A DNA stretch of 64,000 nucleotides from an uncultured Pseudomonadota bacterium (GCA_963749075.1 CAVVLJ010000022.1:128001-192000), one strand, 5' to 3'. Shown: positions 1-64,000, numbered from the stretch's first letter. The notes: a model not told the origin generated them from the letters alone. A program made the numbers and translations.

Positions 1-2593
1 GACCTGGCAACGATCGAGGCGCGGATCGCCCTCCAGGCCGTGGCGCGCGCCGTGCTTCTGAGCCGTCGCGGGAGCCTTGCCGAGCAGGTCAAACGCCTGA
101 AAGAACCCAAGCCCGCCACCCCGCCGCCCGCACGACGCTCTTCGCCGCGCCGGTTGCCGGAGCCGACTCTCCGCCGGTCCGATGCGGAGTTCTTCAACGG
201 CCTCGGCGGCTTCGCCGGCGGGGGACGGGAATACGTGACGGTTCTCGGCGAGGGCCAGTGGACGCCGGCACCCTGGATCAACGTGATCGCCAATCCCACG
301 TTGGGCTTTCAGGCGTCGGTCGAGGGCGGAGGCTACACATGGTCGATCAATAGCCGGGAGAACCAGCTCACCCCTTGGTCGAACGACCCTGTCGTCGATC
401 GGCCGGGCGAGATCATCTACCTGCGTGACGAGGTAAGCGGCGAGCTGTGGGGTCCAACGGCCCTTCCAATACGCGAGAATGGCACGATCTACGTCGTTCG
501 CCACGGCCAGGGCTACAGCCGGTTCGAACACGCGTCGCATGGGATATCGCTCGAGCTTCTGCAATACGTGCCGGTGGACGCGCCGATCAAGATCGCCCGG
601 CTGAAGATCCGAAACAACTCCGGACGACGCCGGAGTCTCTCGGTGACCGCCTATGTGGAGTGGGTGCTCGGCACATCCCGCGAGGCTTCGGCGCCATTCG
701 TGGTGACGGAGATCGACGCTGTGAGCGGAGCGATGCTTGCGCGGAATTCCTGGCGCACCGAGTTCGGCGCACGCGTCGCGTTCGCGGATTCTGGCCGGGC
801 GACAGCAGGCATGGACGGGTGACAGGACGGAGTTCCTGGGACGCAACGGCGCGCTCGATCGCCCTGCAGCGCTTGCCGGCACGGCCTCGCTCTCCAATCG
901 GACCGGCGCGGGCCTCGATCCTTGCGGCGCTCTGCAAGCCCGCATCGAGCTTGAGCCGCAGGGTGCCACGGAGATCGCCTTCTTTCTCGGCGAGGCGGCG
1001 ACGAGGGCGGAGGCGGTCTCTCTCGTCACGCATTACCGCGCCGCCGACCTCGACAAGGTGCTGGAGGCGGTGACGCGCCACTGGGATGATGTCCTTGGTG
1101 CGGTCCAGGTCAAGACGCCTGACCGCGCGCTCGACATCCTGTTGAACCGATGGCTTCTCTACCAGACGCTCGCTTGTCGCCTCTGGGCGCGATCGGCGTT
1201 CTATCAAGCAAGCGGCGCCTACGGCTTCCGTGACCAGCTCCAGGACGGGATGGCGCTCGCCGTGTCGAAGCCGGCCGTGACGCGAGAGCATCTCTTGCGG
1301 GCCGCCGCGCGGCAATTTCCCGAGGGCGACGTTCAGCACTGGTGGTTGGCGCAGTCGGGCCAAGGGGTGCGTACGCGGGTCTCCGACGATCGGGTCTGGC
1401 TGCCCTATGCAGCCGCCCACTATGTCCAGGTCACGGGCGATCTCGGGGTATTGGACGAAGTGGTCCCCTTTCTCGACGGCCCGGCGCTCCGAGCCGGCGA
1501 GCACGACTCTTACTTTCAGCCCATGGTTTCCGAGAAGCGCGCCACTCTCTTCGAGCATTGCGCACTGGCTCTCGAGCAGAGTCTTTCGCTCGGCAGCCAC
1601 GGCATGCCCCGAATCGGCACGGGAGACTGGAATGACGGCATGAACCGGGTCGGAGAGGAAGGAAAGGGCGAAAGCGTCTGGCTCGGCTGGTTTCTCTATG
1701 CCACGCTCTCGGCCTTCGCCCCCTTGGCGGAGGACCGCGGTCAGTCAGCGCGCGCCGCGAGCTGGCTGCGGCACGCCGCTGCTCTAAAGGACGCTCTCGA
1801 GCGGGAGGGCTGGGACGGCGGCTGGTATCGGCGCGGTTATTTCGACGATGGCACGCCGCTTGGTTCGGCCGAGAGCAGCGAATGCCGCATCGACTCGATC
1901 GCGCAATCCTGGGGCGTGATCTCTCGTGCCGCGGATCCGGCTCGCAGGGCGCGCGCCATGGCGGCGGTGGAGGAATATCTCGTCCGTCGTGATGATGGGC
2001 TCGTCCTTCTCCTCACCCCGCCGTTCGATGAGACGCCGCGCGACCCCGGATACATCAAGGGATATCCGCCGGGCATCCGGGAAAACGGCGGTCAGTACAC
2101 CCACGCTGCGCTGTGGTCGGTGATCGCCTTCGCGATGCTCGGCGACGGCGACAAGGCGGCCGAGCTGCTCTCGATGTTGAATCCCATCAAACGCGCGAGC
2201 ACGCGGGCCGGGGTCGAGCGCTACAAGGTCGAGCCATATGTCATCTCAGCCGATGTCTACGCCGAGCCCCCGCATGTCGGTCGCGGCGGCTGGACTTGGT
2301 ACACCGGCTCCTCGGCATGGATGTACCGGGCGGGCCTCGAATGGATCCTCGGCTTTCGTTTGCAGGGAGCGGCGCTGTTGCTCGATCCCTGTGTGCCGCG
2401 GGCGTGGCCTCGCTTCGAGATCGTGCTGCGGTACCGCTCCGCGCGATATGAAATCGCGGTCGAGAACCCGCACGGTGTCAGCCGCGGAGTCGCCCGCGCG
2501 GAGATCGATGGCAACATCGTACCCGGCGGGTCAACGCCGATCCCGTTGCTGGACGACGGCGCGACCCATAAGGTGCGCATTGTTCTTGGATGA
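1..2593 (+). CDS. ndvB: Cyclic beta-1,2-glucan synthase (NdvB/ChvB/Cgs-like), C-terminal GH94 phosphorylase region; 5'-partial, one apparent frameshift at 789-790
   Basis: ORFs 40-822 and 737-2593 join into one GH94 sequence (FFNGLGGF, TPAPWINVIAN, NSRENQLTPWSNDP, RSAFYQASGAYGFRDQLQD, GDWNDGMN, GYIKGYPPGIRENGGQYTHA, GRGGWTWYTGS). Deleting one T at 789-790 gives RVAFADLAGRQQAWTGDRTEF. Confidence 0.85.
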
Positions 2594-2713
2594 TGCCGCA
2601 TCGCGGCAAGCTGGAAGGGAATCTCGCATGGCTGGACCGCGGCATCCCAGCCGAGATGCGCGATTGTGCGGCAAGGCCGCTCTGCCTCTCCGCTATCCCG
2701 ATCGAGAAACGGC

Positions 2714-2914
2714 CTAGAACGGCGATCTTATCGGCGGCTCTCGCCAGACCATCCCCCTCAGGAACAGGCCCGAAATGCCGCCGAGGACAACCATCCACGC
2801 GACGCCCAGGACCGGACCCACCGCAGCGAGCGGGATGGGAAAGAAACCATAGCCTGCGACGACGGCGACAACGGCGCCGCCGGCGGCAAAAGCAATTTGG
2901 CTCCGCGTCGCCAT
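2714..2914 (-). CDS. Small hypothetical membrane protein (66 aa, two hydrophobic segments)
   Basis: ATG at 2914 preceded by GAGGAG; MATRSQIAFAAGGAVVAVVAGYGFF...VLGVAWMVVLGGISGLFL is hydrophobic; lies downstream of cspA on the same strand. Confidence 0.5.
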   Translation of the reverse strand: MATRSQIAFAAGGAVVAVVAGYGFFPIPLAAVGPVLGVAWMVVLGGISGLFLRGMVWREPPIRSPF

Positions 2915-3076
2915 CACGAGCTCCTCTCCGCTCTCTCCATCTTCCCGCTCGCCGGGCTCCGTATCGCGCCAAGTGGGCACGACACGGGCTCATGCCGCGC
3001 GATAGCCCGGATCATCCGGCGCGAGCTCGAGGACGACCGGGCGTGCCCTCTGGGGCCGCCCGGCGCGGATCGCGAG

Positions 3077-3289
3077 TTAGGCCGCCCTTACGGCGATATT
3101 GGCCGCGGCGGTCTTGCCGTTGGCCAAATGCTCGACCTCGTACTCGACCTGCTGGCCCTCGATCAGGCCCTGGATGCCCGCTTTCGTCAGCGCGGCAGTG
3201 TTCACGTAGACATCCTTCGAGCCGTCCTTCGGCGTGATGAAGCCGAAACCCTTATCGAGCTTGAACCACTTTACGGTTCCCATTGCCAT
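3077..3289 (-). CDS. cspA: Cold-shock protein (CSD)
   Basis: 70 aa MAMGTVKWFKLDKGFGFITPKDGSKDVYV with RNP1 KGFGFI and an RNP2-like VYV. Confidence 0.93.
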   Translation of the reverse strand: MAMGTVKWFKLDKGFGFITPKDGSKDVYVNTAALTKAGIQGLIEGQQVEYEVEHLANGKTAAANIAVRAA

Positions 3290-3482
3290 TGCTTGAGTAT
3301 CCTTTGCAACTGGACGTTGCCGCCACGACGATTCGTGACGGGGTCTCGCTCTCGTCGATTGCTGCAACGGCCTCGGCCGTGCCCGGACCCGGGCAGGCCA
3401 AATAGCCGCGACGGCATTGAGAGGTGAGACCCATAAATGGGGGCCGCCGAGGCGCAATTCAAGCGCCCGGTGATCTGCCCGC

Positions 3483-4727
3483 TCAGGCGGCGCTGGACGC
3501 CGCCTTGGGCATGCCGGAGAGGCGCTCGCTCATCAGCCGGCTGTACCAGTCGAGAAACTGGATGACGCCGCCCTCGTGGATGTGCGAGTAGGGACCGGGC
3601 TCGTAGGCGGGCGAGTTGATGCCCTTCTGGTTGTCCTGGACGATGCGCCGGTCCTCGTCGTTGGTGGCGAGCCAGACCTCGGTCAATTCCTTCACGTCGT
3701 AATCGACGCCTTCCTGGGCGTCGCGGTGCACCAGCCATTTGGTGGTGAGCTCGGTCTCGCCGGGACCGAGCGGCAGGACGCGGAAGCTGAGCGCGTGATC
3801 GGCGAGGAGATGGTTCCAGCTCGTCGGGTAATGGAAGAGGAGCATGGAGCCGAGCGTGGCACTGGGAAAGTCGGCGAGCAGCCGGCGCACGGCGGCACGC
3901 CCGCTCATCGTCATCGATTCCTGGTCGTCGACGTAGGGGATGCGCGCGGTGCGGTACTGGCCGCTCGCCGCCATCTGGAAGCGGCTCGGCAGCCCCATCG
4001 CCTCGCAGCGGCTCCAGTGGGCGGCGATGAGCTCGTCGCCGGCCAGCCCGTCGACGCCGGTGAGCGTGGGGCGGTCCGTGAAGGTGCGGCAGAGCTCCGG
4101 ATGGTTGCGCCGGCAGTGATAGCACTCGCGGTTGTTCTCCATGACGAGCTTCCAGTTGCCGCGCTCGACGATGGTCGATTCGAAGGCGACCTTGGCCTCC
4201 GCCAGCCGGTGCGGCGCCATGTAGGGCTCGACCGCGGCGCGGAAGGATGCGAAATCGCGCGGCTCCTTCGCGAGCGAGACGAAGAGATAGCCCGCCACCT
4301 CCTCGCAGCCGATGGGCTTCAGGCTGAAGCGCTGGAGGTCGATCTCCTCCATCATGTCGCGCGCGAAGATCAGCCGGCCGTCGAGCTCGTAGGTCCATTG
4401 GTGATAGGGGCACACCAGCTTGGCGCTGCGTCCCTTCGCCTTGGTGCAGACGTGGTGGCCGCGGTGCCGGCAGACGTTGTGGTAGGCGCGCGCGAGCTGG
4501 TCGCGGCCGCGCAGGACGACGAGCGGATAGGCGCCCACCTGGAGCGTGAAGTAGTCGCCGGGGCGCGCGATCTCGCAAGAGTGGCCGGCGAACAACCACT
4601 CCCTGTAGAAGATCTCCGCGAGGTCGATCTCGTGGCAGGCGGCGTCCGTGTAGAAGCTCCGCGGCAGGCCGTAATCGGCCGCGCGTGCCTGGAGCTCGTT
4701 CAGCATCCGTGCGCGGGTAAGGTCCAT
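3483..4727 (-). CDS. Rieske non-heme iron oxygenase alpha subunit, GbcA/glycine-betaine demethylase-like
   Basis: Rieske CRHRG...CPYH and mononuclear Fe motif NWKLVMENNRECYHC..NH; C-terminal EGVDYD...VWLATN.ED...QKGINSPAYEPGPYS resembles GbcA-type enzymes. Confidence 0.85.
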   Translation of the reverse strand: MDLTRARMLNELQARAADYGLPRSFYTDAACHEIDLAEIFYREWLFAGHSCEIARPGDYFTLQVGAYPLVVLRGRDQLARAYHNVCRHRGHHVCTKAKGRSAKLVCPYHQWTYELDGRLIFARDMMEEIDLQRFSLKPIGCEEVAGYLFVSLAKEPRDFASFRAAVEPYMAPHRLAEAKVAFESTIVERGNWKLVMENNRECYHCRRNHPELCRTFTDRPTLTGVDGLAGDELIAAHWSRCEAMGLPSRFQMAASGQYRTARIPYVDDQESMTMSGRAAVRRLLADFPSATLGSMLLFHYPTSWNHLLADHALSFRVLPLGPGETELTTKWLVHRDAQEGVDYDVKELTEVWLATNDEDRRIVQDNQKGINSPAYEPGPYSHIHEGGVIQFLDWYSRLMSERLSGMPKAASSAA

Positions 4728-4887
4728 GGGGGCTCCGTCGTCATCTTGCCGCGCCGCGCGGGAGCCGCGTCGGGGCCGCGCGGGTCGCATGCCTCAGGCT
4801 AGCACAAAGGCCGCCGCGGCGGGGCATCGAAAACGGCCTCGGTCGGCGCGCAGGCGGCGGCTCGCCTGGGGCGGCGGAGCGGGCCGG

Positions 4888-7527
4888 TCAGCCCGCAGCT
4901 TGCCTGCGGCTGTCGCGCCATGCGAGGAGGGCCGGCAGCACGATCAAGTTGGCCGCGAGCGCCATCGAGAGCGAGATGGCCAAAAGGCCGCCCATGCTCG
5001 CCATGCCGCGGTGGCTCGACACCATCAGGCTCCCGAAGGAGGCCATGGTGGTCAGCGCGCTCACCAGTACGGCCAAGGGCGTGCTCGTATTGAGCAGGCG
5101 TCCCACGTCGGGCATCTCGCGGTGGCGCATGACGAGATAGACGCCGAATGCCGAGCCCAGGCTGAAGAGGAGCGGCAATGCCATGATGTTGGCGAGATTG
5201 AGCTTGGTGTCGAGGAGCACGATCGCGGCGATCGTCAGGCTCAGCGCGAGCCCGAGCGGCAGGGCCACGAGCAGCCAATCGGCGATGCTGCGCAGCGCCA
5301 GAATGAGCACGAGCGAGACGCCGATGAAGGCGAGCACGCCGCTCGTCTCGAAGGCGTGGACCACGGCGTCGGCACCGCCGAGGAGAAGAACGGCGGTCCC
5401 CGTCGCATCGGGCGCCAGGCTGCGCACCCCGGCGACGAAGCGGCGAAGCTGGCGCGCGCCCGCGAAGGCGTGCTTGGGCGAAACCTCGATGCGCGCCCGG
5501 CCGTCGGCGCTCATGTAGCGGGACCTGATGTCCTCCGGCAGGTCCGCGAGGGTGACCTTCGTGGCGCCCAAGGCGTCCTTGAGGTCGCTGAGGCGTCCCG
5601 GCAGGTTGCCGAGGAGGGCCTGCTCGAGGGCGCGGTAGCGCCGGGCCGGGTCGGCGGCTGCCTCTTTGGCGAAGTCCTGCAGCAGGCCTGCAAGACGCCC
5701 CGCCGGAGCGAGGAGATCGCCTGCGCGCGGCGAGGCGGCCAGCTCCTTGAGCTCGGCGATCAGACCGGCGGCGGCCGCCTGGTTCTCCGCAAGCGACGGC
5801 GCCGCCGCCGCCGCGGCGTGGTCGAAGACGGGCATGAGGAAGAGCGACATCTGGTCGATGATGTCGAGCTTGGCGTCCTGATCCGAAGGTACGAACGAGG
5901 CGAGCGTCACCACGTCGCCAACGAGCGGCTGCTTCTCGATCTTCTCGGCGAGAGTCGCGGCCGCCGGCAGGTTTGGCGCCAGGACGCTGATCGAATAGGG
6001 CGAGGCCCGGCTGTCCGCCATCAGGGCATCGTAGGTCTGGACCGATTGCGACCGGGGGTCCTCCAATTTGATGGGGTCGACCTCGAAGCCCACGCGCCCG
6101 ATGGCCGCGAGCGACAGGAGCCCGACGACGAGCGCCGCGATGGCGATCGCGCGGGCATGGCGCACCAGGAAGTGGCTGCGCCGTGCGGCGCCGTCCTCCT
6201 TCGCCGCGCGCCCAGGCCGCGGTGCGATCGGCATCAGGGTCAGCACCGCGGGAAGCAGCGTGAGCGTGGCGACGAGGCTGATGCACATGCCGACGCCGGA
6301 GATGATGCCGAGCTCGGCCAAGCCGCGGTACTCGGTCGGCACGAAGGAGAAATAGCCGACCGCGGCGGCGAGTGCCGCGAGTGCGATGGCGACGCCGGTG
6401 CCCGAGATCGCCTCGCCGAGCGCTGCCCGGTGCGCGCGCCCGCGGTCCCGTGCCTCCTGGAAGCGCATGCCGAACTGGACGCTGAAGTCCATGGCGACCC
6501 CGATGAAGAGCACGGCGAAGGCGCTCGAGAGCAGATTGAGATGGCCCACGGCGAGCGCCGCGAAGGCGCTCGTCCACACCAGGCTGATGACGAGGGTGAC
6601 GATCATGGCGGCGACGAGGCGGAGCGAGCGCAGGCCGACGAAGGCGATGAGCGAGACGAGAGCCAGCGAGACGATGCCGGCGCGCTCGCCGCCCTGGGTC
6701 ACGGCGCGGACCTCGTCGGCGGCGATCGGCAGGTCCCCGGTGAGCCGCACCTCGATGCCGTGCGCCGGATCGAGGCCGAGCCCGGCCGCGATGCGCGGTA
6801 TCTCCGCGAGTGCCGGCGGGTCGTCGGCGGCTGTGCCGCCTTGCCGCGCCTCGGCCAGGATGACGTGGCGATCGTCGCCCGCCTTCAACGGGCTCGCCGA
6901 CATCAGGGCGCGCCAGCTGAGCGGCCGCGTGCCGCCCTTGATCGCCTCCTCGAGGGTGTCGGCGATGCTCGTCAAGGGGCGGCCGAGCCCGCCCGCGTCC
7001 TGGCCGTTCTCGGCGATCGCCTTGGCCGCCAGTCCCAGCACCTTGAAAAGGCCCCGCAGGCTCATGTCGCTCGCGAGCTCGCCGAGCAACGGCTCCGCCG
7101 CCGCGATGCGGTCCGACATGGCCTCGAGATCGGCCTTGCTGAGGAAGAGGAGTCCGTTGCGGCGGAAGAAGGCGCCGCCTTCCGGATCGTAGACCCACTT
7201 GAAGAGATCGCTCCGCCGCCCGAGCGCCTGGGCGAGGGCGAGGCCGGCGTCCTCCGCCTGGTCCGCCGTGGCCGCCGTCACCAGGATCGTGATATTGCCG
7301 TCGAGCGCCGGAAACGCCGCCTCAAATTCCCGGTTCAGCTTGAGGAAGGGCAGCTCGGGGGAGAGCATGTCCGCCGTGCTCGTCTGCATCACGAGATGCC
7401 CAGCCGCGTAGTAGCCTCCCGCCGCCGCGAGTGCCAGCGATGCCAGCACGATGGCTTTCGCATGGCGGCTGACCCAATCGCCCCAACGGGCGAGCGGCCT
7501 CGCGCTCTCGATGTCCGGCATCTTCAT
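4888..7527 (-). CDS. hpnN: MMPL/RND family transporter, hopanoid transporter HpnN-like
   Basis: About 880 aa with two RND repeats; FFRRNGLLFL, GHLNLLSSAFAVLFIGV..DFSVQF, PTEYRGLAELGIISG, FGSLMVSSHRGMASMG. Start codon uncertain. Confidence 0.82.
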   Translation of the reverse strand: MKMPDIESARPLARWGDWVSRHAKAIVLASLALAAAGGYYAAGHLVMQTSTADMLSPELPFLKLNREFEAAFPALDGNITILVTAATADQAEDAGLALAQALGRRSDLFKWVYDPEGGAFFRRNGLLFLSKADLEAMSDRIAAAEPLLGELASDMSLRGLFKVLGLAAKAIAENGQDAGGLGRPLTSIADTLEEAIKGGTRPLSWRALMSASPLKAGDDRHVILAEARQGGTAADDPPALAEIPRIAAGLGLDPAHGIEVRLTGDLPIAADEVRAVTQGGERAGIVSLALVSLIAFVGLRSLRLVAAMIVTLVISLVWTSAFAALAVGHLNLLSSAFAVLFIGVAMDFSVQFGMRFQEARDRGRAHRAALGEAISGTGVAIALAALAAAVGYFSFVPTEYRGLAELGIISGVGMCISLVATLTLLPAVLTLMPIAPRPGRAAKEDGAARRSHFLVRHARAIAIAALVVGLLSLAAIGRVGFEVDPIKLEDPRSQSVQTYDALMADSRASPYSISVLAPNLPAAATLAEKIEKQPLVGDVVTLASFVPSDQDAKLDIIDQMSLFLMPVFDHAAAAAAPSLAENQAAAAGLIAELKELAASPRAGDLLAPAGRLAGLLQDFAKEAAADPARRYRALEQALLGNLPGRLSDLKDALGATKVTLADLPEDIRSRYMSADGRARIEVSPKHAFAGARQLRRFVAGVRSLAPDATGTAVLLLGGADAVVHAFETSGVLAFIGVSLVLILALRSIADWLLVALPLGLALSLTIAAIVLLDTKLNLANIMALPLLFSLGSAFGVYLVMRHREMPDVGRLLNTSTPLAVLVSALTTMASFGSLMVSSHRGMASMGGLLAISLSMALAANLIVLPALLAWRDSRRQAAG

Positions 7528-7639
7528 CCCGAGTGCTCCGGCGCCGCCCTTCATATCGCTTCGAGGCATTAATGATTTACGGCGTCTTGCTTGGCGAGCG
7601 GATTGCTCGGTGGTGCAGGATCAATGCGGCCGCGCGGCG

Positions 7640-8644
7640 CTAGCGCTCGCCCGCCGCGGCGGCGGCAGGGACGGCGGGCTTCGCGAGCTTCTTGCGGTAG
7701 CCGAACGACTCGTCGAAGCGGCGGAGGATGTAATCGCCGGCGCGCACCGGCTCGTAGCGGCACTCCGCCGCTGGCGTCCCCAGCTCGCGCGGATCGACCG
7801 TGGCGGCGAAATCGGGATCGAAGAAGGTCGCGATCGAATAGCGCTCGCGGCCCGAGCGGTTGATGACGCGGTGCACGGTCGAGCTGAAGCGGCCGTTCGT
7901 CCAGCGCGCCAGAAGATCGCCGACATTGACCACGAGGGTGCCCGCGATCGGGCGCGCATCGATCCAGGTCTTGCTCGCCAGGCTGCGCACCTGGAGGCCG
8001 CCGTTGTCGTCCTGCCAGAGGAGGGTGATGCAGCCGTAATCCGAGTGCGGCGCCACGCCGAACTGCTCGTCCTCCGAAAGAGGCGGCTGCGGCGGGTAAT
8101 AGATGATCTGGGTGCGCTGGAGCGGCTTGGTGTATTTGTCCCTGAAGAAGCTCTCCTCGAGGCCGAGGCCGAGGGCGACGACGCGTAAGAGGTCGGCGCC
8201 GCAGCCTGCCATCTCGCGGAAATAGGCATAGAGCGCCGGCTGCAGCTCCGGCATGAAGCTCGGCCAGTTGTTGGGGCCGCGGAGCGGCTCGCCCGCGAGC
8301 ACGCTCGCGTCGCTTTCCGGGAGCTCGAGCCCGATGCTGTAGAACTCCTTGTAGTCCGGCTTGCGCGCGCCATACATGAGCGCGTCGCCGCGCGCGTGGA
8401 AGCCGCGGTGATTGGCGTTGGCGGCGACCGTCCGCTTGATCTCGACCGGGTGCGCGAAGAACTGCCGGGCCGCGGCCGCCGCCCGCTCGATCGTCTCGCC
8501 CGGCACCTTGTGGTTCGCGATATAGAAGAACCCCACGGTGGTGCAGGCGAGATGGATCTCCCGCGCGGCCCTGGCCATGGCCGCGGGATCGCGCGCGCGC
8601 ACGCCGGCAAAATCGACGATCGGAATCTCGCCTGCACCCGTCAT
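7640..8644 (-). CDS. 2-oxoglutarate/Fe(II) dioxygenase, isopenicillin-N-synthase (DIOX) family
   Basis: IPIVDF, GFFYIANH, HSDYG (HxD), distal H in STVHRV and RYS motif. Confidence 0.9.
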   Translation of the reverse strand: MTGAGEIPIVDFAGVRARDPAAMARAAREIHLACTTVGFFYIANHKVPGETIERAAAAARQFFAHPVEIKRTVAANANHRGFHARGDALMYGARKPDYKEFYSIGLELPESDASVLAGEPLRGPNNWPSFMPELQPALYAYFREMAGCGADLLRVVALGLGLEESFFRDKYTKPLQRTQIIYYPPQPPLSEDEQFGVAPHSDYGCITLLWQDDNGGLQVRSLASKTWIDARPIAGTLVVNVGDLLARWTNGRFSSTVHRVINRSGRERYSIATFFDPDFAATVDPRELGTPAAECRYEPVRAGDYILRRFDESFGYRKKLAKPAVPAAAAAGER

Positions 8645-8865
8645 GGCGGCTCTCCACCCTCTCTCGCCACAGTCGCGGAACGGCTCATGGCGAAGCGCCG
8701 GCCGTTCCATTCGCCGCCGCCCGTGATAGCTCTTCCTTCTTACTTTTTACCAGGATTCCGTGAGACCCGGTAAAGCCCAAAGCTCACGCCGCGCCCGGGC
8801 AGCGCCGCTGCCCTCGATGCGAGAGCGCTTGCGCCCTGGAACGGTCTTCTCAGCAAGACGGATAA

Positions 8866-8882
8866 TGCCTATTCTCTAGGCA
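8866..8882. promoter_or_regulatory. Candidate NtrC-type enhancer palindrome
   Basis: TGCCTA-TTCTC-TAGGCA, a 17-bp palindrome about 70 bp upstream of a sigma54 site. Confidence 0.55.
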
Positions 8883-8952
8883 GTTTTCTCTGTCCCGCCG
8901 CGTGCCGGCGATGCGAGAGGGCGGCGCTCCGGCGCAAGAGGCGCGCCACCCC

Positions 8953-8968
8953 TGGCATGCGAATTGCT
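8953..8968 (+). promoter_or_regulatory. Sigma54 (-24/-12) promoter of the amino-acid ABC operon
   Basis: TGGCAT-GCGAA-TTGCT matches TGGCAC-N5-TTGCW with exact spacing. Confidence 0.75.
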
Positions 8969-9060
8969 ACTGCTCGGAAACTCAAGAAGCCGGAGCGGAC
9001 CCCGCGCAGGACAAGCCGCCGGCGGGCCAACAAGTTTCCTTAGGGGAAAGGACGCGCGAC

Positions 9061-9915
9061 ATGCGCGAGTTGCCGGTTCCTTCCGCCGCCGCGGGGCCGC
9101 CCGTGCCGCCCATCCTGAAACTCGACCGCATCGACAAGTTCTTCGGGCGCACGCAAGTGCTGCGCGACGTGACGCTCGAGGTGCGCAAGGGCGAGGTGGT
9201 GTGCATCATCGGCCCGTCCGGTGCCGGCAAATCCACGCTGCTCCGCTGCATCAACCATCTCGAGAGCGTCGACAGCGGCACCATCTACTTCGAGGGCCAG
9301 CCCGTCTATCGCTACGTGAGGGGTGCGCGGGTGGTGGTGGACCCGGAGCGCCGGATCGAGGAGATCCGCTCCCACATCGGCATGGTGTTCCAGTCCTTCA
9401 ACCTCTTCCCGCATCTCACGGCGATCGGCAACGTCATCGAGGCGCCGGTGCATGTGCGGGGCGAGCCCTACAAGCAGGCCCGCAAGCGCGGCTTAGCCGA
9501 GCTGCGCCGCGTCGGCATCGCGGAGAAGGCCGACGCCTATCCGCATCAGTTGAGCGGCGGACAGCAGCAGCGCGTGGCGATCGCCAGAGCACTCGCCATG
9601 GATCCCAAGGTGATGCTGTTCGACGAGGCGACCTCGGCGCTCGACCCAGAGCTGGTCGGCGAAGTGCTGCGCGTCATGCGGCAGCTCGCGGCGGAGGGCA
9701 TGACCATGGTCGTCGTCACCCACGAGATGGGCTTCGCCCGCGACGTGGCGGACCGCGCGGTCTTCATGGACGCCGGCGCCATCGTCGAGGAGGGCCACCC
9801 GCAGCAGATCTTCTCGGCACCCCGCGCCGAGCGCACGCGGCAGTTCCTCCAGACCATCCTCGACCGCAACGGCCAGCTGGAGCCGGCGGCCAGCTCCGCC
9901 GAAGAAACCGCCTAG
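9061..9915 (+). CDS. Polar amino-acid ABC transporter ATP-binding protein
   Basis: [48 protein letters not shown]. Confidence 0.95.
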
Positions 9916-10095
9916 GCAGCGTCCCGAACGGAGACCGCCTGATGAATCGCGCGAGACTACATGAGCGCTTTTGCCGGTCCGCTTCCGCCGCGCGCTCCGC
10001 GGAACGGATCGGCGTCGTCGGTTGCACGCCGCGAGCGCAGCACAACGCGTGACAAATAAAGGGGCACCACAGCCAGCAAGAGAGGAGGCCAGGAC

Positions 10096-11025
10096 ATGAC
10101 AGACGACCGCACGCCGGCCAGCACGGCCGAGAGTCCAAGCACGGCGCTGACGCGCCGCCGGCTTCTGCGAGCGGGCGCTGCCGCCGGCGTGGCGACGGTC
10201 GCCGCGGGGGCGCTGCCGCGCGCGGCGGCGGCGGCGGCCGAGCCCATGGTCGACGACTCGTTCAAGGGCTTCGTCCTCTCGAAGCTCGGCTGCGACGATT
10301 CGCTGGTCAAGGTGCAGCAGAAGGGCGAACTCATCGTCGGCACCTCGGACGACTGGCCCTACTCCTTCTATCCGGCGGGCTCCTCGGAGTGGACCGGCCT
10401 CGACGCCGACATCATCAAGTACGTCGCCAAGATGCTGAAGATCCCGAAGATCAACGTGCAGGTCGCGCAGTTTTCGGCGCTCATCCCGGGCATGCTCGAC
10501 GGCCGCTTCGACATGGTCGGCGACTCGATCCACTGGACGCTCGCGCGCTCCAAGGTGGTCGATTTCTGCTTCCCCACCTACTACTACTCCGAGTGGCTGG
10601 CGGTGAAGAAGGGCAATCCCAAGAACATCCACAATTTCGCCGATATGAAAGGCAAGACGATCTGCACCATGATCGGCACCAACTACGCGGAGTGGCTGAG
10701 CAAGATCGAGGGCATCAACTTCGTCACCGCCAAGGACTGGCAGGAAACCATCCAGGACCTGGTGATCGGGCGCGTCGACGGCATCGTCTACGACCAGCCG
10801 GTGCTCGCCGCTTCCTTCAAGGACCACCCCGAATGGCCGGTCGAGCTGGCCACGGGCTACGAGCCGCGCACCTTCAAGAACCCGACGGGCTACAGCCGCT
10901 ACGCCTTCCGGCAGAACGCCGTGCAGCTCCGCGAGGGCTTCACCGACGCCATCGAATGGATGCAGGACCAGCTCGAGATGCAGAAGATCCTGACCAAGTG
11001 GAACCTGACGGGATACAACAACTAG
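10096..11025 (+). CDS. Polar amino-acid ABC substrate-binding protein (SBP_bac_3), Tat signal
   Basis: TRRRLL twin-arginine leader; family-3 SBP pattern (GLDADII, LIPGMLDGRFD, GRVDGIVYD); GAGGAGG RBS. Confidence 0.88.
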   Translation: MTDDRTPASTAESPSTALTRRRLLRAGAAAGVATVAAGALPRAAAAAAEPMVDDSFKGFVLSKLGCDDSLVKVQQKGELIVGTSDDWPYSFYPAGSSEWTGLDADIIKYVAKMLKIPKINVQVAQFSALIPGMLDGRFDMVGDSIHWTLARSKVVDFCFPTYYYSEWLAVKKGNPKNIHNFADMKGKTICTMIGTNYAEWLSKIEGINFVTAKDWQETIQDLVIGRVDGIVYDQPVLAASFKDHPEWPVELATGYEPRTFKNPTGYSRYAFRQNAVQLREGFTDAIEWMQDQLEMQKILTKWNLTGYNN

Positions 11026-11061
11026 TGCCTACCGCCGCCGGCGCGGGCGTCGCTCGCTCTT

Positions 11062-11088
11062 CTCCCTCCCCCCGCAAGGGGGAGGGGC
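11062..11088. repeat. REP-like GC hairpin, possible terminator
   Basis: CTCCCTCCCCC-GCAA-GGGGGAGGGG downstream of the SBP gene; same hairpin family as at 28402 and 43806. Confidence 0.6.
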
Positions 11089-11204
11089 GCCTCTTTCGTT
11101 GCCGGGCTATGCATCCGGCCGCCGGCGCGCGGCATCGCGTGAAGATGCCGCCCGCCTGCCGTCGGGCCCGGCTATCGCACCACTAGAGAGGGCGGGGGCT
11201 TCGC

Positions 11205-11963
11205 ATGTTCTTTTCCCTGGCTGACATGATCACGTTTCTTCCCCCGCTCCTCAAAGGCGCCTATCTCACCATCGCGGTCTCGCTGCTCTCCTTTGCACTC
11301 GCCACCGTCATCGGGCTTCTTGTCGGCCTCGCGCGCATCTCGCGGCTGCTGCCGCTCCGCATCTTGGCCACCCCCTACGTCCAGTTCATCCGCGGCACGC
11401 CGCTTCTTCTCCAGCTCTTCACCATCTACTACGTGCTGCCCTATGGCGGCATCATCCTCTCGCCCTTCGTCTCGGCCGTGTTCGGCCTCACGCTCAACTA
11501 CAGCGCCTATATGGCCGAGGTATTCCGCGGCGGCATTCTGGCGATCCCCAAGGGCCAATGGGAGGCCGGCCTCTCGATCGGCATGTCGCGCCGGCTTCTG
11601 CTGCGCCGCATCATCCTGCCGCAGGCGTTGCGCATCGTTGTGCCGGCGATCGGCAACTTCTTCGTGTCGATCTTCAAGGATTCGGCGCTCGTCTCGGTGA
11701 TCACCATGCGCGACCTGATGTTCAGCGGCGAGATACTCGCCGCCGCCACCTTCAAGCACTTCGAGATCTTCGCCATGGTGGCGGTCATCTATTTCCTGAT
11801 CAGCTACCCGACCGCGAAGTTCGTCGAATACATCGAGCAGCGCCTCGACGTCCACCGCACGCGGCCCACGGACGCGGCCGCGGCGCTCCGCTGGTCGCGC
11901 GTTGCGCGGCTGGCGTGGGCGCGTGGCGTCGCACGAAGCGGCGGCCATACCAAGGGCATGTGA
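11205..11963 (+). CDS. Polar amino-acid ABC permease (HisM/GlnP type)
   Basis: FIRGTPLLLQL, SAYMAEVFRGGI, GQWEAG, ILPQA, KDSALVSVI. Confidence 0.93.
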   Translation: MFFSLADMITFLPPLLKGAYLTIAVSLLSFALATVIGLLVGLARISRLLPLRILATPYVQFIRGTPLLLQLFTIYYVLPYGGIILSPFVSAVFGLTLNYSAYMAEVFRGGILAIPKGQWEAGLSIGMSRRLLLRRIILPQALRIVVPAIGNFFVSIFKDSALVSVITMRDLMFSGEILAAATFKHFEIFAMVAVIYFLISYPTAKFVEYIEQRLDVHRTRPTDAAAALRWSRVARLAWARGVARSGGHTKGM

Positions 11964-11993
11964 GCGCGCCGTGCCGGCCGGCCGGCTACCCGC

Positions 11994-12722
11994 CTAATCC
12001 GTCCGGCCCACGCGCCAGGCGCCGCCCAGCATCTTGGCGCGGACGTCGAGGAGATGCGCGCGCAGTGCCTCCGCCGCCAGGCGCACGTCGCGCGCGCGGA
12101 GCGCGTCCGCGATCTGGCGGTGCTGGCTCTGGTAGGTCTCCCACTTCTCCTGCGTCGTGCTGCCGCGCTTGAGCTTCATCCAGGGCGGGTTCTGCCGCAC
12201 CGCGATCACGATCTGATAGGCGCCGACGGTGAGGCGGTTGTGCGTCGCCGCGACGAGGCGCTGGTGGAAGGTGCGGTCCCAATATTCCCATTCCGCGAGC
12301 GAGGTGGCGGCATCGCCGCGCTCGACGCACTCGAGCACCGCCTCGATATCGCTCTCGCTCGCGTGCAGCACGATGTCGTCGGCGAGGCCGGGTTCGAGGG
12401 CGAGGCGGAAGTCGAGAAGCTCGACCGGGCTCACGTCGGAGAGACGGAGCTCGGGTGCCGCCGGCGCCACCACCACGGTGCCGTGGCCGACCCGCCGGGC
12501 GATCTTGCCCGAGCGGTGGAGCTCGGCGAGGGCCGCGCGCACCACGTTGCGCGAGGCGCCGAAGCGGGCAGCCAGCTCGCGCTCGGGCACGAGGCGCTCG
12601 CCGGGCTTGACCTGCCCCTCGATGATCTGCCGCTCGAGGAGCGCATGCACGCGCTCGACCATCTCGCGCGAGCGCTCGCGGCGGCTCATTGCGGGCAGTG
12701 CCAATTCGTCTTTCGCTTCCAT
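11994..12722 (-). CDS. GntR/FadR family transcriptional regulator (FCD domain)
   Basis: PGERLVPERELAARFGASRNVVR HTH; DRTFHQRLVAATHN and QHRQIADAL FCD motifs. Confidence 0.9.
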   Translation of the reverse strand: MEAKDELALPAMSRRERSREMVERVHALLERQIIEGQVKPGERLVPERELAARFGASRNVVRAALAELHRSGKIARRVGHGTVVVAPAAPELRLSDVSPVELLDFRLALEPGLADDIVLHASESDIEAVLECVERGDAATSLAEWEYWDRTFHQRLVAATHNRLTVGAYQIVIAVRQNPPWMKLKRGSTTQEKWETYQSQHRQIADALRARDVRLAAEALRAHLLDVRAKMLGGAWRVGRTD

Positions 12723-12824
12723 GAATCGAGCCCTCCCACCGCGAGGTCCAATCCTCGTCCCGGACACGCGGCCCGGAGGCCGCTTGCGGCCCCTCCCTCT
12801 GCCTCCCTCCGGTCCGGCAGCGCC

Positions 12825-13154
12825 CTACTGCAGGGGCGAGTAAGGCTGCGGGATCAGGAAGGAGTTGGAGATCAGGTGCGTAAGGGCGCCTTCCTTCTCA
12901 TGGACCTTGCGCTTCTGCTCGTTCCATTCCGGGTCCTTGTGAAAGGCCGCCCACTTCCTCATCCGGTCGTCCATGCTGTCGAAGGCGAGAATATAGATGA
13001 GGGCGTTCTCGCGCTCGCCCACCGCCACGGTCCAGGCCCCCACGAGCTTCATGCCGTGCCGCGCGAAGCAAGGCACCGCCATCTTATCCATCATTTCCTG
13101 CAGCACGGGAAGCTTGAGCGACAGGCATTCGTAGCGGCGGAGCTCGTAGATCAT
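12825..13154 (-). CDS. NIPSNAP family protein
   Basis: MIYELRRY, GMKLVGAW, LIYILAFDS...W..F..DPEW, P.PYSPLQ. Confidence 0.9.
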   Translation of the reverse strand: MIYELRRYECLSLKLPVLQEMMDKMAVPCFARHGMKLVGAWTVAVGERENALIYILAFDSMDDRMRKWAAFHKDPEWNEQKRKVHEKEGALTHLISNSFLIPQPYSPLQ

Positions 13155-13202
13155 CCTCTCAATCTCCCTTTCGTGCGTTCCGGGCGCGGCCGGACGCCAT
13201 CC

Positions 13203-14189
13203 TCAGGCCAGCCTGGGGATGACCTCCTCCGCGAACATCTCCATCTGCTCCAGGCGCTCCGCGAGGCTGTCGCCCGCGACGTGGAGGACGTTGAAGTGGG
13301 TGACGCCCCTGGCCGCGACGGCGGCGATCTTCTCCGAGACCTCCTCCGCCGTGCCGATCCAGTTGTTGGCGATGAGCGTCTCCCAGGAGCCGGCGTATTT
13401 GAGCGAATGGCGGCCCTGGCGGCTCGCGCGATAATCCGCCGCGGCCTTCTCGCCGCTCTTCGCGAGCCGCAGCTGGCCCTCGGCCACGAGATCGATCTCG
13501 GCAGGCGCGCGGCCGTATTTGTCGAGCGCGGGCTTGAGGCCCTCGATCCTCTGCGGCACCACGGCCGCCTGCACCATCATGCCGAGCCCGAAGCGCGCCA
13601 CGCGCTCGAAGGCATCGGGGACCTTGACCGGCACATAGATGGGGAGCGGCGTCTGCAGCGGCTTGGGATTGAGGTTGACCTGGCTGAACTCGACGTATTT
13701 CCCCGCGAAGCTGACGGGCTCCTGCCGCGGCGCCAGCAACAGCTGGAGGGCCGCGATGATCTCGTCCAAGAGGTCGCCGCGGTGCGCCTTGCTCTCGCGC
13801 GGCCGCACGGCGTCGAATTCGTCGCGGCACATGCCGAGCCCGAGGCCGAGCAGCAGGCGTCCGCCGCTCAGCCGATCGAGCGTCGCCGCCTGCTTGGCGA
13901 GGATGATCGGATCGCGGTAGATCGCCAGCAGCACTCCGGTGCCGAGCTTGATCCGCGTGGTGCGCGCGGCGGCATAGGCAAGCGTGATAAGCGGCTCGTA
14001 CCAGTTGGCCGGTGCTTCGTCGGGAATGGCGTAGCAGGGCGTGGGGGTGACGAAATCGGTGCCCCAGACGGCGTCGTAGCCGAGGCGCTCGGCGGCGACC
14101 ACTGTCTCCACGACCTGAGCGGGCTGCGCGAAGTTCACGGGAACGAAGACGCCCTCGCGGCAGGTCGGAAACTCGATGTCGAAGCGCAT
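13203..14189 (-). CDS. LLM-class (luciferase-like) flavin-dependent oxidoreductase
   Basis: AERLGYDAVWGTD, AARTTRIKLGTGV, AKQAATLDRLSGGRLLLGLG, PKPLQ.PLPIY, FAEEVIPRL. Confidence 0.92.
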   Translation of the reverse strand: MRFDIEFPTCREGVFVPVNFAQPAQVVETVVAAERLGYDAVWGTDFVTPTPCYAIPDEAPANWYEPLITLAYAAARTTRIKLGTGVLLAIYRDPIILAKQAATLDRLSGGRLLLGLGLGMCRDEFDAVRPRESKAHRGDLLDEIIAALQLLLAPRQEPVSFAGKYVEFSQVNLNPKPLQTPLPIYVPVKVPDAFERVARFGLGMMVQAAVVPQRIEGLKPALDKYGRAPAEIDLVAEGQLRLAKSGEKAAADYRASRQGRHSLKYAGSWETLIANNWIGTAEEVSEKIAAVAARGVTHFNVLHVAGDSLAERLEQMEMFAEEVIPRLA

Positions 14190-14547
14190 GCACCCGCTCC
14201 CGCCGGCCAAGCTATCTGTCTCAGACAACGATCCAGCCAATTAAAGACCAATAGCCTTATAATTTAGCACGCGGTTGCACCACGGGCAAGTTCGTTACCT
14301 CAGTTCTGTTACATTCGCCGCTGCCTGTCAGCCGTTCGGGTTGAGCTAACTTGTTATTTTCGTTATATATCAATAGTATATAAACAGAACTCCCGCATGC
14401 ATCTTTCCCGTCTCTACTGCAGAGGCCACACAACCAAATTTCGATCTTGGCTCGCCCACGGCCGTGTGCCAAGATGCCACGAAAAGACCAAACATCAGCC
14501 AAATCTGGCAATTGGTTTCTTAGGCCTCTTACGTGAAGGGAGATCTC

Positions 14548-15624
14548 ATGTCCGCTCAACAACCGAGAAGGTGGTCCCGGCGCCGGCTCTTGCAGGTGGG
14601 CGGGGCCGCGGCGGCGGCGCTCGCGGCACCCCTGCCGCTCCGTGCCCAGTCGAAGCGCCTCGTGTATGCCACCTGGGGCGGGAGCTGGGAGAAGGCGCTG
14701 CGCCAGGCCTGGTTCGACCCCTTCACCAAGAAGACCGGCATCGAGGTGGTGTCCGCCACCGGCAACACCTACGGCAAGCTCCGCGCCATGGTCGAGGCCG
14801 GCAACGTGGAATGGGACGTGATCGAGGCGCAGCCCGATCTGAGCTATATCGGCACCAAGGACAATCTCCTCGAGAAGCTCGACTTCAAAGTCATCGACAC
14901 GCACGACGTCATGCCGGGCGACGACATCGTGACCCCGGTGGCGATCCCGCAAGTCGTCTATTCGAGCGTCCTCTTCTACAACACGAAGACCTTCAGCAAG
15001 GACAATCACCCGCGCACCTGGGCCGAGCTCTGGGACGTGAAGCGCTTCCCCGGCATGCGCCAGCTGCCGACCTTCGCGGTGAGCTCCTCGGCGTTCGACG
15101 GCGCAATGCTGGCGGACGGCGTGCCGCTCAGCGAGCTCTATCGCACGCCGATCGACATCGACCGGGCGCTGCGCACCCTCGACCGCATCCGCGACAACAT
15201 CATCTGGAACACCACCACCTCGCAGAGCGAGCAGTTCATGATGGACGGCCAGGCGGTGACCGGCACCGCCGGCGACGGGCGCGCCTATTCCGCGATCAGC
15301 CATGGGGCGCCGGCCGCCATCGAGTACAACGAGAGCCTGCTCAAGTATTCGGTCATGGCGGTCCCCCGCGGCGCCCCCAACCGCAGCGCCGCCATGGAAT
15401 TCCTCAACTACACCCTCACGCTCGAAGCCCAGGCGGCCATCGGCATGGCGTATAATTACGGCCCGGTCTGCCCCCGCGCCTTCGACCGCATCCCTCCGGA
15501 GCGGGCGAACGTTCTCTCGGGCGGCCCGCAGCAGCAGGGCAAGTTCGGGCGGCGCAATGAGAAATGGTGGGACGAGAACTTCGAGGTCGCCCAGGAGAAA
15601 TTCAACGCCTGGCGCATCCGCTGA
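14548..15624 (+). CDS. Polyamine/opine-type (PotD-like) ABC substrate-binding protein, Tat signal
   Basis: SRRRLL leader; TWGGSWE, PFTKKTGIEV, KLRAMVEAGNVEWDV, WDVKRFPG.R. Confidence 0.88.
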   Translation: MSAQQPRRWSRRRLLQVGGAAAAALAAPLPLRAQSKRLVYATWGGSWEKALRQAWFDPFTKKTGIEVVSATGNTYGKLRAMVEAGNVEWDVIEAQPDLSYIGTKDNLLEKLDFKVIDTHDVMPGDDIVTPVAIPQVVYSSVLFYNTKTFSKDNHPRTWAELWDVKRFPGMRQLPTFAVSSSAFDGAMLADGVPLSELYRTPIDIDRALRTLDRIRDNIIWNTTTSQSEQFMMDGQAVTGTAGDGRAYSAISHGAPAAIEYNESLLKYSVMAVPRGAPNRSAAMEFLNYTLTLEAQAAIGMAYNYGPVCPRAFDRIPPERANVLSGGPQQQGKFGRRNEKWWDENFEVAQEKFNAWRIR

Positions 15625-15631
15625 GCGGGCG

Positions 15632-16480
15632 ATGCCGCCGGCCGCCGAGCGGCGCGCGCTCGCGACGGCCCTCCTGCTCCTGCCCGCGGTGGCGCTCCTC
15701 GGCGCCTTCTTCGTCTATCCGCTCGGCAAGCTCATCTCCTTGAGCCTCTTGGGTCCGGGCGAGCCGGTGGCGAGCTACAGCCGACTCGTCGCGAGCTCGC
15801 TCTACCTCCAGGTGCTCACCCGCACGCTCTGGGTTGGTGCCGCGGTGACGGCGCTCTCGCTCCTCATCGGCTATCCCCTCGCGCACCGGCTGGCGACCGC
15901 GAGCCCGCGGGTCAAGGCCGTCCTCCTCGCGCTCATCCTCCTCCCGTTCTGGACCAACCTCCTGGTGCGGAGCTACGGCTGGATGATCCTCCTCAACCCG
16001 AAGGGGGTCATCAACCAGATCCTGATGGGCATCGGCGCCACCACGGCGCCGATCAGCCTCGTCTACAACCTCGTCGGCGTGCTGGTCGGCATGGTGCAGA
16101 TCATGGTGCCCTACATGGTCTTTCCCATTGCCGCCGTGATGTCGCGCATCGACCCGCAGCTGCCCAAGGCGGCGCGCAGCCTGGGCGCCGGCCCGCTCGG
16201 CTCCTTTCTCTGGGTCTATCTGCCCATGACGCTGCCCGGCGTGATGGCAGGCGTGCTCCTCGTCTTCACGCTGAGCGTGGGGTTCTTCGTCATCCCCGCC
16301 ATCCTCGGGGGCCCGCGCGACCTCATGATCGCGCAGCTCATCGAGTACAACGTCAACGGCTCGCTCAATTGGGGCTTCGCCAGCGCGCTCTCGACGGTCC
16401 TCCTCGCCGCCACCTTTGCGCTCTACCTCGCGGCGCAGCGCTGGTTCGGCCTCGGCGCGCTGTGGGGCGCCCTCAGGTGA
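15632..16480 (+). CDS. PotB-like ABC permease
   Basis: LLPFWTNLLVRSYGW, AARSLGA, IPAILGG, NWGFASA. Confidence 0.92.
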   Translation: MPPAAERRALATALLLLPAVALLGAFFVYPLGKLISLSLLGPGEPVASYSRLVASSLYLQVLTRTLWVGAAVTALSLLIGYPLAHRLATASPRVKAVLLALILLPFWTNLLVRSYGWMILLNPKGVINQILMGIGATTAPISLVYNLVGVLVGMVQIMVPYMVFPIAAVMSRIDPQLPKAARSLGAGPLGSFLWVYLPMTLPGVMAGVLLVFTLSVGFFVIPAILGGPRDLMIAQLIEYNVNGSLNWGFASALSTVLLAATFALYLAAQRWFGLGALWGALR

Positions 16481-17265
16481 GGCGCTCCCGCATCCCGGCC
16501 GCCGCGGCGAGCGGGAGCTTCATCGCCGGCGTCGGCGCCCTTCTCGTGCTGCCGACGCTGATCGTCATCCCGATGTCGTTCAGTGCGGCGGACATCCTCA
16601 TCTTTCCGCCCATCGGGTTTTCCTTCCGCTGGTACGAGAACTTCTTCTCCGACCCGCAGTGGCGGGCCGCGGCGGTGAACAGCGTGACCATCGCCCTCGG
16701 CACCACGTGCCTCGCCACGGTGCTCGGCGTGCTCGCGGCACTCGGCCTCGCGCGCATCCCGCTCCGCTACCGCGGCGGCCTGACCCTCTTCTTCCTGGCC
16801 CCGGCGGTCGTCCCCACCATCGTCACGGCGATCGCCACCTATCAGGCCTTCGCGCGGATGGGCCTGAGCGGCACGATCGGCGGAGTGATCCTCGGCCACA
16901 CCATCCTGGCGCTGCCCTTCGTCGTGCTCTACGTCTCGGCCGTCCTCCAGCGCGTGGACTGGCGTCTCGTGCACGCCGCGCGCAGCCTGGGTGCCACGCC
17001 CGCCCGCGCCCTCTTCCTCGTCACCATCCCGGCCATCATGCCGGGCATCGTGGCGGGAGCGGTCTTCGCCTTCGTGACCTCGTTCGACGAGGTCGTGGTG
17101 GCGCTCTTCCTCTGCGGCACGCGCGCGGTGACCCTGCCGGTCGAGATGTGGAACGGCATCCGCTTCGAGATCAATCCGACCGTCGCGGCGGCGTCGGTGA
17201 TCCTCCTTCTGATCTCCTCCTCGGTGCTCGTGCTGGTCTCGCTCCTGCGGAAGGGCCGCGCGTGA
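16477..17265 (+). CDS. PotC-like ABC permease
   Basis: GTG start overlapping the upstream TGA; FPPIGFSFRWY, AARSLGA, FVTSFDEVVV, TLPVEMW. Confidence 0.92.
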   Translation: MRRSRIPAAAASGSFIAGVGALLVLPTLIVIPMSFSAADILIFPPIGFSFRWYENFFSDPQWRAAAVNSVTIALGTTCLATVLGVLAALGLARIPLRYRGGLTLFFLAPAVVPTIVTAIATYQAFARMGLSGTIGGVILGHTILALPFVVLYVSAVLQRVDWRLVHAARSLGATPARALFLVTIPAIMPGIVAGAVFAFVTSFDEVVVALFLCGTRAVTLPVEMWNGIRFEINPTVAAASVILLLISSSVLVLVSLLRKGRA

Positions 17266-17272
17266 GGGCGCC

Positions 17273-18343
17273 ATGAGCACGTCCGTCGAGCTCGTGGCGC
17301 TCACCAAGCGCTACTCCGGCCAGGCCGCGGTGCGCGATCTCTCGCTCAGGGTCGAGGCCGGCGAGTTCTTCACCCTCCTCGGCTCGAGCGGCTCGGGCAA
17401 GACGACGACGCTCATGATGATCGCCGGCTTCGTCGATCCCGACGCCGGCGAGATCCGCGTCGGCGAGCGCTCGATCCTCGGCCTGCCGCCCGAGCGGCGC
17501 AATCTCGGCGTGGTCTTCCAGAGCTACGCGCTCTTCCCCAACATGACCGCCGCGGAGAACGTCGCCTTCCCGCTGCGCATGCGCGGCATGGACCGGCGGA
17601 TGCGCGGGCAAAAGGTGGCCGAGGCCCTCGGCCTCGTCGATCTCGCGGAGCTGGCGGAGCGCCGCATCGGGCAGCTGAGCGGCGGCCAGCAGCAGCGCGT
17701 GGCGCTCGCCCGGGCGCTCGTCTTCGAGCCGCCGGTGCTGCTCATGGACGAGCCGCTCGGTGCGCTTGACCGCAAGCTCCGCGAGCAGCTCCAGGGCGAG
17801 ATCAAGCGCATCCAGCAGGCGCTCGGCGTGACGGTGATCTACGTCACCCACGACCAGGACGAGGCGCTGGTGCTGTCCGACCGCATCGCCGTGATGGCGG
17901 GCGGCGAGATCGTGCAGATGGGTCCCGCGGCCGAGGTCTACGAGAGGCCGAAGAGCCTTTTCGTCGCGCAGTTCCTCGGCGAATCGAACGTCGTCGAGGG
18001 CCGCGTCGTGCGCGCGGCGGGTGGTGGGGTTGAGCTCGAGCTTTCGGGCGGGGCGGGCCTGGTCGTGGCCGCCGCCGCCGCGGCGCTGCCGGCCGGCCCG
18101 GTCCGCCTGATGGTGCGGCCCGAGGCCGTCTCGCTCTCGACGGAGCGCCACGAGGGGCTGAATTCGCTCGCCGGCCAGGTGCGCTCGATCGACTATCTCG
18201 GCGCCTCGATCCGCTACGGGATTTCGACGCGCGCGGGCGGCTTCCTCGCGCGTATGCCGCGCCTCGGTGCGTCCCGGGTCTTCGCGCTCGGCGCCGAGGT
18301 TTTCGTCGAATGGCGCCCCGAGGAGGGCGTGGTGTTCCCGTGA
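17273..18343 (+). CDS. PotA-like ABC ATP-binding protein (TOBE domain)
   Basis: [52 protein letters not shown]. Confidence 0.95.
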   Translation: MSTSVELVALTKRYSGQAAVRDLSLRVEAGEFFTLLGSSGSGKTTTLMMIAGFVDPDAGEIRVGERSILGLPPERRNLGVVFQSYALFPNMTAAENVAFPLRMRGMDRRMRGQKVAEALGLVDLAELAERRIGQLSGGQQQRVALARALVFEPPVLLMDEPLGALDRKLREQLQGEIKRIQQALGVTVIYVTHDQDEALVLSDRIAVMAGGEIVQMGPAAEVYERPKSLFVAQFLGESNVVEGRVVRAAGGGVELELSGGAGLVVAAAAAALPAGPVRLMVRPEAVSLSTERHEGLNSLAGQVRSIDYLGASIRYGISTRAGGFLARMPRLGASRVFALGAEVFVEWRPEEGVVFP

Positions 18344-18383
18344 GGCGGGCCGAAAGGGCTCTCACAGCAGGAGGAAAGCGACG

Positions 18384-18722
18384 ATGGACAGCGATACGGT
18401 GCTGAGAACGATCCGCTTCGACCCAACCCTCAGGGGCGATCCCGCCACGCGGACGACCTCCAAGCACTATTACAAGGACCCGAGCGGCGTCTTCGTGACC
18501 GGCTTCTGGTCGGCCGAATGGGGCAAGGTCGAGATCAATTACGCCAAGGACGAGTTCTGCGTGATCCTCGAGGGCGAGGTGCGCGTCATCGACGCCTCGG
18601 GCCACGCAGAGACCTATCGCCAGGGCGACAGTTTCGTCATCCCCAACGGCTTCACCGGCTTTTGGGAGACCGTGAAGCCGGTGCGCAAATTCTTCGCGAC
18701 CTACCAGCCGCGCAAGGATTGA
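18384..18722 (+). CDS. Cupin (DUF861/EutQ-like) protein
   Basis: GFWSAEWG...EFCVILEGEVRVID..G...Y..GDSFVIP.GFTG.WE...PVRKFF; AGGAGG RBS. Confidence 0.88.
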   Translation: MDSDTVLRTIRFDPTLRGDPATRTTSKHYYKDPSGVFVTGFWSAEWGKVEINYAKDEFCVILEGEVRVIDASGHAETYRQGDSFVIPNGFTGFWETVKPVRKFFATYQPRKD

Positions 18723-18735
18723 GCCGCGCCGGGCC

Positions 18736-20331
18736 TCATGGTGTCATGACGTGGAGCACGTTGCCTGCGAGGCCGTAGGCGACCCAGCCGCCCTTGCGGT
18801 CGTCGCCCTCGACGCGGATGACGATCTGGAGCGCCGTGCTCGCGGGGTCGAAGACCTTGTTCCGAGAGAACGTGATGCGGTCGACCTTGCCGCCGGCGAT
18901 CTTGAGGCGCGCGAGCGTCTCAGCCGTGAGCTCGGGCAAGCGGCCGAGGACCGCATCGTCGAGCTCGTCGGCCTCGAAGAACCAATCGTCGCCGTAGCCG
19001 TGCCACAGCGCCGTAGCTGCCCCGCCCGCCGAGCGCTTGAGCTCGCCCGCGTCGTAGGAGAAGAGGCCGAGGGCAGCGGGCTTCTTGGGGTCTTGCGCCG
19101 TGACGAGGAGCATGCTGTCGCGGAAATCGAGCTCCATGAGCTTGGCGTGCGCGCCGAGGCTGCCGCGCACCGCCGCGAGCGCCTCCGCCATCGCCGGTCC
19201 CTCGAGGAGGTTGAGCGGCGGCCGCTTGCTCTCGGGCAGGCGCACGCGCTTGACCTCGCCCTTGCCGTCGAAGTCGACCGTGCCTTTCTCGCCGCGGTCC
19301 TCGACGGTGATCTCCCATTGCATGGTGCTCGTCCCGAACTCGCGGGCCGGCTTCGACACCTCGACGGCATAGAGCGCGCCGCCCGGCATCTCCAGGCGCT
19401 GGCGCGCCGCGGCTTCCAGCTTCACGAGCAGGCTCCAATCCACCTCGCCGACCGCGAAGAGCTCGTTCGCGGGCATGCCCGCGGCCTTGCGCCCGGCCTC
19501 GAGCGGCTCTCTCGGCGATGCGGTGATGCCGTTGAGGTTGGCGTTGTACCAGCGCTCCTTCTTGGCATCCTCGAGGTCGCGGGCGAGGAACCACAGATAG
19601 CCGGTGGCGAAGCGCAGGGTCTCGATGCTCGGCTTCTCCCCCCACAGCTCGCGGATGTCGGCGATGGCCTCCTCGAGGGGCTTGCCGCCGGCAAGCATGT
19701 CGAGCCGCTTGGCGCGGTTGGTGCCGTCGAGATCGAGGCGGCGGACGTTGCCCTTGGCGTCGGCGATCGCCTCCGCCCGCTCGCGCGCGCTCCTCACCTC
19801 GACCGTCCACGTCACCTCGCCGCTGTGCGGCGCCGGGATGAGGGTGAGCTGGCGCTCGATGCGCATGCCGACGACCGCGGCGGGGTCCTCGAGCGCCACG
19901 CGCTTGACGGCGGCCACGCCGAGCTTGGCCGTCGCCGCGATGTTCACCTCGTCGAGGTCGAACAGGTTCTCCTCGAGCCTCGGGTTGATCAGGTCCAATT
20001 CGACGGGCGCCGGCCCGCTGACCTCCTCCCAGCTGAAGGACAAGCCCGCGGCGAGCTGGTGGTTCACGTGCACGAGTGTCCATTTGTCGACGTGCGTCGG
20101 CTGCGCCGGATCCTGGAGCTCGACGGCGAGCTCGTCGTTGCTGATCTCGATATCGAGCGCGCGCACCGGGTGGCCGATCTTGGCCTTGAGGGTGTCGAGC
20201 GCCTGCCGAGCCTCGTCGCCGGCGTAGAGCGGGGGATAGGGCGCATCGAAGCGGCAGGCGCCGAGGAGTGCCAGCGCCGCGGCGAGATAAAGGGCGCGCG
20301 CCGCGCCGCCGCTCAGGCGCGCTTGCAGCAT
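18736..20331 (-). CDS. Hypothetical lipoprotein with three internal repeats of roughly 160 aa
   Basis: Lipobox LLGA-C26; recurring blocks LFDLDEVN/LFAVGEVD/FFEADELD and W.VEV/WEITV; codon usage like neighbouring core genes. Confidence 0.7.
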   Translation of the reverse strand: MLQARLSGGAARALYLAAALALLGACRFDAPYPPLYAGDEARQALDTLKAKIGHPVRALDIEISNDELAVELQDPAQPTHVDKWTLVHVNHQLAAGLSFSWEEVSGPAPVELDLINPRLEENLFDLDEVNIAATAKLGVAAVKRVALEDPAAVVGMRIERQLTLIPAPHSGEVTWTVEVRSARERAEAIADAKGNVRRLDLDGTNRAKRLDMLAGGKPLEEAIADIRELWGEKPSIETLRFATGYLWFLARDLEDAKKERWYNANLNGITASPREPLEAGRKAAGMPANELFAVGEVDWSLLVKLEAAARQRLEMPGGALYAVEVSKPAREFGTSTMQWEITVEDRGEKGTVDFDGKGEVKRVRLPESKRPPLNLLEGPAMAEALAAVRGSLGAHAKLMELDFRDSMLLVTAQDPKKPAALGLFSYDAGELKRSAGGAATALWHGYGDDWFFEADELDDAVLGRLPELTAETLARLKIAGGKVDRITFSRNKVFDPASTALQIVIRVEGDDRKGGWVAYGLAGNVLHVMTP

Positions 20332-20376
20332 GTCCTGCTCAGCCGCCGCGGATGATGCCGGCCATGCGGCACGCCC

Positions 20377-21700
20377 TCAGTCCTCCGCGTCGTCGAGCGC
20401 GCCGGGATTCCCGATCACGTTCCAGCGCCCGCCCACGGCACCGCAGGTGACCGGCACGGCGACGAGGTCGGGGAGATAGTCCGGCCGGTTCTTGACGATG
20501 CTGCCGTTGGCGAAGGCGCGCGTCTGCTTGCCGCCCTCGGCCTCCGAATAGGCGACGGTAACGCCGCCCACGAGCGCCTCGTCCGGCGCCCAGCTGAGCT
20601 TAATCACCTTGACCGGGCGGCCCTCCTCGTCGCGTCCCTGCCAGTGCGCGGCGGTGGGCATGATCGCCTTGCCCACCCCGGGATGGAGCGTGCCGTCGAG
20701 CCCGGCGCCGATCTGGGTGAGCTTGCGCGGGTCCGGGCGATTGGGGCCGTCGAAGTCGAGCGTGGTCCATACTTCCAGATGGTCGCTGCCGATCCACGAG
20801 GCGGGTGCTGCCTGGTCGGGCCGCGGGTCGCGCACCTGCACGACGATGGTGCGCTGGTCGGGCGCCACGAGGCGCAGCTCGACATTGCGCGCGGGATCGG
20901 GGCGGCCGTAGGCGATGAAGGCTCTGCTGGCCTCGAGGCGCGCGGCACAGGTGCCGAGCACGGTGCCGTCGGGGAATGCGCCATTCTTCCGCGTCGGATC
21001 GGCGTTGCCCTCTGCATAGGGGATGTCGATGCCGACGAGGAAGCCGGGCTGGGCCGTCGCCGTCTTGTGCTGGGCCAGAAGCTCGCAGGGATCGTCGGGC
21101 TGCTTCTCCTCGGTCATCTTGGCGTTGTCGATGGCGACCGAGCGCGCCGCGAGGGTGGCGACGTTCGATCCAGCTGAGACTGCCCGAGCCGGTCTCGCTC
21201 GCGCGGAAGCCGCAGCGCTCGATGCTGAGCGTCTTCTGAGGTGCCAACTGGATCGTCACCTTCGTCTGCCAGCGGTCGTTCGAGCCGCCGAGCTGCAGGC
21301 GGCTCATGCGGTTGTCGCCGATCTTGACGGCGTCCATGCCGCGGCCGGCCGAGCCGTAGCCGTCGTTGCACAGCTTGAGAAGGGGCTGCGGCGCTTTGCT
21401 GCCCACGATCAGCCAATATTCGCGGCCGCCGTCATTGTCGCCCTCGCTCTCGCGGCAGCCCTCCTCGGGCGAGTCGTCCGGCTTGTTGGCGAGGCCGAGA
21501 TGCGCCTCCGCGACCACGAGCGGCTCGCCGGCTGGCGACTTCCCCGCCGGCCACAGCTTGGCGATCTCGCAAGCGTGGCGGTCGCCGCAGACGGCAGGCA
21601 TGAAGCGGGCGGCGCCCGCCTCGGCTGCCACGGCCGAGCCCCCCGCTACGGGCAGCGACAGCAAGAGGCCCGCGGCAGCGGCGATGCGGAACGCTCTCAT
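20377..21700 (-). CDS. Secreted cysteine-containing hypothetical protein (about 440 aa), split by an apparent +1 frameshift at 21164-21165
   Basis: Signal peptide MRAFRIAAAAGLLLSLPVAGGSAVA; deleting one base turns SWIERRH into SWIDVATLAARSVAIDNAKMTEEK, joining the two ORFs. Confidence 0.7.
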
Positions 21701-21806
21701 GAAAAATTGCCTCGCGCGCGGCGATGAACGTCTTGACGCAAAATCAGACGTTTCATGGCCGATGTCAAAAGCTTTCGCCGACGGATTCTTCTCTTGCCGG
21801 CCGGCC

Positions 21807-22136
21807 TCAGTCGCGCAGCGGCCGGCTCGCCACCAGCGGATGATCGGCCGCACTGACATGCTTCGGGCCGGCACCCCCGGGCGCCCCCCAGCCGGTCACC
21901 GCGGCGCTGAAGAAATCCGCATTGGCGGCCTTGTAGGCGACCTCGGCCGCGGGCAGGTCGTCCTCGTCGAAGATGGCGTCGACGGGGCAGACCGAGAGGC
22001 AGAGCCCGCAATTGATGCATTCGGCGGGCTGGATGTACATCATGCGCCCGCCCTCGTAGATGCATTCGACGGGGCACACCGTCTGGCAGGCGCCGTCCTT
22101 CACGTCGATGCAGGCAGAGGCGATGACGTAGCTCAC
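21807..22136 (-). CDS. 7Fe ([3Fe-4S][4Fe-4S]) ferredoxin
   Basis: GTG start; SYVIASACIDVKDGACQTVCPVECIYEG..MMYIQPAECINCGLCLSVCPVDAIF. Confidence 0.9.
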   Translation of the reverse strand: MSYVIASACIDVKDGACQTVCPVECIYEGGRMMYIQPAECINCGLCLSVCPVDAIFDEDDLPAAEVAYKAANADFFSAAVTGWGAPGGAGPKHVSAADHPLVASRPLRD

Positions 22137-22138
22137 GC

Positions 22139-22915
22139 TCAGGCGCCCCGCCATTGCGGTGCGCGCTTCTCCTGGAAGGCGCGCACCCCCTCGTGCTGAT
22201 CGCTCGACTTGAGCGCTGCCACGAGGGCGGGGAGGCGGAGCGACTGGGCCTCCTGCGGCGCAAGGCCGCTTCCCGCCCGCACCGTCTGCTTGATCGCGCG
22301 GATGGAGAGCGGCGCGCAGGCGAGGATGTCCGCGAGCCAGCGTGCGACGGCGGCGTCGATGTATGCGGTCGGCACCACCTCGTTGACGAGCCCGAGCTGC
22401 AAGGCCTCGGTCGCGGAGATGCGCCGGCCGGTCAAAAGCAACCCCATGGCCGCGACATGGGAGATGCGTCGCGGCAGGAGGGTAATGCCGCCCCCGAGCG
22501 GCAAGCGCCCGACGCGCGGCTCCGGCAGGCCGAAGCTCGCGTGCTCGGCGGCGACCACGATGTCGCAGCCGAGCACCATCTCGAAGCCGCCGCCGAGCGC
22601 CAGGCCATTGACGCGGGCGATGACCGGCACGTCGATCTTGTCGTTGAGTGCGATGCCGCCGAAGCCGCCCGGCGGCAAGGCCGCCAGATAGTCGAGGCCG
22701 GTTGGCCCGCCGCTCGCCTTCATGTCGGCGCCGCTCGAGAAGGCGCGCTCGCCCGAGCCCGTGAGCACGACGGCGCGCACGGAGGCGTCCTTCTCGATCT
22801 CCGCCCAGATGCGGACTAGCTCCGCCTCGGTCGCCTCGTCCACGGCGTTGAGGCGCTCCGGGCGGTCGATGGTGACGCGCGCGACGCCGTCCTCGCGCGT
22901 AAAGAGCACGCTCAC
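22139..22915 (-). CDS. Enoyl-CoA hydratase/crotonase family (CaiD/DpgD-like)
   Basis: DRPERLNA, AFSSGADMK, GGGFE...CD, FGLPEPRVG, EGVRAFQEKRAPQW; both catalytic glutamates present. Confidence 0.93.
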   Translation of the reverse strand: MSVLFTREDGVARVTIDRPERLNAVDEATEAELVRIWAEIEKDASVRAVVLTGSGERAFSSGADMKASGGPTGLDYLAALPPGGFGGIALNDKIDVPVIARVNGLALGGGFEMVLGCDIVVAAEHASFGLPEPRVGRLPLGGGITLLPRRISHVAAMGLLLTGRRISATEALQLGLVNEVVPTAYIDAAVARWLADILACAPLSIRAIKQTVRAGSGLAPQEAQSLRLPALVAALKSSDQHEGVRAFQEKRAPQWRGA

Positions 22916-24126
22916 GACACCACCTTGCCGCGGTTAAGCGCGGCGATCTTTCCCTCGTCGTAGCCGAGCTCGCCGAGGATCGCCGCGGCATGCTCGCCGA
23001 GCCTTGGCGGGGCGTAGCGCAGGCGGAAGGCCGAGGGGTCCATGGCGATCGGGCTGCCGATGTAGCGCCTCGGCTCGTTGCCGCCGTCGGCTGCCCCGTC
23101 GAGCTCCACCACGATGCCGTTCGCCGCCGTCTGCTCGGAGGCGAGCGCCTCGCCGAGCGTCTGCACGGGTGCCGAGAGGAGGTCCTGCTCCTCGAGGCGG
23201 GCGAGCCAATAAGCCGTCGTGTTGCTTGCGAAGCGCTCGGCGAAGCGGGCCTTGAGCTCGGCCTTGCGGGCCAGCTGGCCGGCGAAGGTGGCGTAGGGCG
23301 GCTCGGCCGAGAGGTCCTCGATGCCGAGGGCGGTGCAAATGTCCCTGAGCGGATTGGCCTTGAAGGCGCCGACCAGCACGAGGGCGCCGTCCGAGGTGCT
23401 GAATACGCCGTTCAGCGGGAAGGCGCCCCAGTTGAGCTCGCGGCGGCGCTGCAGCCACATCGCCGCCTCCTGCATCTGCATCGCCAGCATGGAATCATAG
23501 AGCGAGACGGAGATTTCCTGGCCGCGCCCCGTCTTCTCGCGCTGGAGGAGCGCCAGCAGCACCCCCTGCACCAGATGCATGCCGGCTGCGTAATCGGCGA
23601 GCGCCGTGCAATAGACCGCATAGGGCTGCCGCTCGTCCGAGCGCCGCGCCATCACGCCGGAGAGCGCCTGGGCGAGGATGTCCTGGCCGCCCTTGTGGGC
23701 GAGCGGGCCGCGCGGTCCGTAGCCCGAGCCGAAGGCGGAGATGATGCGCGGGTTGATGGCGGCGAGTGCGGCATGGCCGAAGCCCATGCGCTCCATGACG
23801 CCGGCGCGGAAGTTGTTCACCACCACGTCGGCGGTCTTCACGAGGTCGTAGACGATGGCCTTGCCCGCGGCCCCCCTCAAGTCGATGGCGATCGAGCGCT
23901 TGTTGCGGTTGATGCTGCGGAAGACCGGGTTGTCGAGCCCGTCCGGGTCGTCGGCGAGCGAGGTTCGCGAGAGGTCGCCCACGCCGGGCCGCTCGATCTT
24001 GATCACGTCGGCGCCGTAGTCGGCGAGCATCTGGGTGGCGCAGGGCCCCAGCATCACTTGCGTGAAGTCGATGACGCGGATGCCGGAGAGCGGCTGCGCT
24101 GTACCGTTGGCGGGGCTGCTCGTCAT
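22912..24126 (-). CDS. CaiB/BaiF class III CoA-transferase
   Basis: PLSGIRVIDFTQVMLGP, LADYGADVIKIERPG.GD, NRNKRSI.IDL, PPRLGEH. Confidence 0.93.
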   Translation of the reverse strand: MTSSPANGTAQPLSGIRVIDFTQVMLGPCATQMLADYGADVIKIERPGVGDLSRTSLADDPDGLDNPVFRSINRNKRSIAIDLRGAAGKAIVYDLVKTADVVVNNFRAGVMERMGFGHAALAAINPRIISAFGSGYGPRGPLAHKGGQDILAQALSGVMARRSDERQPYAVYCTALADYAAGMHLVQGVLLALLQREKTGRGQEISVSLYDSMLAMQMQEAAMWLQRRRELNWGAFPLNGVFSTSDGALVLVGAFKANPLRDICTALGIEDLSAEPPYATFAGQLARKAELKARFAERFASNTTAYWLARLEEQDLLSAPVQTLGEALASEQTAANGIVVELDGAADGGNEPRRYIGSPIAMDPSAFRLRYAPPRLGEHAAAILGELGYDEGKIAALNRGKVVS

Positions 24127-25484
24127 GCCGCCTTCTCTCCCGCATCGAGGGTGGCGTTAGGCGCCGGCACGTCGCCAGGATCGGCGCCCTGGGCGCGCAA
24201 GCGCGCCTGCAGCGCCTTCACGTCCACCTGCTCGACGCCGATGCCGGCATCGAGCGCCAGCGCCGCGGCGAGCCCGGCGGCCTCGCCCATGGCGATGCAG
24301 GGGGGAATCTCGCGCGACACGCGCTGCGCCGCCGAGGTCGCGGAATAGTGCCGCCCGGCGACGAGGAGCTGGCCGACGTTCTTCGGCAGGAGGCAGCGGT
24401 ACGGATAGTAGTAGTCGCGGCCGCGCGCGATGCTGTCGGGGAAGTGGCGGCGGCCCATGACGTCCTCCTTGGTGAGCACGTAGGCGCCATCGAGAAGGCG
24501 CGTCTGGCGGATGCCGAGCTGGGGCGCCACGTCGACCACATAGGCGTTCCTGAAGCCGGGCATCCTTTCGCGCACGAATTCGACGAGGCGGGCGATGCGC
24601 TGGCGCCCCTCGAAATCGGCGCGCGTCAGGTCCTCGATCTTGAGCCCGTCGTAGCCGGCCATGTGCGGGCAGTTGCACCACACGACGCCGGGGAGCGGCG
24701 TCTTGAGCCACCATTTGTCCCAGGAGCCGCCCGTGATCCGCTTCGCCTCGCGGTCGATGGCGTTGAAGGCCGCGGGCTCGGCATATTCGAAGCGCTCGGC
24801 CTCCTCGGTGTCGACCGCGCCCAAGCGGAAGACGGTGGTCACTATGAAGCTGCCCGCAATGAAGGCAGCACCGGCGGAGGCCGCCACGTCGAGATCGCCC
24901 GTCGCGTCCACCACGATGCCGCCGAGGATGGCCTGGCGGCCGGCCTTGCCCTCGACGATGACGCCCGCGACGCGGCCCTCCTCGACGATCGCCTTGGAGA
25001 ACCAGCTGTGCAGGCGCAGGTTCACCTTCGCCTCGGCGATCATGTCGTTCGAGACGCGCTTGAAGCCGTCGGGATCGAAGGCGACGGAATAGCAGATGGG
25101 CTGCGGCTTCTCGTGCGCGGTGAAGTCGAAGAGGCCCCAGCGCGACCACTTGCGCCACATCGCCCAGTCGGCGCGGCGGTCCGCCTCGGGCGGCGACACG
25201 GCGAGGCCGAGCCGCTCCATGCGCTCGATCATCTCCGTCGAGAGGCCGCGCACGCTGATCTCGCTGCCGTTGCACATGTCGTCGAGCACGAGGACCATGC
25301 CGCCCGACGCAAGGCCGCCTAGATAGGGATAGCGCTCGAGGAGGGCGACCTTGAGGCCGTTCCGCGCTCCCGACACGGCAGCACCTATGCCGGCCGGCCC
25401 GCCTCCCACCACGACGAGATCGGCGCGCGCCGCCACGGGAACGCGCTCGCCCGGCTCGTCGATCCAGTCGCTCGCGATACTCAT
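24123..25484 (-). CDS. FAD-dependent oxidoreductase (FAD_oxidored/PF12831-like)
   Basis: VVGGGPAGIGAA, LERYPYLGGLASGG, VDATGDLD, GIRQTR, PYRCLLP, LLVAGR, R.IPPCIAMGEAAG. Confidence 0.88.
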   Translation of the reverse strand: MSIASDWIDEPGERVPVAARADLVVVGGGPAGIGAAVSGARNGLKVALLERYPYLGGLASGGMVLVLDDMCNGSEISVRGLSTEMIERMERLGLAVSPPEADRRADWAMWRKWSRWGLFDFTAHEKPQPICYSVAFDPDGFKRVSNDMIAEAKVNLRLHSWFSKAIVEEGRVAGVIVEGKAGRQAILGGIVVDATGDLDVAASAGAAFIAGSFIVTTVFRLGAVDTEEAERFEYAEPAAFNAIDREAKRITGGSWDKWWLKTPLPGVVWCNCPHMAGYDGLKIEDLTRADFEGRQRIARLVEFVRERMPGFRNAYVVDVAPQLGIRQTRLLDGAYVLTKEDVMGRRHFPDSIARGRDYYYPYRCLLPKNVGQLLVAGRHYSATSAAQRVSREIPPCIAMGEAAGLAAALALDAGIGVEQVDVKALQARLRAQGADPGDVPAPNATLDAGEKAA

Positions 25485-25527
25485 GGGCGGGTCTCCTTGT
25501 CGATGAGGGGACGAGCGGACACGGCGC

Positions 25528-26388
25528 TCAGCCCGCGAGCGCCACGTTCCACTTGATGACGCGGCGCTCGATGGCGGTGATCGCGGCGAAGAAGAGGGCG
25601 GAGAAGGTCGAGCCGACGACGATGGTGGCGTAGAGCAAGGGCGAGTCGAAGTTGTAGGTGGCCTGGATGATGAGCGCGCCGATGCCGACGTTGGAGCCGA
25701 TCCATTCGCCCACGATGGCGCCGATCACCGCGGTCGAGGCGGCGATCTTGAGGGCCGAGAAGAGATAGGGCAGCGCGTTCTGCACCCGGAGCTTGAAGAA
25801 GATCTCCCGCCCGCTCGCCGACAGCACCTTCATGAGCTCGAGCGCCTGGGGATTCACGTCGCGCAGGCCGCGGGTCATGTTGACGAGGGTGGGGAAGAAG
25901 CAGACCAGCGCCGCGATGGCGATCTTGGGCTCCATGCCGTTGCCGAGGAGGAGCACGAGGATGGGCGCCTTGGCCACCACCGGGATGGTGTTGACCATGA
26001 CCGCGATGGGGAAGAGGGCCTCCTCGATCGCCTTCTTCTGCACGAAGAAGGTGGCGATCGCGATGGCGGTCAGGTTGCCGAGGAGAAAGCCGAGCACCGC
26101 CTCGATCGCGGTCGGCAGCAGGTTCTCCATGAGGAGAGCGAAGCGGCCGGCGAGCACATGGAGGACGGCTGCCGGCGTGGGTGCGATGAAGGGCTTGATG
26201 TCGAGGAGGATCACGGCACCCCACCAGAGGGCCACGAAGCCCACGACCGCCAGCGCGGGCAGCAGACGCTTGCGCCACTCGAGCATGCGCCGGGCGTGGA
26301 GGAACCTCGCCTTCGCCTCCTCGTCGTGGGCGAAGGAGGGGCCGGAGGGTGCGGAGCGCGGACGCCCGCCTATGGTCTCGTCGCTCAT
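25528..26388 (-). CDS. NitT/TauT ABC permease
   Basis: PFIAPTP, NTIPVVAKAP, CFFPTLVN..RGL, ALPYLFSALKI, GAIVGEW. Confidence 0.92.
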   Translation of the reverse strand: MSDETIGGRPRSAPSGPSFAHDEEAKARFLHARRMLEWRKRLLPALAVVGFVALWWGAVILLDIKPFIAPTPAAVLHVLAGRFALLMENLLPTAIEAVLGFLLGNLTAIAIATFFVQKKAIEEALFPIAVMVNTIPVVAKAPILVLLLGNGMEPKIAIAALVCFFPTLVNMTRGLRDVNPQALELMKVLSASGREIFFKLRVQNALPYLFSALKIAASTAVIGAIVGEWIGSNVGIGALIIQATYNFDSPLLYATIVVGSTFSALFFAAITAIERRVIKWNVALAG

Positions 26389-27212
26389 CAGCAGGTCTCC
26401 AGCACGCGGCGCAGGTGGCCGGCGAGGGCCACGAATTGCGCGCTCTCGCGCAACGCGAGGCGGCGCGGGCTCGGCAGCTCGACCGGCACCAGCTCGCGCA
26501 CGCGGCCCGGCCTCGCTGCGAGCAGCAGCACCTCCTGGCCGAGGAAGGCCGCCTCGTAGATCGAATGGGTGACGAAGAGGATGGTGGTGCCGGTCGAGCT
26601 CCAGAGGCCGAGGAGCTCCTCGTTGAGCCGGTCGCGCGTGATCTCGTCGAGCGCGCCGAAGGGCTCGTCCATGAGGAGGAGCTTGGGCTCCGTGACGAGC
26701 GCGCGGGCGAGCGCCACGCGCTGGCGCATGCCGCCCGAGAGCTCGTGGGGATAGGCGTGCTCCCAGCCGGCAAGACCGACCATGGCGAGGAGCTCGCCGG
26801 CGCTGCTGGCGCCCGCGCGCGCGGCACCGCCCCCGACCTCGAGCGGCAGCATCACGTTGGCGAGCACCGTGCGCCACGGCAGGAGGGCCGGGTCCTGGAA
26901 GACGAAGCCGATGTCGCGGTTCTTGCGCGCTGCCGCCGGCGGCTTGCCCAGCACGCTCAGCGAGCCGGCACTGGGTGCGATGAGATCGGCGATGACGCGC
27001 AGGAGGGTCGATTTGCCGCAGCCCGAGGGGCCGAGAAGACTCACGAAGCCGCCGCGCGCGACCGTGAGGCTCACGTCCTCGAGCGCCGTGATGACGCCGC
27101 GCTCGCTTACGAAGCGCACGGAGAGGCCCTCGCAGCGGACGGCCGCCTCGGCAGGCCCAGGAGATGCCGCGCGCTCGCGCTGTGCCGCCGCCGCCTCGCC
27201 CGCCATCGCCAT
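26388..27212 (-). CDS. NitT/TauT ABC ATP-binding protein
   Basis: GPSGCGKST, VFQDPALLPWR, LSGGMRQR, MDEPFGALD, FVTHSIYEA. Confidence 0.95.
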   Translation of the reverse strand: MAMAGEAAAAQRERAASPGPAEAAVRCEGLSVRFVSERGVITALEDVSLTVARGGFVSLLGPSGCGKSTLLRVIADLIAPSAGSLSVLGKPPAAARKNRDIGFVFQDPALLPWRTVLANVMLPLEVGGGAARAGASSAGELLAMVGLAGWEHAYPHELSGGMRQRVALARALVTEPKLLLMDEPFGALDEITRDRLNEELLGLWSSTGTTILFVTHSIYEAAFLGQEVLLLAARPGRVRELVPVELPSPRRLALRESAQFVALAGHLRRVLETC

Positions 27213-27222
27213 CGCTTGCTGC

Positions 27223-28263
27223 CTATCCGAGCTTCGCGCGCGCGTCCTTGGTCGCGGCGAGGATGTCCGTGTCGATCACTTCCGCGAGCTTGGGCGGGCC
27301 GGCGGAGAACTGCTTGAGCTGGTCGTAGAGATCGATCTGCTCCTGCCACACCGCGGGCTCGAAGGTGCCCCAGCCCTTGGCCTTGGTGGCGGCGGTGAAT
27401 TCGAACTTGAGCATCGTGCCCACCGCGGCGAGCTCGTCCTTCTCGACGAGGTTGGGGTATTCCTTGAGCAGAAGGCCGACCGCCTTCTCGGGGTTCTCGT
27501 AGGTGTAGGCCCAGCCGCGCGAGGCCGCGCGCACGAAGGCCTCGAGCAGCGCGGCCTTGTGCGCGAGCGTGTCGGTGGTCGCGTAATAGGGCTGGGCGTA
27601 GAGCTTGACCCCCTCGTCCCACAGGCGCATGGCGACGAAATTGCCGCCGAGGGCCCGGAGCGCCGTGGTATTGGTGAGCCAGCCCGTGACCGCCGCCACT
27701 TGGCCGGTCACCACCGGCGACATGTCGGAGCCGATCACCACCACCTCGACGTCCTTCTCGGGGATGTTGTGCTTCTCGAGGAGGGCCGTGAGCAGGATCT
27801 TGCCGGTCGCCTGGATGCCGATCTTCTTGCCGACCATGTCCTCGGGCGTGCGGATGGGATCCTTGGGCAGCGAGAAGAAGGCGTAGGGATGCTCCTGGGC
27901 GCCGACCGCGAAGCATTTGACCGGCAGCTTCTGGGAGGCGGCGAGCATGAGCGAGGGGCTCGAGGAGACCTGGCCGATCTCGAAGCGCCCGGAGGCGACG
28001 ATGGCGACGCCGTCGATGCTCGGGCCGCCCGGCTGGATGGCGAGGTTGAGCTTCTCCTCCTCGAAATAGCCGAGCTGCTTCGCCGCGCACTCGCCGATCT
28101 GGTTGCCGCCGCCGATCCAGCCGAGCTGGAGATTGACCGTGGTGGTCTTGGCCTGGGTGTGGCCGATGCGCGGCGCCAGGCCCGCGATCGCAAGTCCGCC
28201 CGCGGCCGCACCTCCCCGCATCAGAGCCCGCCGCGTCAGCCGCCAAGAGCTTCCTTTTGTCAT
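27223..28263 (-). CDS. NMT1/THI5-like ABC substrate-binding protein, Tat signal
   Basis: TRRALM leader; LQLGW, GYFEEEKL...IQPGGP, F.RA..RGW.Y...NPE.AV. Confidence 0.88.
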   Translation of the reverse strand: MTKGSSWRLTRRALMRGGAAAGGLAIAGLAPRIGHTQAKTTTVNLQLGWIGGGNQIGECAAKQLGYFEEEKLNLAIQPGGPSIDGVAIVASGRFEIGQVSSSPSLMLAASQKLPVKCFAVGAQEHPYAFFSLPKDPIRTPEDMVGKKIGIQATGKILLTALLEKHNIPEKDVEVVVIGSDMSPVVTGQVAAVTGWLTNTTALRALGGNFVAMRLWDEGVKLYAQPYYATTDTLAHKAALLEAFVRAASRGWAYTYENPEKAVGLLLKEYPNLVEKDELAAVGTMLKFEFTAATKAKGWGTFEPAVWQEQIDLYDQLKQFSAGPPKLAEVIDTDILAATKDARAKLG

Positions 28264-28401
28264 CGTCGAGATCTCCCAGGTTCCCGTCAGCGCAAAATCG
28301 GCGCCCGGCCGGTGCCCTAGAATAGAAGAGTTTTTCGCCTATGGTGATGCTTTTTTGCCAGTGTGCCAGTTCGAATTTCCGGGAACGGAGATGAGGCTTC
28401 G

Positions 28402-28549
28402 CCCCTCTCCTCCTTCAGGAGGGAGGGGGCCATCCCGGATGGATGGGAGGGTGAGGAGGCCGAGCGCTTGCGCGCCCGTGCGGCCGACGATGTGCCCGGC
28501 AAAGCCACCTCCTCACCCCGACCCTCTCCTCCTGAAGGAGGAGAGGGGG
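28402..28549. repeat. Composite REP/RIME-like palindromic element
   Basis: Two terminal hairpins (CCCCTCTCC...GGAGGGGG and CCCTCTCCTCC-TGAA-GGAGGAGAGGG) with inner GGGTGAGG/CCTCACCC arms; same layout as 43841-43986. Confidence 0.75.
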
Positions 28550-28565
28550 ATTGTCCAGTGATTTC

Positions 28566-28581
28566 TTGACTGTTTGGTCAA
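28566..28581. promoter_or_regulatory. RutR-type operator
   Basis: TTGACTGTTTGGTCAA versus the RutR box TTGACCAnnTGGTCAA (2 mismatches), just upstream of urc1; a RutR-like TetR ends the same operon. Confidence 0.75.
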
Positions 28582-28627
28582 TTTTCGCCAGAGTTGCCGT
28601 TTGAGGGATTGGGGCGATCCCAGGGCG

Positions 28628-29860
<1,233 letters not shown>

Positions 29861-29863
29861 CGC

Positions 29864-31126
29864 TTGGCAGCGGTGCAGCACGGCAGTCCCCGTACCCAGC
29901 CCCTCGACGAAGGAGCGGATGCACGGCGCCTGAGCACGGCCGCGGCGGTGCGCGAGCGCGCGGCGCGCATGCTTGCGATGGCGGAGCGTGACGAGCTCCC
30001 TCATTTCGCGCTCGTGCCCGAGCGCCTCCCGGGCGTCATCGATTACGTCCTCGAGACGACGCGGCAGCGCTATCCGGACCTCGCCGTCCCGTTCCACAGC
30101 CGCTGGCGGCACTTCTCGGCGGGCGGGTGCCAACGCTGGTCGGAGCTCGCGGCATCGCTCGGCGGCGTGCCGCCGGACGAGGTGGCGCGCATCCGCTGCG
30201 ATCTCGCGGTGGTGAGCGTGCTGCTCGACGCGGGTGCCGGCGAAGGCTGGTGCTATCGCGAGGCCGGCGGGGGCGCATACGCGCGCTCCGAGGGCCTCGC
30301 GGTCGCGAGCTACCACATGTTCACGAGCGGGCTCTTCTCGGCCGATCCGCACGCCCCCTATCGCGCGGACGCCTCGGCGCTCGCCGCCGTCACGGACGAT
30401 CGCCTCGCCTCGGCGCTGCAGGCGAGCGCGCGCAATCCCATGGTCGGGCTCGCCGGACGTGCAGCCCTTCTCCGCCGTCTCGGCGCCGCACTTCTCGCGG
30501 AGCCGGCGCTCTTCGGCTCGCCGCCGCGCGTCGGCCGCATCTTCGATCATCTCCGCCAGCGCGCGGCGGGTGCCGCGCTGCCGGCAAGCGAGATCCTCGC
30601 GGCCGTCATGCGCGGGCTGGGACCCATCTGGCCGGGCCGCGAGAGCCTCGGTGGCGTCAACCTGGGCGACGTCTGGCGCCATTCCGCCATGCGCACGGGC
30701 GACGCCACGGAGAGCCTGATGCCGTTCCACAAGCTCTCCCAGTGGCTCGCCTATTCGCTCATCGAGCCGCTCGCGGAGGGCGGCGTGCCGGTCGCCGGGA
30801 TCGACGAGCTGACCGGCCTCGCCGAATACCGCAACGGCGGCCTCATGATCGACGGCGGCCTCCTCGTGCCGCGCGACCCGACGCTCCTCGGCCGGCGGCT
30901 TTCGCCAGGCGACGAAGCAGTGGTGGAATGGCGCGCGCTCACCGTGGCGCTCCTCGACCGCATCGCCGAGGGACTGCGCGCGGTGCTCGGTGTTGACGCC
31001 GTGCGGCTTCCCTTGGCCTCGGTGCTCGAGGGCGGCACCTGGGCGGCCGGCCGGCGCATCGCCCGCGAGCGCCGACCCGACGGCGGCCCGCCGCTCGTCG
31101 TCGAGAGCGACGGGACCCTGTTCTGA
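29864..31126 (+). CDS. URC4/Urg3 family protein (DUF1688)
   Basis: [82 protein letters not shown]. Confidence 0.92.
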
Positions 31127-31155
31127 GGCGAGACCCGAGCGAGAGAGGGAACAGC

Positions 31156-31788
31156 ATGGCCGGCAACGTCTTCGTCATCGATCATCCGCTCGCCCAGCAC
31201 AAGCTCACCCTCATGCGCCGCAAGGAGACCTCGACCGGCGAGTTCCGCCTGCTCGTGCGCGAGATCAGTCCCTTCATGCTCTACGAGGTGACGCGCGACC
31301 TGCCGCTCACCGAACGCGAGATCGAGACGCCGCTCCAGACCATGAAGGCGCCGGTCTTGGCGGGAAAGAAGCTCTGCCTCGTGCCGATCCTGCGTGCCGG
31401 GCTCGGCTTCGTGGATGCCATGCTCGATCTCGTGCCCGCGGCGCGCGTCGGGCACATCGGCCTCTACCGCGATCCCGAAAGCCTCGCCGCGGTCGAATAC
31501 TATTTGAAGCTGCCGGAGGACATCGCGTCCCGCCGGGTGATCCTCGTCGATCCCATGCTGGCGACCGGGCATTCCGCGACCGCGGCACTCGGCCGGCTCA
31601 AGGAGGCGGGAGCGGAGAACATCAAGTTCGTCTGCCTGGTGGCGGCACCGGTCGGCATCGCCGAGGTCCAGGCCGAGCATCCCGACGTGCCGATCTACAC
31701 GGTGGCGATCGACGAGAGGCTCAACGACCATGCCTACATTCTCCCCGGGCTGGGGGACGCCGGTGACCGGCTCTTCGGCACCAAGTAA
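31156..31788 (+). CDS. upp: Uracil phosphoribosyltransferase
   Basis: [43 protein letters not shown]. Confidence 0.97.
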
Positions 31789-32431
31789 GGCAGCACCCGC
31801 CAAGGGCCGCATCCGGCGCTCGAACGAGGAGAGCATCCTGCGCGCCGCCGAGGAGGTCTTCGCGCGCGCGGGCTTCGGCGGCGCGCGCGTGGCCGACATC
31901 GCCCGACGCGCCGGCATCCCGCAGGCCAACCTGCATTACTATTTCAGGACCAAGCGCAGGCTCTACCGCGCCGTGCTCGAGAACATCCTCGAGCTGTGGT
32001 TAGCTGAGACCGACATCATCCGCGCGGAGAGCGAGCCGCGGAAAGCGCTCGAGCAATACGTGCGCGCCAAGATGCGCTTCTCGCGCCGCTTCCCGAACGC
32101 CTCCAAGGTCTTCGCCAACGAGGTCATCCACGGCGCGCGCGAGATCGGTCCCTTCCTCAGGAAGGAGCTGCGCGCCCTCGTCGAGGCGAAGACGCGGGTG
32201 ATCGAGCAGTGGATCAGCGCGGGCCGCATGGCGCCGCTCGACCCGCGCCACCTCTTCTTCATGATCTGGGCTGTGACCCAGACCTACGCCGATTTCGAGG
32301 GGCAGGTGCGCGCCGTGCTCGGCGTATCCGCGCTCGGCGAGCGCCAGTTCGCCCATGCGACCGAGGAGGTCGTGGGCCACGTGCTCAGGAGCTGCGGCTT
32401 GGCGCCAGCGCCGGCAGAGGATGCCGAATGA
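31763..32431 (+). CDS. rutR: RutR-like TetR family regulator (TetR_C_3)
   Basis: [13 protein letters not shown]....IA..AG....[37 protein letters not shown]; likely GTG start at 31763 overlapping upp (alternative ATG at 31730). Confidence 0.85.
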
Positions 32432-32512
32432 CGGTGGCGGGCCGCGGGCGGGCGGGCGCCACGATTGCAGGCGGGCTAACCTCGTCAATCGACCCCGGCG
32501 TCCGGTAGAAGC

Positions 32513-35500
32513 TCACGAGCTGGCGGAGACCGGTCTCGCGCCGCGGCCGGACGGCGCGAACAGGGCCTCGATGTCCTCCTCGGTAATGGCGAGCGTGGCG
32601 CTACGCTCGGCGTCGAGGATGCTGGCGACGAGGTCGCGCTTCCTTGCCTTGAGCGCCTCCATCTTCTCCTCGACCGTCTCCAGCATGACGAGCTTGTGGA
32701 CGAAGACCGCCTTGTTCTGGCCGATGCGGTGGGCGCGCCCGCTTGCCTGGTCCTCGACGGCGGGGTTCCACCAGGGATCGTAGAGGATGACGGTGTCGGC
32801 GGCGGTGAGGTTGAGGCCGGTGCCGCCTGCCTTCAGGCTGATGAGGAAGAGCGGCACCTCGCCCGCCTGGAACCGCCTGATCGGCGTCCCCCGCTCGCGC
32901 GTGTCGCCGGTCAGGACGACGCGCGCGATGCCCGCTCTGTCGAGCGCCTCCTCGATGAGCGCCAGCATGGAGGTGAACTGCGAGAAGAGCAAAATGCGCC
33001 GCCCCTCCTCGACGAGCTCGGGGATCATCTCCATCAGGCGCTCGAGCTTGGCCGAGCCGGCCTTGGTGTTGCGGACGGCCTGGAGCTTGACGAGGCGCGG
33101 GTCGCAGCAGACTTGGCGGAGCTTGAGGAGCGCATCGAGAATGACGATGCTCGAGCGCGCCAGGCCCTTCGCCGCGACGGCCTCGCGAACCTTGGCGTGC
33201 ATGGCAAGGCGGATGCTCTCGTAGATCGCCCGTTGCGCCGCCTCCATCTCAACCCGCTCGACGATCTCCGTCTTCGGCGGCAGCTCCAATTCGACCTCCT
33301 CCTTCGTTCGGCGCAGGAGAAAGGGCCGCACGCGCCGCGCGAGTTGCGTGCGCCGCTCGACGTCGCCGAGCTTCTCGATGGGCACGCGATAGCGGCGGTT
33401 GAAGTCCTGCCGGTCGCCGAGGAAGCCAGGTGCGAGGAAGGCGAAAAGCGACCACAGCTCGCCCAGATGGTTCTCGAGCGGCGTGCCGGAGAGGCAGAGG
33501 CGCTGGCGCGCCTCGAGCTTGGCCACGAGCCGCGTCGTCAGGGCGTTGGGGTTCTTGATGGTCTGCGCCTCGTCAAGGACGACGAGATGCCAAGCCAGTG
33601 CTGCCAGCGTCTCGTGGTCGCGCGCGAGCAGCGGATAGGTCGTGATCGCGAGGTCGTGCGAGGGAATGGCGCCGAAGCGCGCCTTGCGGTCGGCGCCATG
33701 GAGCGTCAGGAGCGAAAGTGCCGGTGCAAACCGCGCCGCCTCCATCGCCCAGTTCGTCACCAGGCTCGTCGGGCAAACCACGAGCGAGGGCCGGTCCATA
33801 TGTCCTGAGGCCTTCTCGGCCGCGAGATGGGCGAGCGTCTGCACCGTCTTGCCGAGCCCCATGTCGTCGGCGAGGATGCCGCCGATGCCGGCCTTGCGAA
33901 GGAACTGCAGCCAATCTAGGCCGCGTGCCTGGTACGGGCGCAAGGCGGCGCGGAAGTCCGGCGGCACCGTCGCTCGGGGGATGCTCCCGGTCTCGCGCAG
34001 AAGCCGGCCCAGTTCGCGCAAGCGCTCTCCGCCGCGCCAGAGCAGGCCCGCCGCGCGCGTAGCCTCCTCGAAGGCCGCGAGATCGCCGGCATCCAGTGCC
34101 GAGAAGCCGAGGCCCGTTGCCTTGCCGCCGAGGGCGCCGGCGCTGAAGAGCTCCAGGAGCGCCTTGAGGATCGGTCGAATGCGGCCGAAGGGGAGCGGCA
34201 GGATGCGTCCATCGGCGAGCGGGAGGAAGACCGGCGCATCCTTGGCCGCGCGCTCCCAAGTTGCCGCGTCGTCGGATGTTGCCACTTCGAGGAAGGCGAG
34301 CAATGCCGGCACCAGGTCGACGCGCTCGCCGTCGACCGTTGTGCCGAGCGCCAGCTCGAACCAATCGATGCCCGACCCTTCATGCAGCTCGGCTGTCACC
34401 TCGCCGGCGAACGTGGCGAACTTGACGGGGAAGTCGTCGGCGACCGCCACGGTCCAGCCTTCCGAGCGAAGCTTGGGCACCTCGAGGTAATGGAAATCGA
34501 TCCACTCCCTGCCGCTCGGGCTCCCCATCAGCATGAAATCGTTGCCATGGCGGCCGGCGGAATTGGCGTACCACACGTCGGCCACGCGGCGCAGGCCGCG
34601 TGCGATCAGGCGTTGGAATGCCCTTCGCTCGCCGTCGCGGTCCCGCTTGACGGCATAGAGGCGCCCCTCGTGCGCCACCGTCGGCACCATGCTTTTGTTG
34701 GCGTGAAGAACGAGCACCGGGCCGTAGCGGAAGGCGAGCCGGGCAAGCGGGGTCCGCACGCGCTCTCGGTCGGCCGCGCTCGAGTGCGAGCCGATGCGGC
34801 CATAACCGTACGGGTTTGCGGCAAGCTCGCCGACGAAGAGCTCGAGATGGGGGAGCGGCGGTGCCCGCAGGGGCTCCGGCGGCGCCATGGGGGCCGGCCA
34901 GGCGGCTTCCAGCGCCGGCAGCCGCTTCGCCAGCTCGGCGCGGACGAGCCCCGCGGCGGCGGCCGTAACCGGCGGTGCGGCCAGGAGCGTATCCGCGAGC
35001 GGTTGCGGGCAGTCGAGCTCGAGCGGACCGAGCACGCCGCGTGCCGCGTCGACATACCAAGCGGGCGCCAGGCGAAACGCTTCGAAACCGCTCTCCGTCT
35101 CGACCGCGAGTTGCTGGGTGCCGTCTTCGCCAAGGCGCCAAGCGAGCCGCCCGGGCCACGCGCGGCCTTCGCTCACCGCTGGCCCCTCGATGGATTTCCA
35201 GCGCGCCCGCCCGGTTGCGATGATCTGGCGCAGCGTCTCGACGCCCTCGGCGCCTTCGAGGCGACGGCCGCCGGCGCCATAGTAATACGAGGGGCCGGCC
35301 ACGAGGCGCCGCATGATGCGCCGGTCGGAAGGGCGGAGGAATTTGGCCGGCTTCGGCTGATGGATGTTCTGCGGCGACCAGCGGCTCGCATTCGCTGCGT
35401 AGGACCCGTCCTTGCGCAGGCGGGCGGACATGGGAGCGACGTTCAGGGCGGGGATGCCCTGCACCGGCGCGTCGAGGCTGAGCACATAGACAAGGCGCTG

Positions 35501-35989
35501 TCGCACCTCCGGAGGGTAGTCTTCATTTCCGCCGTCGCGCGCCTCATCGAGCGCCCGCAGCCAGGCAGCGATGTCGGGCGGCGCCGCGGGTGATGCGTCA
35601 TTCTCCTTCGTCTCGGCAAGTGCTGCTGTGCGAGGGACGGTGGTGTCCTCGGCGTTGTCCGGGAGGCGCAACGAAAGGGTCTCGGGCGCGGCGACGATGC
35701 CGCGCCCCTCCAAGACCGCCATCAGGGCGGCGGCGACATGCTTGCAGTTGAACCCCACCGGGCACGAGCACGTGCCCTCGATCTCGACGAGCCCGCCGGG
35801 ATAGGTGCTGAGGGAGATGTCTTGCGCATAGGGGCGGCGCGCCGAACCTTGCACCTTGGACGTGACCACGGCGCCGTCCGCCGAGAGCGCGGTCGCGAGT
35901 ACGTTGCCCAGTCTCAGATATTCGCGTGCCTTGGCGAAGGCATTTCGCGAAACCGCATCGCGGACGTCGTCAAGGGTGAACGCGATCAT
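32513..35989 (-). CDS. SWIM zinc finger-SNF2 family helicase/ATPase
   Basis: SWIM CSCPVGFNCKH; LRPYQ, LADDMGLGKT, DEAQ, SGTPLENHL, LISLKAGGTGLNLT.AD, DPWWNPAVEDQA..RAHRIGQ. Confidence 0.93.
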   Translation of the reverse strand: MIAFTLDDVRDAVSRNAFAKAREYLRLGNVLATALSADGAVVTSKVQGSARRPYAQDISLSTYPGGLVEIEGTCSCPVGFNCKHVAAALMAVLEGRGIVAAPETLSLRLPDNAEDTTVPRTAALAETKENDASPAAPPDIAAWLRALDEARDGGNEDYPPEVRQRLVYVLSLDAPVQGIPALNVAPMSARLRKDGSYAANASRWSPQNIHQPKPAKFLRPSDRRIMRRLVAGPSYYYGAGGRRLEGAEGVETLRQIIATGRARWKSIEGPAVSEGRAWPGRLAWRLGEDGTQQLAVETESGFEAFRLAPAWYVDAARGVLGPLELDCPQPLADTLLAAPPVTAAAAGLVRAELAKRLPALEAAWPAPMAPPEPLRAPPLPHLELFVGELAANPYGYGRIGSHSSAADRERVRTPLARLAFRYGPVLVLHANKSMVPTVAHEGRLYAVKRDRDGERRAFQRLIARGLRRVADVWYANSAGRHGNDFMLMGSPSGREWIDFHYLEVPKLRSEGWTVAVADDFPVKFATFAGEVTAELHEGSGIDWFELALGTTVDGERVDLVPALLAFLEVATSDDAATWERAAKDAPVFLPLADGRILPLPFGRIRPILKALLELFSAGALGGKATGLGFSALDAGDLAAFEEATRAAGLLWRGGERLRELGRLLRETGSIPRATVPPDFRAALRPYQARGLDWLQFLRKAGIGGILADDMGLGKTVQTLAHLAAEKASGHMDRPSLVVCPTSLVTNWAMEAARFAPALSLLTLHGADRKARFGAIPSHDLAITTYPLLARDHETLAALAWHLVVLDEAQTIKNPNALTTRLVAKLEARQRLCLSGTPLENHLGELWSLFAFLAPGFLGDRQDFNRRYRVPIEKLGDVERRTQLARRVRPFLLRRTKEEVELELPPKTEIVERVEMEAAQRAIYESIRLAMHAKVREAVAAKGLARSSIVILDALLKLRQVCCDPRLVKLQAVRNTKAGSAKLERLMEMIPELVEEGRRILLFSQFTSMLALIEEALDRAGIARVVLTGDTRERGTPIRRFQAGEVPLFLISLKAGGTGLNLTAADTVILYDPWWNPAVEDQASGRAHRIGQNKAVFVHKLVMLETVEEKMEALKARKRDLVASILDAERSATLAITEEDIEALFAPSGRGARPVSASS

Positions 35990-36084
35990 AGAGGCTGTCA
36001 GCGGACGGAATGCATCAAAACGCCATCTCGACCTATCCGGACCGTGCGGTCAAGTGTGAGCGGGGCGCTCGCCGCGAGCCGAAT

Positions 36085-37002
36085 CTAGCCCCCGCGCTCG
36101 AGCCGGATGAGCGCCTCCTCGATGAGCGGGCGCGCGCGGGCGACCACGTCCTCGCCGGCCGCGATGCTCTCGGCCGCGCGGTCGAACTGCAGGATGCCGA
36201 TGTTGCCGAGCCTGGGCGCCAGGAGGACGTCCGGCGGGTCGCCCGCAAGGCGGGAGCGGCTGATGCGGTCCTGCACGATCTGCAGCGAGCGCGCCATCAC
36301 GGAAAGGATGCTGGGCTCGTCGGCTCGCTGGCGGAAGAGCTGGCGGGCGAGGTCGGCGCCGGGCAGGTTCTTGAGCCGGCGCACGATGTCGCGCTCGTCG
36401 TCGATCGCGAGCTCCCGCGCTGTGCGGAAGCGCAGCGTGCCGAAGGTATCCGCATTGAGGTTGACCGCGATGACGAGCCGCGCGCCGAGCGCCCGGCAGA
36501 GCGAGACGGGAATCGGGTTGACGAGGGCACCGTCGAGGAGCCAGCGGCCGCCGATCTTGACCGGCGGCAGCACGCCGGGCAGCGCATAGGAGGCGCGCAC
36601 GGCCTCGAGCAGGCTGCCCTTCTGCAGCCAGACCTCGCGGCCGCTCTCGAGATCGGTGGCGACGCAGGCGAAGCGGCAGGCGAGCTTCTCGATGCGCAGG
36701 TCGTGGAGCTCCTGGTCGAAGATCTGCATGATGCGGCGGCCGGCGATCAAGCCGCCGTGGCCCAGGCGGAAATCGAACATGCGCGAAAGCCGCAGCCTGT
36801 TGAGCGCCCGCGCCCAGGCCTCGAGCTCGCCGAGCCGGCCGCCGAGATGCACCCCGCCGATGAGGGCGCCGATCGAGGTGCCGCAGACGATGCCGGGCTG
36901 GACACCCATGCGGGCGAGCTCGCGGATGATGCCGATATGCGCCCAGCCGCGGGCGACGCCGCTGCCGAGCGCCAGGCCGATCTCCGGGTTCGCCGCCGCC
37001 AT
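36085..37002 (-). CDS. Patatin-like phospholipase (RssA-like)
   Basis: GSGVARGWAHIG, GTSIG nucleophile motif, DGALVNPIP. Confidence 0.92.
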   Translation of the reverse strand: MAAANPEIGLALGSGVARGWAHIGIIRELARMGVQPGIVCGTSIGALIGGVHLGGRLGELEAWARALNRLRLSRMFDFRLGHGGLIAGRRIMQIFDQELHDLRIEKLACRFACVATDLESGREVWLQKGSLLEAVRASYALPGVLPPVKIGGRWLLDGALVNPIPVSLCRALGARLVIAVNLNADTFGTLRFRTARELAIDDERDIVRRLKNLPGADLARQLFRQRADEPSILSVMARSLQIVQDRISRSRLAGDPPDVLLAPRLGNIGILQFDRAAESIAAGEDVVARARPLIEEALIRLERGG

Positions 37003-37181
37003 CCTTTGCCACCCTCAGGGCCGCCGTACCATGTCCTCGACATTACCGCAGAATCGGCAGGAACGTGGACGCCATTGCAGCGCCGCCGGCGCCGAGGCAG
37101 CGCCGGCCGTCCCTGCCGCATCTTGCGGTCGCCCGCGCGACGCGCCATGATCGGCCGCGTCAAAGAGGGAAGGGGACAACG

Positions 37182-37973
37182 ATGAGGCCCAATAACGTTC
37201 AAGCGGTCTGGAGCAAGAGCGGCGCCGTGGTCAATGGCTGGCTCGGCATTCCGAACAGCTTCTCGGCCGAGGTCATGGCGACGCTCGGCTGGGATTCGCT
37301 GGTCATCGACCTGCAGCACGGGCTGATCGACTATCAGACCGCGGTCACCATGATGCAGGCGATCTCGACGACCGCCACCACGCCGCTCGTGCGCGTGCCG
37401 TGGAACGACCCCGCCATCATCATGAAATGCCTCGACGCCGGCGCCTACGGCGTCATCTGCCCGATGATCAACGACCGCGAGGAGGCGGAGCGCTTCGTGG
37501 GCGCCTGCCGCTATCCGCCCAAGGGCTACCGCAGCTCTGGCCCCATCCGCGGCATGATCTACGGCGGCAGCGACTACCAGACCAAGGCCGACGAGACGAT
37601 CGTGACGCTGGCCATGATCGAGACGGCGGACGGGGTGAAGAACCTCGATGCCATCTGCTCGACGCCGGGCCTCGACGCCGTCTATATCGGGCCCAATGAT
37701 CTCTCGCTGACCCACGGCGGCAAGGGCGGGCTCGACGCGACCGACCCGATGGTCGTGGCCCTCATCGACCGCATCCTCGCGGCGGCCAAGCGCAATGGCA
37801 TCAAGGCCGGCATCCACACCGGCAGCGTCGCCTATGCCAAGGCCATGATCGCCAAGGGCTTCGATTTCGTGACCGTGCTGAGCGACAACCGCATCCTCGC
37901 GCAACTCGGCCGCCAGGTGGTGGAGGAGATGCGCGGCGGCGCTGCCAAGAAGGGCCCGGGCGGCGTCTATTGA
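37182..37973 (+). CDS. HpcH/HpaI aldolase family protein
   Basis: [43 protein letters not shown]. Confidence 0.92.
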
Positions 37974-38008
37974 GGCGGCCCTGCGGCGCGAGCCGGGGAG
38001 GTTCTGTC

Positions 38009-38827
38009 ATGTCGAGAGCCTTGCAAGCGGAAAGCGGCCGAGCATTGCGGGACGAGTCCGCGGCGGCCGTGCGGGCGCGCATCCGGTGCGGCGACTATCG
38101 CGGCCAGACCTCGGGCCTGGCGCCGGGCAACGTGCAGGGCAACGTCGCCATCCTGCCGGCCGATTGGGCCGACGAGTTCCTGCGCTTCTGCCTACAAAAC
38201 CCCAAGCCCTGTCCGGTTCTCGCCGTGGGCCGGCCGGGCGACCCGATGCTCCCCACCCTCGGCCGCGACATCGACATCCGCAGCGACCTGCCGCGCTACC
38301 GCGTCTTCCGCGACGGTATGGAGATCGACAGCCCGCACGACGCGCGGCGCTGGTGGCGCGAAGATCTCGTCACCTTCGTGCTCGGCTGCTCCTTCTCCTT
38401 CGAGGAGGCGCTCCTGGAGGGCGGGCTTCGCTTGCGTCACGTCGAGGAGGGCATCGGCGTGCCGATGTTCCGCACCAGCATCGACACGGTGCCGACCGAG
38501 CGCCTCAGCGGCAAGCTCGTCGTCTCCATGCGGCCCTTCCGGCCGGCCGACGCCATCCGCGCCGTGCAGATCACCTCGCGCTTCCCGAGCGTGCATGGGG
38601 CGCCCGTGCACATCGGCCTGCCGCAGGCGATCGGCATCGCCGACGTGGCCAAGCCCGATTTCGGCGACGCGGTCGCCGTGCACGCGGACGAGCTGCCGGT
38701 CTTCTGGGCCTGCGGGGTGACGCCGCAAGCGGTGATCGAGGCGGCGCGGCCGCCCTTCTCGATCACGCACTATCCGGGACATATGCTGGTCACGGACCTC
38801 GTCAACGCCGAGCTCGCAGCACTCTGA
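38009..38827 (+). CDS. Putative hydro-lyase, D-glutamate cyclase family (DUF1445)
   Basis: [59 protein letters not shown]. Confidence 0.9.
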
Positions 38828-38888
38828 GGGGAGCCGCGCTCGCGGCGGATGGCCGGCTGCGCCGGCGGGCGATAAGGTGTTTGATTTT

Positions 38889-38914
38889 TGTAACCAGATA
38901 CGTTATACGTTACA
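38889..38914. promoter_or_regulatory. Probable HigA operator overlapping the higBA promoter
   Basis: TGTAAC...GTTATA.GTTACA inverted repeat ending 3 nt before the GTG start of higB. Confidence 0.6.
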
Positions 38915-38917
38915 TCT

Positions 38918-39196
38918 GTGATTTTGAGGTTCCGTCATAAGGGGCTGGAACGGCTGTTCGCGACCGGCGACACCAGGGGAATCAGCACACAGCATGCCGA
39001 ATGGATTCGCGTGCTGCTGACCACCCTGAACACCAGCAGAAACCCCGCCGACATGAATCTGCCGGGGTTCCGGCTTCATCCCCTGAAAGGCAAGCGCAAA
39101 GGGCAATGGGCGGTGTCGGTATCCGGGAATTGGCGGCTGGTGTTTGAATTTGACGGCGAGAACGCCACCAATGTTGACTTGGTTGATTATCACTGA
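38918..39196 (+). CDS. higB: HigB (RelE/ParE-like) toxin
   Basis: FRHKGLERLF..G...GI, PGFRLHPLKG...GQWAVSVSGNWRLVFEF, VDYH. Confidence 0.95.
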   Translation: MILRFRHKGLERLFATGDTRGISTQHAEWIRVLLTTLNTSRNPADMNLPGFRLHPLKGKRKGQWAVSVSGNWRLVFEFDGENATNVDLVDYH

Positions 39197-39213
39197 CGAA
39201 AGGAGATTGAACC

Positions 39214-39510
39214 ATGAAGATGCACAATCCGGTACATCCCGGCGAAGTCATCCGGGAGGCTTGTCTTAAGGCGCTTGGCTTGAGCGTCACCGAGGCAGCC
39301 AAGGGCTTGGGGGTCACGCGCAAGGCGCTGTCCGAGCTGTTGAACGGCCATAGCGGCGTGTCGCCCGAGATGGCGATCCGGCTTGAAAAAGCCGGATGGA
39401 GCACGGCCGAGACGTGGCTCCGGATGCAGATGCAGCATGACCTGTGGCACGCGCAGCAGAAAGCGAAAAGCCTCAAGGTTGCACGGTTCCGGCAGCACAC
39501 TGTGGCTTGA
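39214..39510 (+). CDS. higA: HigA (XRE HTH) antitoxin
   Basis: [55 protein letters not shown]. Confidence 0.95.
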
Positions 39511-39718
39511 CCCAGCGGGGCGGTGACGGCTCCGTCGCGTTGGTGCCATAACAGCGGGCGTGATGGTTATGCGTCAGCCGTGACAAACCCACATGCCAGA
39601 TCAACCGCGTCGGCCTTGCTGGTGAACTCCGAAGGCCGCCTGATCCTATCTGGAGGGCTGGTCATCTGGCGGATTTCAGAATATGCCTGGGCATGAGTAA
39701 TTTGCCGGGGGCTGGTCA

Positions 39719-40012
39719 ATGCGAGTGACAGCTTGGTCCGACGGCGGCGTGGGATACGGCCTTCGTATCGGCCCGCTAAACCGGAAGCTCTACTTCCGTC
39801 GGTCATGGCGGAACATCACTGTCGAGATTGACGGCCGCCCAATAGAGTTACGATTAGCCAGTAGCTTCTGGCGGTCGTGCCCGGAGATTAGGGGAAAACC
39901 AATCGCGGACTGGTTTCAAGCGAATGGATTTGCCACATGGTCCAAGGGCCATCCTCCGCCGTTCGATTTGGTGCCGATCGGCGAACAGAAGTTTCGATTG
40001 ATGCGCTATTGA
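39719..40012 (+). CDS. Small hypothetical protein (97 aa)
   Basis: Protein-like Trp/Gly pattern (TAWSDG..GYGLRI...SFWRSCPEIR...W.KG.PP); 4 nt before the next ATG. Confidence 0.6.
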   Translation: MRVTAWSDGGVGYGLRIGPLNRKLYFRRSWRNITVEIDGRPIELRLASSFWRSCPEIRGKPIADWFQANGFATWSKGHPPPFDLVPIGEQKFRLMRY

Positions 40013-40131
40013 TCCTATGAGCACTCCAGATTTTGACTCACGCCATGAGGCGCACTTGGCCCGCCATCTGACACTTGCGCTAATGGTTATGTTGGGCATC
40101 ACGGGCATCGCAAATGCCGACAGTCTGACTA

Positions 40132-40955
40132 GGGTCTGTACCCACATAATGTCTTGAAAAAGTTTTGTGATTGTGATTCACCGTGATTGGAGGTGGATCA
40201 TGCGGTTTGATTTGAGCGATGAGGAATGGGCGGTTCTTGAGCCGTTGATGCCGGCCCTTCGCAAGAAGGCGCGAGAGGATGATCGCCGGATCATGAATGG
40301 CATCTTCTACGTGCTGCGCACCGGCATGCCGTGGCGAGATTTGCCGGAGCGCTATGGGCCTTGCACGACGGTCTACAATCGCTTCAACCGCTGGTCTCGC
40401 CGCGGCATCTGGAAGCGGATGTTCGACGCACTGGCCGCGACATCGCGCGATAGCCTCTATCTGATCGACAGCACCATCGTGAAAGCGCACCGCGCGGCGA
40501 GCGGCGCAAAAGGGGGGAGAAAAATCAGGCGATCGGCATCAGCCGGGGCGGGCGCAGCACGAAAATCCACGCAGTCGTCGACGGCAAAGGCCGCCCGCTG
40601 AACTTCATCGTCACGGGCGCACAGGTCCATGACAGCCAAGTCGTCGAAGCGGTACTGGACACGCCCAAGCCGCCCCTCGCCGTCGCGGCCGACAAGGCTT
40701 ATGACAGCCAAAAGGTCCGCCAGCAGATCAGGGACGAAGGTGCCTTGCCCGTCATCCCCAGCCGCAGCAATGCCACCAAGAAAGCCTATTGTCCCAAGCG
40801 CATCTATCGCAGGCGCCACAAGATCGAAAATTACTTCTGCCGCATCAAGGATTGGCGGCGCATCGCAACCCGATACGACAAGCTGGCCAGAAACTTCCTT
40901 GCCGCCGCAGCTCTCGTCGGAGCACTCTACTGGATCAAATTGTGAGTCCAGACCC
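40132..40955 (+). mobile_element. IS5 family (IS427 group) insertion sequence, 824 bp
   Basis: Terminal IRs GGGTCTGTACCCACA / TGTGAGTCCAGACCC (13/15 match); TA on both flanks (40130-31, 40956-57). Confidence 0.92.
40200..40945 (+). CDS. IS5/IS427 transposase, orfA+orfB joined by programmed -1 frameshift
   Basis: DLSDEEW...LRTGMPWRDLPERYG...YNRFNRW, IDST.VKAH; slippery AAAAGGGGGG at 40508-40517; orfB with ADKAYDS and IENYFCRIKDWRRIATRYDKLA. Confidence 0.9.
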
Positions 40956-41444
40956 TAATCAGTTGATCCAACTCGGCGCATCAAGAGCGCGTGACTGCCT
41001 GAAAGTCGCGGCGAGCGCTGGCCCATACAAAGCTGACCACATGCATTCTTACGCCGACTGTCTAAAGTCGATTGCTTTCCCGATTCAGTATTCCTCCGAC
41101 AAGGAGAAGGTTGTCGATTCCGGCATTTTCATTGCCGGTCGCTACATTATGAAACGTGAGTTCGGCGAAATAGACCAGAAAACATACGGGACGCTGGGAA
41201 GGGATCAGTTCAACGAAATCGACGCCAGTTATAAGTGGGCCTTGGCGTATCTCAAAGAACGGGGATCGGGGAAAGATGCAGCCTGTGCTGCCATTGGGTG
41301 GGTGGACTGCAACGTGATACCGTGATTGCAGCAGCGCCACGCATCAACCGAGGCCAGCGCGCGCCAGGGCCTTAGCTCCATCGAGGCAGAAGGATTCCCC
41401 TCCCTTTCTATATGTGTCCTTTATCAGACATTTAGAGCCAAGAC

Positions 41445-42242
41445 ATGCGCCGCCCCCTGAATCCCCGGATAACGAACATCGCTCACGACGCTGACGTTCT
41501 CGATCGGGACGGGAGTGCAAGGGATGCTCTGGTTGATCGCTTCCTTGCGCTATCCGTGGCGCGGACGTTGGCGGTGGTTATACCGGGAGGGGTTCGCCAG
41601 CAGGTTCAACACCCTCATACGCCTGCCGAGGTGAAGGGCGCGGTGCTGCCTCAGATTTTCAACCTTCGCCCCGGGCTGAATACATCGCAACAGGATACCC
41701 GGCGGCGCATTCTTGCAGTGCTACAGGGTAACGCCCGGCCAGAAACACACGCTGCCGACGCATCGTACCTTTCAGAGGCTGTCGAAACCGGCTGCGGTTA
41801 CTTCATCGCTCGCGACAAACGCTTTTTCAAAAAGCGCGAGGAGCTTCATGAGATATTGCCGCCGTCCCTCAACATTGTGACGTTGGAGGAGTTTTTTGGA
41901 ATCTTCGACGATTACGAGACGCAGGGGCGGGGACGAACCTCGATGAGGTGGAGCGGATGGGGATTTGAATCGGAGAACGCTGCAATGGATCACTTCCCAA
42001 TTGATCAATTCGATGTCGATCTCTCAGAACGCAAGGTGCTTCATAAGCCATCAGGAATCTGTTTCTCATTCGGAGTGTACACCAATGAGGAGGACTGGCA
42101 GAAAGCGGACAGCGTAAAATTCAGAGACAATCCTAATTTTACAGGAGATCGCATGGCGCTCGCTGCTGCCGCTAAGGCCGCAGCAATTGCCAAAGGCATG
42201 AAGGCGAAGCGCCCAAACGCGGACATTGCGGGGCGTTCCTAA
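41445..42242 (+). CDS. Hypothetical protein: N-terminal PIN-like region fused to an unrelated C-terminal segment
   Basis: IAHDADVLD...HAADASYLSEA..TGCGYFIARDKRF resembles PIN acidic motifs; a second module seems to start at MDHFPIDQF. Confidence 0.5.
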   Translation: MRRPLNPRITNIAHDADVLDRDGSARDALVDRFLALSVARTLAVVIPGGVRQQVQHPHTPAEVKGAVLPQIFNLRPGLNTSQQDTRRRILAVLQGNARPETHAADASYLSEAVETGCGYFIARDKRFFKKREELHEILPPSLNIVTLEEFFGIFDDYETQGRGRTSMRWSGWGFESENAAMDHFPIDQFDVDLSERKVLHKPSGICFSFGVYTNEEDWQKADSVKFRDNPNFTGDRMALAAAAKAAAIAKGMKAKRPNADIAGRS

Positions 42243-42314
42243 CTGCCTGCGCCGGGGGCGGGCGCTGGCCAACTTGTTCGGCACAGTAGACTAAGCTCGG
42301 TTTTGCGAGCGGAT

Positions 42315-42764
42315 ATGAGCACCCAAGACCCTAGCGAACAACGACGACTGCGGCGGCTGAGCCTAGGCTGGCACTGGCTCTGGTTTCTTCCGTTTTGCGT
42401 GGTCGTGGTGTCGCTGGTTGAGCGGCATACGGTCACCTACGCCTTCGCAGTCCTCAAGCTGGGCTGGCAACGCTGGTCGTGGGGTGGCGTGCTCTCGCCG
42501 TCGGCGTTCTTCTGTCTGATCGTGGTTTTGGCCTCGGTTATTTGGCCGGTTCTCGGCCTAGGTTTTGTCGCCCTCCTCGTCGCGGCGAGACAGCGCTGGC
42601 GCTATTCGGTGCTTCTGATCGTTGTTGGGATATTCCTGCTTCCTTTTATCGCCGATGCTCTGATGTGGGGATCATTCCCCTTCACATTCGACGACGAGGG
42701 GGTTGCACGATTAAGGATGATCCCCTTCGTTCCGTGGCCAAGCGCTCACTTCGGGGAATACTGA
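42315..42764 (+). CDS. Hypothetical membrane protein (about 3 TM)
   Basis: Hydrophobic stretches WLWFLPFCVVVV, FFCLIVVLASVIWPVLGLGFVALLV, VLLIVVGIFLLPFIA. Confidence 0.6.
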   Translation: MSTQDPSEQRRLRRLSLGWHWLWFLPFCVVVVSLVERHTVTYAFAVLKLGWQRWSWGGVLSPSAFFCLIVVLASVIWPVLGLGFVALLVAARQRWRYSVLLIVVGIFLLPFIADALMWGSFPFTFDDEGVARLRMIPFVPWPSAHFGEY

Positions 42765-42858
42765 CCGCGCTCGCGGCGCGTGAGGTGCAACGCGGGCCTT
42801 CGGCGGCCTGTTTTCGGGGAACGCGAAAGGCACTATACGGAAGATCGTGGCTAGGCGG

Positions 42859-43212
42859 TCACGGGTTTTCTACGCCCTCGCGAATCGTCCGCACGAGGCG
42901 CTCACCCGGCCTAAGATCGTCGTATGTGATGATGATGAGTTTGTTATTCTCGTCGGTTATGCCGAATCGGTCGATGTAAGTCGTGTAATCGCCAGCTTCA
43001 TACTTCTTGGCAATTAGACGACCGATCTGCGGTAGGTTGCTTTCTACGAGGGCAATCCTCTGCCGATGCGAAACCTCGCGAAGCTGAAAGTAGCCGGCAA
43101 TTGCCTCGCGGGTGATCCGGGTGATAACCCAAATCTTGCCATCGTCGACCAACACCACTACAAAGGAGTCATCGCTTTGACCCTGCGACAACCGAACATC
43201 ACTTAGCGCCAT
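42859..43212 (-). CDS. Hypothetical protein (DUF1488-like)
   Basis: ITRITREAIAGYF...IALVESNLPQIGRLIAKKY..G pattern resembles DUF1488 proteins; family call is tentative. Confidence 0.5.
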   Translation of the reverse strand: MALSDVRLSQGQSDDSFVVVLVDDGKIWVITRITREAIAGYFQLREVSHRQRIALVESNLPQIGRLIAKKYEAGDYTTYIDRFGITDENNKLIIITYDDLRPGERLVRTIREGVENP

Positions 43213-43805
43213 CTGAGCACTCACGAGAAAATTCGGGTTTCACATGGTGAGTATATAGGATCGGTTCTTAAGAACGCAGCCCCGCCAGCCACCGCCTCGG
43301 CCTGACGGATGGCCTGGCCGGTCGCGGCGGCTCCGGCCCGATCTGCGGCGCGCGCATGGTGATCGCGTGCGCGCGGCCTTGCGAAACAGGGCAAGCAACC
43401 GCTGCCGCAAGCTCAGGCTGGCCGGCCTGGGCTGCTGCGGGAACTCCGGTCTGAACGGGATGCGCCGCGGTCCCGTGGGGCGTCCCATCATCGGTCGCGC
43501 TCGTCTCGTCGTCATCGTTCAAGCTCTTGTTGCCGCCGGCGTTTAAGTTTTTCGTCGATCTTCCTGGCGCGCTCGGGGTGGTCCTGCTTCTCGATAAGAA
43601 GCGCGAAGTGGTTAGAGGCACGCCTCGGCCCGGCGGGAGACTCGGGAACATTCTCGCTTTCGCGTGCTGGCGGCAGACCAGCCTGCGGCGCGCGCGTCGT
43701 GTCCCGGCCGGGCGCTTGCCGCTCCGGCGGCGGAATCTCTGCGGGTTCCCCCGCCGAAGGGTAAATTGATGCGCACATCGTCACGCCGCCGCCAGTCGCG
43801 ATAAG

Positions 43806-43986
43806 CCCCTCTCCCGCGCCGACGGGAGAAGGCGAGAACTCCCTCTCCCGCGTGCGGGAGAGATGCTATGGGGCCCATCCCGAAGGGATGGGAAGGATGA
43901 GGGAATGCCGGATGTCGGCGCCGTCCCTCACCCTCCCACGGCCTTACGGCCGCGGGCCCCTCCCTCTCCCGCAAGCGGGAGAGGGG
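43806..43986. repeat. Cluster of REP/RIME-like hairpins
   Basis: Three CCCTCTCCCGC-n-(G)CGGGAGA(G)GG hairpins plus CCCATCCC-GAA-GGGATGGG and TGAGGG/CCCTCA arms. Confidence 0.8.
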
Positions 43987-44031
43987 CGTAACGTGGTCGG
44001 CGCTGCCGCTTGCCGCAGGCCGGGCGAGGCG

Positions 44032-44850
44032 TCAGATCCCGGCCGGCGTCGCCAGGCTTTCAGCCAGGCCGTGGGCCAGCAGGCGCGCGAGGCGCTGGCG
44101 GTAGGGCTGCGTGCGCAGCAGGGCCTCGTCCGCGTCGTTCGAAAGGAAGCCCGTCTCGATCAGCATGGCCGGCACGGAAGGAGAGCGCAGCACCGCGAAA
44201 TTGGCCGAGCGCGCCGGCCGCTCGAGAAGGCGCGTCCGCCCGGAGAGGTCCGAGATCAGGCGGTGCTGCATGGCGAGCGAGAGGTTGAGCGTCTCGCGCC
44301 GCGCCAAATCGAAGAGGATCGAGGCGACGTTCTTGTCGACTTGGTGCAGGTTGACGCCGTAGAGCGAATCGACGCGGTTCTCATGATCGGCCAAGGCCGC
44401 GGCAAAGCGGTCGGAGGCGACTTCCGAGAGCGTATAGATGGAAAGCCCGCGCGCCCCCGCCTCGGGGCAGGAGTCGGCATGGACCGAAATCAAGAGGTCC
44501 GCCTTCAAGGCTTGCGCGATGGCCACCCGCTCCGCCAGGGGAAGGAAGACGTCGGAATGCCGCGTCAGCCTGACGGCGGCTCCGCTCAGCCGGGCGAGCT
44601 CGGCGGCGAAATCCCGCGCGATCTCGAGGACGATGCCTTTCTCCTCGATTCCCGAGTGCCCGATGGCCCCCGGGTCCACGCCGCCATGGCCGGGATCGAT
44701 GACAATTGTCAAGCGGCCTTTGGTGCGCGGAGGAAAGACCGGGATGGGAAGCGGCCCGCGCGCCGAGGCCGATCGCAACAGGACCAGCAGGCTAAGGGCC
44801 GAGGTCAATGCGATCGATGAGCTTCCGCGGATAAATGTACGCCGGTCCAT
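44032..44850 (-). CDS. N-acetylmuramoyl-L-alanine amidase (Amidase_3), Tat signal, no AMIN domain
   Basis: MDRRTFI leader; IDPGHGGVDPGA, EK..VL, LTR..D, SVHADS, FAVLRSP..P..LIETGF. Confidence 0.9.
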   Translation of the reverse strand: MDRRTFIRGSSSIALTSALSLLVLLRSASARGPLPIPVFPPRTKGRLTIVIDPGHGGVDPGAIGHSGIEEKGIVLEIARDFAAELARLSGAAVRLTRHSDVFLPLAERVAIAQALKADLLISVHADSCPEAGARGLSIYTLSEVASDRFAAALADHENRVDSLYGVNLHQVDKNVASILFDLARRETLNLSLAMQHRLISDLSGRTRLLERPARSANFAVLRSPSVPAMLIETGFLSNDADEALLRTQPYRQRLARLLAHGLAESLATPAGI

Positions 44851-44954
44851 CGGAATCTGGCTATATCGCGGGCTGCCCACTTGTCAAGCCGCGAATCCGG
44901 CCAGGTGCCAATTCGCCGGCTCCGGTACCGAGGCGAAAGCCGCCCAGCCGCGGC

Positions 44955-45764
44955 TCAGTGGGCTGCCGCCACGCCGCGCGGACGGAGCGGGCGCGCCAGG
45001 CTGATGAAATAGACGCCGCAGCTGAGCACGACGATCCAGAAGCTCGTCGGCCAATCGCTCAGATAGGCGAGTGCGAGGCCGAGCCAGGTCTCGCCGACGC
45101 CGAGGAGTGCCGCGAGTGCGATACCCCAGCCGAGCCGCGAGGTGAGGCGCAGCGCTGCCGCCGCGGGTCCGACCATGAGGGCGAAGACGAGGAGCACGCC
45201 GACCACCTGGGCGGCCTCGGCCACGGCGACCGCGACGATGGCGAGGAAGAGGACGGACACCAGCCGCAGGGAAACGCCCTTGGCCTCGGCGAGCTCGGGC
45301 GCCAAGGTCGCGAAGAGGAGCGGACGCGAGATCGCGGCGAGCGCCAGGAGGGCCAGGCCGCCGAGGGCCGCCATCTGCCACACCATGTCGAGGCTGACGC
45401 CGAGCACGTTGCCGAAGAGGAGCGCCGTCGCCTGAGTGGCATTCGTCGTGTAGAGATAGAGGAACAGCACGCCCAGGCCGAGCGCGAGCGAGAGAATGAT
45501 TCCGACGGCCACGTCGCGGCCGCGCAGGCGCTTGCCGAGCAGTCCCATTACGATGCCGGCCGCGAGCGTGAAGGACAGCAGCCCCCAAAAGGGAGCAATG
45601 CCGACGAGCACGGCGCCGGTGGCCCCGGCGAAGCCGATGTGCGACAGCGCGTGACCGGCGAAGGTCAGGTCGCGGAGCACCAGGAAGAAGCCGGCGGTGC
45701 CCGCGACGACCGCGACGATGCCGCCGGCGGCGAAGGCCGTGCGCATGAAGTCATAGTCAAACAT
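44955..45764 (-). CDS. Zn/Mn ABC permease
   Basis: FMRTAF, FAGHALSHIGFAG, LFGNVLGV, VGVLLVFALMVGPAA. Confidence 0.9.
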   Translation of the reverse strand: MFDYDFMRTAFAAGGIVAVVAGTAGFFLVLRDLTFAGHALSHIGFAGATGAVLVGIAPFWGLLSFTLAAGIVMGLLGKRLRGRDVAVGIILSLALGLGVLFLYLYTTNATQATALLFGNVLGVSLDMVWQMAALGGLALLALAAISRPLLFATLAPELAEAKGVSLRLVSVLFLAIVAVAVAEAAQVVGVLLVFALMVGPAAAALRLTSRLGWGIALAALLGVGETWLGLALAYLSDWPTSFWIVVLSCGVYFISLARPLRPRGVAAAH

Positions 45765-46605
45765 CGTGAAGATGGGCATGGCTCTCCACCGGTCCGTGTC
45801 CCGAGACGACGAGGATGCGGCCCTTCGCATGCAGGACCTCGATCGGCGTGCCGTAGAGCCGCGACAGCACGTCGCCAGTGATGACTTCATCGACCGTCCC
45901 CAGCGCGGCTTGGCCCTGGCCGAGATAGAGCACGCGGTCCATGGCGCCGAGGAGCGGGTTGATGTCGTGCGCGGTGAAGAGCACGGTGATGCCGAGGCTC
46001 GACTGAATGCGCTTCGCCAGCTCGACGACGGCATGCTGGAAATGCGGGTCGAGGCTGATGAGGGGCTCGTCGAGCAGCAGAAGCTCGGGATTGCCGACGA
46101 GCGATTGGGCGAGCAGCAGGCGCTGCAGCTCGCCGCCCGAGAGCTCGCAGAGCGGCCGAGGCACTAGCGCCTCGGCGCCGACGAGGCCTGTCACGCGCGC
46201 GACCTCGCTGCGCACCGACTTGCCCTGATGCGGCAGGCCCCAGCGCTCGCCGTTGATGGCGCTCGCGACGAAATCCCCGCCGCAAAGGCGCAGATCGGCA
46301 ACCGGGCTGCGCTGCTGCGGCAGGTAGCCGGCGGCTGGATTGCCGCGCCGCGCGCGCTTGCCGAGGACGCGGAGCTCGCCGGCCGCTGGCCGCAGCAGGC
46401 CGAGGATGGCCTGCAAAAGCGTCGTCTTCCCGGCACCGTTGGGACCGAAGACGCCGATGAATTCGCCCGCTCCGATCTTGAAGCTCACCTCGGAGAGGAC
46501 GACGCGCTCGCCGCGGGCGAGCGTCACGCGCTCGAGCCCGATCGCCTCAGGCGCTAGCGTTGCTGGAGCGCCTGGTCGAGGGCGTCGAGTTGCGCCAGCA
46601 TCCAT
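45757..46605 (-). CDS. Zn/Mn ABC ATP-binding protein (start uncertain)
   Basis: GPNGAGKTT, GYLPQ, LSGGELQR, LDEPL..LD; His-rich tail SHAHLHDV. Confidence 0.88.
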   Translation of the reverse strand: MDAGATRRPRPGAPATLAPEAIGLERVTLARGERVVLSEVSFKIGAGEFIGVFGPNGAGKTTLLQAILGLLRPAAGELRVLGKRARRGNPAAGYLPQQRSPVADLRLCGGDFVASAINGERWGLPHQGKSVRSEVARVTGLVGAEALVPRPLCELSGGELQRLLLAQSLVGNPELLLLDEPLISLDPHFQHAVVELAKRIQSSLGITVLFTAHDINPLLGAMDRVLYLGQGQAALGTVDEVITGDVLSRLYGTPIEVLHAKGRILVVSGHGPVESHAHLHDV

Positions 46606-47417
46606 TCCTGGTACCTTTTTCCCGGGGGCAGCGTCTCGCTGACGCCGACGATCGGCACGCCGGCCTCCTTCGCGATCCCCCTCATGCGCTCGGTCAGGGC
46701 CTCGCTCGTCTGGTTGTTATAGAACAAAACCTTGACCGTCCGCGTCCGTAAATCCTTCTCGAAGCCGGCGATCTCGGCGGCGCTCGGCTCGGTGTCGTTC
46801 ATCACCGCGAGCTGGAAACGGCCGTCGCGCATCTTGAGACCGAGGGCGTCCGCCATGTAGCCGAAGACCGGCTCGGTCGCGGTCGCCACGGTGCCGGCGT
46901 ACTTGCCGCGGAGCGTTGCCACCCTCGCGTCGAGCCGCTTCATCGACTCCTCGAAGGCGGCGAGCCGCTTGGCATAGTCCGCACGATGCGGCGGGTCGAG
47001 CCGCGAGAGCAGCTCCGCGAGCCGCTTGGCGAAGGCCGGCATGGTCGCGGGATCGTACCAGATGTGCGGGTTGTCGCCGGCCTTGCGGTGGACGAGCTTC
47101 GCGACCTCGATGACCTGCCGCGACGGCGACTTCGAGGCGGCCAGGAGCTTGACGGCCCAGGGATCGTAGCCGGCCCCGCTGTAAACGAAGAGCCCGGCGT
47201 CGGCGATCTCCCGCGCCGTCGAGGCATTGGCCTCGAAGAGATGGGGGTCCTGATCCGGGTTGGTGAGGATGCTCGCGACCTTCACCTCCGGGCCGCCGAC
47301 CTGCTCGGCCACGTCGCCGTAGAAGTTCTCGGCCGCCACGACATTGATCGGATCGGCATGGGCCGCCGAGGCGGCAACGGCGGAGCCGATGAAGGCGGCG
47401 ATGAGGAGCTGACGCAT
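46554..47417 (-). CDS. Zn/Mn ABC substrate-binding protein (cluster A-I)
   Basis: Signal peptide; VVAAENFYGD, DPHLFE, NPHIWYD, TEPVFGY. Confidence 0.92.
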   Translation of the reverse strand: MRQLLIAAFIGSAVAASAAHADPINVVAAENFYGDVAEQVGGPEVKVASILTNPDQDPHLFEANASTAREIADAGLFVYSGAGYDPWAVKLLAASKSPSRQVIEVAKLVHRKAGDNPHIWYDPATMPAFAKRLAELLSRLDPPHRADYAKRLAAFEESMKRLDARVATLRGKYAGTVATATEPVFGYMADALGLKMRDGRFQLAVMNDTEPSAAEIAGFEKDLRTRTVKVLFYNNQTSEALTERMRGIAKEAGVPIVGVSETLPPGKRYQEWMLAQLDALDQALQQR

Positions 47418-47513
47418 GGCTGTGCCCTCGCTGGATATCGTCGCGCGGCTTGACGCGGGCCACGGCTCGGCGGCGCAAAGAGCGCCGGCTCCGGCGGGCA
47501 GCCCGGCCGAAAC

Positions 47514-47531
47514 GATATGTTATTACATTAC
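47514..47531. promoter_or_regulatory. Zur box
   Basis: GATATGTTATTACATTAC, close to the GATATGTTATAACATATC palindrome, about 100 bp upstream of the metal SBP gene. Confidence 0.75.
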
Positions 47532-47603
47532 ATTGGGCGCGACGCAAGGCGGCCGTGACGATGTCACGGCGTCATCCTTCGCCCGTGCGGCGCTCGGGCG
47601 GGA

Positions 47604-48035
47604 TCAGCCGCGCTTGCGCTTGGCGCCCTTGCGGCGGTTGCGCGTGCCGAGGCCGATCTCCTTGGCAAGCGTCGAGCGCGTCTCGGCGTAGCTCGGGGCG
47701 ACCACGGGATAGCTCGGCGGCAGGCCCCATTTGGCGCGATAGTCGGCGAGACTCATCTTATGGGCGGATCCCATGTGCCGTTTGAGCATCTTGAGTTGCA
47801 TCCCGCACTCGAGGCAGACGAGATGGTTGCGGGTCACCGATTTCTTGATCGGCACGTGCGGCTCGGCCTTGCCGGCCGCGTTCCGATCTTCGCCCAAGCC
47901 GCGGAAGCAGTCGTGCACCTGCCGGATGACGGCGGGAAGCTCGGCCGATTCCACCCGATTGTTGGAAACATATGCCCGGACGACGCTGACGGTCGCCTCC
48001 ATGAGCTGCCCAGAGGTTGCAGAATCGTTCATCAT
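47604..48035 (-). CDS. mucR: MucR/Ros zinc-finger regulator
   Basis: VRAYVSNN, LPAVIRQVH, P.VPIKKSV, CLECG...KMLKRH, YRAKWGLP.SYPVVAPSYA..RS.LAKEIGLG. Confidence 0.93.
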   Translation of the reverse strand: MMNDSATSGQLMEATVSVVRAYVSNNRVESAELPAVIRQVHDCFRGLGEDRNAAGKAEPHVPIKKSVTRNHLVCLECGMQLKMLKRHMGSAHKMSLADYRAKWGLPPSYPVVAPSYAETRSTLAKEIGLGTRNRRKGAKRKRG

Positions 48036-48341
48036 GTTCCTACCTGTGGATGTTATGACCCCGACCGTGCTGGCTACCAAAGCAATAGACCAGTATTCAT
48101 TATACGAAACTCGCAGAATATGGCGAGCTATATTTGTCGTCTGTTGTGGCGAATTTTCCCCCGCATTTTAGGCGAGTCAAGTGCAATGTTTGCCTGTGCC
48201 TCAACCAATTCCTCAAATGCTGGCGATTTCTCTTTGCCGCGCGGCGAATTTGCCGGCGGCACCGGCGGGACGCCTGGTGCCGCTTGCCCATTTGCCGCCG
48301 TTATGGTGCTAAGATGCCTCCTCCAAACGAGAAGGTGCGCG

Positions 48342-49556
48342 ATGACGAAAGCCTCGACGGGAGCGCTCTCCGGCCTCAGGATCATCGATCTCACCCGCGT
48401 GCTGGGCGGGCCCTATTGCACGCAGATCCTCGGCGACCATGGCGCCGACGTGATCAAGGTCGAGCCGCCCTCAGGCGACGAGACGCGCGGCTGGGGGCCG
48501 CCCTTCAAGGACGAGACCGCCTCCTATTTCATCGGAGTCAATCGCAACAAGCGCGGCATCGTCCTCGACCTCTCCCGCGCCCAAGGACGGCGCGTGCTCC
48601 TTGCGCTCCTCGAGACGGCCAACGTGCTCGTCGAGAACTTCAAGACCGGCACCATGGAGAAATGGGGGCTGGGCTACGAAGATACGCTCAAGGAGCGCTT
48701 TCCCCGCTTGGTGCACTGCCGCATTTCGGGCTTCGGGGCCGACGGGCCGCTCGGCGGCGCCCCGGGCTATGACGCGGTGGTGCAGGCGATGGCCGGGCTC
48801 ATGAGCATCAACGGCGAGCCGGACCAGCAGCCGCTCAGGGTGGGGACGCCGGTCGTGGATCTCGGCACCGGGCTCTATGCCGCCTGCGGCATCCTCATGG
48901 CGCTCGCCGAGCGCCAGCGCTCCGGCCGCGGCCAGTTCGTCGAGGCGACGCTCTACGATTCGGCGCTCGCCCTCCTCCATCCCCATTCGGCCAACTGGTT
49001 CCTCTCGGGCAAGACGCCGCAGCGCACGGGGAACGCCCATCCGAACATAGCACCCTATGATTCGTTTCAGACCGGGACCAAGGCCATCTTCGTCGCCGTC
49101 GGCAACGACCGGCAGTTCGCGCGCGTGGCGGCGGCACTGGGGCGGCCGGATCTCGCGGACGACGCGCGCTTCCGCTCCAACCGGGAGCGCAGCGCCAACC
49201 GCGCGGCGCTCCGCGCCGAGCTCGAGGCGGCGCTCGCGGACGTGGACGGCGAGGCCTTCGCCGAGCGGCTCCTGGAGGAGGGCGTTCCCGCCGGTCCCGT
49301 GCGCGACGTGCCCGAGGCGCTGACGCATCCCCATACGCGCCACCGGGAGATGGTCGTCGAGCGGGACGGCTACCGCGGCACGGGGACGCCCATCAAGCTC
49401 TCGCGCACGCCGGGGAGCGTGCGCCTCCTGCCGCCGGCGCTCGGCGAGGCGAGCCGCGAGGTGCTCGCGGAGGCGGGCTTCACGGGCGAGGAGATCGAGC
49501 GCCTGATCGCCGACGGCACGGTGCCGCTGCCCAAGGCGGAGCGCGCGGCCGAGTGA
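48342..49556 (+). CDS. CaiB/BaiF class III CoA-transferase
   Basis: LSGLRIIDLTRVLGGPYC, GADVIKVEPP.GDETR.WGPP, NRNKR, PGYD, PPALGE. Confidence 0.93.
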   Translation: MTKASTGALSGLRIIDLTRVLGGPYCTQILGDHGADVIKVEPPSGDETRGWGPPFKDETASYFIGVNRNKRGIVLDLSRAQGRRVLLALLETANVLVENFKTGTMEKWGLGYEDTLKERFPRLVHCRISGFGADGPLGGAPGYDAVVQAMAGLMSINGEPDQQPLRVGTPVVDLGTGLYAACGILMALAERQRSGRGQFVEATLYDSALALLHPHSANWFLSGKTPQRTGNAHPNIAPYDSFQTGTKAIFVAVGNDRQFARVAAALGRPDLADDARFRSNRERSANRAALRAELEAALADVDGEAFAERLLEEGVPAGPVRDVPEALTHPHTRHREMVVERDGYRGTGTPIKLSRTPGSVRLLPPALGEASREVLAEAGFTGEEIERLIADGTVPLPKAERAAE

Positions 49557-49572
49557 GCGGCGGCGCGTAGCG

Positions 49573-50862
49573 TCAGGCCGCCGCGGCGGCCGGCGCCAGC
49601 TCGCCGCGGCGTCCGCGGCCGATGCCGAGCACCATGAGCGAGGCGACGAGGCAGGCCACGCCGGCCGTGATGAAGGCCGTGAGATAGTCGCCGAGGTCGG
49701 TGCGGATCAAGCCGGCGCCGAAGGCCGCGGTCGCGGCGCCGAGCTGGTGGCCGCAGAACACCCAGCCGAAGACGACGCTGCCGCGCTCGCGCCCGAAGGT
49801 ATCGACGGTGAGGCGCACGGTGGGCGGCACCGTCGCCACCCAGTCGAGGCCATAGAACACCGCGAAGAGCGAGAGCCCGTAGAACGAGATGTCGAAGGAG
49901 AAGGGCAGGTACATGAGCGAGAGCCCGCGCAGCGCGTAGTACCAGAAGAGCAGCCGCTGGTTGTTCCAGCGGTCGGAGAGCCAGCCCGACATCAAGGTGC
50001 CCACGAAGTCGAAGGCGCCGATCACGGCGAGCAGCCCCGCCGCCTTCACCTCGGGGATGCCGTGGTCGAAGCACGCCGGGATGAGATGCGTGCCGATGAG
50101 CCCGTTGGTGCTGAGGCCGCAGATGAAGAAGCTGCCGAAGAGCAGCCAGAAGTCGCGGCTGCGCATGGCGAGGAGGAGCGTCGAGAGGGCGAGCGCCACG
50201 GGATTGCTCTCGGGCTTGCGCGGCGCCTCGGCAACGCCCGGCTCGCCCAGGCGGTTCAAGCCCACGTCGTGCGGGTGATTGCGCATGAGAAGGGCGATGG
50301 CCGGAAGGAGCACCACGCCCAGGCCCGCGACCGCGAGGGCTGCGAAGCGCCAGCCGTGGTCTTCGACGAGCTTGGCGAGCACCGGAAGGAAGATGAGCTG
50401 GCCCGTGGCGTTGCTCGCCGTGAGGATGCCCATGGCAAAGCCGCGGCGGCTGGTGAACCAGCGGTTGACGACCGTGGCGCCGAGCGCCATCGCCGTCATG
50501 CCGGTGCCGCCGCCGACCACGAAGCCCCAGAGGAGGAGGAGCTGCCAGGGCGTCGTCATGAGCGTCGTGAGCGCCACGCCGGTAGCGACCAGCGACACCG
50601 CGAAGAGCATGGTGAGGCGCGCGCCGAGCCGCTCGACGAGCGCCGCCGCGAAGGGTCCCATCAGGCCGTAGAGGATGAGGTTCACCGACACCGCGGAGGA
50701 GATCGTCACCGTCGACCAGCCGAACTCCTGCTCGTAGGGCACGATGAAGACGCCGGGCGCAGCCCGGGAGGCGGCCGCGATAAGCAAGGTCAGGAAAGCG
50801 ACCGCGAGCGCAATCCAGCCGTAATGCACGCGGCCTTGGGCGAGCCTGGCGACGAACGACAT
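49573..50862 (-). CDS. MFS transporter
   Basis: HYGW, RAAPGVFIVP...EFGW, VNRWF..RRG, FFICGLSTNGLIGTH, GWLSDRW, FYGLDWVATVPPT. Confidence 0.92.
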   Translation of the reverse strand: MSFVARLAQGRVHYGWIALAVAFLTLLIAAASRAAPGVFIVPYEQEFGWSTVTISSAVSVNLILYGLMGPFAAALVERLGARLTMLFAVSLVATGVALTTLMTTPWQLLLLWGFVVGGGTGMTAMALGATVVNRWFTSRRGFAMGILTASNATGQLIFLPVLAKLVEDHGWRFAALAVAGLGVVLLPAIALLMRNHPHDVGLNRLGEPGVAEAPRKPESNPVALALSTLLLAMRSRDFWLLFGSFFICGLSTNGLIGTHLIPACFDHGIPEVKAAGLLAVIGAFDFVGTLMSGWLSDRWNNQRLLFWYYALRGLSLMYLPFSFDISFYGLSLFAVFYGLDWVATVPPTVRLTVDTFGRERGSVVFGWVFCGHQLGAATAAFGAGLIRTDLGDYLTAFITAGVACLVASLMVLGIGRGRRGELAPAAAAA

Positions 50863-50981
50863 GGACGGCGCTTCCCCCTGTCTCGCGATTCCTCTGCGGC
50901 GCGCGATCCGGCTCAAGCTGGAGAAGCGTCGCCCGCAAGTCAATGCATGACCGCCATGCGCTTTCGCGCGGCCGAAGCGCT

Positions 50982-51914
50982 TCAGCGCCGGCCTGCGGCC
51001 GAGGCCCTGAGGGCGAGCACGACGCCGAGGAGGATGAGGGCGATGCTCAGCAGCAGCCGGGGTGTCACGCTTTCGCCGAAGAAGGCCACCGAGATGAGAA
51101 AGGCGATGACGGGGACCAGCATGACGACCTGGCCTGCGGTCGCGGCCGACATGTCGGCGAGCACCTTGGCCCAGCACCAGTAGGCGAGGCCCGTGCCGAT
51201 GAGCCAGTTGAAGGCGAGGGTGGCGAGAAGTACCGCCGTCCAGCGGATCGGGCGGCCGCCCTCGAGCGCCACGGCGAGCGCCGACACCGGCAAGGCCGCG
51301 CTGAGGAGCTGCCAGAAGACCTGGGGCCAGAAGCCGCTCTGCCAGCGCCGCCGGCGGTAGAGCACGGCGCCGAGCGCCCAGAGGGCGGCCGCGAGCAGGA
51401 GCTCACCGTTGCCGAGAAGGATGCGCGGCTGGCGCCAAGCGACGAGGCTCGGGCCGCAGAACAGCGCCAGGCCGACGAAGCCCAAGAGACCGCCGCCGAG
51501 TGCCAGCCGGCCGGGCCGCTCGCGCGCGAGCCAGATGCCGAAGAGGATGGCCCAGAGCGGCATGGTGTAGACAAGGACCGAGGCTCGGCCCGGCGGCACG
51601 TATTGCAGCCCGAGCATATTGAGCGAGAAGAGGCAGCCGATCTGCAAGAGGCCGGTCCAGGCGAGCGGCCCGCACTCGCCGCGCTGAGGCAGCAGGCGCT
51701 CGCCCCTTGCCGCGAGGATGGCGCCGATCGTAGCTGCCGCGCCGATGAGCCTCAAGGCCGCGAAGGAGAGGGGGCCGATGTCGCCCAGCACCAGCTTCAT
51801 GAGCGGCCAGTTGCCCGCCCAGCACAGCACGATGAAGACGAGATAGCCGATGCTCGCCAGGCGGGGCCGCCCGGGGCCTGCGCTCGCCCGTAGCGCTGTT
51901 GTGCCGTCGCTCAT
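50982..51914 (-). CDS. DMT/EamA family transporter
   Basis: WAGNWPLMK, PLSFAALR, RASVLVYTMPLW, two EamA repeats. Confidence 0.9.
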   Translation of the reverse strand: MSDGTTALRASAGPGRPRLASIGYLVFIVLCWAGNWPLMKLVLGDIGPLSFAALRLIGAAATIGAILAARGERLLPQRGECGPLAWTGLLQIGCLFSLNMLGLQYVPPGRASVLVYTMPLWAILFGIWLARERPGRLALGGGLLGFVGLALFCGPSLVAWRQPRILLGNGELLLAAALWALGAVLYRRRRWQSGFWPQVFWQLLSAALPVSALAVALEGGRPIRWTAVLLATLAFNWLIGTGLAYWCWAKVLADMSAATAGQVVMLVPVIAFLISVAFFGESVTPRLLLSIALILLGVVLALRASAAGRR

Positions 51915-52112
51915 GGGAGGAGGTTTCCCGGGATGCTGCGGCTTGCCCTGGGCACCGCCGCCTGAGCGCCCGAGCATAGACCTCTTCGCCGCCGAGCGAG
52001 ACGGTCGAGCGGCGGCAAGAAGAGAGGCCCGGGGGACGCCCGGGCCTCGCACGCCGTAGAGCTCGAAATAGCGTTCCGCCGCCCGGATATGGCGGCTCGT
52101 CGCGAAGGCGAC

Positions 52113-54153
<2,041 letters not shown>

Positions 54154-54463
54154 CTTTTCCTCCCGTGTTCCTGGCGCGGGCCTGTCTCAGCATGGCCCGC
54201 CGGGATCTGCAATGGCGCCGTCCGGGCGCCGGATCGGGGTTTCCCTTGCATGGTCTCGCGGTTCTTACCACGGCTCTTAGCACGAGTCGCCAAGGCGAGG
54301 AAAGCCGCCCCGGCACCGGGTGAGAACCGCGAAGCCGCGGCTCCGGGTCGAGCTACCGAACTCGGGCGACGCCCTCGGAAAGACCGCCGCATGCTCGCGC
54401 CATCCGGCCCGCGCACCGCGATTTCCCGAGGGACACCGCCTTCGCGTTACCCGCTTCGGGCGA

Positions 54464-55024
54464 TCACTTGCCGAACGGCCCGACGGGAAGGATCGTGCGG
54501 CCGTAATCGCCGTTGATGACCTCCGCGGCCGAGAGATAGGCCGCAAGCAGCGCGCAGACCATCCCCAGGTAGCCGCCGAACATGTGGCTCGCGGGGACAC
54601 CGAACCAGTCCCCGATGGCGAGCAGGAGGAAGGTGACCCACAGGGTCAGGAACACGAGCTGCAGCACCATGTTGTGGCGGAAGGTCGCGATCCACATGTA
54701 GAAGGTGAACACGCCCCAAACGAAGAGGTACCAGCCGACGAACGGGCCCGGCGCCGTGCCGCCGAAGACCTTGATGAAGGCCACGAGCGACAACCAGAAG
54801 GCGCCGTAACTCAGGAATGCCACGGTCGCGAAGGTATTGCCCCGGATGTAGGCGAGAACGCCGGCCAGAGCCTGCGCGCCGCCGCCATAGGCCAGCGCCA
54901 TGGCCAGGACAACGGGCATGCTTTTCGCATCGAACCAGCCCGCGTTGACCATGCTAAGTAGCCACGTGGTCGAAGCGAATCCGATCAGCCCGAGCGGAGC
55001 CGGATTGGCAAATTTGCCTTCCAT
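54464..55024 (-). CDS. satP: GPR1/FUN34/YaaH (AceTr) acetate uptake transporter
   Basis: ANPAPLGL signature, YGGGAQ, GNTF...AF.SYGAFW, YGRTILP; GGAGG RBS. Confidence 0.92.
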   Translation of the reverse strand: MEGKFANPAPLGLIGFASTTWLLSMVNAGWFDAKSMPVVLAMALAYGGGAQALAGVLAYIRGNTFATVAFLSYGAFWLSLVAFIKVFGGTAPGPFVGWYLFVWGVFTFYMWIATFRHNMVLQLVFLTLWVTFLLLAIGDWFGVPASHMFGGYLGMVCALLAAYLSAAEVINGDYGRTILPVGPFGK

Positions 55025-55377
55025 TGGTGTTCCTCCATGATGGTCGTTGGTGTGTGACCAATTATGTTCTTGGCCTGCACTTGCTTGCTCACGGCCGGGG
55101 AAGACCGCGGTCCCGGACCGTTGCCGGCAGTCCGCGAGCCTTCTCCCGCAAAGCCTTCTCCCGCAGGCCCCCTTCGCGCTTGGGTCGACCCGGTGCCGCC
55201 GATGCGCGAGCAACGGCACCGCCTTCGCCGCGGCGTCCAATCTCAGAGATAGCGCGTCCGCCGATGGTCCGTCGCCTCATTGACACTACCCGCAACTCAG
55301 CAAAAACGGTTATAAAATCAAATGCCATTCCCACGCCGCCGAGCATAGATGGTAGCATCGCGGCAAGGCCGTAGATA

Positions 55378-55393
55378 TTCGACTTTCGGCTAA
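55378..55393. promoter_or_regulatory. Candidate CrbR/ErdR binding site
   Basis: TTCGAC-TTTC-GGCTAA, an imperfect GAC-N4-GTC-type palindrome between satP and the response regulator. Confidence 0.4.
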
Positions 55394-55553
55394 AGCGAGC
55401 CGCAGCGCGGGGACGATCATCGCCGGGCCTTGCGGCGCCGATGCCGGCACCGGGGCCCGACGGTCGCGGCTGCAAAACCGAGCAGAGAGGGAGCGCCCGC
55501 CCGTCATGGCCCGCCACCGGAGACTTCCTCTTCCCGAGGGTGCAGGCCCGACG

Positions 55554-56237
55554 GTGAGCCATTGCCGCCTCGTGGTCGCGGACGATCACCCGCTCTTTCG
55601 CGACGCCCTCAGGCTTACCGTCGCCGAGCTGCTGCCGGAGGCCGAGATCGCGGAGGCCGATTCCTTCGACAGCCTGCGCGCTCAGCTCGAGGCGGCACCC
55701 GAGACGGATCTCGTGCTGCTCGACCTCAACATGCCCGGCATGCTGGGCTTCTCGGGCCTCCTCTTCCTGCGCGCGCAGTTCTCTGCGGTGCCCGTCGCCA
55801 TCATCTCGGCCAACGAGGCGCCGCGCACGGTGAGCCGCGCGCTCGAGCTCGGCGCCGTCGGCTATATCCCAAAGTCGGCGGCGGCGGCCGAGATCCGCAC
55901 GGCACTGACGGCCCTCCTCGCAGGCGAGGCCTGGCTGCCGCCGGCCTTGGCGCTCGGCGGCCGTGCCGAGCGCGCCGATGCCGAGCTCGCCGCGCGCCTC
56001 GCCAGCCTGACGCCGCAGCAGGTCCGCGTCCTCATGATGCTGAGCGAAGGCCTGCTCAATAAGCAGATCGCGCACGCGCTCGGCGTCGCCGAGGCCACCG
56101 TCAAGGCCCACGTGTCCGCCATCCTCTTGAAGCTCAAGGTCGACAACCGCACCCAGGCGGTGATCCTGGCGAAGCGCCTCGCCGACGACGCGGGGGCCTC
56201 GCGCGCCGAGCTCCTGCATCTCGCGGCGGGCCGCTGA
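55554..56237 (+). CDS. NarL/LuxR response regulator (CrbR/ErdR-like)
   Basis: ADDHPLFRDAL, LLDLNMPG..GFSGL, LTPQQVRVLMML.EGLLNKQIA, EATVKAHVSAIL.KL; convergent with the CrbS-like kinase. Confidence 0.9.
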   Translation: MSHCRLVVADDHPLFRDALRLTVAELLPEAEIAEADSFDSLRAQLEAAPETDLVLLDLNMPGMLGFSGLLFLRAQFSAVPVAIISANEAPRTVSRALELGAVGYIPKSAAAAEIRTALTALLAGEAWLPPALALGGRAERADAELAARLASLTPQQVRVLMMLSEGLLNKQIAHALGVAEATVKAHVSAILLKLKVDNRTQAVILAKRLADDAGASRAELLHLAAGR

Positions 56238-56256
56238 GAGGGGCGACGGGCGGTCC

Positions 56257-59200
56257 CTATTCGGCCGCCTGGCGGGAGGCGAGCGCACGCATCACGAGCG
56301 CTCGCAGTGCCGCGGGCTTGAGCGGCTTGTGGAGCACCGGCAGTGCCGCTGCCTGGGCGCGGCGCCTGATCGCTTGCGAACGGTCCGCGGTGATCAGGAT
56401 CGCGGGGATCTCCGCGCGGTAGCGCTCGCGCAGCGCCGCGATGCAATCGATGCCGTCGCCGCCGCCGCCGAGGTGATAGTCGACGATCAGGAGATCGGGC
56501 GGCATCGTCCCCTCGGCGGCGAGCTCGAGAGCCGCCGCGAGACCGGCTGCGGGGCGCATGAGGTGCGACCAGCCCTCGAGCAGCGAAGCGAGCCCATCGA
56601 GCACGCTCGGCTCGTTGTCGACGCAGAGCACGCTGAGGCGCCCGCCGGCGCGCATCGGCAGCACCGCGTCGGCGGCAGTGCGCAGCCGCGTCACGCCGGC
56701 GCTGCCGCGCGGCACGCTGAGCGTGAAGGCGGTGCCGCGGCCGGGCTCCGAGCGGAAGCTCACGGGATGGTCGAGAATGCGGCTGATGCGCTCGACGATC
56801 GAGAGGCCGAGGCCGAGCCCGTGCTCCGTGCCGGGGCCGCTCGCGAAGCGCTGGAATTCCTGGAAGACGAGCGGCTGCTTGTCGCGCGGGATGCCGCAGC
56901 CCGTGTCCCACACCTGGAGGCGGAGCGCCTGCGGCCCGCAGCGCGCGCCCATCAGCACCTTGCCGCGCGCGGTGTAGCGGATCGCATTCGAGAGCAGGTT
57001 CTGCAGCACGCGGTGGAGGAGCTGGCGGTCGCTCACCACCGCGTATCTTGTGGGCACGATGCGCAGATCGAGCCCCTTCTTCTCGGCAAGCGGGGCGAAC
57101 TCGAGGCGCAGCGCCTCGAAGAGCTCGCTGAGCGCGAAGTCGTGGCGCTCGGGGAGCAAGCCGCCGGCGTCGAGCTTCGAGATGTCGAGTAGGGTGCCGA
57201 GCAGCTCCTCCACCGAGCCGAGCGAGGCATCGATCTTGCGCACGAGTTCGCCCTCGGCGCCGCTTGCGGCGCCGGGCCGGGCGGCGTGGCGCTCGACCAG
57301 GCTCGAGACGTAGAGCCGGGCGGCGTTGAGCGGCTGCAGGAGGTCGTGGCTCGCCGCCGCGAGAAAGCGGGTCTTGCCGAGATTGGCCTCTTCGGCCGCC
57401 GTCTTGGCGCCGTTGAGCTCGGCATTGAGCTGGGTGAGCTCGGCCGTGCGCTCGCGCACGCGTTGCTCGAGCGTCTCGTTCGCGGCGGCGAGCTGGGCGG
57501 CCACGCGGACGCGCTCGGTGATGTCGGAATAGGTGGTGACGCAGCCGCCGCCGGGCATCGTGCTGCGGCGCACCTCGAGCACCGTGCCGTTCGGCCGGCG
57601 GTACTCGAGCACCGGTTCGCCGTCGCCGAGGAAGAGCTCGAGCTGACGCGCCACCAGATCGTCGGGGTTGCCGGGGCCGTACTCGCCGCGCTCGGCATTG
57701 AAGCGCATGATCTCCGGCAGCGTCACGCCGACCGAGCCGAGTGCCGCCGGCAGCTCGAGCAGGTCGCGGAAGCGCCGGTTCCAGCACACCAGGCGGAGCT
57801 CGCGGTCGAACACGCTGATGCCCTGGCGCACGTTCTCGAGGGTCGATTGCAGGAGGTCGCGGTTGTATTGGATGGCCGCCGTGGCATCGTCGAGGAGCCG
57901 CATGGCGTCGTCGGCGCTGAGGTTCCGCCGCTCGAGCGTGAGCGCCATGACGAGGCGCGCCGAGGCGGCACCGATGGCGCTCGCAAGCAGCCGCTCGGTG
58001 TGGCGCACCAGGCCGAAGTCGGCCTCGGCGTCGGGCACCAGCGGCGTGCCGCGCTGGCTTGCAAAGTCCTCGAGCGAGCGCTGCGCGCGCTCGGGCCCGA
58101 GATAGCTCGCGGCCACGGTTGCCATTTCCGAGACCCGCGCGGAGCCGTGCCACTGGCGGAAGACCATCTGGCCGCCGTTGCCCTCGGCGTCCACGAAGGC
58201 GTTCGCCTGGAGGCGCTCGATCACTCTGGGCACGCTCAAGAGCGAGACCAGCGCATAGGCCGCGACGTTGGCGAGCAGGCTCCAGAACACGCCGTGGGTC
58301 AAGGGATCGAAGCGCAGTCCGAAGAGCTGCTGGGGACGCAAGAGGCCGATGCCGAAGGGCCCGGCCTCGAGGAGACCGGGCGAAAAGGCGCCGGCCTGCG
58401 CGAGCGTCGGCACGAGGAGGCAGTACGCCCACATGAGAAAGCCCGCGAGGATGCCGGCGATCGCTCCCTTCTCCGTGGCGCCGCGCCAGATGAGGCCGCC
58501 CAAGAGGGCGGGTGCGAACTGCGCCACCGCGGCGAAGCTCAGGAGGCCGATCGAGGCCAGCGCATAGCGGTCCCCGAGCAGGCGGTAGGCGCAATAGGCG
58601 AGCAGCATGACGGCCACGATCGCCACGCGGCGAACCTGGAGGATGACCTTGCCCATGTCCTCGCGGTCGGCGAGGCCGAGCCGCCGGCGGTGCAGCACGA
58701 TGGGCATGACGAGGTCGTTGCTCACCATGTTGCTGACCGCGACGGACTCGACGATGACCATGGCTGCGGCGGCGGAGAGCCCGCCGATGAAGGCGAGGAG
58801 AGTGACGATGCGCTGGCCGCCCAGCATGGGCAGCTCCAGCACGAACATGTCGCCGTGGGAGACCGTATCGCCGAAGACGATCATGCCGGCCGCCGCGATC
58901 GGCACCACGAAGATGTTGATGGCCACGAGATAGAGCGGGAAGAGCCAGGCGGCCTTGCGCAGGTCGCGCTCGTCCACGTTCTCCACCACCGCCACGTGGA
59001 ACTGGCGCGGCAGGCAGACCACCGCCGCCATGGCGAGCCCCGTCATGGTGACCCAGGTAGTGCCGTCGACGCCGCCGGAGAAGAGGCTCTCGAACGCGGG
59101 TACGGCGCGCGCGCGCGCCAGGAGATCGCCCCAGCCGCCGAACATGCCCCAGGTGACGAAGACGCCGACGGAGACGAAGGCGACCAGCTTGACGAGCGAT

Positions 59201-59808
59201 TCGAAGGCGATGGCCAGCATCATGCCCTCATTGTGCTCGGTGGCCTTGATGTTGCGCGTGCCGAAGAGGATGGCGAAGAGCGCCAGCACGAGCGAGGCCG
59301 AGAGCGCCGTGTCGCTCCAGATCGCCGGGCCCGCGGCCGCGGCGGCTGCAGCGCCCGGCGGCTGGTGCAGCAGCACCGTGAAGCTGGTGGACACCGCCTT
59401 GAGCTGCAACGCGATGTAGGGCAGCACGCCGATCACCGCGATCACCGTGACGAGGGCGGCAAGGAGCTGGCTCTTGCCGTAGCGCGCGGCGATGAGATCG
59501 GCGATCGAGGTGATGTTGTGGCTCTTGGAGACGCGCACGATGCGGCGCAAGAGCGGCAGGCCGAGCGAGAACATCAGGATCGGGCCGAGATAGATGGGGA
59601 GGAAATCGTAGCCCGTGCGCGAGGCGAGGCCGACGCTGCCGTAGAAGGTCCAGGAGGTGCAGTAGACCGCAAGCGAGAGCGCATAGACGACCGGCTTGGC
59701 GGCCGGCCGGCCGCGCCTCTTCGCCGCCCGGTCGCCGTAATAGGCGAGGGCGAAGAGCAGCCCGACATAGCCGAGCGCCAAGGCCAGAACGGCCCAACCC
59801 GGGATCAT
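56257..59808 (-). CDS. Hybrid sensor kinase with SLC5/SSS-like membrane domain, PAS, HisKA, HATPase and REC (CrbS/MxtR-like)
   Basis: YALSLAVYCTSWTFYGSVG, PYIALQLKA, LPRQFHV.VVEN, L...IGAASAR (STAC-like), FLAAASHDLLQPL, NLLSNA, GLGLGL, C-terminal receiver. Confidence 0.93.
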   Translation of the reverse strand: MIPGWAVLALALGYVGLLFALAYYGDRAAKRRGRPAAKPVVYALSLAVYCTSWTFYGSVGLASRTGYDFLPIYLGPILMFSLGLPLLRRIVRVSKSHNITSIADLIAARYGKSQLLAALVTVIAVIGVLPYIALQLKAVSTSFTVLLHQPPGAAAAAAAGPAIWSDTALSASLVLALFAILFGTRNIKATEHNEGMMLAIAFESLVKLVAFVSVGVFVTWGMFGGWGDLLARARAVPAFESLFSGGVDGTTWVTMTGLAMAAVVCLPRQFHVAVVENVDERDLRKAAWLFPLYLVAINIFVVPIAAAGMIVFGDTVSHGDMFVLELPMLGGQRIVTLLAFIGGLSAAAAMVIVESVAVSNMVSNDLVMPIVLHRRRLGLADREDMGKVILQVRRVAIVAVMLLAYCAYRLLGDRYALASIGLLSFAAVAQFAPALLGGLIWRGATEKGAIAGILAGFLMWAYCLLVPTLAQAGAFSPGLLEAGPFGIGLLRPQQLFGLRFDPLTHGVFWSLLANVAAYALVSLLSVPRVIERLQANAFVDAEGNGGQMVFRQWHGSARVSEMATVAASYLGPERAQRSLEDFASQRGTPLVPDAEADFGLVRHTERLLASAIGAASARLVMALTLERRNLSADDAMRLLDDATAAIQYNRDLLQSTLENVRQGISVFDRELRLVCWNRRFRDLLELPAALGSVGVTLPEIMRFNAERGEYGPGNPDDLVARQLELFLGDGEPVLEYRRPNGTVLEVRRSTMPGGGCVTTYSDITERVRVAAQLAAANETLEQRVRERTAELTQLNAELNGAKTAAEEANLGKTRFLAAASHDLLQPLNAARLYVSSLVERHAARPGAASGAEGELVRKIDASLGSVEELLGTLLDISKLDAGGLLPERHDFALSELFEALRLEFAPLAEKKGLDLRIVPTRYAVVSDRQLLHRVLQNLLSNAIRYTARGKVLMGARCGPQALRLQVWDTGCGIPRDKQPLVFQEFQRFASGPGTEHGLGLGLSIVERISRILDHPVSFRSEPGRGTAFTLSVPRGSAGVTRLRTAADAVLPMRAGGRLSVLCVDNEPSVLDGLASLLEGWSHLMRPAAGLAAALELAAEGTMPPDLLIVDYHLGGGGDGIDCIAALRERYRAEIPAILITADRSQAIRRRAQAAALPVLHKPLKPAALRALVMRALASRQAAE

Positions 59809-60107
59809 GGCCTCCCCACGTCGAAGCGCCTTCTTGTTGCCTTATGATACGCAGGGGCGAGGCCGCGGGGTAGTGCGCTTTGTGCCGTGAGGCATTCTCT
59901 TATCTCCGGGAAAATCGCCCTCCGATATGGCTTACGGTTGAAAGAGTCTCTTTTGAGCTCTGACTAGGAACATTATTGGTCAGAAAATCCGCCGGCACTG
60001 CTGAGCTTAGGTTCGCGGACGGTAGCTCAATCCTATAGGGTAGTTCTTATATTATCATCTAAATTAAATAAGATATTTCTTATTGCAATCTTAATGAATT
60101 ATAGGAT

Positions 60108-60572
60108 ATGCCTTATGGCATGAACAATGCCATTCGCCACCTCGATAACCGTTTTGCTGCCTTGCGCCCTTTGGCCGCGAGCCCGAATCCCCCTAAGGGC
60201 TGGCTCCGCGCCATCAGGAACGCGCTTGGCATGACCACGGCGCAGTTTGCGCGCCGGCTCGGCGTGTCCCAGCCGCGCATCATCGAACTCGAACAGTCCG
60301 AAGCCAGCGGGACCGTAACGCTGCACACGCTTCAACGCGCGGCCGAGGCTCTTGGCTGCCGCCTTGTCTATGCGCTGGTGCCCGAACGCCCGCTCGCAGA
60401 GATCGTCGGCGATCGCGCCAAACTTGTAGCCGAACGTCAATCTGCGACCGTCGAGCACACCATGCGTCTCGAAGATCAAGCCGTGCAGGGCAAGAACGCT
60501 CGCGCGGGACTGCGCCGCCAATTGATCGACGAGCTCATGCGTCGTCCTGCACGTCTATGGGATGAGAAATGA
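60108..60572 (+). CDS. Mobile mystery protein A (XRE HTH)
   Basis: PPKGWLRAIRNALGMT..Q.A.RLGVSQ.RI..LE.SE..G.VTL.TL..AAEALGC.LVYALVP, TMRLEDQ, LWDE; alternative start 60120. Confidence 0.9.
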   Translation: MPYGMNNAIRHLDNRFAALRPLAASPNPPKGWLRAIRNALGMTTAQFARRLGVSQPRIIELEQSEASGTVTLHTLQRAAEALGCRLVYALVPERPLAEIVGDRAKLVAERQSATVEHTMRLEDQAVQGKNARAGLRRQLIDELMRRPARLWDEK

Positions 60573-61153
60573 CGGGGCCGTCCGACGCCGACAATGATGC
60601 GACGCCGCTTACGGCAGAGGAACGCGACGGGCTCATCCCGACGCATGTCACTATACGGAGCGAACTCAACGAACTCGAACAGCAGAATATCTCGGAAGCC
60701 GACCGCTGGGCCTTTGCCCGTAAGCGCAACGTTCTCGACGAGCCTTTCCTGCGCGGCCTCCATCGAAGGATGTTCAATCGCGTGTGGCGATGGGCGGGAA
60801 AATATCGAACTACGGAACGTAATCTCGGCATCGAGAGCTATCGCATCCAGACGGAAATTCGGCAAATCGTCGACGATGCCCGCTACTGGATCGACCATAA
60901 ATCCTATCCGCCCGACGAGCTCGCCGTGCGCTTCCACCATCGTCTCGTGTTCGTGCACCCATTTCCCAATGGAAACGGCCGCTGGTCGCGGCTGGTGGCG
61001 GATTTGCTGGTCGTGCGACAGGGCGGCTCCCGATTCACCTGGGGCCGCGCCAATCTCCAAACGGCAAACGAATTTCGGCGAGCGTATATTGACGCCTTGC
61101 ATGCGGCTGACAATCACGATATTGCGCCGCTTGTTGGTTTTGCAAGGTCGTAA
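60569..61153 (+). CDS. Mobile mystery protein B (Fic domain)
   Basis: ATPLT.EE..GLIP, ELNELEQ.NI, LHRRMF..VW.WAG, intact Fic motif HPFPNGNGRWSR; ATGA coupling to the upstream gene. Confidence 0.92.
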   Translation: MTGPSDADNDATPLTAEERDGLIPTHVTIRSELNELEQQNISEADRWAFARKRNVLDEPFLRGLHRRMFNRVWRWAGKYRTTERNLGIESYRIQTEIRQIVDDARYWIDHKSYPPDELAVRFHHRLVFVHPFPNGNGRWSRLVADLLVVRQGGSRFTWGRANLQTANEFRRAYIDALHAADNHDIAPLVGFARS

Positions 61154-61202
61154 GCGGGGCACGGATGAGTTTGAGCCGACCACCCTTGGAGAGAGGCCTC
61201 AT

Positions 61203-61568
61203 ATGACATTCCCATCGCCAGCAGAACAGGATCGGCGTTTCCTAAAAGATTTTGCTGAAATAAACTCTCAGCTCATTGAATGGGGATGGTTCCTCCCCCC
61301 ATGGATCACCGGCGGAGAGTTGGAGAAGGTTAAGACTTATCTCAGCGGCTTAAAGTCGCAAGGCGACACAATGCAGACACCCTTTGAGCGAATGTTGACC
61401 ATGCAAGATTGGCCGAATCGGATGCAAAATCAATGGGAAAGCGTGACTTGCATCGAATTCCCCCTAGAATATCAATGGATTAAAGGTAGTATTCGGTCTT
61501 CATCAAATCTGCACAATTCCTACACTGCAATAAAATTACGAGAATCAAGAATGATGTGGGAAAAATAA
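61203..61568 (+). pseudogene. Hypothetical protein, probably truncated
   Basis: GAGG RBS and a plausible N-terminus (WGWFLPPW); the 3' half runs through the AT-rich att-like region. Confidence 0.35.
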
Positions 61569-61722
61569 GATGGCATCTTATCAATACATCTACGTGATAC
61601 TTAGATTAAATTAACTACTTGACAAACAATCATATTTCTATATAAAGTCTCCTGCACAACACCTACACAGGTACGGCAGATCAACCACTTACGCGCGCGA
61701 TCTGCACAGAACCTGCACAGAA
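61509..61722 (+). repeat. Three pairs of CT(G/A)CAC(A) direct repeats with 11-bp period (arm-type site candidates)
   Basis: Pairs at 61509/61520, 61652/61663 and 61702/61713; the last is a perfect CTGCACAGAA x2. Confidence 0.7.
61619..61646 (+). promoter_or_regulatory. Sigma70-like promoter upstream of the integrase
   Basis: TTGACA-N16-TATAAA. Confidence 0.5.
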
Positions 61723-61735
61723 TGGACGCCGTTTC

Positions 61736-62998
61736 ATGGCCTTTTTGATCGACACGCAGGAGCTCAAGACCGGCCTCATCATCTTCCGCCGCACGGATGT
61801 GGAGCACCGGAATTGGTATTGCCGGATCAAGCTGCCGAAGGAGGACCGCTACAAGACCCTCTCCCTCAAAACCGCCGACATCAACGTGGCGCGCGACAAG
61901 GCGTTCGAGCAGGACGCCGAGCTGCGCTTCCGAATTAAGCATGAAATTCCGATATTTAACAAAACCTTCGGCCAGGTGGCCCAGGAGTTCTCGGCCTTCC
62001 AGAAGGAGCGCTCCGAGGCCGGCCAGATCACCTTCCACCGCTGGCGGGTGATGCACTCCCATATCAAGACGCAGCTCGACCCCTATGTCGGCAGCGTCCA
62101 AATCACCCAGGTCGGGGAGGACCGGTGGAAGGCCTTCCCCATCTGGCGGCAGAAGAACGGCAAAGGCCGCTCGGGCGGACGCGTCAGCGACGGCACCATC
62201 CGTGACGAGATGGCGACCTTCCGCTCGATCATGGGCTTTGCCGCCGGCAAGAACTACATCCGCAGCACTCAGGTCTTCCGCGGCCGGCTTCCCCTCGGGA
62301 AGGCCCGCCGCGAGGAATTCACCCCTCCCGAATATCGCAAACTCCACAGCTTCGCGCGTAGCTGGATCAAGGAGGCACGTAACGACTTGGGCACATGGTA
62401 TCGGACCATGGCCTATAATTTCGTACTCATCATGACCAACACCGGCATGCGGCCCTCGGAAGCGCGGAACCTGCGTTGGCGCGACGTAGCCACGCAGACT
62501 GACAAGCTGGGCCGCCAATTCGTTCGCCTGAATGTGCGGGGAAAGGGGAAATTCCGCACCCTCGTTGCGGCCAGCAACGTCGCCAACTATCTCGACCGCA
62601 TCCGTCAAATCAGCAAACACACCGAACCAGATGACTTCGTCTTCGTGACTGAAGACGGCAAAATGGCACGCACGCTCTACTATTCGCTCGTCGAGCGGCT
62701 GCTTATCGAATCGAAATTGCAAACCAGCTCATCCGGAAGTCGGCGCAGCACTTATTGCTTCCGGCATACCTATGCGACCTTCCGTCTCACGGAAGGCGTG
62801 GACGTGTACTTCCTCGCCAAACAGATGGGCACGTCCGTGAAGATGATCGAGGATCACTACGGACATGTGACGCCCGTCAAGAATGCGGATCGCATTCTCC
62901 AGGGCCTTGCCCGGATGGGAGCCGATCGCCGCCGCGCCGCAGGAGGCGCGCTGATAGCGCGCCTATCGGTCCCCTGCTCTACAGTCGCGGGCCTGTAG
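61736..62998 (+). CDS. Tyrosine recombinase/integrase (true stop probably 62954)
   Basis: TGMRPSEARNLRW (R), RGKGK (K), YCFRHTYAT (YxxR in place of HxxR), LAKQMGTS, DHYGH (Y); N-terminal beta-rich arm-binding-like region. Deleting one T at 62907-8 gives GLPGWEPIAAAPQEAR*. Confidence 0.92.
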   Translation: MAFLIDTQELKTGLIIFRRTDVEHRNWYCRIKLPKEDRYKTLSLKTADINVARDKAFEQDAELRFRIKHEIPIFNKTFGQVAQEFSAFQKERSEAGQITFHRWRVMHSHIKTQLDPYVGSVQITQVGEDRWKAFPIWRQKNGKGRSGGRVSDGTIRDEMATFRSIMGFAAGKNYIRSTQVFRGRLPLGKARREEFTPPEYRKLHSFARSWIKEARNDLGTWYRTMAYNFVLIMTNTGMRPSEARNLRWRDVATQTDKLGRQFVRLNVRGKGKFRTLVAASNVANYLDRIRQISKHTEPDDFVFVTEDGKMARTLYYSLVERLLIESKLQTSSSGSRRSTYCFRHTYATFRLTEGVDVYFLAKQMGTSVKMIEDHYGHVTPVKNADRILQGLARMGADRRRAAGGALIARLSVPCSTVAGL

Positions 62999-63336
62999 GC
63001 GAATAGCGATCGAACTAACTTTTGCCTGGGTTGCCGATGACACGTCAACATTCGATGTATAGTCGGCTCTCCCAATCCACGTTGTAAGCGCGATTGGTGA
63101 ACATACTCTTTTCGAAGCCATGAGTAACTTGCATAATTAAACTCTTTCCGACAGCGGCCACAAGCGTTATAAATTGTATGACGGGTCTGTTGCGCCCTTG
63201 GTAGGTGCGGATGGCAGAACTACAACGCACACCGTACAGCGGCCTTCGCGTGCTCCCGACGATTATATCAACCGACGGGATCACAGCGACGATATTGCAA
63301 GGACGATAGCCTCAGTGCATTGAAACGGAGTGTTCC

Positions 63337-63960
63337 ATGCCACAATACGGCGCATTGCGCATCCATTCCCAAGGGGGCATCCAAGTCACCGAGGCGCGTG
63401 ACCTACTCGCCCAAATAGATGACGCCTACAATGCCATCTATGCGTACGACACATTTCTCGATTCCGCAGATGCATCCAGGCGACGTAGGCTCCCCATTGA
63501 ATTCATCGAGCTTGGGCTATTTGCAAGGCCGTGGGGTTTCGGCATTGAACAAATCCGCGACTGGCCGCCCAAGCCAGAGGCGCTGCAAACGCTTGTACCG
63601 TCGCGCGATCGGTTAATTTTGAAATCTACAAAACTTGAATCTCCCGGCTTTTGGGAGGTTCTCGGTAGCCTAAACCCTCTCGAAGTCATACGAAAGTACA
63701 TAGGCGACGCCCACGAAAGGCGAAAGGATCGTGAATATAGGGAAGCGAGCGAAAGGCGACGACTTGAGCTCGAAAATCGGTTGTTACATACCGAGGTGCT
63801 CAACAAGGAAGCCGATTTTCTAAAGCGGCTCGGCGCGACGGAACAAGATTTCGCAGCTCTGCGCAATGCCCTACTTTACGACCCCCTTCGCAAGTTGGAG
63901 CTATTGCAAGATCGGGGCATCATCGACGGAAGTGATGATATTGAGCCTACCAAGCGCTAA
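63337..63960 (+). CDS. Hypothetical protein (207 aa) with C-terminal coiled coil
   Basis: GGAG RBS; SPGFWEVLGSLNPLEVIRKY followed by a charged helix ERRKDREYREASERRRLELEN. Confidence 0.7.
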   Translation: MPQYGALRIHSQGGIQVTEARDLLAQIDDAYNAIYAYDTFLDSADASRRRRLPIEFIELGLFARPWGFGIEQIRDWPPKPEALQTLVPSRDRLILKSTKLESPGFWEVLGSLNPLEVIRKYIGDAHERRKDREYREASERRRLELENRLLHTEVLNKEADFLKRLGATEQDFAALRNALLYDPLRKLELLQDRGIIDGSDDIEPTKR

Positions 63961-64000
63961 CCAATGAGCGAAAGCGGCTCGAACTTGGTTATGATCTTCT

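Follow-up and report, generated by a model that had tools for sequence, protein, structure and literature searches.

Two divergent operons at the locus

The window, a 64,000-nucleotide stretch of DNA from an uncultured Pseudomonadota bacterium, carries eleven genes between positions 21,807 and 32,431, four on the plus strand and seven on the minus strand, flanking a shared intergenic region. All eleven were found where a preliminary description of this DNA had placed them. The plus-strand group opens with urc1 (urcA; 28628–29860), which encodes a URC1-type cyclohydrolase (PF12471, 1e-77; PF00925, 1.8e-12) and starts at ATG 28628 rather than TTG 28574. Its product scored 731 bits against NF005536 (cut-off 403) and matched the solved bacterial chains 7ej3 and 7eev full-length (3e-175). 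After a gap of 3 nt comes urc4 (29864–31126, plus strand), present in one copy genome-wide and encoding a DUF1688 protein (PF07958, 6e-143), and then upp (31156–31788, plus strand), the sole copy found in the genome (one tblastn match), for a uracil phosphoribosyltransferase (UPRT) equivalent to URC6 (PF14681, 1.3e-77; TIGR01091, 279.6 bits, cut-off 208). The last gene (31730–32431, plus strand), whose start overlaps the 3' end of upp by 26–59 nt, encodes a RutR-like TetR regulator with a YcdC-like C-terminal domain (PF08362, 1.2e-49) and PF00440. This protein scored below the curated cut-offs for RutR (TIGR03613, 196.2 against 368; NF011584, 176.6 against 230), and PF08362 is the only RutR signature that it carries.

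By sequence, urc1-urc4-upp-rutR is the already known bacterial URC uracil-catabolic operon: the cyclohydrolase domains, a URC4 gene directly downstream and a UPRT gene in the same operon were all found. A protein with GTP_CH_N and GTP-cyclohydrolase-II domains is common to it, to the URC pathway of Lachancea kluyveri (URC1, URC4, URC6) and to the bacterial urc operon, and the DUF1688 protein followed by UPRT matches the arrangement in 29–30 of 31 other alphaproteobacterial URC loci, where strand and order agreed with urc1-urc4-upp for URC1 in 30 and for UPP in 29. We found no further conserved neighbor of the URC genes in these loci, and only 1 of the 31 had a RutR-like gene. The window thus differs from known URC systems in its RutR-like fourth gene and upstream RutR-type box; it also differs in lacking urea amidolyase, with a urease encoded in the genome instead. 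Neither RutA nor a full-length urea carboxylase was found in this genome. Upp would convert uracil to UMP, the URC1/UrcA cyclohydrolase would open the pyrimidine ring of the nucleotide, URC4 would catalyse a further step that yields urea in the end, and the urea could be hydrolysed by the genome's urease. No RNA run was found to contain this stretch.

The first three minus-strand genes encode a periplasmic NMT1/THI5/ThiY-like binding protein (SBP; 27223–28263; PF09084 NMT1, 1.1e-44), an ABC ATPase of the taurine/nitrate/sulfonate type (26388–27212; PF00005), whose best NCBIfam match, the TauB model (2.9e-62), lay below cut-off, and an ABC permease of the NitT/TauT type (25528–26388; PF00528, 2.7e-28). 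An NMT1-fold SBP, a BPD_transp_1 permease and an ABC ATPase together in one operon identify a NitT/TauT-type importer. The remaining four genes, on the same strand, encode a FAD-dependent oxidoreductase (24123–25484; PF12831, 9e-87), a family III (CaiB/BaiF/Frc) CoA-transferase matching PF02515 over its full length (22912–24126; 2.5e-105, 353 bits, positions 1–365 of 366), a crotonase-superfamily enoyl-CoA hydratase/isomerase (22139–22915; PF00378, 2e-59) and a 7Fe (3Fe-4S + 4Fe-4S) FdxA-type ferredoxin (21807–22136 or 22154; NF045480 FdxA_Actino, 128.4 bits, cut-off 125; PF00037). The ferredoxin starts at ATG 22154 or GTG 22136, its homologs opening with M-x-Y-V-I, and its cysteines C9, C17, C21, C25, C40, C43, C46 and C50 are invariant in a 14-row alignment. 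Gaps of 10 and 43 nt separate SBP from ATPase and permease from oxidoreductase, respectively; ATPase and permease overlap by 1 nt, the CoA-transferase gene overlaps those of the oxidoreductase and the crotonase by 4 nt each, and the ferredoxin gene lies 2 nt from the crotonase gene or overlaps it by 16 nt. The operon is therefore tightly coupled, as first described.

All NCBIfam equivalogs for the CoA-transferase, and the best models for the crotonase (DpgD, EchA19 and CaiD), fell below their cut-offs. The flavoprotein belongs to a highly conserved subfamily of PF12831, and the searches made returned no functional name for any member. Its AF2 model (pLDDT 94.4) had best Foldseek matches in the PDB at TM ≤0.50, the nearest solved folds including the ferredoxin-linked FixC and a geranylgeranyl-reductase-like protein. 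The operon recalls the carnitine cai/fix system (CaiB, CaiD, FixC, FixX), where a family III CoA-transferase, a crotonase, a FAD protein and a small ferredoxin likewise occur together. However, the matches to the CaiD (6.7e-53) and CaiB (1.2e-31) models are far below cut-off, the flavoprotein is of the PF12831 family and approaches FixC, one of its top fold matches, at a TM of only 0.48, acyl-CoA dehydrogenase (CaiA), ETF and the CaiT antiporter are missing, and the importer is of the NitT/TauT rather than the betaine type. With ThiXYZ/ThiY, TauABC and SsuABC, the transporter shares an NMT1-fold SBP, one permease and one ATPase; unlike these, it is joined to a CoA-dependent catabolic operon, its SBP is remote from ThiY (1.8e-13), and no thiamine genes lie near the module.

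A RutR-type box in the shared intergenic region

The RutR-type operator TTGACTGTTTGGTCAA lies at 28566–28581, exactly where it had been reported, 47 nt 5' of the urc1 ATG, and agrees with the RutR consensus, TTGACCAnnTGGTCAA, at 12 of its 14 specified positions. It is the sole match in the window at two or fewer mismatches; at three or fewer, the window has 5, where shuffled sequence would give 0.57. Because the genome as a whole contains 22 matches at two or fewer mismatches, against ~4.8 expected from base composition, the motif is not unique by itself. The candidate box draws its support from its position and from its recurrence in another genome of the same family (G008), not from the motif alone: there, an equivalent box, TTGACCAAACGGTCAA, with 1 mismatch (13/14), lies ~76 nt 5' of urc1. 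In G008 the counterpart of the seven-gene operon sits on a separate contig with a LysR gene alongside and no box at two or fewer mismatches, which indicates that the box belongs to the urc1 promoter. Across the module loci of five genomes other than the window's, no box at two or fewer mismatches was found.

Most likely, the operon is auto-repressed by the product of its last gene binding at this box, −47 to −62 of urc1, and, by analogy to E. coli RutR, the repressor would be released by uracil or thymine, the ligands that the E. coli protein senses. E. coli RutR (YcdC), which represses rutABCDEFG, shares with the window's regulator the TetR_N and YcdC-like C-terminal domains and the palindromic box; since the genome has no RutA, the window's regulator goes with URC genes instead of Rut genes.

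The SBP gene starts about 300 nt from the box, and the RutR-like protein might also control the divergent operon across 250–300 nt. Between the two promoters lies a dispersed palindromic (REP/MITE-like) repeat of 147 nt (28402–28548), with 21-nt arms that are 100% complementary. The arms have 159 genomic matches at three or fewer mismatches, counting both strands, and in soil runs the contig depth over the repeat is very high.

The minus-strand genes appear to form an autonomous module

In a census of 80 loci anchored on the FAD oxidoreductase, gene order was fixed, with the CoA-transferase in 77, the crotonase in 76, the permease in 75, the ATPase in 72, the SBP in 70 and the ferredoxin in 57. 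URC genes were seldom near: within 10 kb we found URC1 at 1 locus, URC4 at 1 and UPP at 4, none occurred at 57 metagenome module loci, and none of the 31 URC loci had a module ortholog nearby. The flavoprotein, CoA-transferase and crotonase genes are thus rarely neighbors of urc genes, which largely amounts to an outcome that the preliminary description had named as refuting its interpretation. Five other genomes (G008, G059, G114, G166 and G392) carry both units, in each case on different contigs.

A LysR regulator gene stands beside the module at 61 of the 80 loci and at 34 of the metagenome loci. Module loci of other genomes have a conserved promoter/operator 5' of the SBP gene, and an exact TGCC-N5-GGCA palindrome was present there in 34 of 70 loci. 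In the window, the core promoter motif is retained at 28312–28361 with a degenerate remnant of this LysR-type palindrome, which is absent in a second genome of the genus (G004). No ortholog of the LysR gene was found in the window genome, the best LysR matches reaching ≤28% identity (8e-19). In other genomes a LysR activator of its own would drive the module, and regulator and operator appear to have been lost in the window's genus.

Accessory genes differ among loci. Deaminase genes occur at 31 of the 80 (TRZ/ATZ-type A at 11, TRZ/ATZ-type B at 10, CDA-fold at 10) and a DHDPS-family enzyme and/or aldehyde dehydrogenase at 9, with no overlap among these four sets. The same extensions accompany the module on Paracoccus, Chelatococcus and Rhodococcus plasmids; in Rhodococcus an MFS transporter takes the place of the ABC system, and genes for a DHDPS-family enzyme, an SDR and an aldehyde dehydrogenase extend the operon. 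From these gene neighborhoods, the minus-strand operon appears to be an autonomous, widespread uptake-and-catabolism module, whose substrate is probably an imported carboxylic acid that bears nitrogen in an amino or imino group or an N-heterocycle. The ThiY-like SBP and ABC importer would take up the acid, the family III CoA-transferase would form its thioester, the PF12831 flavoprotein would carry out a C-C/C=C redox step, exchanging electrons with the 7Fe ferredoxin, and the crotonase would hydrate the thioester. The product would be finished elsewhere, by the interchangeable deaminases or by the DHDPS-family enzyme and aldehyde dehydrogenase.

The flavoprotein and ferredoxin genes are adjacent in 57 of the 80 loci. 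A predicted complex of the two proteins scored 0.47 (best control 0.07). In the benchmark, 58 of 80 solved complexes and 2 of 110 mismatched pairs attained this mark, but only 7 of the 80, along with both mismatches, did so at 0.60 or below. Runs agreed in at least 88% of contacts, with partner pLDDT of at least 90. The prediction weakly suggests that the two are electron partners.

The preliminary description had assigned the module enzymes to the C3 product of URC catabolism. In such a branch, 3-hydroxypropionate or malonate semialdehyde would pass through 3-hydroxypropionyl-CoA and acrylyl-CoA to propionyl-CoA by way of the CoA-transferase, crotonase and flavoprotein/ferredoxin, while the ABC system imported a pyrimidine. 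The three enzyme types formally fit CoA activation, dehydration and enoyl reduction, and the units adjoin in the window and are co-directional in G004. But the fit to the wider data is poor: the enzymes nearly always travel with their own importer, commonly with LysR, and in 54 of 80 genomes no URC4 accompanies them; none of the 31 URC loci has them nearby. The deaminases, DHDPS-family enzyme and aldehyde dehydrogenase that they recruit serve no 3-hydroxypropionate route, the cluster encodes no reductase from malonate semialdehyde to 3-hydroxypropionate, and the crotonase and CoA-transferase reach no 3-hydroxypropionate-specific curated model. The redox enzyme belongs to PF12831, a family that is not known to include any acrylyl-CoA reductase. 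We therefore regard a 3-hydroxypropionate branch as unlikely and give it little credence.

URC genes and module are neighbors in one genus

In G004, the array urc1-urc4-upp-SBP-ATPase-permease-FADox-CoA-T-Ech-Fdx lies on one strand across three abutting contigs, with 285 nt from upp to the SBP gene. The window's URC1 falls in a clade of 95% support that leaves out the G004 URC1, and an AU test rejected the two as sisters (p = 0.011, with the group chosen only once the tree had been inspected). The G004 URC1 is thus of different ancestry, which argues that URC genes and module probably joined twice in the genus. A further locus (L034) shows a third arrangement of the two.

Misassembly across the dispersed repeat could also have placed the two units side by side in the window. 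The many genomic matches of its arms are consistent with such an error, and independent contigs from two soil runs in Logan end at the repeat, leaving 28534–28757 unbridged among the pieces listed; contigs drop repeats, however, and a missing bridge alone shows nothing. The genome is in 23 contigs, with the window well inside its own, a contiguity that suggests a long-read assembly, which would span 147 nt. The independent G004 genome, moreover, has urc genes directly next to the module on a contig that lacks the repeat. An assembly artefact is accordingly a very improbable source of the arrangement.

Among genomes with the module, 26 of 80 encode URC4, compared with 26 of the 389 module-negative genomes in the class sample; in the window's family, URC4 occurs in 3 of 3 module genomes and 0 of 8 without the module. 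An alternative reading is that the module lies upstream of URC, importing a pyrimidine-bearing or pyrimidine-derived carboxylic acid (for example, a modified or side-chain-substituted pyrimidine), stripping the acid part and freeing uracil for URC. Thioester formation, flavoprotein desaturation and hydration would cause the heteroatom-bearing carbon to collapse and release uracil; at loci with deaminases, deamination of the released base would come first and yield uracil. The aminopyrimidine-binding ThiY 3ix1, second best match of the SBP in the PDB (1.8e-13, behind 4nmy at 5e-18 and ahead of TauA at 3e-6), agrees with this, as do the URC4 enrichment, the nucleobase-type deaminases of three folds, the three different URC-module juxtapositions and, at L102, another NMT1-type ABC system directly 5' of urc1. 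Several observations pull the other way. URC4 is absent from 54 of the 80 module genomes; an unrelated PF12831 paralog is equally enriched for URC4 (5/9); and the two do not track each other within families, the module and URC4 falling in separate sampled genomes in f64 and f4. The upp gene beside the module at L058 has housekeeping genes for neighbors (dnaB, alr, mlaE and a radA-like ATPase), and the Rhodococcus operon, with its MFS transporter and DHDPS-family, SDR and aldehyde dehydrogenase genes, points to an aliphatic keto-acid or semialdehyde product. On balance, we find such a feeder role doubtful.

Discussion

The explanation that we favor, with moderate confidence, is that two separate functional units, a URC operon and an autonomous module, became neighbors in this lineage. 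They appear joined only in the window's genus, where a shared pyrimidine pathway is possible. The observations in the preliminary description were confirmed and its interpretation is partly supported: for a pyrimidine link of the divergent operon speak G004, L034, the URC4 enrichment and the ThiY-like SBP, and against it the rarity of urc genes as neighbors of the module, the module's usual LysR gene and operator and the assignment of the box to urc1.

Neither unit shows a conserved link to uracil catabolism. In this lineage, however, the module may have become coupled to it, through regulation or metabolism, because in the genus the LysR gene and operator appear to be gone and the urc genes are placed directly upstream of the module, divergent in the window and co-directional in G004. 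More speculatively, and in our estimate with a rather low probability, the module could be an undescribed CoA-dependent route for an N-heterocyclic pyrimidine-related acid, rewired in the genus from LysR to URC/RutR, in which the ferredoxin-linked PF12831 flavoprotein desaturates the thioester, the crotonase hydrates it and the base is released. If that were true, the URC/RutR unit and the module would together constitute a two-stage pyrimidine-scavenging island.

Results

The gene list proposed for this region in the preliminary description was matched exactly, with seven genes on the minus strand and urc1, urc4, upp and a TetR gene on the plus strand. The minus-strand operon runs from an NMT1-type binding protein (SBP; 27223–28263) through an ABC ATPase (26388–27212), a permease (25528–26388), a PF12831 FAD oxidoreductase (FADox; 24123–25484), a family III CoA-transferase (CoA-T; 22912–24126) and a crotonase (Ech; 22139–22915) to an FdxA-type 7Fe ferredoxin (Fdx; 21807–22136/22154), and its neighbouring genes overlap by at most 16 nt and are separated by at most 43 nt. 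Across 364 nt of intergenic DNA, urc1 (ATG at 28628) is followed by urc4 (DUF1688), upp and the TetR gene, which encodes a YcdC-like domain and overlaps the 3' end of upp. Further out lie two minus-strand ORFs of 531 and 246 aa (18736–21117), 3' of the ferredoxin gene, without a Pfam family and at the position held by the LysR gene or accessory enzymes in other genomes; a minus-strand SNF2-family helicase of 1158 aa immediately after rutR (32513–35989); and a plus-strand pair (37065–38827) in which an HpcH/HpaI-family aldolase or citrate-lyase-like gene precedes one of the D-glutamate cyclase family.

The plus-strand operon is of an already known kind. Its URC1 matched the solved bacterial chains 7ej3 and 7eev over their full length (3e-175), and the order urc1-urc4-upp is kept in other alphaproteobacterial URC loci (URC1 in 30/31, UPP in 29/31), with no additional conserved neighbour among these 31. 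A RutR-like gene 3' of upp occurred in only one of them, that of G008, a genome from the window's family. The window's regulator scored under both curated RutR cut-offs, and no RutA was found in the genome; the most fitting name for the TetR is a RutR-like repressor belonging to the URC genes. The genome encodes a urease, no full-length urea carboxylase was found in it, and the window's upp is the only copy that we found there.

In the URC locus L102 (genome G257), urc1-urc4-upp is immediately preceded on its own strand, ~2–4 kb 5' of urc1, by a further ABC system of the NitT/TauT type; it is 26% (SBP), 39% (ATPase) and 31% (permease) identical to the window's system and is a candidate pyrimidine importer. 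In L088 (genome G310), a 2OG-Fe(II) oxygenase gene (L088:11791–12885, minus strand) sits immediately 5' of urc1 and its product might act on a substituted pyrimidine, and a gene for a GNAT protein lies 3' of upp, as does a PF12831 paralog. The PF12831 genes near URC in L088 and L093 were rejected as instances of the minus-strand operon, being 30–33% identical paralogs in another context (GNAT, luciferase-like monooxygenase).

A RutR-type box, TTGACTGTTTGGTCAA, is present at 28566–28581 as previously claimed and, scored against the RutR consensus, is the sole match in the window at up to two mismatches. At up to three mismatches the window contains 5 matches (0.57 expected). Because the genome as a whole holds 22 matches at up to two mismatches against ~4.8 expected, the position and conservation of the box outweigh the motif alone; in G008, a box with one mismatch lies ~76 nt 5' of urc1. 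We infer binding of the repressor to this box, and also its ligand. A promoter and terminator scan gave no signal exceeding chance, and a look-up of RNA runs listed none that contains the stretch. The intergenic region also contains a 147-nt palindromic repeat (28402–28548) with perfectly complementary 21-nt arms, for which the genome holds 159 matches at up to three mismatches, both strands counted. Another palindromic insertion occupies the same promoter in L017.

The minus-strand genes form an autonomous module. Scanning one genome per species yielded at least 543 flavoprotein relatives among the 600 pattern matches listed, and in the best 80 loci we counted partners by tblastn (E ≤1e-8, at least half of the query covered). 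The order SBP-ATPase-permease-FADox-CoA-T-Ech-Fdx is fixed in these 80 loci, which hold SBP in 70, ATPase in 72, permease in 75, FADox in 80, CoA-T in 77, Ech in 76 and Fdx in 57, several of the missing genes reflecting contig ends. Their proteins are 45–84% identical to the window's (flavoprotein 62–78%). The module extends over hundreds of species-level genomes, mostly Alphaproteobacteria, with a small number of records from Comamonadaceae, Acidobacteria and Actinomycetota, and is carried on plasmids in Rhizobium, Ensifer, Paracoccus and Rhodococcus. Within the literature that our search covered, no publication dealt with the module or with a CoA pathway tied to URC; a paper on 3,3'-thiodipropionate had no bearing on it.

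A LysR gene lies beside the module in 61 of the 80 loci, and the region upstream of SBP carries a conserved promoter motif, with an exact TGCC-N5-GGCA palindrome in 34 of 70. Among 57 metagenome loci (SBP at least 55% identical), many of them on short contigs, LysR was found in 34 and urc genes in none. No ortholog of the module's LysR was found in the window's genome, the best matches reaching at most 28% identity.

Accessory genes provide a hint to the chemistry. Within the 80 loci we found TRZ/ATZ-type amidohydrolases of a first kind (11 loci) and a second kind (10), a CDA-fold deaminase (10), and a DHDPS-family enzyme and/or an aldehyde dehydrogenase resembling alpha-ketoglutarate-semialdehyde dehydrogenase (9), four sets with zero overlap. 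On annotated plasmids, the operon is extended by a DHDPS-family enzyme and an aldehyde dehydrogenase (Paracoccus versutus pTAV3) or has a deaminase added inside it (Chelatococcus). Rhizobium johnstonii 3841 pRL11 (RL_RS29860–29905) adds a LysR, an amidohydrolase, a DHDPS-family enzyme and a ferredoxin, and in Rhodococcus qingshengii an MFS transporter stands in place of the ABC system, together with a DHDPS-family enzyme, an SDR, an aldehyde dehydrogenase and fdxA. These neighbours and extensions therefore suggest that the module's enzymes act on an imported compound, with a nitrogen-removing or aldehyde-oxidising step usually coming next. A type-A amidohydrolase homolog in the window's genome is located away from the module, on C17, and was uninformative as a clue. 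There (G000:C17:758656–761194; L203:6656–9194), a form IV RuBisCO-like protein, which scores under the cut-off of its best model, the MtnW type, precedes a TRZ/ATZ-type amidohydrolase 64% identical to that flanking the module in L034.

Among solved structures, the SBP matches 4nmy best (5e-18) and next the aminopyrimidine-binding ThiY 3ix1 (1.8e-13), with TauA further behind (3e-6). For the flavoprotein, 4152 of 8000 candidates scored were relatives at E ≤1e-20 and 1184 clusters (50% identity) reached 1e-30. None of the best 120 relatives (73–83% identity) bears a functional name, a PDB sequence search matched only the FAD-binding motif, and the ESM Atlas returned only 'FAD-dependent oxidoreductase' clusters. 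Its predicted model (pLDDT 94.4, pTM 0.93) had no close solved structure, the best fold matches (TM ≤0.50) being a geranylgeranyl-reductase-like protein, MnmG, flavin monooxygenases and FixC. A predicted complex with the ferredoxin scored 0.47 against 0.07 for the best control, in a range (≤0.60) that held only 7 of 80 solved benchmark complexes plus both of the mismatched pairs reaching the benchmark mark (58/80 solved, 2/110 mismatched). Runs agreed in at least 88% of contacts, with partner pLDDT of at least 90, and the prediction tentatively suggests that the two proteins may be partners.

The FADox/CoA-T/Ech trio had been proposed as part of an extended pyrimidine catabolic system, yet as a urc neighbour it is rare from either side. 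Within 10 kb of the module, URC1 and URC4 occurred in 1 of the 80 loci (L034) and upp in 4. Five other genomes with both units (G008, G059, G114, G166, G392) carry them on different contigs, and their module loci keep LysR and lack the box at up to two mismatches. The upp beside the module in L058 was discarded as a functional link and read as coincidence, because its flanks are dnaB, alr, mlaE and a radA-like ATPase; upp has the same place in L071 and L057.

A false join at the palindromic repeat could place the two units side by side in the window, and 28534–28757 is unbridged among the Logan contig pieces listed; we regard this explanation as unlikely, and the units also adjoin in a genome of the same genus. 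There (G004), urc1, urc4 and upp are followed after 285 nt by the whole module in its usual order on one strand, an arrangement that spans three abutting contigs; upp and the SBP gene have no rutR between them, and the spacer keeps the module's promoter motif and not the palindrome. A quick URC1 tree placed the window with G008 (support 98) and G004 outside the 95%-support clade containing the window, and an AU test of a group named after the tree was viewed rejected a single clade of window and G004 (p = 0.011). The juxtapositions in the window and G004 are thus probably independent. L034, from an alphaproteobacterial MAG, shows a third order: urc1, a joint DUF1688-UPRT ORF, a family-less ORF, a divergent amidohydrolase and the module. 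The joint ORF (L034:2222–4123, plus strand; 633 aa) matches DUF1688 at residues 12–380 and UPRTase at 430–632 (Pfam) and may be a natural URC4-UPRT fusion.

At the genome level, 31 of the 401 genomes in a class sample carried URC4, 12 carried a module ortholog (identity of 60% or more) and 5 carried both. URC4 was found in 26 of 80 module-bearing genomes (17/40 and 9/40) and in 26 of the 389 module-negative genomes of the class sample, counts in which kin are not independent; at least three of the module-bearing genomes also belong to the class sample. Culturable carriers of the module whose genomes also hold URC4, with the two units at separate loci, include Bosea vaviloviae SD260 (L037), Microvirga arsenatis (L004) and Reyranella soli (L014). 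In the window's family URC4 accompanied the module in 3/3 genomes and was found in 0/8 genomes without it; in f64 and f4 the sampled module and URC4 carriers are different genomes, and in f105 and f157 URC4 also occurs in a genome without the module. In the same class sample, a 35–38% identical PF12831 paralog, which sits in an entirely different gene context and lacks module partners within ~9 kb in 5/5 loci examined, co-occurred with URC4 in 5/9 genomes. Because of kinship, the lack of tracking within families and the paralog's co-occurrence, we attribute the URC4 enrichment mostly to lineage and genome content.

Discussion

We think it probable that the region comprises two units, a URC operon of the known kind that a RutR-like repressor controls and an autonomous module for the uptake and CoA-dependent catabolism of an imported compound. 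A tie between them finds support in the window's lineage (G004, L034, the family pattern, the missing LysR ortholog), but the rarity of adjacency and the separate contigs count against a general tie. Real metabolic or regulatory coupling in the window's genus is less likely than not, with its two rival forms taken together: the module would either act upstream, as a feeder releasing uracil, or form the downstream 3-hydroxypropionate branch first proposed, which is the least likely form. In this genus, LysR control of the module would have been lost and the module joined to the urc genes.

The RutR-type repressor and its box on a URC operon are a small addition to a known system. The module is the more useful result, as a strongly conserved operon without an assigned function. 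Its repeated joining to uracil-catabolic genes within a single genus and the deaminases that recur beside it point to a concrete short list of candidate substrates for culturable carriers.
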